DNA from: Streblomastix strix
Taxonomy: Eukaryota
NCBI GenBank assembly: GCA_008636045.1
Contig: SNRW01000038.1
Coordinates: 1 to 36,764 of the forward strand
Direction of reading: 5' to 3'
Length of the DNA stretch: 36,764 nucleotides
In this document: positions 1 through 36,764 of the stretch, piece by piece
Layout: each line of letters opens with the position of its first letter
How positions within the stretch are numbered: position 1 is the first letter of the stretch
Notes under the pieces: model-generated
What the model was told of the DNA's origin: nothing
Database searches by the model: none
The model's input: only the letters and a program-made list of their open reading frames with translations
Position numbers and translations under genes: made by a program

Positions 1-1103
1 CATAAATATTCAATTTTTATTTCTTTTATTATATAATCATTTATAAATATAAAAAACTTATTAAAATGAAGTATGGTATGTTGATGTGAGAGAAAAAGAA
101 AAATTAAACTGTTTTTATTTTCCTGGAACTGACTTCTTGCAAAATGTTTAAAGTGTACAAATCTGGACTGTTTAGTATAATATAGTTAAATATAGTTTGA
201 TGAATTTGGTTTAATTTCGTTGTAGCTTTGGAGATATTGAACTAAATAAAACATTCAAAATTTTTTTCTCTGTTTTATACCAATTAAATGAAAAAATGTG
301 AATTAATTCTTAATAATTTGAATTAATTAAAATGTAAGTTAATTTTATTCAATTTATTTTATGTTTTTTTTGTTTTATACATGGCAGATCACCTCATTTT
401 TATTTTTAATGTGGAGTTTCTCCTTGATTAGAGCGTTTTAATTATTTTGTATTGTATGACGAACTACAATTTAGAAATATTTTCAAATAATAAATAAACA
501 TCTAAATTCTACTTAATATATTTAAAAAACGACGCTACATAGAAAAACGACTGCACATAATGGGTTAGCCTACACTTTTTAAATTCTTTTCATAGAATTT
601 CTTTGTATGTCATTCAACTTTGGCACTTTTTAATCAACGCATATGGTGGTGGGCCAGATGTTAGACAGTTCTGAAAATTAATTAATTTATTAATAAAATA
701 ATCTTGTTTTGAAAATAGTAGAAAGGCGTTATTCATTCTGAAACCAGATTTTCGGTAAATACTCTTTTGATTTTCTCTTAGCTACACTTTTTATATTACA
801 CAAATAATATTCATCTTGTTCGGAGGATCAAATGAATTTAATATATTTTGATTGCTGAGAAATCGAATATTTCTCATTACTCTGCAACATAAACATAAAA
901 TTATTATTTTAATTACCTTTTACACTCAAATAGCATATTCTAATTCATTATAATACAATTTGCATTATTATTTAATCTATTTTACCAAAAAAGTGGTGAA
1001 TTTATAAAAAGTATGAAAAAGCCTTTTATATACGCGCTAAAAACATATTAAGTGATAATTATTATCATATTTTATTATTTACTTGAATTTTATTATTTTC
1101 AGT

Positions 1104-1835
1104 ATGCAAATTGCTGATTTGCGCGCGAGGATGCGTTTTGCAAAAGCTGAAGAAGAATAAGATATGAGAAATAAGAGAAAAATTGATATTATTAAGTTAC
1201 GAAAGACAAAGCGATCAGAAATACTACAACAATGGAGGGAGAATATGATATAACCTTAATAAATTACTTAATAACGACAGGTAAACAAGTAATCTGGCTT
1301 GGATTAATTTTGGCGAAATGTCGAAAATAAGAAAAATTCGAAGGGAAAAAAGCCAGATATAATTCCACTATCTCTAATAAATTAATAACATTCTAATACA
1401 TAATTTGATGACATTGAAGAGGAATATGCTGATACCATGAATCCATATTATATTAACATTGAAGAAGAAGGAGTAGATGGTGATGATGAAGATAGCAATG
1501 CAGAAGATAACCCAGACAATGATTATGGTGACGATGAGGAGGACGAAGAAGAAGAATTTGATGAAGAAGAAATTGATGATGAAAAGAATGAATAAAGGAT
1601 GGGAAAAAGCTGGGAAGAAGATATGGATCATTTTTTTGATGAATATGATGATGAAAATATTGAAGATGAGGATGAAGATGAAGATGAACAATATAAAGTT
1701 GATGTTTTCAGTAGCAGCAAGTTTGCCTATAATGATGAGCCTTAAAATGGCGAAGATAGTTATGATAATTAAATTCCAGACCTTGATCTGGACAAGAATT
1801 AAAAACACAATGAATTGTTTTTATTTGATTCATGA
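1104..1835 (+). CDS. Hypothetical 243-aa protein with an importin-beta-binding (IBB)-like basic N-terminus and an Asp/Glu-rich C-terminal half
   Basis: Single frame open from ATG 1104 to TGA 1833-1835 when TAA/TAG=Gln: MQIADLRARMRFAKAEEEQDMRNKRKIDIIKLRKTKRSEILQQWRE...DEEDEEEEFDEEEIDDE. A TTTTCAG just before the ATG could mean an upstream exon exists. Confidence 0.65.
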
Positions 1836-2702
1836 TTTTATACTTATTTATACTTATTTAAAATAATTTACAAAATGCTTTTATGTGATATTTGGTCTAG
1901 TATCATCTCATATTCCTTCAGCTTATCATTAGGATCATTGTTTTGTAGATAGCGCGTGGTTACATAAATATAGATCTAAAGTCGCTTATTAATTTTTCAT
2001 ACTGAAGATTTTAAGTAATTCTAATGGTCATAAATTGACATATCTTCAAATCAAATTTGCTTTTACAAAACCGAGGATTTATTAGAAATTATTAACCGTC
2101 TAGAATAGTTCTGAGCTGATTATATACATATCAGCCGATAAAACGTTAGTACAATAAGTTTTCACCTAAATTTAATCAACATAAATTGCCACGGACCACA
2201 CTATAACTCACAGAAGATTTTCAGCTTTATCTCAAATTGAATTATTTCTTTTCAATGAGAAATATATGCAATATATGTATCCATATACATAATTAATCAT
2301 ACAAACAGATGCTCAAGATTTTCAACCTCAGGAAACGCCTTTTGTATTTACACTCTTCATATCTCATTTATTGCGTATTCCGAAATACTTATCATTACCT
2401 GACCTGATTATATACAGTATTGTTATACATACTATATTTTTTGCTATTATATATAAAAAGATTCATAACCCAAGCAAATTTGAAATAGAGATTGAAAAAC
2501 TGTATAATTGAAATAGAAATTTCATAGAAGAACAATTATCAAACATTATAAATATATGTATTATTACTTTTTTCAACATTTTCGTGCTATTTCATAACCA
2601 ATACTCAAACAATTCTGACAAAATAATTCAGGTTAACACTATCAAACCTCATAAACTTTAATGTTAACTTTTTATATATAATTCAAACATCAGAATCTTA
2701 GT

Positions 2703-5700
2703 ATGACAGTTCCAACTGAAAGACAAGGTGAAACTGACCCGAATCACCGATTTGTCAAAGTTTGTCTTATCTATTATTTTTTCCTTTAAAATCTTTTATT
2801 TCCCTTCAAAAGGATTAAACGCAGATGTTGGGACGTGGATCATTTAAAGAAGTATATAAAGCATATGATAATGAACATGGTATTGAAGTTGCATGGAATC
2901 AAATTGCTAGTGCTAAACTTTCAGTGAAAGAAAGGTAGTAACTTGCATCAGAGATTGACACTTTGAAAACTATTCATCATCGCAACATTATTAAATTCTA
3001 TGATTATTGGGTGGATAAAAAGAAGAAATAAATTGTGTTCATCAGTGAATTGATGTCAAGTGGTACTCTGAAAGATTATATCAAGCGCACAGGTGTACCA
3101 CGTCCTCCTGTTCTACGCAATTGGTGCAGATAGATATTGAGTGCTCTTGCATATCTGCATGGTCTTAATCCTAAAATAATTCATCGTGATCTCAAATGTG
3201 ACAATATTTTCATTGATGGATATAATGGAGTAGTTAAAGTAGGTGATCTTGGTCTTGCTACCAAGTAAATAGAATCTCGATCAAAGAGCCTTATTGGAAC
3301 ACCTGAATTTATGGCTCCTGAATTATATGAAGAGAATTACAATGAAAAAGTTGATATATACGCATTTGGAATGTGCGTATTAGAGATGACCACTCGAGAT
3401 TATCCTTATAATGAATGTCATACTGCAGCTCAGATATTCAGGTAACATTAATATATATTTGTAGATACATATATATATATATATATATATTCATACAATT
3501 ATTTTATTTAATATTCAGGGCTGTCACCAGTGGAACTCCTCCAAAAGCACTTTCTAAAGTAACAGATGATAATACTAGAAACTTCATTGAATTATGTATT
3601 TAGAGAGAACCAGATAGAAGACCAACAGCAACTGAACTACTCGAATTCCCATTCCTTAAAGATAAGAAAGACATTGGAGAGGAAGTATGGTCTGTAATTA
3701 GTGAGAATAATTAAGGATTAGAGAATAATATTAATACATAGAATGCATAAATAGATGCATAAGAAACTACACAAGGATCTTCCTTTGAATAATATGCTTC
3801 TCCATTCTAATAAAGAGGAAACATTCATCCAATGGCCGTAACTCCTTCATTTTAAAGATTCACTACTGGATAACCTCCTTATTATCAGATTACTTAGAAT
3901 TAATAAGGAAATATCATTCATTCCCCAAAATTTTTAAATTCATCAATGAATGATAATACATTAATTAATTAGTCCTTTTCTAATGAATAATCAAATTCTG
4001 AAAATGATGGGAATATAATGAAGACAAATCCATCATCATTTGATTCATATTTTGAAGAACCACTTTTTTAGCAATAAGATTAACAGTTATAAAATTAACA
4101 ACCAACATCCTAATATTCTGTTGGTATATAAAACAACCAAATAGAAGGAAGCAATACTAAATAGGGAAATGATTCTGGAATTGAATAAGATGCAGCAAAT
4201 TCTAACATTTAAATTGTACAAATACAAGTGAAAGATTTACCATAATAAATACGTGCAATTATATCAGATGAGAATATTGATACAACAAGCTTTGCAAAAG
4301 AGTTATTGAAGTCACTTATGGCTGAATCAGGAGGATAGTATTCTGATGAAAGCGAAAATAATTAATAAAATTAAAATTAAGGATTTTAAGAGAATGAAAA
4401 TTAATACGATCCAGATAATGCTTCAATTAATGGAACAAATGTTAGATTTGATGATTAAGGAAATATTGTCCCAATCATAAGATAGTCTGTAGGTTAATAA
4501 TAAGACCAGTAATTATAGACATAATTTGGTAATCCATTATCTATTACTGCTTAATCATCAATGGCAACTATTAAAGAGAATTTAGAAGATGATTCTTTTA
4601 ATGGTGGAGAAATAGATACGGATAATATTAGTAGTCAGTTTAGTTCAAATGAAGATGAAGAAGATGATGATGATGATGGGGAAGAAGAAGAAGATGATGA
4701 TGAAGATGAAGATGAAGAATTTTAAAGCTCTGAAGATGATCAGGATAAATCTGAAACAGATGGAAGTGGAAACAGTTCTGAGATACAAACACAATAAAAT
4801 AAATCATAAATATTTGCAAATTCATTAGAATAATAAAACTTCTAAGATAATTTACAGAAAACTGATTAAATTGATATTCCAAATATTACATCAAATTAAA
4901 CAGATATTAATTTATCCGATCTTCAATTACAAGAAGAAAGTTCTCCATTATCACATCAGACAACAACACCTTCTATTGCATCTGCTGATTCTATTCATAT
5001 ATCTCCAATTGATGTGATGTATGTTCCTTCATCTGCTGGTTTTGAAACTCCAGATATAAATGCAATGATGAATAATTCTAATTCTACATCTCCATTATGC
5101 ATATCATCTCCAAGCAGGACTAATAGTTCTAATAAGGAAGAGGAAACCGTTAATAATAATCAGCAATGCTTATCTACATTAGTAAAATAAATTCCAATTG
5201 AGAGTTAGATTAGCCAAACTCACTAATAAGAAGATATAAACTCAAATTTGCAGCAAAACAATTTGTCTGAATCAATATCCAAATTAATATAGCAATAAAA
5301 TAATACATCTGATTCAGTATAATCGACAGATAATACAACTTAATAAATATTTTTCAATTCTGATGCATCTATAAGTAATTCTGCTAATGAAGATTAAAAA
5401 GAATAAGAAAACGAAGAAAAAACCTCAAGTCCAACAATAATGATATAATTGGCTGATACTAATACAAATAAATAAGAGAATAGAAATGATATTTATTAAT
5501 AATTTGCTTTCTCTCCTCGAAATGCAGGAAATTAGCCATTTACATAAAGGGAAAATGATACAAATTAATAATTAGATAGTAAAAATAGTATTAATTAACT
5601 ATCTTTAGAAGGATTAGATTAGAACAATAAATTTAATTAGAATTCAGAATCAAATGAAAAACATGTAGTTGAAAAAGTATTAAGACGAGCAATAAAATAA

Positions 5701-8700
5701 AAAAAGAAAATTAAAGAAAATTAGTAAAAAAATACGAATGCAATAATACATGGACCTCAAAGTGAATAAAATAATTAAGATTCGATTGATGATGGTTAAT
5801 CGCATATTACAGTAAGAGGGAGGTTGAAGCATAAACAAATATAACAAATGAATGCACCATTCAATGGGAGAACTAGTGATGTTAACTCTGGATTAACAAT
5901 GAGTAATTAATAATTATCAGATAAGTAAGTGATTAGATAAAATAAGAGTATGGAAAGAAATTATAAGAATAAAGAAGGTCTATAAATTGAAATTGATACA
6001 AACAACTAAAATTTAGCTGATAAAGTTTATTAAATGAATAATAATACGAAGCTCTAAATTGCTGTAAAAAATGTTCAGTTGAATTTTAGAAGATAATAAA
6101 ATAATAAATTACAAGTTTCTAATTAAAGTTTGATTCAACAATAAACTGTCAAATCAAACCAGAATTTAATTGGACCTGAATCTGGAGTAATAGCTGTTTA
6201 ATCAGATGTTATGAGTAATGATGAAAACACACCCAAACTAAATGAATCAATTAAAATTGATAACAAACAATCCATTCTACTTACTAGTAACACTATATTC
6301 GAAAATACATAAGAATATTAATAAGGTACAAATCAAGATGCATAAACAAATAACGCTTAGAATAAAAATCATTATTAAAGATAACGCTTAAATTCATTAT
6401 AAGATAACCACGATCATTTATTAAAGGATTTAGACGGAGTTCAAAAGCGAAAATCCATTTAAAAGATAAATCGAGCAAAATAGACACAAAGTGCTACAAA
6501 ATTTTAATAAATAAATGCTGAGTATATGTCATAATTATCAAAAGCTTCAAATTTCCCTGATGACTAGTTAAATGTTAAACAAAAAATTGATGCTCTCGTA
6601 ACTAATGGAACAATTCCATCTACTCCCAAATCAATTTCACAAAGTAACAGTATTGACAATATAAATAATTAAAAAAGAAATTTAGTGAAAAGTTTTGGGC
6701 ATTCATCTGGGCTTTTATAGAAACTATAAGATGGAAGAGTGAACAATAGAAGTGGAATAATTGAATTGAATGGTAGTAAGAATGAATAAAAATAACCTCC
6801 TGTAAAGATTGAGTTATAATTGAGAGTAAATCAATTAAAAGTAGATAATATGATGTAAAAAAGAAAATAGTAGGGCAAATTTATTTCTCCAAACCTATTT
6901 CGATCACCAGAATTATCAAATTTGATAATAGGACATTAATAAAATTAATAAAACTATCAGAATTTAGTATCAAATCGCTTCAATAACACCACTCCTGTTT
7001 CCGTTCATGGTAGATCGCAGTCTTCATCTTCAATTTCATCATAAGACTCTAATTAATCTTCAGCTCCAACTACATAGCCAATTACAACACAAACATCAAT
7101 TGATGACCTCTCACCCAAACCATCAAATACAAACCTTAGTTAGAATCAGATACAAACATAGACTAAATCTCCTCTTAGTCCTTCTTAATATATATAAAGA
7201 TCTTAATCTGTACAAACGGATGAAAATAATAAATATGCACAGTTGCCTTTTATTCAATATCAACAAGGAGGAGGATAAGCATCTAAAGTTATTTAAACTT
7301 CATTTAATAAGAACTTTAAATTAATGGATCATAAATCGATATTCAACTAATTACCATCAATTTCACCCCCAGCTTCTTAATCAGGTTAATTATCTCCAAA
7401 ATCAAATGATAAGATCATTAATCTTTCACAATCATTCAATAAAGATCCATCATTGTTACAATCTTCAATTATATATAAAGGGAAATAATCTCCATAAAAT
7501 AATTTTAATTTATCAGATTCAAATGATAATACAACTTCTATTACTCCTGATATTAGCATCCCTTCAAAAGTATTTATGCAGGATAGATCAATTAGTCTTA
7601 TGCATGAAGATCATAATGGAAATTAAGAGAATTAATTAGATAAAAACATAGTAAAGAGACCAAGTAGCATTTCTTATTCTACATCACATTAATAATATCC
7701 TATTTTGCATCACTCACTTTCATAGGATCAATTTTCTTAATAGAAGAAAAATGACAATAAACATTCATAAATATTATTTGGTGATAAATAAGATATTTTA
7801 TCTCAATAATCTGGTAATTAATCCGATAAAGAATCAGATTTAATAAAGACGCCAAAATCAGGCAGTGATACATAATAGCTATCAGATATTAAGAATTAGA
7901 TTAATAATAGTCTAAATTAAAGTTTGATATCAAATATTGGATCTGGAAAGGGAACTATTACTGTAACTCGCTCAAATCCAACTGAATAACCAAAACTTGA
8001 ACCATTGGATGAAATTGCACTTATTTAATCTCCACTTGAACAGTAGATTTCAAATTAACATGCTGATGATATCCAGAATGTTGATCCAAATAATATTCCA
8101 ATCTAACAAGATCTTTCAAATAATTTATTATAATAATCATACACATAATCGTAAAAGTTTTAAACATAAAATTAATTTTAGGAACTTTAAGAGGCAATTC
8201 CTTATTAAAATGAAGAATAGTATTCAAATCAATATTCAATGTAATAATCGTCTCAATAAATGACTGATCAATCTCTTAATCCTTTTTCAAATATTGATAC
8301 TTCTTCAACATTAGATTAATAACCTTTATAATCATCCAATACAAATGGTGAATATTTTGCCACTATTTAATATGAACCAAATAATTTATCTTAGATTGTT
8401 TAAAATCTCCCAGAAGAATAAAAGTGTAGTTTAATTCAATTCTTACAAGAATTAAATGAATAAAAAGAGAATGAACCTGTAGAAAATAATTAAACTACTT
8501 CATTTCTCAATTCATCATAATTGCATAATAACAATATCACAAAATCAATGACAAATATTTCCTCCAATTAATTTCAATCTAATAATTCATCACATCATAT
8601 TCCTAATGCATAACAGAATGTTTCATATTCCCATCAATTTTCATCATCATTAGAGCAATTTCCTCAACATTTTTAAAATACAAACGCTGAATAAACAAAT

Positions 8701-9488
8701 ATGTTAGCTTAATAATAATAGAATATTATTAATAACTAATAACTAAAAGATGATATATCTTTACAAGAATAATAGATGTAACAATCAAATATATTTTAAA
8801 AAGAATAAAATGTATAACATTCTGAACAAATGCAACATTAGATTAATAATAATTACTTAACACAGCAAGCTAATAACAAAATGTTGGATAATGAAGGATT
8901 TAGTATTTAAGACAATAAAGATATTTTTACTCAAAGAGCATAAGTATAATAAACTATTAATCCAATACTTAATACATATATGCATAATTAAGAACATAAA
9001 ACAGAGCGTTATTTCCAAATATATATTACACTTGAATTGCCTAATGGACTTAAAAAGAACATTCATTTCCCATTTTGCTCAGATAAAGACACACCAGAAT
9101 CAGTTGCAGAAGACTATATTAAATTTTATGATTTGAATGAAGAATTCCTTCCATAATTTATTGATATCATTAAATCTGAAGTTGAGAAGCATCGACTGGA
9201 TGTTGAAGAAGAAGAGAAGGAAAAAGCAAGGGAGAAAGAATAGATGGAAAGATACTAAGAATCAGAAGATGAAGAAATATATAGTTATGAAACATTCCAT
9301 AATAAATAATATCAAATCATTAAAGATTTACGTCAAAAAGAATTAAAAGTAAATATTAAAAATAGTAATGTCGATTAAAAATTAAATTTAGTTGATGCTA
9401 GAATTGTATAAAATTAAGAATAACAACCAGATGAAACAAATGAGCAAATTTTACAAATTCCAATAAGTCATCCTAGCCCATAATCCTC

Positions 9489-9532
<44 letters not shown>

Positions 9533-9572
9533 CTTAATAATCTTAATAATCTTAATAATCTTAATAATAATC

Positions 9573-9619
<47 letters not shown>

Positions 9620-9736
9620 CTTAATAATAATCTTAATAATAATAATCTTAATAATAATAATCTTAATAATAATAATCTTAATAATAATAATAATAAATAT
9701 AATAAATATAATAACCTTAAATATAACAACAACATC

Positions 9737-9796
<60 letters not shown>

Positions 9797-12073
9797 CAGA
9801 TATATCTTCATAATCTTAAATAATTTAAAATTCAGAAATTATAAATAAAGAAACAAATTATAATGTGAGTAAGACTCCAAATCTTAGTTAAATCAGTGAA
9901 ACAGAGTAAGATTCATAATCTCTATATTCATTATCTTCATCATCTACCTCATTAAATGATTAAATCCCAATTTATAAATCTCCAGAAACTGACAATAATA
10001 CAAATGATTAGAATCATCGAGTTTCTGTTCAACCTAATATAAAATAAAATTTAAATTAATTACAGCCTGAATAACTTGATTAAGATCCTGAGCAAATAAC
10101 TAATTAAAATATTATTGAATAATAGTCTTAATTCAAATTATAAAACCAGAATAGCAATAATCTTAATAATTAATCAAATTAAAAAGAAATAAAAATAGTT
10201 TAATAAAAAGAAAAAGAAATAAATAGTTCAGAAACAAGTATTTAGTAATAATAAATTGAATAACAAAAATAATAACAATAATAATAACAACAATAATAAT
10301 AATAACAATAATAATAATAATAAATAATTGAATAACAACAATAATAATAAATTGAAAAACAACATCATCAATAATAATAACAACAATAATAATAATAAAC
10401 AATAAAATAATAATAACTATAACAATAGCAATAATAATAAACTATTGAATAATAATAACAATAATAATAAACAATAAAATAATAATAACTATAACAACAA
10501 TAATAATAATAAATAATTGAATAACAACAATAATAAACTATTGAATAATAATAACAACAATAATAAACTACTGAATAATAATAACAATAATAATAAACAA
10601 TAAAATAATAATAACTACAACAATAACAATAATAATAAACTATTGAATAATAATAACTACAACAATAATAATAAACAATAGAATAATAATAACAATAATA
10701 ATAAACTATTGAATAATAATAACAATAATAATAAACAATAAAATAATAATAACTACAACAATAACAATAACAATAAATTATTGAATAATAACAATAATAA
10801 TAATAAACAATAAAATAATAATAACTACAACAATAGCAATAATAATAAACTATTGAATAACAATAACAATAATAATAAACTATTGAATAATAATAACAAT
10901 AATAATAAACAATAAAATAATAATAACTACAACAATAACAATAATAATAAACTATTGAATAATAATAACTACAACAATAGCAATAATAATAAACTATTGA
11001 ATAATAATAACAATAATAATAAACTATTGAATAATAATAACAATAATAATAAACTATTGAATAATAATAACAATAATAATAAACTATTGAATAATAATAA
11101 CTACAACAATAATAATAAACTATTGAATAATAATAACAATAATAATAAACAATAAAATAATAATAACTACAACAATAACAATAATAATAAACTATTGAAT
11201 AATAATAACTACAACAATAACAATAATATTAATAACAACTACATCAATAGCAATAATAATAAACTATTGAATAACAATAACAATAATAATAAACTATTGA
11301 ATAATAATAACAATAATAATAAACTATTGAATAATAATAACTACAACAATAATAATAAACTATTGAATAACAACAATAATAATAATAAACAATAAAATAA
11401 TAACAACTACATCAATAGCAATAATAATAAACTATTGAATAACAATAACAATAATAATAAACTATTGAATAATAATAACAATAATAATAAACAATAAAAT
11501 AATAATAACTACAACAATAACAATAAAAATAAATTATTGAATAATAATAACTACAACAATAATAATAAACTATTGAATAATAATAACAATAATAATAAAC
11601 AATAGAATAATAATAACTACAACAATAATAATAAACTATTGAATAATAATAACTACAACAATAACAATAACAATAAATTATTGAATAATAACAACAATAA
11701 TAATAAACAATAAAATAATAATAACAACAACAATAGCAATAATAATAAACAATAGAATAATAATAATAATAATAATAACAACAACAACAACAATAATAAT
11801 AAACAATAAAATAATAATAACTACAACAATAATAATAAACTATTGAATAATAATAACAATAATAATAAACAATAGAATAATAATAACTACAACAATAACA
11901 ATAATAATAAACTATTGAATAATAATAACTACAACAATAACAATAACAATAAATTATTGAATAATAACAACAATAATAATAAACAATAAAATAATAATAA
12001 CTACAACAATAGCAATAATAATAAACAATAGAATAATAATAATAATAATAACAACAACAACAACAACAACAAC

Positions 12074-12158
<85 letters not shown>

Positions 12159-14754
12159 TGAATAATAATAGATAAATGGAAATGAAATATTACTATAGAA
12201 AAATCCATTTTAATAACAGGAAAATATATAAATTATTGAACAAAAAGAATAATTACCTAATGAGAATTAATAATTGAATAATAAATTACAAGAACTAGAA
12301 AATAATGGATAAAACTAGTAGAATGAAAAGGTAATATAATAAATAGAAGAATTAAATAAACCAAATTAAAATATCATCTAAGCACAAATTGAGGGAAATA
12401 TTTTGAATAATAATAATGAAGCTGAAAAAGATTATAATTTATCGCAAACAAGTGAATAATTCAAAAGCAATTTTATGCAACAAACTTAAGTACACGTATT
12501 ATCTCCTTTTTAAGAAGAATATAAACAACATTCAATTCATGATTAAATAACAAATTCACAAAATAATAATTAATCAAAGATTGAGGAAAAAGACCCCGAT
12601 ATTAATGTTGTTGATAGTCAAACTCTTACATTTCCAGTATAATCTGACATTACAGAACATTTCATTTTTAGTCCAATTCCATTCCCCACTCATATTAATT
12701 AATCAATTCATCAATAAACTCCCAAAATTCCTCAATAATTGCAATCTGAACATATTTCTGATACAAACAATAATATTAGTTAAGATCCTATATAGTAAAA
12801 TAATAATAAATCTTAGTAAGAAATAAAAGAATATTCAATACACCCAACTTAGGATCAACAAAATGATTAATCTTTTGATCCTCCATTATAATAGCATTCT
12901 TCCCCAGCCCTTGATATGTATTCTTCATCTCCTTTTCCATCAACCTCCTCTTTACTTACTGATTTTAATAACAAAGGATAATGTTATTTATATTAGATTC
13001 CTTCATCATCTTCAATTTTAACTTCACAATCATAATATTCTTTATACCCACTTTAAATTGAAGAGCAAAAACCTCAAGGAAATGGATTATTGACTGAAGG
13101 TGCGGTTGATATAAAATAATCAGGGAGTACTATAGATATGATAGACATTAATAATTAGGTTAAAAAAGAAGAAACAATATAAATCAAAGATAATAAATTT
13201 ACACCTTCTACTCTCTTTCCTTAATATTAATAATCTAATTTAAAGAATGATTAAAATTAGATTGAAAATAGTTGTGGAGCAGATATAGTAATTGGAGAGA
13301 AGAATGATAATAAATAAGATTAGAAAATAGTAGAGATAAATAAAGAGAAAGAACACAAAGAGAAATAATCTGAATCATAATTAGAAGCTCCATTTAAACC
13401 ATCAAAATAGCATTAATCTTAATCACCAATCAAAAATGAAATAACATCATCTACATCTTCAACATTACATCATCAGATTTTTCCATAATTATCTCCATCT
13501 CCTCCAATTCCATCAACTTCAACAAATATAATATAATAGATTCACAATTAAAATACAAATGAATAAATAAGCATTATGAATACAAATGAACAAATTCAAC
13601 ACGTGAATTCAATTGATTAGACCCTTAGTCATAATTATTCACATTAAGTATAAGTACAAACTAAGTTAGTTCCTATTTTCATTTCTCCACCAGCAGTATA
13701 AGGATCCGATACAGATCCAATTGGATATCTCCTGAATTACAATCCAGGATAAATTAAAGATCTTGCAAGTGCATGTGGATAAGATGAACTAATTGAACTG
13801 AACAGACGCATATTCTCACTTGTTACTAAAAGATATGAAATGGCTTCGAAAACATTATTTGAATCTCTTGTGGATTTAACAGACTCTGGAGAGAAAGGTG
13901 ACAAATTGAACTAACTTCGTGGATCAATGCTTATCCAATTCCGTGATCTTATGAGTAAACAAGAAGAATAACTTGATGAAATGACATCAGAGATATTCAA
14001 AGGTAGGAAGCCGCAATTGAATCAGTTTGCTGCTGCCAATGCAACACAATAAACTTCTCAATCAACAAATCAATCTCAATAACCTCATCAATTGCAACAA
14101 CCACAATCTTCAACTCCATCGGTCTCACTTTAAAATCATAGTCCAATATAAAATTCATTACTTCCAAAACCTTAAGTTTCATAGTTTGCTAATGTTTAAA
14201 ATGGACCCGAATCTGGAATATCTGTTCAACTTAAAGTAAATACAGCATAATCACAATAATAAGCATAATAAGTATCACCTCAATAAACAATTACTTAGGC
14301 TATTGGTAATGCATCTATCCAATTACCAACAACAACTTTGGGATCTTTTACACCTCCATCAACCTAATCAGCATCAATAACTTCCTAATCCAATGCACTT
14401 GTCTTTTATTAACAAGAAATACCACCCGACAGTGGAGTATTTGTGGAAGTTTTATTGAAGAAAAAACTTCGAGATTTTAGACTGGATTATGAGAAATAGT
14501 AAAAAGAAAAATATTTACGAAAAGAAAAAGCAGAACGGCAGAAAAAACAGCAAAACATTCTAATGCAAACTCAAGCTTAAAACTAGCCATAATCAATATC
14601 TTCTACACCTCATGACAACAATCTACCTCTTCCCAATACTCATTAACCAACCACTGTCAGTAGTGCAGGTACTAATTAGGATCCAATATTCAAATCATCA
14701 TCACCACCTATAGCTGATTAAAATCAAACTAACATTCTCACATCAAAATAGTGA
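2703..14754 (+). CDS. WNK: WNK (With-No-Lysine) Ser/Thr kinase, ~3,973 aa, 3 exons (2703-2759, 2813-3441, 3519-14754)
   Basis: [14 protein letters not shown] (Lys in subdomain I), [61 protein letters not shown] introns at 2760-2812 and 3442-3518. I scanned the 11.2-kb third exon and found no in-frame TGA before 14752. Confidence 0.95.
3469..3490. repeat. (AT)n dinucleotide microsatellite in WNK intron 2
   Basis: Uninterrupted ATATAT run inside intron 3442-3518. Confidence 0.85.
9010..9190 (+). other. CCT/PF2-like (OSR1_C-type) domain within the WNK CDS
   Basis: [42 protein letters not shown] resembles the WNK CCT-like motif (NIHFPF..D.DT..SVA.EM as recalled from plant WNKs). Confidence 0.7.
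9490..9798 (+). repeat. (TAA)n microsatellite with TCT interruptions, encoding poly-Gln/QQS inside WNK
   Basis: Pure TAA runs and TAATAATCT units, all in the WNK reading frame. Confidence 0.95.
10246..12171 (+). repeat. ~1.9-kb coding minisatellite: Q-runs punctuated by TIE/TIK/IIE/L
   Basis: Units such as TAATAATAACAATAATAATAAACTATTGAA (QQQQQQQTIE). Higher-order blocks recur, e.g. 10861-10980 reappears ~240 nt later. Every ATT GAA stays in frame. Confidence 0.95.
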
Positions 14755-14951
14755 AATGAATTTATATTTTGTTATATATCTATTTTTTTTAATTTTTTAA
14801 TTTTTTTGTCATTTGATATATTTTTTTTGCCTAACATCTTTTTTGGATTAGTAATTATTTTTTATTAAAGTTTAATTTTGATAAATCTTAGATCGGTGAT
14901 AATGAATAAAGAGGGTATTTATAATAGATAAGTTTTATTTTTATCTTTTTT

Positions 14952-17900
14952 TCACCTTTCGCCTTTCACAGAGTCAAGCGCAGTATCAAAGTGATTGCTA
15001 GTCTGTATATACAAATATAATTAAATTTAAAAATATTGTAAAGAAATTAAAATAATACTATTATAGGTTGGTTAATGTTGTCATTCAACGCATTTAACAC
15101 TGCTTCAATGCATAATGCTTCTATATCTGCTCCAGAAAATCCATTGGTCTATACCCAATTAAAAAGTATAGTTTGTTATGTAATTTATTATTTTATAATA
15201 TATTTAAACCTCACTGGCGATTTTATAAAGATCAATGATACGATCATCATCGTCATCATCTTTATGACCAAATTTATTCTCGTCTAAATTTGTTTTTCTA
15301 TCTTTTATTTATTCTAATTCTTTCTAATACCTAAATTTCCTTTCTATTTTTTCGATATTTATAATATCTATTCAAATCCAAAATAAAATTTGTTGAAAAG
15401 TTCAAAATCATAGTTAATGCACACTTTTATCTGTTATTTTCTTAAGGTACACAAGTAATATTTCTGCCCTTTCCTCCGTATTTGGAAGATGAAATTAGAT
15501 CTGAACATCAAAACGACCTCCAAGCAAAGATAAGAAAGGGGAAGAAGAGAATAAAATTAAATTTAACAGAATAATATAATTATTAATAAGAATACCTGGT
15601 CTGAGTAATGCATCATCTAGCAAATCTGCGCGATTTGTTGCAGCCTTTAAAAAATATCAAATAAATAAATATTGATAAAAAAATGGGAATTCGTAATTAA
15701 ATCTGGCATTTTTAGATTAATAAATACCATAACAATAACTCCTTCAATGTGTTCGATGCCATCCATTTCTGTCAGAAGTGTAGTTAATATTCTATCTTTA
15801 ACTCCATTTCCTATAAATATATATAAATATAAAATTAAGATCAATAATAATACACATTTTATTATAATCCACAATCTTCTTCCAAACCATCATATTCACC
15901 ACCACGTTTTCCAACTATTGAATCAATTTCATCAAGAAAAAGAACGCAAGGTGAGGACTGACGAGCTCTGATGACAATTTTAACCAACAAACAAAAATAT
16001 CTAAAATTTCAAATAGCAATATTATTATGGAAAAAAATAACCTATGAAAAGCTTCTCGTAATATCCTCTCTGCATCACCAACATAACAAGAATAAACCCC
16101 AGCACATGAAAGGACGATTAGTTGAGCATTCATTGCTCGACACGATGCTTTTACAATGGTTGTTTTTGCTGTTCCTGGAGGTCCCCACAAAAGTACTCCT
16201 CGAGGTGGAGGAATAAGAGAAAGAAGTCTTTAAGGAAGTTACTGCTCAGATGAAGATGCTTATGAATTTAAAGAAAAATTATCTGATTAGTTTTGATGGT
16301 GTAATGTTGGCCATACAACAGATTCAATAATTTTCTATGAATATCGCATATATTCAGAAATAAATATCAAAATAGTGAATAAATATATGATATACTCTCT
16401 TAACTTCATGAGCACCACCAATATCTTCCCATTATGTATTTGGGACCTCTGATACAAATCTTAGTATAAAAAAAATATTATCATAAAAGACATAAAAATA
16501 ACCAAACCCTGTTCCAGAAGCAAGTGAGGGAGTTATGACTGTTAAAGCATTATTAACATCATCCGATTATATTTATATAAATGAATTGTAATCAAAAGGT
16601 GAATCATTTTCCAACGAACATTATTCTTTAGTTAAAATTTGATTTTCTATTTATTGTTTTCTCCTGACCCATTCTCTTCCTATGCACACTTTGATTAACT
16701 CATTTTTAATTTTGATTAAATCTTCTGGAGTATATCCCGCAGTCAATGGTGAAAGATAATTTGCGAGTTGTTCTAATGGAGATAATACTGAAGATGAAGT
16801 CGAAGATTATTTCTAAGATAAAAACGAAGGACTAATTTTCAAAGATTAAGTTTCATGTATCAATAAATCTATTTATTCCAAGCAATTTTCTTTTTCTTCC
16901 TATTTAATTTCTATTTATCCACCTGATTTTTAATTAATTTATTTTTGTTATTCAACATTATTTATAAATTTCATCTTTATTCCATAAAATAATTATTTCA
17001 ATAAATTATTTCTCGATTGAATATTTGGAGGAGGTACCATAATTTCTCAGTCCAATCGGCCCATACGCCTTAATGCTATATTCATGTCGTCCAACCTAAA
17101 CAATTCAGTGAAAACAAAAATATAATAAAAAATATTTAAATAAAAAACCTTTTTGTAGTAGCTATAACGACAGCATTATTTGAAAGTGCTAATGTTATTT
17201 TATCTTAACATTTCTTCTAGTTTAATTTACCATTTTCGGTTATAATTTATTAATCAGAAATTTCTTTTTTCGATTTATCCTTTGATTGATATGATGAAAT
17301 TCCAATTTCTGCTCCCACGCCATCAATAAATGATAAGATCATCTATGAGATGTGTTGTTTTTCGGTTGAATGAGGTAGAGTGCGAGGGCATAATTAATCA
17401 ATGTCTTTAATAAGTAGAATAGTTGGTAGAATCTAAGTTGTATTGTTATGTTTATTTATTGAATTCTCTTTTAAAAATTCTTTCTTTTTCTTTTTTTATT
17501 ATTGTTTTTTATCTTAAAAGTAATTCTTATTATCGGAGTTTTATTAATTTTCTTTATCCATTTTATTTTATTCAATTTCAAATTCTTTTTCTTCATTAAA
17601 TTATCCTGAGACCTAAGATAGTATTTCTCTCACATAATCAACACTTTAAATTCCTTTATTGGTCTGGCAACTTTAATTCAATTATAAAGGATCAAGAGTA
17701 ATTATTCTAATTCCCAAGAAATAAGCAACATTATGTATGATGTGTGTCTTTCCAATCCCTCTGGGGCCATACAAAAGAAGACCTCGTGGACGACGAGCAC
17801 CCAGCTGTTTCAATGCATCATTATTGTACAAAGAAAGATATATAAAGTCAGCAACATCACGTGCTACATGCTAATTAGCTTCACAATTTAAAATTTAATC

Positions 17901-18677
17901 GGGATTTTCATTTATATTTTTTGAGTTTGGTTAGTTTTAAAGTGAATAAGTCTAATAAGTTTGCTATTCATTTTGGCTGAAAATATGAAGTTATGGTAGT
18001 ATAAAATTAGTAAGTTGAGGGAGAGGAATTATTAATGGAGATGAAATGTCTCATTAATTTGAAAAATTACACTTCTCTTCTGGCAATGATAAATTTAAAT
18101 TAGAAAAAGAAAATCTTGCAGCTTATGGTTATCTGTTCGATAGTTTTTACAGTTCTGGTTTCAAATTCTGTTGCTTTTGCAAAATTGGTTTTGAATTAGA
18201 AGTAGAAAGCGATAAATAATCTTAAATTATGAAATTGGTTGATAGATCCATTTTAGTGGAATAATGTGGAGAAAATGCTTCGACTCGAAAGAAAACTCGT
18301 TCATTAGGACTTGGAAAAGGACCAAATATTGCATTTGTGTTCAAGTCAATAAAAGAAGTAGCCAGTTACAATATAAAAGAGAATATAAATTTCTATAAAA
18401 TGACAATAAAAGAAAATACACAAATCTCAAAAAAAATTAAAATATTCAATTTTATGAGTATGCAAACTTTAAAATCCTTACATTTTGAGCATTATTTGCC
18501 TTCAGAGTCTATAGTTGAAATATTTTAATAATTATCAGGTCTAATGTTCAGTGGAAAGATCCCACAAGATTTTTCACATTTTGGCAGTTTTCTAGCGTCT
18601 GGAATGTCAAGTATTATACTCAAGATGATTGATTGACTAATACATTATTAAGATGTGGATTTTTGTACTCCTTTCAT
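14952..18677 (-). CDS. CDC48-family double AAA+ ATPase, most like AFG2B/SPATA5L1; ~10-12 introns; contains in-frame TGA codon(s)
   Basis: D1: RRPRGLLLYGPRGIGKT, degenerate Walker B ILLIKDID, SRH ALRRMGRLD*EI. Linker VPNTQWEDIGG. D2: RGVLLWGPPGTAKTT, YVGDAERILREAF, VLFLDEIDS, LTTLLTEMDG, ALLRPGRFD. Stop at 14952-14954. The start at ATG 18677 is inferred (in frame with D1). Confidence 0.85.
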
Positions 18678-18850
18678 TGCAAATCGTTATAAAAATTAAG
18701 CATCAAAACTTAAATTTCCTCATATATGAAATTTATTGGACAAATCATAATATGTACTATAATATTAAATAAAGATGAAACTCCGACAAACAAATTATTA
18801 AATAAGTTCATATATCCTGAAAAAATTGTAAATTAATTTCTATGAAATAT

Positions 18851-21800
18851 TCACTAACTCAGATTTTGTACCACTCCAATTCGTGATCCCATCCGCAAAA
18901 GTGTTTCCACACGAAGTTTACTGTTGTGAACAAGATCAGAATCATATGCAACTGCACCACGAGGGAATAGAGCAACAACAGATGAGCCACCATGGAGAAA
19001 ATATCCTAATTCTTCTCCAATTCTCACATTCTATCCCACATTAACGGATGAAACACATGAACCTATGAAATATGCAATATATAATTTAATAATTATAAAA
19101 TAAATTTATTATATATTGCATACCCACATAACAAGCTCCTATCATAATTAATATGAAATCAAATGCTTTAGCTTTCATATGAAAAATTAAACGTGCATTT
19201 TCTGTAAATACATCGATATCTTAACGCACAGCAACAGGATTAACAGTATAATATGTGCCATCCACTCTTTCAAGGTTAGTTACTTTCGCATCAAGTGGGC
19301 TGCAAATAAAAAAAGGGGGGGGGGAAAAATTATTTAATATAAAAAAATAAATAAAAGGAATTATGAATAGAAAAATAAATTTTGAAGCCAACCAAAAAAC
19401 ACGATGAAAATCTTATGGAGCTAATCTCCCTATGAAAATTGATGCTCGAAGTTTCTTATGTTTGTACATGTTATCTTACATAAAATTAGTTTGTACAATA
19501 TTTCGATCTGATTTATTATTTTTATTATTCTAAAGAGTTTAAACATCTAAATTTTGTGATTTTTAATCAATTTTATTTTCAATGGTATTTATCTATTCAT
19601 TATTTCTATTTATATTAAAATTTGAAATGAGTAATGAAGACTATGATGATTATTAAGAATTGAAAGATTAAGGAGAAAAATTAAGAGGAGAAGAGACACT
19701 TGGAGAAAATGTAAATTGGGTTTAATTTTGGGGAGATGAAGATCTTGAAGGAGATTTAGATTGAAGATATTTAGCAACATTTCCTTTGATCTTTTTTAAA
19801 TCAGTTGTTTGGTTAGTAGTTATTTTATGATTGCAGAGTGAACATACAACAATTCCTTATACATCAGTCCCTTTCTCTGTATTCATTTGTTTCGTAGCAG
19901 TTACAATGTTTCCAAGTTGTTGCTTTTGAGTGAAAATAGGAGAAACAACGAAAGCAGCTGTTGCAGAAGCTTGAACGGCTTCCAAAGGCTGAATTGGTTC
20001 TTCATTCTGAGATTAATCATCATTGTCTATTTCAAGAGGAATTTGTACTAATTATGGTTATTCAATCTCAGCAATTCTACATTCATTATTCGTTTCAGTT
20101 TTGATGTTAAAATTTGGTTTTTCATTCGGATTAGCAAATTATTAATCTTCAATTAATGATTGTGAATTCTTATTCTACTTAATATTTTAACTTTCTCCAT
20201 CTATTGGCTATTAAGAACTATTCTCGACTTGACTATTTTATAGCAATGCAGAATTATTATTGTTTCCATTCAAAGATTCAAATTTTAATTTATCCATATC
20301 AGTTAATATTTCATAAGTATTTGAATGATCTTTTGTATTATTTTGAATTGTATTGATTTAAATGAATTAAGATAATTAAACTGGAACAAATTATTTTTCA
20401 ATTTATTATTCATTAGAAATTTAATTGGGAATTACTTATTAATTCAAATTCTATTATTTTTCACCAATAGATTATAAGTCGATGTGTTAGAATGATTATT
20501 GAGTATTGTCTAATTGAGAATGAATTTTTCCATCTGCAATGGCTTTTGTAAGTATTTTCTTTCTGCATTAACTACAAATTACCCTTCCTTGCAAAATCTG
20601 CTGTTATTGAGATACTTTATTATTTATCAATGAATAATTCTATTAAAATTCATTTTATTTTAATAATGTTTCATTTTAAGAAGATTCATTGCTATTTTTT
20701 ATATTTGAATTTGGTAATAATGAAAAAAGATCAATATCAAAAGGAATTAATGAAGAAGATTAGAATTTAATTTCATTTTCTTATTAAATTTGTGTTTATG
20801 AAGGTTGATTAGTAGGTTGAAACTCAACAGTTTATTTTTGTTTCTTTTTGTTTTTATTTTGTTTTTATTCGTTCTTTTCTTCTTTTTATAAAAATGTGAG
20901 GAAATTTCTTTCTTTTTTCTACGAATTTAATTAAGCACGCAATTAAGCCTTTGTTTATTAATATTGAATCTTTTATTCTTTCTTTATTTTCTTTTATTCA
21001 GCTTATGCTTCTCTTTGTGCCAATTTCTTCTGTCTTTGTGCATGCTGTTTAATTCGCTTGTTTTCTGCTTTTAATTCTTTTATCTTTATTTTGTTTTCAA
21101 TTTTTTTGGCTTTTTCTTCCTAAGCTGGTGTTAAATATCCATCAGGTTCATCATCATCATCATTATCTTAATCATCATCATCATTTTCATCTGAATCTAA
21201 ATCATCAATTTCATCTTCTTCAATAAATAAATTTTCTTCAGGAATATCAAAACTAATAGTTTCCTCTTTAACTGCATCAATTGTTGATTCTTTATTTGTT
21301 GGTTTATTTTCAATCAATTAAATAGAAAATGGTTATTTTCTTTCATTTTTATTTGTTGTTAAAAACTAATTATTATTAATTATTTATCCATTTCCTGATA
21401 ATTAACTTCCAGGTCCCAACTTAATATCTATATTTTCTTCAACTTCAAAAATCTTAACAAGTTATTATTTATTAGCAAGAAGTGTTGAAATACTAAATTA
21501 TCTTCCTTTAACCCAAAGTGTTGTTGCTTCTTTAATTGAATCAAATACCATTAATCTACAGTCACACGGTGAAACAACAATATTCAATTATTTAATTTGA
21601 TCTAATGAACATTCTTCTTCATTTCTCTATATTTCACAATTGCCATCTATCAATCGAGCTCCATGTTTTAATTTACGAGAAAAGAATGAATCAAATGTTT
21701 TATAGAATTCGGGTGGATACTCAACCTCACCAATATCAATTTAATAACTTCTAATAAATGGAAATATCTCATTTACACTTTGTGTATTGCTTTTAGACTT

Positions 21801-24800
21801 TCCCATATCTTTAGTCATCTTAATAAACCATTACTTCATAACTTTGGTCCTTAATAAGCTTCTTCCCCATTTGGTGCAATAACCAGCTCTAAATGCAGCT
21901 ACAAGAACATTGGGCACAAATTCCTTCACTATGAGTCCAGTTGCTCTGTCAACAACTCGAAGGGATCTCGAATCAAGGAGTTCATTTATCCTTGAATTAC
22001 TCAGATTGTGTTCAGCTCTGTATTTCTTCACTATTTTTGGAGTTAGATATCCATCCCATAATTGTCTTGAAAGCTAATTACTAATTTAATTCACTTTCTT
22101 TTTTGAAATTGTTGGTTATTTCTTAATTTTCTTCTTCTATTACTTTTGATTTCCTTTTTATTTAATTAATGAATGTTAAGACTATTAAAATAAATTTTAT
22201 TGTTAAGAATCAGATTATATTGATTGTTAAACAGACTAAAATGCGGTTTAAGGTGAAATGCCTATGGTCCCTCCTTTTGCTTCTGCTGTTGCTATACTAA
22301 ATGGAATTGATGCATTATGATCACCAAACTGTTTCTAATTAGATTATTGATTAAGTATTAAGGGTTGTGTTATATTTTGTTATTAATTGTCTGATTCTAA
22401 TGATTGAGGTTTTTAGATTGAAGATTGTTATAATTAATATTAATTATTATTTCCTTCAATTATTTAATCCTAAGATTCTTCTGATTCACTTGAACTTTAA
22501 TAAATAATCTCTTCATCTTCTTCATCATCATCTTCTTCTTCTTTCTCGTCTTCTATCTCACTTTCTGATTCTTATTCATCTTCACTTTCTTCTTCATCTT
22601 CTTCTTTATAATCATCACCAACACAAAATTCACTGTTTTCTGCATATGTAGAATTATCTTCATCCGATTCATATGAGCTATCTTAAATTTCTTATTCTTC
22701 TTCATTTTCTTTCTTTTTGTTGAAAAAGTTGATTCCTGATCCATTACTAACAATATTATCAGATAATGCAGATTCATTTTCATGTTCTTCAGATATTTTA
22801 TCGAATTAATTTTCAATTTTTCTCTTCATCTTCCATGTCTTTCTATTTCGATTTCTTTCTGTTTCATAAATATCATATCCAACAGATAATTATCTCTTCA
22901 GAATTGAAATCTTCTTCAGCTTTGATTCATGTTTGATCTTTTCTTCTTCATCCATTTCATCAAATTCATCAGATAATGAAGATAATGAACTTTCTTCACT
23001 ATTTAATCCACTTCTGTCTGAAGGAGGAGCAACTGAGAAAGGAGATGAATTTGAAAGATCACGAATATTGGTTGAATTTGAACTATCTTATGATTTGATG
23101 GATTATGTTGTATCATCATCATTATAAGAAACAGCAGATGGTAAAGAATGTGGAATTTATTAAAAAATTTAAATGTCTTCATTTTATTTATCCATTTATT
23201 TGATTTATATTAATTCTTGATGTTAAATATCAGGTAATTTAAATGGACCTGATTAATAAGAGTTAATTTTTTGATCTTACGATGATTGAGAATTTACTTA
23301 TGTTTAATTCAATGAAAAAGGTTTCTTCAAATTTGTATTTATTTTATCTTCATTATTTACTTTTGGAATTTAGAATGGTTTTTATGGAGAATGAGGCGGA
23401 GATGTGGGAAGAAGTGGTTTCAGATTATTGTTCAGTTTTAAATTTGAATTTTAATTATTTGAAATGGATGAGGTAGAAAATGGTTATGAAATTTATTAAG
23501 TTGTATATGGTTATGAATTAGAAGAGTATAATGAAATGGATTTTGATGACTTATTCTGGGTTTGAATAAGAGCTTATGAAGGAGTAAGAAATGCTTTTTT
23601 CATTTCTCTGAGAACAATTGGTGTTGCTTGTTTAATTACAAAGCGAGCAAGAGGATTTGAGGGTAAAAATGGACCAAGTGGATTAAAAAACATAAAATAT
23701 AATTTAGCAGCTCTTGAAATATGGTTAATCATCTTCTTTCCTCTTTCATTATCCTATACTTATTTTAATGAAGGATCTTTTACACGTTATTTCTCTATTT
23801 CTAATTCTTTCAAATCTGTTTTAAGTTTAGAATAATCTGCTTATTTTTAATTGTGCAAAATTATTTAATTATTGTTTTGATTTGAATCTTTTTATTACTT
23901 TTCAGGATTTATAGAATTGTTTGATTTATTAAATTTATTTAAATTATCTTTTTTAAATTCATCAATTTCATTTCTTTATTAGATTTCCTTCTATTTTATT
24001 CTTTCTTTCACTTTCTCCTTTTCTAATTCCTTTATTTTCTTCTTTTCTTCAATCCTCCATTTAACTTTCTCTATTTTAGATTGATCTCTCTAGTAAACCT
24101 TCTCTTATTCATCTAATTCTGCATTTCTTTCTCTAACAGCGCCTTTGATGGTACCAGCTCCATACAGAAGAGAGAAAGATCCTGGATTGAATAGACAATC
24201 ATCAATCCCATTATGAAGTGCAGATAAACATGTTGACCCAAGAAATGCTTGAATCTCAAAAAGAGGATCAGGATTAAGTTAAGGTGCAAATATAACTTCT
24301 CTCATAACCATTGATAGAATCTCTTCTTCACTTTGTGAATTGGCTGAAAATGGATATTATTTCTATGGTTGGTCATTAATATTCAATTGAGTGCTCGATG
24401 TGTCTCTATTTTATTATATAGGGAAAAGAAAGCTTGGATCTTATACTTATTATTAGGAATAATTAATTCCAGTTATTTCCTATTTTTATTCATTCTTTTA
24501 ATTTTTATATCCATTTTATTGACTTTGATTTGAATTTTGTATAGATTTTTGCAATTATTTTTTATTCTGTTTACTTTTTTATGGTTAATTTAAATGAGTT
24601 GGGAAGAATGATATTCCTGATATTGGACCAGTCCGTAATATTAATGAAATGGGAAATTTAAGGAGAATTAATACAAGAGAGGCAATGCTACAACTAAGAG
24701 TGTTTTCATCTGGATGAGCAGCTCTGAATAAAGGAGGCCACATACTATCTGGGAATGATTCAAGAATAAGTGAATTTGTTTCTTCATCAGATTATGAGAC

Positions 24801-26432
24801 AGCATCAGAAGATTCAATCTTTTCAAACTCATATGTAAAAACCATCTCTTTCTCTAAAGAAGAAATTGATGGAATATCAGCAGAAACAGCTGCTAAAAAT
24901 ACTGAAAATTCAAAAGGGTTTAATCTTCCATCTTTATCTAGATCAAAGTGACTAAGAACATGCATATAAACATCTGCAGCAAATACTTCTTTAGCTTAAA
25001 AGTTAATATGAACAGATATTTCACCTTTTTACTGAGTTAAATGAGCTATTTTCCATTATAATTATCTTATTTCTTTTTCTTAGGGAATGAATGCTGCTGG
25101 AAATTATTCAATATTGGTGATAGTTGAGTTGTTAGTAATCACATTAAGACTCTATTGTTATTATTGTTGTTTTTCATTTTGTGTATCATTCTGAATTTAT
25201 TCAGATTTATTATTCTCATCATCTTTTAAAGTATAATTTTATGAATAAGATTCAAAATCTGTTTCTTTTTCTTATTCTTTTAATTAATCGTTCTTCTTCT
25301 TCTTTCCAAAAATAGTAAAATTAAATCTTTTCTTATCGTTCTATTATTTATCTTATCCAATTTATGATAACTACTGGTTTTACTTCAATGAAAGAGGTAT
25401 AATAAAAGGAATTGTATACCTACCATTGAGAATATTCAGAATAAAATTATGAAGTGTGATATCTGTATCTGTCATTAACGGATTTTCAAAGAGTGCGCCA
25501 TTTAGAATTACTTATGCATTTGATATTTTTAGTGGTTACCCAAATAATAATTGTTTTTATTTTAATGCTATTGCAGATAATAGTTTTTCTTCCTCATTTG
25601 TAAGCAATTTTTGAATAATATAAAATTTACATTTATTTTCATTTGTGAATGGTAAATGTAAATGTTCCATCTCCAATTTCTTTTTCCTATGCAATTCATT
25701 TATTTTACGAATTAAATCAATGATTTTATCTCCTTTCTCATATTATTCACTCTGATTGTTCTAATTAACAATATTCTCTGCAATTCCTAATAGTATATCT
25801 TCAATAGTGAACATCCAAGATCCAATATATCCATCTTTATATTACCTCTTCCCCTTTTGTTACTTCTTCTGTTTTGAGCTCTGGTTCACATTTGTTTATT
25901 TTAATTTTGTTTTTATCTTTGTTTGACTTTCTTGATGGTTATCTTTATGCTCATTATCTTACTTAGCAATGAATGGACTTTAATTTGATGCTTTTGTTTG
26001 TGCTTCCTGAATTCGACGCTGAAACAGAGAAACAATAATTCTGTAGTTAAGATCACTAGTCTTGATCCAAATAAAGACTTCTTCTCTTATCTCTGAATTA
26101 TATTAATGTGAATTAGATGTTTGATCAACATTGATTGGAATTGTGCTGATTGAGTCTATGTATTTAGCATTGGGTATGATTGTCGGATGTGGAAAGGCAA
26201 AACTTTAAACGGCAGGTCTAGAAATGTCAATGTTTTATTACTGTTATTAATTTTTAGAAATTTTTATATGTTGGCGATTAATAAATGTATTTTTGATGAT
26301 TGAAGGAGAAAGAGAATTGATTGTTAATATGTTTCTACCAAATCTAAATACTAGTTTGATTTTATTTCCAGCGGTTTTAGAAATTCTAACTTTATCTGCA
26401 GTAATACGTAGTACGCCAATCATAGGATCCAT
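18851..26432 (-). CDS. PSD2: Phosphatidylserine decarboxylase proenzyme, PSD2-type with C2-like region and EF-hand, ~2,475 aa, 3 exons (26432-19393, 19299-19124, 19062-18851)
   Basis: YKTFDSFFSRKLKHGAR, VSPCDCR, WVKGRQFS, RLAPQDFHRVFCP, YYTVNPVAV, DVFTENAR, GEELGYFLHGGSS (self-cleavage site), ETLLRMGSRIG. EF-hand loop DLDKDGRLNPFE near 24910-24947. The 7.0-kb first exon has no in-frame TGA. Confidence 0.92.
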
Positions 26433-26874
26433 TACTGATATAAAAATTAAGTATTTATTAGGTAAGAAAATTTTTATTTGCTAAAAATTGAGTAAATATT
26501 AAACTCATGCTAACTTTTTAATAATGATGCTATTTTTATGAAAAGTATAATTAATTGGTGAAAATTTTGAAAATAAGTATAATGATATTATTATTAAATA
26601 AATTAGCTAAATTTTGTAGTCAAAAAATATACATCAACGTTTTCAAGGCTTGCAATTAAATAAAAATCGCATTTTATTAGAAAATATGCTAGTAAATTTT
26701 TCAAATAAACATATATATAATGAATGGATATATGTTCACTTAATGGCTAGTTAATAAAACATTCTTCAAACAATTGCGCTCATAAAACTAATGATTTATT
26801 TACAATAGAGAATATACTTAAATGAAATGAAAATAAATTGTAAATTTAATAAAATATGCTTTAATTCCATTAGT

Positions 26875-29800
26875 TCACTCACCATACATCAGAATTCTAC
26901 TTAATTCCTCATCTTCGTCAATTTATCCTTCATCGTCAACTCTTCTCCTTTTCTTTCCCTTTCCATCTCCAATTTCAACTGTATTCCCTTTCCCCTTCTT
27001 ATTATTCTTCTATTATATTCCTCCAATCTCCATCTCTTCATTATCAATATCTTCATTCTCCAACTTCCTTTCTTCTTTCCCTTCTTTTCTTCTTTCCTTT
27101 GATTTCTCCAGTAATACTTTCCCTATTTTCTTTCTTATTCCTTCATCTTATTCATCACCATATCCAGTACTATTAAATAATAGATAATAAAGAAATAAAT
27201 AATAAATAATACTGACAGTATTAATAAGTTAAGTTATAACTATTAATATTACAATTAATTATTTTATCAATCAATTAAACCTTCCTCTTGTAAATCTACC
27301 TGATGAATAATATTCATTATCAACTTTCCTTCTTGCTGCTTCTGTTGCCAAATGTGAAGATATGGCTGTAATTGAGAGAGCAGGTTATGGATGGGATGAT
27401 AATAATGATGATGAAATGTTCTTTTATTGACTTTGATTTTGAATTCTATAATCTGAGTAATTAATGTGATGATTTATATAATAGATAAAAAAGAATTAAA
27501 TGGATATAAGAAAGTTTTAAATAAATAAAAAAATACTTTATTCTTCTTTTCCTTCATCAGTCAATTCTGACATCAATTAATCAGACAAATCTAATTAATA
27601 AAATTGTAATGTAATTAATTAATCAATTAATAATAATTATTATATTAATATACTATTTGAAGCATCATCATCAGCGTATTCAATCACAAGATGTCTTCCA
27701 TATAAATGCACCTATCCCAATTGTTCCATTGCTCTCCTTATTGTATAATCAATAAAATATTAACTATTAAATAAATAATATATTTCTAATATACCTGCAT
27801 TCTTCACCAGACCCAAATTCAACAAATCCAAATCCTCTTAATTGTCCATCATGCTTCTTTGGTAATCTAATTGATTTGATTGTTCCATAAACTGAGAATA
27901 ATGATTTAATGTCTTATTGAGTTGTCTATTAGAAAATAGAATTACGATTAGATATACACGCATATATATGAATATAATATTATAATATAATATAACACAT
28001 CTTTATAAACAAATAACAAACCTAGAATGCAATATTTTTCACCAATAATTTAGTTCTCAATTTCTTCTTCTTATTCTCTTGTATTTATTCCTTCTCTTTA
28101 TTAATATTAATATTTTCTCCTTTGACTGTGTCTTCTATTGAATGAGATGGAGGAATATGTATATATTCATCTCCAAATGTTTCTTTTGTTATTTAATTTT
28201 GTTGTGATGATGATTATTGTCCTTTACTACTTTTCTTTAATTAATCTGAATCATCTAAATCTGATTGGGATGAAGTGGAATTTGCTGAAATTAAATAATA
28301 ATAAAAATAATAAGTAATAAAAAATTTATAATATAAATATTAACTATTTAAATATATTATTCATTTTCATCATAATTTAAAAGTTATACAAATTTAAATA
28401 GAAGGTTATATTCTTTGAGTAGCATGTGAGAGAGAAACTTCTACAACTCTTCCATCAAGAACAAGATGGCTCTAATATAATATGATATAAAATAAGATAT
28501 AAAATGTGATATGAAGAATTCTATTAGTAAATAAAATAAAATAAAATTTATTTATTAACTTTCAAAGCATTCATTGCTTCAATTGTTTCATCCTTAGATT
28601 TGAATTCAATAAAACAGAATCCCATTGATTATTCAACTATTTCACTTTCTTCTTCTTCTTTTTCTTCTTCTTCATTATCTTTTTCTAATTATTTCTTCAT
28701 TTTATTTAATTTCTTCATTATTTTCTTCTTTCTTTTTGGAATACTCACAGAAACAGGATAATATCCTCTTTTATTAATTTCTTATTTAATTATCTGTTCA
28801 GTTGATTTGAATGGAATGCCTTTCATGAATAAAGTTCTGCCAAATATTCCATGTTCAATATCATTATCTTCTTCACCTTCTCTTTCTTTAATTCTCTTCC
28901 GTTATTCATTCTTTTCATCTTCTTATCCATTTTAATTCATAAATACTCCTTCAGGTGCCCATTCAAGATATAGAGGAGCATCTCCATATCTTTTATATAC
29001 TAATTAATTAAAGGCTTTCTTTGCACCTTCTTTATCTTCATCTGAGAATTCAATTAATGCTATAACCTAGATATTAATAATATTAATTAATTAATGAATG
29101 CAAGCAAATAATGACAATAAGATATTATATGTATAATTAATGAGAATTATACCTTTGTTGGTGGCATAATGAATCTTAAAGGTCTTCTATTCCCTGCGGC
29201 TGAAGTGAACATTCTTTCTAATTCCCTAATTATAATAATAGATAATTAAATTGGAGAAATAAATTTATTCAAATCAATAATTTATTTTTCTTGTGTTTTA
29301 ATATTAATGAATTAATGCAATAATAAATACTTTGGATCAGTATTTGGCCCTAAATTCTTTATTATAATAATTCTGTCACTTCTCTTTATTTAAGGAGACT
29401 AATAACATTATAAAAAATAAAATTAATAATAATGAATATATAAATAATATCTGAATAATTATTATATTCCTTCATCATACATTAACATTCCCTTTAACAT
29501 TCTATTTCCCTTCATTCTTCATCATAATAATATTCATATCTATTCCTTCTTATTATAAATATTATTTCGTATCATTGACTACTTCAGATTGTGCAATAGC
29601 TGCTCTTGATGCAATTGATTACCCCTTATTCCATAAATACTGATTATTTTATCCATTATTATGAGATTATGATGAACCATCTCCTTTGAGCTCATCTATA
29701 TTTAGAATATCTCTTTTATTTACCTAAATGTTTAAAATAATAATTATTATAGTTTGAATATTAATATATGAATATATATTTCCATTTCCTTTATAATATC

Positions 29801-31781
29801 TATTCATACTCCATAAATATCAGCTACAGCTCCAACTGCATGATTTTCTCCAACAGTTACCGAACTCCAAACTTCTTCATTTAAAGATCTTTTCTTTATT
29901 TAATTCAGTCTCTTTTATTTAAATGATTGTGATAATACTAAATAATAAAAATAAATATAAATAAATAAATAATATATTTATTAATATATAAGATAATAAT
30001 TAATATTATATTAAGCTAAAAATAAAAATAACATTTTCCTTATTTTTCTTATTCATCTTCCATCATCTTAATCTCTTTCTCGGCTGGTGCTAAATGAATT
30101 ATCCTTCCTTAGAAAACATGCATTCCATCTTTATACATATAAGCCTATTATATATTAATACATTATAATAGGAATAAGTAGGAGAAGAAATAATATAATA
30201 AAATAACTCTCATACTTTTAATGCATCAATCGGTCTTGTAAATGAAATGAAACCTTATCCTTTTGCTTTCTTTGTATTGAAATCTCGAAGAATACGAATC
30301 TAATAAATAAAGAAAATAATAAAGAAAAATTTAATTTGAATAATAATAATAATAATAATTCTATACTTCACTCATTTCTCCAAATCTTTTAAAATATTGT
30401 CCAATTTCTTCTTCATTTGCATCATATGGAATATTTGTGACATATAATCTTCCAGTTTCAACCAATAACGAAGCATCTTCATTTGCAACCTTTATTTACG
30501 TATCTAATTTCTTTTATTTCCTATCAATAGATTTGTTTAAATTATTAACATTCTCTTATTATTCTTCATTTTATTATATTTTAACATCCTCATCTTTTTA
30601 TTCCTATTATTCATCATCCTTATTATCAACATCTAATTCTTCTCTCTTCCTCTTTTTCTTCATCATATTCATTATATCATCATCTTCTTCTTCTTCATCT
30701 TCATCTTCTTCTTCTTAATCAATTCTATTGTTGTCTTTCATTTTTGTATTCATTACATCATCAGGATCAAAGATTGCTTATTCTTCATCATCTTCATTAT
30801 CATCATCATCAAATACAATTTCTTCTTTAATATTATTATTCTATTACTGATCTTCTTTCCTCTTTTATTCTTTCTTTCCTTTTCTCTTTTTTTCTTTGTT
30901 TTCAACTTTCCCTTCTCTTTCATTATTCTGTTTCTATTCATCATCATTCATCCAAGATGGCTTTGTTGATGGTCTTTAATATGCTTAATTAATTAAAATG
31001 AATAATGTGAATTAAATTGAAAAATGTTAAATAAAAAATATTCAAAGAGTTATTTGGTCTTATTTAACTTACCTTGTCGAAGTTCTTTATCTTTTTCATT
31101 TTCATCCTTGTTTGCTTCTTTTGATTCTTTTCCTTTCTTCTTTCTTTTATCTTTATCCTTAACATCATTCTAATCCTTCCCCCTTATTCTGTTAATTTCT
31201 GAGATCATTCCTCATTATTCTTCAATTAATTATGTCATTTTCTATTTCATTGCTTAAACCTTAATATCTTTCTGTATATAATATATAATGATTATATAAA
31301 TAGTAATCAATTATATTTCAATAATGTATCTAACCTATTTCTCAAAAAATTCTTTCCTCTTTTACGACTTATTACTTTTAGGAATAGAAATTGAGACATC
31401 TCCAACCTAAAATATATATTCATAATTTCAAATAAAATAGAAAATAATTAATTAACTATGTTTGAATAAGTTTAAATACTGGTTTTGCAAGCTCAACAGT
31501 TATACGGGAAGTGTTTACAAATGTTTTATTAAAATGATTAACAGCATTTTAAGCAGTAACTTCATCTTTAAACCCAACAAATCCGAATTATCTTGACTTC
31601 CCATTCCTGGATGAAGTTAATAATAATAAATAAATAAAAATAATTGAAAAATATTAGATATTTACGTTTTTCTCTTAATAGAAGCATCAGTAACAGCTGC
31701 AAACGATGAGAAATGCTGACGAAGTCCTTCATCTTGAAAATAGTCAGGAAGACCGAATACTATTATGCGTTGTGATGACAT
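26875..31781 (-). CDS. MRD1: Multiple-RRM ribosome biogenesis factor RBM19/MRD1, about 18 introns; one in-frame TGA at 31212-31214
   Basis: RRM1 MSSQRIIVFGLP...NGKSRQFGFVGFK...FNKTFVNTSRITVELAKP; ETGRLYVTNIPY; PLYLEWAP; last RRM TKLLVKNIAF...IRLPKKHDGQLRGFGFVEF...HLYGRHLVIEYA. Stop at 26875-26877. Confidence 0.92.
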
Positions 31782-31857
31782 CTATTAAAAAACTATAGTA
31801 GTAAAATAAAAAATTGAAATTATATATTAAATTAATAAATTATATTAACGTGAAAAG

Positions 31858-32320
31858 ATATTTTGTTCATTTATTATTTTTGTTTTATGAATTTAAGGAA
31901 TTAATATATAAATAAGTGTAATTTTGAGGTAAAAGATAATAAAATAATTATATCTGACAATTAAAATCAATTAAATAGATTAATTATTTATTTGGCACGC
32001 GCTGTGCTCATTTTATTAAATAAAAAATACAAACCAATTTTGTGAAAGGGTGAGTTATTATCATTTCAAATAAAAAATTGGTTATAAGAAAATAAAATGT
32101 TTAGATTAAAAATTAATTAGATGAAGAATATATGATTCGACCTTAATGCCTTAAACAGGCTTTTTCACGAAGAGCTGAAATATAATTCATTATATGGAAT
32201 AATATTATGCAATTTTTGTAAGAAATTATTATATTTGTAAATATTTTTAGTATATGTAGAAATAAAACCTTGGTATTGAAATATCGCTCAAAAAATAAAA
32301 TTTTGAACTTACTGATCTAG
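31858..32320. repeat. Copy A of a ~460-bp duplicated intergenic element (between the BOP1 stop and the RBM19 start)
   Basis: Reverse complement aligns by eye along its whole length to 35860-36323, e.g. GACCTTAATGCCTTAAACAGGCTTTTTCACGAAGAGCTGA, TTTGGCACGCGCTGTG, TGTAGAAATAAAACCTTGGTATTGA. Confidence 0.95.
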
Positions 32321-32372
32321 GCTTTTTAATAAAATTTGGAATATAAACTACATTAATTTGACACTCTTTATT

Positions 32373-35300
32373 TCATGTGAACAATCGCACTACGCCATCA
32401 TCAAATCCTACGTAAATCCATGCCTCTCTTGCATGGAAAGCACAACAAATTGCAGAGGGAGTTTGTGTTTTTACTCTTTCTTCTCGTTATTTCCACATCC
32501 CCATTGTTTCTGATTCATCAGGTTCTACAATATCCTCATCTTTTAAATCTCCTATTCCTACTTTCCCCATTTTCTTCTCTTCTTCCCCAGTTTCTTTATT
32601 TATACTTTATCCATCTTCATCTTCATTATCTCCATCCTTCCTATATCTGCTATATCTCATTACTCTCCTTACTGGACCAAATAGAAGTTTTACAGGTACA
32701 ATTATAGGAGTAATCTCTTCTTCATATTCTTCTTCTTCTTATTCTTCTTACTCTTCATTAATTTCATTATCTTTATTCATTTCTTTTATCTTTCCTTTCT
32801 TTTTCACTATTCTTCGTATCTTCTTAATTGATACTCTTGAATGGACAATCTATTAATAAAACAATAGAAAATAATAATTTATATCAAAATTTTAATCAAT
32901 GTTTCAATATTATTTCATACTTATACTGTGCCTTTAGAAGTTGTCGCAGCAAATAAAGGAATGTTAGCTTAATAAATTAAAAATAAGTTAAAAAAATTAA
33001 TATTTTATTATTTTCACCTTTAATTTTCATTATATAGATAAAATCTTCTCATTTATAATGTATCATACATGCATCTGGGTGGAATGCAGTCGAATAGAAA
33101 GGCGAAGCTTTCGCTGTTAATGTTCGATATGGAGTCGTTGCTTCTGCTCCAAGATCAAACCAAACAATCTTACCATCTGTTGTACTCGCTATTAAATGAG
33201 ATCCTGTTTGAATAATAAGTTATAATAATAAATAAATATTAATTATCTAATTATCTATTAACCTTATGGATGAATAGAAATGGATGTTATCTATCTCATT
33301 CCTCCATGAAGTCTACGAACAGCTTGTCCTTTATCTAGACTATATATTTCTATATCTGAGATATTAATTGTTATATATTAGATATGAGGAAATAATAAAT
33401 AGTAATAAAATATTGAGCTTAAGATAATAAGTCGTACGTTTATCATTGGCAACAAAGAATTGAGGTTTCTTCGGATGAAAACAACCTGCAATTATATGCT
33501 TAGTTTTAGCTGAATATTATAAGATTAGAAATATATAGTAAATAATAATTAATTAATATAATGATTCATTCAATTAAACCTGTTGGTTTAACACTTTCTC
33601 TTTTCCTTATATTGTGAATAAGAAGAGTAGAATCAGAAGAAGATGAAGAAACAGATGAGAGATATTCTCCATTATTATGCCAAGATATGTGTGTAATTGG
33701 CTGAGATGAGAATATAGATAAATTAAATAAATTAAATGATAATGAATAAGAGTAACAATTCTCAATGATACAAAATAGTATTTATTGTATTAAAACCTTT
33801 CTATGTTCAATTGTCAATAAAATTCCATCTTTTTCAGGAGCAGGTGAAGCTACAGACCAAATTGCTGGATAATATAAATATAAATATTATTAATATAAAT
33901 ATAAATAATATACCATGTTTAGTGGCTCTAATCTATTTAGCACTAATTTAATTTTTCTATTATTTCTTAATAGTATTATTCTTATCTTTTCCCTTTTATT
34001 CATCTTCACTATCTTCATCATCTTCATCTTCACTATCTTCCTCTTCTTCCTCATCTTCATTGTCATTTTAATTCTTTTAATCTTTGATTTCAGGAAGTTA
34101 TTCATTATTTGGTATTAATCCATCTTCATTTTCACGCATTTCTTTCCATTTACGTTTTAATTGAGCTGAATGAAGAGTTTCTATGTTAAAGAAAGTAATA
34201 TAAAGTTATGAAAAGCTTATTTATTTTAAAAAATTGAGATTTAATAAAAATAATAAATTACTAGTTTTATTTCCAAATAATTCATTCTCATAATAATTCA
34301 TCAATATACCATTTTCTCCTTTCTCATTTCCTAAGATATTCTTTCCTTTATTATAAACTATATTTCCTGCTCCTATAAATCTTCTTGCATAATAAGTATC
34401 TCTATAAATTATACAAATTAATTGTTTATAATAAAATGAATTTTAAATATAATAAATCCTATAAAAATAAATAATATACTTTGGATGTAAACAAGGAGAA
34501 TACAAATAGACACTTTATCCACTTCCTATTGCAAGAATAGGTTTACAATTTACTTATTATTGTTCATTATTAGATGTAGATGTAGTGAAATGTTGTTATT
34601 CCTGAAATAAACGAATATAGTTATATAAAATACATTAACAGTAATAATTATCATATAAAAGGATTTTCAAACTTATATTCCAGAGTGAGGATTCCATTAT
34701 AGTGTTGTTATTTCTGAAGGAAGTTGAAGTGAGCGAAGACAACGACCTAAATAAAGAATAAATATATTATTGAGAGTTTAAAATAATATCAAATATTAAC
34801 AATGAGTTTATTAGTAATAATGAGACCTGTTATTATATCCCATATTCTTACACATCTGAAATAATAAATAATCAAAGTAATGAAAAATAAAATAAGATTA
34901 TATTATTCATATTAATATTCATATCAATATAATTAATATATTCAAACCCATCCTGTGCGCCTGTTGCTAAATACTATCCTCCATTCATATTAGCTTTTCC
35001 AGGACCTCCCTTAATGAAATATTATAATAAAGTAAATGTATAATTATATATAATTCATCTTAATATTATTTTAATTATAAATAAATTTACTCATATTCTA
35101 ATATTTAAAATTCAATAACAAACAAGCATCATTGATATTGCAGTTACACTGGATGAATGCCCCCTCAACTCCATTGTTAATTCCTTTATTTAAATATAAG
35201 ATGAATGTATTAATAAATTATATAATATTAATATAGGTCAGTAATATACTTATGGATAAGGCCTTAAATCTTAAGGATCAGGTAATTTAGGTAAAAGACT

Positions 35301-35488
35301 ATTTGGATCTTCAATATTAATCTTCTTTCTTTATATTCGTGGAAACATATACAAGTCCATATATCTCTGCATTTAATCCCTTGAATATACAAATAAACAA
35401 TATAAATATGATTTATATGATAATATTAATCTTTCATTTATATTATATCTATTTGTTTTTACGTTTATTAAACCTCAATAATCCATCA
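32373..35488 (-). CDS. BOP1: BOP1/ERB1 C-terminal part (WD40 propeller), 5'-truncated at ~35488, intron-rich
   Basis: DGLLR|DQMQRYMDLYMFPRIQRKKINIEDPNSLLPKLPDPQDLRPYP, LRGHSSSV, GGQYLATGAQDG, IVWFDL, PIIVPVKLL, AFHAREAWIYVGFDDGVVRLFT*. The ending matches the BOP1 C-terminus RLFT*. No BOP1 sequence continues upstream on this strand. Confidence 0.9.
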
Positions 35489-35809
35489 ATTCTTCCTCAA
35501 TAAAATTCCTCTTCTTAAATACCATCAAATATTCCATCTATATAACAGTATTCTCAACAACCATTTACACCATCTCAAAATATTCTTTCTGCATTAGCTG
35601 CTCAATAAGCTGGAGGAATCTCTCAATCTGCTCAGCCTCAGTAACTCGCGTTGTAACAATAACTGGTACTTCAGTAGCGACTTGCACTTTAACAGCAGGC
35701 TTAACTACAATCCCAAGGTTCGCAACTTGGAGTATAGTCGAAGGATCAAACAGAAATGATCCAAGCACTGATCCGACGCCAGCAATCTCCATTTCAAAAG
35801 CCAATATGA
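35471..35809 (+). CDS. 3' fragment of an unknown Gln-rich gene (no start; begins at the junction)
   Basis: With TAR=Gln it reads NNPSILPQQNSSSQIPSNIPSIQQYSQQPF...QQLALQQQLVLQQRLALQQQAQLQ...EMIQALIRRQQSPFQKPI*. Mixed CAA/CAG/TAA/TAG Gln codons and higher GC than the flanks indicate coding sequence. Confidence 0.7.
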
Positions 35810-35859
35810 GATTTTAATACACATAATAAATATATTTAATATTAATTTGATTTTAGGGT

Positions 35860-36323
35860 CTAGATTAGTGAGTTCAAAATTTTTACTTTTTGAGTGATAT
35901 CTCAATACCAAGGTTTTATTTCTACATATAATATAAATATTTACAAATATAATAACTCCTTACAAAAATTGCATAGTATTATTCCATGTAAAGAACTATA
36001 TATCAGCTCTTCGTGAAAAAGCCTGTTTAAGGCATTAAGGTCCAGTCATATATTCTTCATCTAATTAATTTTTAATCTAAACATTTTATTTTCGTATAAT
36101 CATAATTATATTTACAATGATAATAACTCCCCCTTTCACAAAATTGGTTTGTATTTTTTATTTAATAAAATGAACACAGCGCGTGCCAAATTAATAATTA
36201 ATCTATTTAATTGTTTTAAATGGTCAATTATTATTATTTTATTATCTTTTACCTCAAAATTACACTTATTAATCTATTAATATCTTAAATTCATAATTCA
36301 AAAATAAAAAATGAACAAAATAT
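35860..36323. repeat. Copy B of the ~460-bp duplicated intergenic element (between the Q-rich gene stop and the BOP1 start), inverted relative to copy A
   Basis: Colinear reverse-complement match to 31858-32320 with scattered substitutions and small indels. Confidence 0.95.
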
Positions 36324-36371
36324 ATTGCTACCATTATTGAAAATTATTATTTATATTTTAATTATCTAAAG

Positions 36372-36764
36372 ATGCTTGGCTAGTATCGAACTTAAATCCA
36401 ACGAGCTGTTGATCCGTTAACACGGCGCACGGTCCATGATGATGAAACTGGAGAAGATATTGTGCTCACAAATGAAGAGATCGAACTTCTAATGCGCATA
36501 TCTAATGGTGCTTTTGCAACAGAATAGTCTGACAGAGAATTTGTTTGCATAATATTCTTTATTCAAATTAATTATTATTACTCTCACATCTCGTACAGTA
36601 TCCAATCTTTGACTATGATTCTATTCATCCTGTGTCAAATCGTCCAACACCAAAAAGCTCATTTTTACCTTCAAAATTGGATTCTAGAATTATTGTCCGT
36701 CTTGTAAGAAGACTTAATAAAGGAACTATTGGATAGCCAATCAAAAAGAAAGAAGAGAATCTTT
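36372..36764 (+). CDS. BOP1: BOP1/ERB1 N-terminal part (BOP1NT domain), exons 36372-36542 and 36599->end; runs off the window
   Basis: DPLTRRTVHDDETGEDIVLTNEEIELLMRISNGAF...IHPVSNRPTPKSSFLPSKLDSRIIVRLVRRLNKG matches BOP1NT (DP..WRTV.D..TG..V.LT.E...HP..NRP..KRSF.PS). Intron GTTTGC...CAG at 36543-36598. Confidence 0.88.

What the first reader, a model, noticed from the sequence alone, without database searches (positions are those of the whole stretch)
17047..17049. In-frame TGA inside the SRH motif of an otherwise intact AAA ATPase
Seen: on the minus strand AGG CGT ATG GGC CGA TTG GAC TGA GAA ATT reads RRMGRLD*EIMVPPP. This is colinear with the CDC48-family motif RRPGRFDREI, so there is no room for an intron to remove it. 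The rest of the gene (D2 domain, splice sites) shows no frameshift or decay. TGA is the only stop left in this TAR=Gln code. Inference: either UGA is decoded as an amino acid here (Trp, Cys, Arg or Sec) or this is a CGA/TGG>TGA mutation or amplification artefact.
Basis: partly seen in the sequence, partly recalled or inferred. Interest (0 to 1): 0.8.

Follow-up and report, generated by a model that had tools for sequence, protein, structure and literature searches.

The report
Lone premature stop in oxymonad ATPase
An otherwise intact ATPase gene of the termite-gut protist Streblomastix strix has one stop codon in its middle, likely an ordinary recent one-letter mutation or DNA-amplification error rather than a new way of reading the genetic code.

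Summary
The TGA at 17047-17049 (minus strand) is real. It is the only internal stop in an 11-exon, 759-codon model of a two-ring CDC48-family ATPase, probably AFG2B/SPATA5L1, of Streblomastix strix. A separately assembled contig of run X1 spans it unchanged, so a base-calling slip is unlikely, but X1 may be the window's own source. Both other oxymonad orthologues have Lys here; the family has mostly Arg or Lys, and Trp in 0 of 273 motifs. UGA is not a general sense codon: 0 in 6,042 codons of two long exons and 0 in 923 Pfam-matched residues, and TGA ends this gene at the homologous place. No SECIS, leaky context or plausible skipping intron was found. The gene shows no decay and is the only S. 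strix member of its published orthogroup. Best reading: a recent one-base nonsense change, either in the sequenced cell or fixed during amplification (0.7). Site-specific readthrough or selenocysteine stays open (about 0.13), because the species has SelB and no RNA was available.

The parts
17047..17049 (-). In-frame TGA, codon 267 of the 759-codon model, next base G; Lys in both other oxymonads
   Evidence: same base in contig record 1 of run X1
18073..18251 (-). Candidate first exon from an ATG at 18251 (uncertain; could extend to an ATG at 18677)
   Evidence: open in frame with the rest of the model; no orthologue support; no NCBIfam hit for 18054-18677
17977..18072 (-). Candidate 96-nt GT-AG intron with a CTAAT branch-like site at 18010; holds a second in-frame TGA (18051-18053), so that one is likely intronic
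17149..17976 (-). D1 exon: Walker A intact, Walker B degenerate (Lys-Asp for Asp-Glu; also degenerate in Monocercomonoides and Blattamonas)
17096..17148 (-). 53-nt GT-AG intron just upstream of the stop-bearing exon
16508..17095 (-). Exon with D1 second region of homology, the TGA, and the D1 helical subdomain; in-frame ATG three codons after the stop (17040)
14952..16459 (-). Nine exons of the D2 AAA domain and lid, with intact Walker A, Walker B and arginine finger, ending in TGA at 14954-14952
   Evidence: NCBI model P0001 covers only this part and starts at 16550 in another frame

Best explanation
The sequenced DNA carries a single in-frame TGA in an otherwise intact CDC48-family ATPase gene, likely AFG2B/SPATA5L1, and it is likely a recent one-base nonsense change that ribosomes would read as an ordinary stop. 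Shown: the stop, the intact gene around it, Lys in both oxymonad orthologues, and no other in-exon TGA in what was tested. Inferred: the parent codon was one step away (TAA = Gln, AGA or CGA = Arg), since a Lys codon needs two steps. Also inferred: translation would end inside D1, and the message, with nine introns downstream, would likely go to nonsense-mediated decay. Whether the change sits in the cell's chromosome (about 0.4, including a very young pseudogene) or was fixed during single-cell amplification (about 0.3) cannot be told from contigs.
For: One internal stop in 759 codons; 10 of 10 introns are GT-AG. No relaxation of selection: of columns shared by the two other oxymonads, this gene keeps 42 of 76 before and 144 of 183 after the stop, against 42 of 66 and 144 of 177 for Monocercomonoides, and 42 of 78 and 144 of 210 for Blattamonas. 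End branch 0.88 against 0.79 and 1.33. So the change is recent. UGA is not a sense codon elsewhere: 0 in 6,042 codons with 11 TGG, while the two other sense frames of the same exons hold 32-193 TGA each; 0 in 923 Pfam-matched residues, 6 of them Trp. TGA closes this gene where the Blattamonas protein ends and closes the neighbouring decarboxylase gene. The +4 base is G, among the tighter UGA contexts in yeast (PMC4446449 passages), and the 100 nt downstream have no unusual structure (z +0.49). The S. strix assembly is described as a fragmentary single-cell genome (PMC10703272 passage), and C>T false calls from lysis and amplification are described for single-cell work (PMC6756205 passages). 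The window is CpG-depleted (o/e 0.50). [quoted passage not shown] UPF1 is reported in S. strix (PMC1501061 passage).
Against: No read or transcript with a sense codon at the site was seen. The one contig that spans it has TGA at mean word depth 19.1 with no other letter, which weighs somewhat against a late amplification error, although contigs drop minority alleles. The gene is the only S. strix member of orthogroup q2019945 and is kept under selection in all three oxymonads, so a fixed null is not expected; the assembly is only 69.6% BUSCO-complete, so a second copy could be missing. The simplest artefact, C>T, needs CGA, which is 14 of 100 Arg codons in the two long exons and 5 of 35 in this gene, and the orthologues have Lys rather than Arg. 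The 6,042-codon count uses frames picked for being open and of low complexity, so its P of 8e-10 is an overstatement.
Confidence: 0.7

Rival explanations
1. The TGA is fixed in the species and is read through at this site by a near-cognate tRNA (Gln from the UAA-reading tRNA, Arg, Trp or Cys), giving enough full-length protein.
For: The gene is single-copy in the published orthogroup and shows no decay. The site tolerates substitution: Arg 89, Lys 24, Thr 4, Gln 2 and others among 129 D1-type motifs; yeast Afg2/Drg1 has Gln and human AFG2A Lys. D1 Walker B is degenerate in all three oxymonads, so D1 is likely structural. TAA is the commonest one-step neighbour of TGA in the long exons (844 against AGA 75, CGA 14, TGG 11). 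TGA is the leakiest stop in yeast and mammals (PMC13192750 passage).
Against: +4 G and no CAR-type hexamer or stem-loop downstream. [quoted passage not shown] No second case in the window. The codon is not conserved as a stop in relatives.
Confidence: 0.09
2. The TGA encodes selenocysteine.
For: S. strix is listed with SelB (Streblo_st26379) and selenophosphate synthase (Streblo_st8513) in the supplement of PMC10703272, so UGA recoding machinery likely exists.
Against: No SECIS family match at E up to 10 in 13500-19000; 0 SECIS-like hairpins in the 750 nt after the gene by a simple scan; the 252 nt after the stop fold no better than shuffles (z -1.33). The site is Lys/Arg, not a Cys position. 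An oxymonad SECIS unlike the models would be missed.
Confidence: 0.04
3. Splicing removes the stop, for example as a 21-nt GT-AG mini-intron at 17066-17046.
For: 31 donor-acceptor pairs keep the frame and skip the TGA; the shortest begins GTATGG, a good donor.
Against: All 31 delete at least the seven codons holding the arginine-finger motif that Monocercomonoides and Blattamonas keep. The 21-nt candidate is 57% GC against 11-23% for the 10 modelled introns; published S. strix introns are 46-229 nt.
Confidence: 0.04
4. The gene is functionally split: translation stops at the TGA and restarts at the ATG three codons later, and the two halves assemble.
For: An in-frame ATG at 17040, where Monocercomonoides has Ile and Blattamonas Ala; everything downstream is intact.
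Against: Reinitiation after a 270-350-codon frame is inefficient in eukaryotes, and the break would fall before the last core strand of D1 (both recalled, not tested). Both relatives are single chains.
Confidence: 0.03
5. UGA is a general or position-dependent sense codon in S. strix, as in organisms with all three stops reassigned.
For: UAA and UAG are already Gln; such codes are known in ciliates and Amoebophrya (search listing).
Against: 0 TGA in 6,042 and in 923 tested codons; all 4 Trp of this gene are TGG; S. strix transcriptomes were translated with the Hexamita code and the paper's main text has no mention of UGA or TGA (PMC13002328).
Confidence: 0.02

Closest known systems
AFG2B / SPATA5L1 (Spaf-like) type II AAA+ ATPase
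   Same: Two AAA domains; groups with Balamuthia SPATA5L1 in a 25-row clade (SH-aLRT 100), apart from the AFG2A clade (99).
   Different: D1 Walker B degenerate and no recognisable N-domain in the oxymonad proteins; one in-frame TGA in S. strix. A plain phmmer search ranks AFG2A above AFG2B for the Monocercomonoides orthologue (285.6 against 248.1 bits).
Oxymonad orthogroup q2019945 (MONOS_10531, BLNAU_5780, Streblo_st470)
   Same: One gene per species; the next gene id, Streblo_st471, is the decarboxylase that is this gene's neighbour in the window.
   Different: The two relatives read Lys at the site and are single open chains; the S. strix database model holds D2 only.
TAR=Gln (table 6) code of Streblomastix strix
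   Same: TAA and TAG are read as Gln throughout the window; TGA terminates.
   Different: No in-frame UGA use turned up in the searches run.
All-stops-reassigned codes (Condylostoma, Amoebophrya sp.)
   Same: UAR already sense; an internal UGA in a conserved gene.
   Different: There internal UGA is frequent and maps to one residue, usually Trp (recalled; listings only). Here it occurs once, at a Lys/Arg site.

Membership tests
CDC48-family type II AAA+ ATPase | Two tandem AAA domains with Walker A motifs and second regions of homology | tested here: met
CDC48-family type II AAA+ ATPase | Catalytic Walker B (Asp-Glu) in both rings | tested here: not met
   D2 intact; D1 degenerate in all three oxymonads. 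A lineage trait, not decay.
AFG2B / SPATA5L1 | Groups with SPATA5L1 rather than AFG2A, CDC48 or PEX1 | tested here: inconclusive
   Quick tree of 59 of 113 candidate rows supports it, but with one labelled SPATA5L1 row, midpoint root, an unfinished careful search and no clade test; phmmer scores favour AFG2A
AFG2B / SPATA5L1 | Forms a heterohexamer with AFG2A for pre-60S maturation | not testable with these tools
   human complex described in PMC12019325 (passages)
Selenoprotein | SECIS element in the 3' UTR | tested here: not met
   a divergent SECIS would be missed
Selenoprotein | UGA aligns with Cys in homologues | tested here: not met
   Lys in both orthologues; Cys in 2 of 273 motifs and 0 of 129 D1-type motifs
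Selenoprotein | Organism has Sec machinery | not testable with these tools
   no genome held; SelB and SEPHS listed for S. strix in a paper's supplement
UGA-reassigned genetic code | Frequent in-frame UGA at conserved positions of one amino acid | tested here: not met
   (this window only)
UGA-reassigned genetic code | Cognate or altered tRNA and altered eRF1 | not testable with these tools
   0 tRNA genes in the window; no genome held
Programmed readthrough site | Leaky context (+4 C, CAR hexamer) or 3' stimulatory structure | tested here: not met
Decayed pseudogene | Further stops, frameshifts, broken splice sites or raised divergence | tested here: not met

The most novel reading that the evidence does not exclude
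Streblomastix strix, whose only stop codon is UGA, keeps a fixed UGA inside a single-copy conserved ATPase gene and decodes it at that site (as Gln through its UAA-reading tRNA after a TAA>TGA change, as another residue, or as selenocysteine). That would be a natural first step toward a code with no dedicated stop, in a lineage where this is not described.
Probability: 0.13. Interest if true: 0.7.

Novelty: new member of a known kind. Interest (0 to 1): 0.2.

Why it matters
Under the best reading it matters little. It is one nonsense change, and its practical effect is that the database model of this gene holds only the D2 half and starts in the wrong frame. If independent cells and transcripts all carry the TGA and full-length protein is made, it would show site-specific decoding of the last remaining stop codon in an oxymonad, which bears on how codes with all stops reassigned arise. 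One RNA alignment would settle it.

Tried and rejected
No whole genome is held, so no genome-wide TGA count, tRNA or eRF1 check was possible. Sequencing-run search: 3 runs, one sample, all DNA contigs; no RNA holder listed. Laying them at likeness 80 over 14900-18800 gave mostly short chance matches and no listed piece over the codon. The narrower lay found the spanning contig in X1; X2 and X3 had no cover there, which proves nothing. An exact 27-base pattern next to the stop found 0 stretches in metagenome contigs. A word search with the D1 exon found 0 of 1071 candidates. The search with the Monocercomonoides protein returned no further oxymonad; the Blattamonas orthologue came from the HMMER search. 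Rfam gave 2 chance-level hits and no SECIS. Three look-ups of earlier scan findings returned nothing. The S. strix genome paper is not held, and the 2003 paper on its code was seen only as a citation. The second in-frame TGA at 18051-18053 was considered as a second case and set aside as likely intronic. An assembly base-call error was judged unlikely, and so was a decayed pseudogene. No structure or complex prediction was run, since it could not decide the question.

Full report
Observation. Codon 17049-17047 on the minus strand is TGA, in frame, directly after the Gly-Arg-x-Asp of the D1 second region of homology. The window is AT-rich (13-31% GC per kb) and is read with TAA/TAG as Gln. The D2 half matches exactly an NCBI record named Streblomastix strix AAA ATPase on a 36,764-base contig. 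TAR=Gln is the known code of this species (PMC13002328 passages).

Gene anatomy. Exon limits were set from tblastn of the stored proteins. Eleven exons from 17900 to 14952, with 10 GT-AG introns of 48-83 nt and 11-23% GC, give 759 codons with stops only at codon 267 and at the end. A further 96-nt intron (18072-17977) links a candidate 5' exon and removes a second in-frame TGA at 18051-18053; that 5' part has no orthologue support. Published S. strix introns are 46-229 nt (PMC1501061 passages). All 31 frame-keeping GT-AG pairs that skip the stop delete the conserved motif; the shortest is 21 nt and 57% GC. The NCBI model is 322 aa, D2 only, and starts at 16550 in another frame.

Identity. The orthologues are Monocercomonoides P0002 and Blattamonas P0036. 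The supplement of PMC10703272 lists orthogroup q2019945 as MONOS_10531, BLNAU_5780 and Streblo_st470, and Streblo_st471 is the phosphatidylserine decarboxylase that lies next door in the window (searched rows only, and that file was cut when stored). So no second S. strix copy is annotated, in an assembly of 69.6% BUSCO completeness. A quick tree of 59 of 113 candidate rows (18 labelled proteins, this gene and 40 drawn at random) puts the three oxymonad proteins together (SH-aLRT 100) inside a 25-row clade with Balamuthia SPATA5L1 (100), apart from AFG2A (99). The careful search did not finish and no clade test was run. Plain phmmer ranks AFG2A above AFG2B, so AFG2B is likely but not proven. 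D1 Walker B is degenerate in all three oxymonads.

What sits at the site. Lys in both oxymonads and Arg in Balamuthia SPATA5L1; Lys in human AFG2A and Gln in yeast Afg2. Among 197 stored proteins (25 without the motif), 273 motifs gave Arg 171, Lys 47, Gln 4, Cys 2, Trp 0; the 129 D1-type motifs gave Arg 89, Lys 24, Gln 2, Cys 0, Trp 0. A Lys codon is two steps from TGA, so the parent codon is inferred to be TAA, AGA or CGA. Their counts in the two long exons are 844, 75 and 14.

Is UGA a sense codon here? The WNK-like and decarboxylase long exons hold 0 TGA in 6,042 codons with 11 TGG, against 32-193 TGA in each of the other sense frames. These frames were chosen for being open, so the P of 8e-10 overstates the case. 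A less circular test read 16 stretches, 15 of them with TGA as X, against Pfam: the 16 matched segments counted, 923 residues with 6 Trp, hold 0 TGA. TGA ends this gene at the position where the Blattamonas protein ends. A general or position-dependent reassignment is therefore very unlikely, on the evidence of this window alone.

Site-specific recoding. S. strix is listed with SelB and selenophosphate synthase (PMC10703272 supplement rows), and Monocercomonoides has the pathway (PMC6759080 passages). But Rfam finds no SECIS in 13500-19000, a simple scan finds 0 in 750 nt after the gene, and the 3' spacer folds like its shuffles. The +4 base is G and the next 100 nt have no unusual structure. 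In yeast the leak order is C > A > G > U, and efficient readthrough needs third-position mismatches (PMC4446449 abstract and passages); TGA is still the leakiest stop (PMC13192750 passages). Readthrough is not excluded, since the site tolerates several residues and the gene is single-copy.

Is the base real? In run X1 a 4,461-base contig of mean word depth 19.1 covers 16850-17250 with 0 other letters and 0 gaps. This argues against a consensus error in the window's assembly. It is not independent, because X1 may be this DNA's source, and contigs drop minority alleles. The S. strix assembly is a fragmentary single-cell one, and lysis and amplification are known sources of C>T false calls (PMC6756205 passages). 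A depth-2 contig of X2 differs from the window at 18431 and 18404, which may be variation between libraries or error.

Age. The gene keeps 55% of the columns shared by the other two oxymonads before the stop and 79% after it, against 64% and 81% for Monocercomonoides and 54% and 69% for Blattamonas. Its end branch is 0.88 against 0.79 and 1.33. There is no sign of relaxed selection downstream, so the stop is recent, artefactual or bypassed. [quoted passage not shown]

Verdict. Observation confirmed; interpretation partly supported. A recent one-base nonsense change gets 0.7 (about 0.4 in the cell, 0.3 from amplification), near-cognate readthrough 0.09, selenocysteine 0.04, splicing 0.04, split gene 0.03, general reassignment 0.02; the remainder is unassigned. 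Searches for a printed report of in-frame UGA use in Streblomastix showed none in their listings. The genome paper is not held and the 2003 code paper was not seen; their text or supplements could bear on the number of cells sequenced and on UGA use. Interest 0.2.

Noticed in passing
window 31818-32304 and 35877-36363: A 487-nt inverted pair at 88% identity. Each copy lies just 5' of a likely ribosome-biogenesis gene: a multi-RRM gene (RBM19-like, name recalled) on minus, and a BOP1 N-terminal part on plus.
   Followed up: partly
window 36400-36764 (+) and about 35250-35380 (-): BOP1NT profile positions 30-131 lie on the plus strand at the contig end, while positions 218-259 and a weak WD40 match lie on the minus strand. 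This may be an inverted chimera at the contig end, as amplification can cause, or a second BOP1 copy.
   Followed up: partly
window 2738-14754 (+): Protein kinase (WNK-like, name recalled) followed by a 3,779-codon open frame with long Gln tracts, mostly TAA.
   Followed up: no
window about 18840-26432 (-): Phosphatidylserine decarboxylase whose catalytic domain is split by a long low-complexity insert within a roughly 2,300-codon exon; listed as Streblo_st471.
   Followed up: no
window 14952-16550 (-): The NCBI model P0001 begins with 14 residues from the wrong frame and omits D1, apparently because of the stop.
   Followed up: yes
window 18404 and 18431: A depth-2 contig of run X2 has a 3-base insertion and an A>T difference here, possibly variation between libraries or an error.
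   Followed up: no
window 35478-35873 (-): A 132-codon open frame with no Pfam match, between the repeat and the BOP1 C-terminal part.
   Followed up: no
window 1056-1835 (+): Acidic open frame with a weak Iwr1 match below the curated cut-off (E 0.0018).
   Followed up: no

What the first reader, a model, noticed from the sequence alone, without database searches (positions are those of the whole stretch)
31212..31214. Second gene with an isolated in-frame TGA: RBM19/MRD1
Seen: exon 31271-31073 has matching splice phases at both ends and reads KDIKVQAMKQKMTQLIEEQ*GMISEINRIRGKDQND, with a single TGA and no frameshift. Termination here would drop every RRM after the first. MRD1 is essential for 18S rRNA processing in yeast (established). 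The only splice escape I found is a 12-nt microexon plus a purine-rich GTTTAA...TAG intron, unlike the other introns in this gene.
Basis: partly seen in the sequence, partly recalled or inferred. Interest (0 to 1): 0.78.

Follow-up and report, generated by a model that had tools for sequence, protein, structure and literature searches.

The report
Internal UGA codons in oxymonad genes
In the assembled DNA of a termite-gut protist whose only known stop codon is UGA, three UGAs sit inside coding stretches of two ribosome-assembly genes, two of them at conserved positions; they are likely read as an amino acid, though dead alleles or sequence errors remain possible.

Summary
The TGA at 31214-31212 (minus strand) is in the assembly, at codon 125 of the Streblomastix strix MRD1/RBM19 gene (TAA/TAG = Gln). 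The public gene model hides it in an 84-nt intron. That stretch scores as exon, has very poor acceptors, and encodes 28 residues that align without gaps to both oxymonad orthologues (11 and 8 identities; 0 of 100,000 shuffles as good). The TGA faces Lys and Leu there. An AFG2-family ATPase gene 13 kb away has two more in-frame TGAs. One lies in the conserved AAA second-region-of-homology motif, where homologues have Arg, Lys or Gln. All 3 internal TGAs are followed by G; all 6 gene-ending TGAs by A. Not Trp, no SECIS, no readthrough motif. Best reading (0.45): rare internal UGA is decoded as sense, likely Arg, possibly Gln, as reported for some ciliates and not found reported for oxymonads. 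Rivals: nonsense alleles masked by an unassembled copy (0.28), amplification or assembly error (0.12), splicing (0.06), editing (0.05). No read or RNA covered the site, so this is unproven.

The parts
31212..31214 (-). In-frame TGA, codon 125 of MRD1; context TAA TGA GGA
   Evidence: aligns to K (M. exilis P0028) and L (B. nauphoetae P0029)
31073..31271 (-). MRD1 exon 4 (199 nt) holding the TGA; its first 32 codons continue an oxymonad-specific linker segment, predicted helical
   Evidence: helix 91-134 in the AlphaFold model of the M. exilis orthologue
31176..31259 (-). 84-nt stretch annotated as an intron in the public model; likely coding
   Evidence: GC 0.29, G 0.23, T 0.23 against 0.05-0.18, 0.02-0.11, 0.40-0.61 in 18 other introns; exon score +0.27 against -0.10 to -0.53; +4.4 bits under a model trained on other genes, 18 of 18 real introns negative
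26875..31781 (-). MRD1/RBM19 gene, 18 introns if the 84-nt stretch is exon; ends TGA-A
   Evidence: P0001 = KAA6404004.1, 100% match to this 36,764-nt contig; exon map
14952..18677 (-). AFG2-family (SPATA5/SPATA5L1-like) double AAA ATPase gene with two in-frame TGAs; ends TGA-A
   Evidence: Pfam AAA twice; best PDB hits AFG2A, AFG2B and yeast Afg2, nearly tied; own gene parse
17047..17049 (-). In-frame TGA in the second region of homology of AAA domain 1 (ALRRMGRLD*EIMV); context GAC TGA GAA
   Evidence: faces K in human AFG2A, R in human AFG2B, Q in yeast Afg2; the stop-free parse removes the whole motif; +25.7 bits coding
18051..18053 (-). In-frame TGA in the N-terminal part of the ATPase; context TAA TGA GAC; probably exonic, no orthologue available
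   Evidence: the 96-nt escape intron 18072-17977 has codon periodicity (G+C 11/11/4 of 32, p 0.018) and C 0.22 against at most 0.13 in real MRD1 introns; +7.4 bits coding

Best explanation
The TGA lies in conserved coding sequence of the S. strix MRD1 gene, and it is likely read as an amino acid (likely Arg, possibly Gln), which would make UGA a rare dual-use stop/sense codon in this organism. Shown: exonic position, conservation, two further in-frame TGAs in a neighbouring ATPase gene, and +4 G at internal versus +4 A at terminal UGAs. Inferred: such codons arise mainly by CGA to TGA change at mutable CpG sites. They would be tolerated because a near-cognate tRNA (tRNA-Arg by a first-position mismatch, or the UAA-reading tRNA-Gln by a second-position mismatch) competes with eRF1 at UGA-G far from the mRNA 3' end, while UGA-A near the 3' end terminates. 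Gene predictors would hide such codons in false introns, as happened here.
For: Gapless 48-residue match from the PK anchor to RGK in all three oxymonads; 28-aa stretch 11/28 and 8/28 identical, 0 of 100,000 shuffles reach the score; BLASTP 41%, E 1e-4. Three internal TGAs in 9,445 modelled codons of six genes. The two alignable ones face K/L and K/R/Q. Random substitution error would need about 130 changes, 0.5% of coding bases, yet no frameshift was seen in these models, and the 3,779- and 2,520-codon open frames are intact. +4 base: G 3 of 3 internal, A 6 of 6 terminal, Fisher p 0.012. MRD1 breaks 11 of 77 conserved columns against 13 and 15 for the two orthologues, so it shows no decay. 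Only one S. strix MRD1 protein was found. CpG is depleted at codon junctions, 38 seen against 73 expected. Precedent: Gln/Gln/Arg codes and low-frequency TGA readthrough reported in ciliates (PMC10089648, section 5); yeast inserts Arg at 7% of UGA readthrough events (PMC4967479, passage).
Against: No read, RNA or peptide evidence. n = 3, from one contig of a fragmentary single-cell assembly (PMC10703272, passage) whose right end looks inverted. All three fall in 2 of 6 genes (p 0.012 by codons, 0.05 by Arg codons, post hoc). UGA-G is not a leaky context in model eukaryotes (order C>U>G>A, PMC4615788; +4 purine strengthens termination, PMC13192750). No stimulatory structure downstream. +4 A at real stops may only reflect AT-rich 3' UTRs, and the six gene ends are my own models. 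+4 G is also what a CGA origin predicts (15 of 36 CGA are followed by G), so it does not separate recoding from nonsense alleles. The B. nauphoetae residue is Leu. The third site has no orthologue. AAA domain 1 has a degenerate Walker B (KD for DE), so that gene may be under relaxed selection. S. strix eRF1 and tRNAs could not be examined.
Confidence: 0.45

Rival explanations
1. The TGAs are real nonsense mutations, probably CGA to TGA at CpG sites, on one haplotype or genome copy. The cell lives on an intact copy that the assembly collapsed or missed.
For: CpG depletion. Aligned K/R and +4 G fit a CGA origin (p 0.07 for three G, against 0.0009 for a TAA origin). Two hits in one gene is what a dead allele collects. 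The assembly is 152 Mb with 56,706 genes and 69.6% BUSCO, against 75-89 Mb in relatives (PMC10703272 table), which leaves room for extra or missing copies.
Against: No frameshift seen in the gene models. No excess of broken conserved columns in MRD1 (low power for recent death). No second S. strix MRD1 protein among 297-2000-aa, 117-2000-aa or 50%-cluster hits; shorter fragments were not searched. It needs two genes 13 kb apart dead while the gene between them stays open.
Confidence: 0.28
2. The bases are artefacts of whole-genome amplification or assembly (for example C-to-T damage fixed early in a few template molecules).
For: Single-cell assembly (PMC10703272). BOP1 is split across strands near 35480, which looks like an amplification-type inversion join (the phi29 link is recalled). 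A scan of many windows selects such outliers.
Against: At 1e-4 errors per base, two or more nonsense errors in 30 kb of coding DNA have probability 0.004; three need about 0.5% error. Run X1 holds 0.97 of the sampled words of 28500-31800, but it may be the source sample and the missing words cannot be placed.
Confidence: 0.12
3. The MRD1 TGA is removed by splicing (84- or 90-nt intron, or a longer intron from donor 31334), as in the public model; a recently intronised piece of exon.
For: Good donor at 31259. The public model does this. One cDNA-checked S. strix intron has 36% GC, and UPF1 is present (PMC1501061). The segment is absent from the non-oxymonad homologues examined, so it may be dispensable.
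Against: Acceptors score -8.3 and -17.5, below all 18 real ones. It deletes 28 residues conserved at the whole-protein average (39%). It cannot explain the TGA at 17049 without deleting the AAA second region of homology.
Confidence: 0.06
4. mRNA editing restores a sense codon (U-to-C giving Arg, or A-to-I giving Trp).
For: Two of the sites sit in the 5' arm of a small hairpin; 2.6% and 1.3% of 1,125 planted-TGA controls pair as well (metric chosen after seeing it). Arg fits the alignments.
Against: Hairpins are weak: 98, 8 and 62 of 200 shuffles fold as well at the three sites. Several real stops also fold. Trp does not fit either alignment. I know of no nuclear U-to-C editing in metamonads (recalled, not searched).
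Confidence: 0.05
5. Selenocysteine insertion, or termination followed by restart at the AUG two codons later (MRD1 made as two pieces).
For: S. strix has a Sec elongation factor (PMC10703272 supplements 3 and 5). An in-frame ATG follows the TGA after one codon. Yeast RBD1 is non-essential, though important, and may act independently (PMC3553979, PMC3440411, passages).
Against: No Cys at the aligned columns; no SECIS by Rfam. A restart would cut a predicted continuous helix. No in-frame Met follows TGA 18053 before the Walker A motif.
Confidence: 0.04

Closest known systems
Ciliate Gln/Gln/Arg codes (Uronychia, Stylonychia, Sterkiella and others; PMC10089648, section 5)
   Same: TAA/TAG = Gln; TGA both ends genes and occurs at positions where homologues have Arg or a similar residue.
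   Different: There TGA was counted hundreds of times (987 in U. setigera) and checked on reads. Here it is 3 in 9,445 codons, from one contig, unchecked, in a metamonad.
Karyorelict/Parduczia and Condylostoma ambiguous codes (tables 27, 28; PMC4967479)
   Same: UGA would be sense inside genes and stop at gene ends, on a TAA/TAG = Gln background.
   Different: There UGA = Trp, is efficient and is common. Here it does not align to Trp, Trp uses TGG (33 times), and internal UGA is rare.
S. strix table 6 code as published (TAA/TAG = Gln; PMC1501061)
   Same: Fully borne out in this window: 897 TAA and 102 TAG in 7,224 codons.
   Different: I found no account of internal UGA in this species; the public MRD1 model removes it with an intron.
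MRD1/RBM19 pre-rRNA processing factor (PMC3440411, PMC3553979)
   Same: Multi-RRM order and conserved motifs; 39-40% identity to oxymonad orthologues.
   Different: Carries an oxymonad-specific linker-1 segment, predicted helical, in which the TGA lies.

Membership tests
MRD1/RBM19 | Several RRMs in conserved order, orthology to named MRD1/RBM19 proteins | tested here: met
   Pfam RRM_1 E 7e-58; hits named RBM19/MRD1; alignment; five RRM-type folds in the orthologue model
Spliceosomal intron of this gene | AT-rich, T-rich, non-coding composition | tested here: not met
Spliceosomal intron of this gene | Typical donor | tested here: met
   7.6 within 1.0-8.3
Spliceosomal intron of this gene | Typical acceptor | tested here: not met
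   -8.3 and -17.5 against -0.5 to 13.8
Spliceosomal intron of this gene | Removal seen in RNA | not testable with these tools
   no RNA holder listed
Gln/Gln/Arg bifunctional-UGA code | TAA/TAG = Gln | tested here: met
Gln/Gln/Arg bifunctional-UGA code | Internal TGA aligns to Arg across many genes | tested here: inconclusive
   2 alignable sites: K/L and K/R/Q
Gln/Gln/Arg bifunctional-UGA code | TGA fixed in reads and translated | not testable with these tools
UGA = Trp ambiguous codes (tables 27/28) | Internal TGA at conserved Trp columns, and common | tested here: not met
   neither alignable site faces Trp; 33 TGG; the 3 columns that are Trp in both orthologues hold TGG, TGG, TAC
UGA = Trp ambiguous codes (tables 27/28) | Altered eRF1 or short-stem tRNA-Trp | not testable with these tools
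   no genome held; no tRNA in window
Selenoprotein | UGA at a Cys-aligned site and a SECIS in the 3' UTR | tested here: not met
Programmed readthrough (UGA-CUAG or downstream hairpin type) | +4 C motif or stable 3' structure | tested here: not met
   +4 G at all three; z -0.49, 0.84, 0.78 for the downstream 110-125 nt

The most novel reading that the evidence does not exclude
Streblomastix strix has no dedicated stop codon: UAA/UAG are Gln, and UGA is read as Arg (or Gln) at internal UGA-G sites and as stop at terminal UGA-A sites. About one codon in 3,000 would be such a UGA, so hundreds to thousands of its public gene models would be mis-spliced or cut short. It would be an ambiguous-stop code caught early in its spread in a mitochondrion-less metamonad.
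Probability: 0.4. Interest if true: 0.85.

Novelty: new variant of a known kind. Interest (0 to 1): 0.62.

Why it matters
If true, it adds an independent origin of a code in which all three stop codons can be sense, outside ciliates and trypanosomatids. It would do so at an early, low-frequency stage, which bears on how stop codons are captured. It is directly testable on existing public reads and with a genome-wide alignment scan. Even if false, the public S. strix MRD1 model contains a false intron that deletes a conserved segment, and the contig shows how gene finders hide internal stops.

Tried and rejected
Read check: the first lay was not run. On 31160-31790, none of 4 runs gave a contig spanning the site; only 8 short pieces under 90% alike were laid, which is no evidence either way. 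No RNA holder listed. No whole genome held. Exact DNA patterns found nothing in metagenome contigs, genome contigs (91) or viral contigs (92). The 80 related MRD1 loci from metagenomes gave no match to the oxymonad segment. A search for longer relatives of the ATPase exon found none among 1,677 candidates, so no orthologue for TGA 18053. The protein atlas gave no result for it. A first TGA scan missed both the MRD1 site and the 17049 site, so it is insensitive; the gene parse found them. An apparent fourth stop at ATPase codon 832 was a wrong donor in my parse; donor 15887 gives an open junction, and it was dropped from the count. A seventh 'terminal' TGA-G at 35477 was dropped from the +4 tally: it ends a 107-aa ORF at the suspected inversion join, and keeping it would weaken the contrast to 6 A and 1 G. 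Shared hairpin idea: weak, noted under editing. Yeast QXQ readthrough (PMC13192750): two sites have a 5' Gln codon, none has a 3' one, and the third has neither. Earlier-findings look-ups gave nothing for this genome. Papers not held: the genome paper and PMC308109.

Full report
Source and gene. An exon of the gene, read under table 6, matches one protein at 100%: P0001, 'putative pre-rRNA processing protein' of Streblomastix strix (KAA6404004.1), from a 36,764-nt contig. The next hits are named RBM19. S. strix is an oxymonad that reads TAA/TAG as Gln (PMC1501061, parts 1-2 of 4 read). The window agrees: 897 TAA, 102 TAG and 0 TGA in 7,224 training codons, where base composition predicts 86 TGA. 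The assembly is a fragmentary single-cell one (PMC10703272, passages).

Observation. The TGA at 31214-31212 (-) is there, the only stop in the 199-nt exon 31271-31073. It is codon 125, just after RRM1. The public model avoids it with a 12-nt exon and an 84-nt intron, 31259-31176.

The 'intron' looks like coding sequence. It has G 0.23 and T 0.23, while the 18 other introns have G 0.02-0.11 and T 0.40-0.61. It scores +0.27 on an exon/intron model, where those introns score -0.10 to -0.53 and 19 exons 0.10-0.57. With a model trained only on other genes it is +4.4 bits, and 18 of 18 real introns are negative (one of the 17 training introns had mis-set ends). The donor is normal, but both in-frame acceptors score below every real one. 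One periodicity test on this stretch alone was negative (p 0.78), and its frame margin, 8.1 bits, is in the lower part of the exon range.

Orthologues decide it. The two best hits after P0001 among 1.84 billion representatives are the Monocercomonoides exilis and Blattamonas nauphoetae orthologues. Both have exactly 48 residues from the PK anchor to RGK, as does the read-through S. strix sequence. The 28 codons of the 'intron' match at 11 and 8 positions (the orthologues match each other at 12), and 0 of 100,000 shuffles score as well. The TGA faces Lys and Leu. AlphaFold on the M. exilis protein with a 30-sequence alignment predicts one helix over residues 91-134 (block pLDDT 67-84), which includes the position. 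The segment was not found in the non-oxymonad homologues in hand. The codon is therefore exonic. Yeast Mrd1 needs its RBD3 and RBD5 (PMC3553979, passages), so stopping here would give a null.

It is not alone. A gene parse that allows TGA at a penalty recovered the MRD1 site and two more in the AFG2-family ATPase gene at 18677-14952, and none in the BOP1, gene-1, WNK or PSD segments parsed. TGA 17049 lies in ALRRMGRLD*EIMV, where human AFG2A has ALRRPGRFDKEIEI, AFG2B ALRRPGRFDREVVI and yeast Afg2 ALRRPGRFDQEVEI. The stop-free alternative deletes that motif. TGA 18053 could be removed by a 96-nt GT-AG intron with weak sites, but that stretch has codon periodicity and C content unlike introns; no orthologue was found. 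The count is 3 internal TGAs in 9,445 codons (PSD first exon only, BOP1 from 35097). One further apparent stop was a parse error.

What the three share. All are followed by G; the six gene ends I modelled are all TGA-A (Fisher p 0.012; one doubtful TGA-G end at 35477 left out). None faces Trp or Cys. Rfam finds no SECIS, although S. strix has the Sec elongation factor. There is no UGA-C motif and no stable downstream structure. CpG is depleted at codon junctions (38 against 73 expected), and 15 of 36 CGA codons are followed by G, so CGA is the most economical origin.

Weighing. Random error must supply about 130 substitutions (0.5% of coding bases) to make three TGAs, with no frameshift seen and two very long frames intact. 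That is unlikely, though the contig's right end shows an inversion-like join. Dead alleles masked by an unseen copy explain the CGA origin and the double hit. They predict frameshifts, broken motifs and a second copy; none was found, but these tests are weak for recent events and short fragments. Decoding of rare internal UGA explains all three with one cause and has precedent in table-6 ciliates (Gln/Gln/Arg and low-frequency readthrough; PMC10089648, passages and section 5). Against it: UGA-G is not a leaky context in model species (PMC4615788 and PMC13192750, passages), the sites cluster in two of six genes, and nothing here shows translation. Which tRNA would read it is inferred: Arg is a known minor insert at UGA in yeast (PMC4967479, passage); reading of UGA by the ciliate UAA-type tRNA-Gln is recalled, and that paper was not held. 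Position-dependent termination is borrowed from Condylostoma/Parduczia (PMC4967479) and untested here.

Print. Searches for Streblomastix or oxymonad with stop codon, readthrough, UGA, in-frame, and for UGA-arginine reassignment listed no title or abstract on sense UGA in oxymonads. I saw listings only for most, passages for PMC5304391, PMC3440411 and PMC10120064, and could not read the 2003 code paper or the genome paper.

Verdict. Observation confirmed and strengthened; the public intron is very likely false. Recoding is the leading but minority-to-even reading (0.45). It would be a new variant of a known kind. Interest 0.62, because one read pile-up and one genome-wide alignment would settle it.

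Noticed in passing
window 36378-36763 (+) and 35384-32373 (-): BOP1/ERB1 is split across strands: BOP1NT profile positions 30-131 on + running off the contig end, 218-259 and the WD40 part on -, with 132-217 missing. Likely an inversion join near 35480 (amplification chimera or misassembly); a real split gene is not excluded.
   Followed up: partly
window 31818-32304 and 35877-36363: 487-nt, 88% identical inverted repeat; each copy lies just upstream of a ribosome-biogenesis gene start (MRD1 and the BOP1 N-terminal piece). Shared promoter or mobile element. 30 of 57 differences are A/T swaps.
   Followed up: partly
window 35478-35798 (-): 107-codon ORF within a GC-richer open frame (0.35), no Pfam match; probably cut at the inversion join.
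   Followed up: partly
window 14952-35384: Three ribosome-assembly genes (AFG2-family ATPase, MRD1, BOP1) lie within 21 kb on one strand, with one long gene between the first two.
   Followed up: no
window 3415-14754 (+): 3,779-codon open frame following a WNK-like kinase domain (label from motif recall), with a long QQQQTIE-type repeat tract written largely in TAA.
   Followed up: no
window 18851-26432 (-): About 2,600-codon gene ending in a phosphatidylserine-decarboxylase-like region (label from motif recall) behind a very long low-complexity N-terminal part.
   Followed up: no
window 17395-17420 (-): Walker B of the ATPase's first AAA domain is degenerate (LLIKDID), while the second domain's motifs read intact.
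   Followed up: no
window 1104-2511 (+): Acidic protein with a weak importin-beta-binding-like N-terminus (E 0.006, below cut-off).
   Followed up: no
window 14749-14754 (+) and 18851-18856 (-): Two real gene ends are TAG TGA, a Gln codon (former stop) directly before the stop.
   Followed up: no
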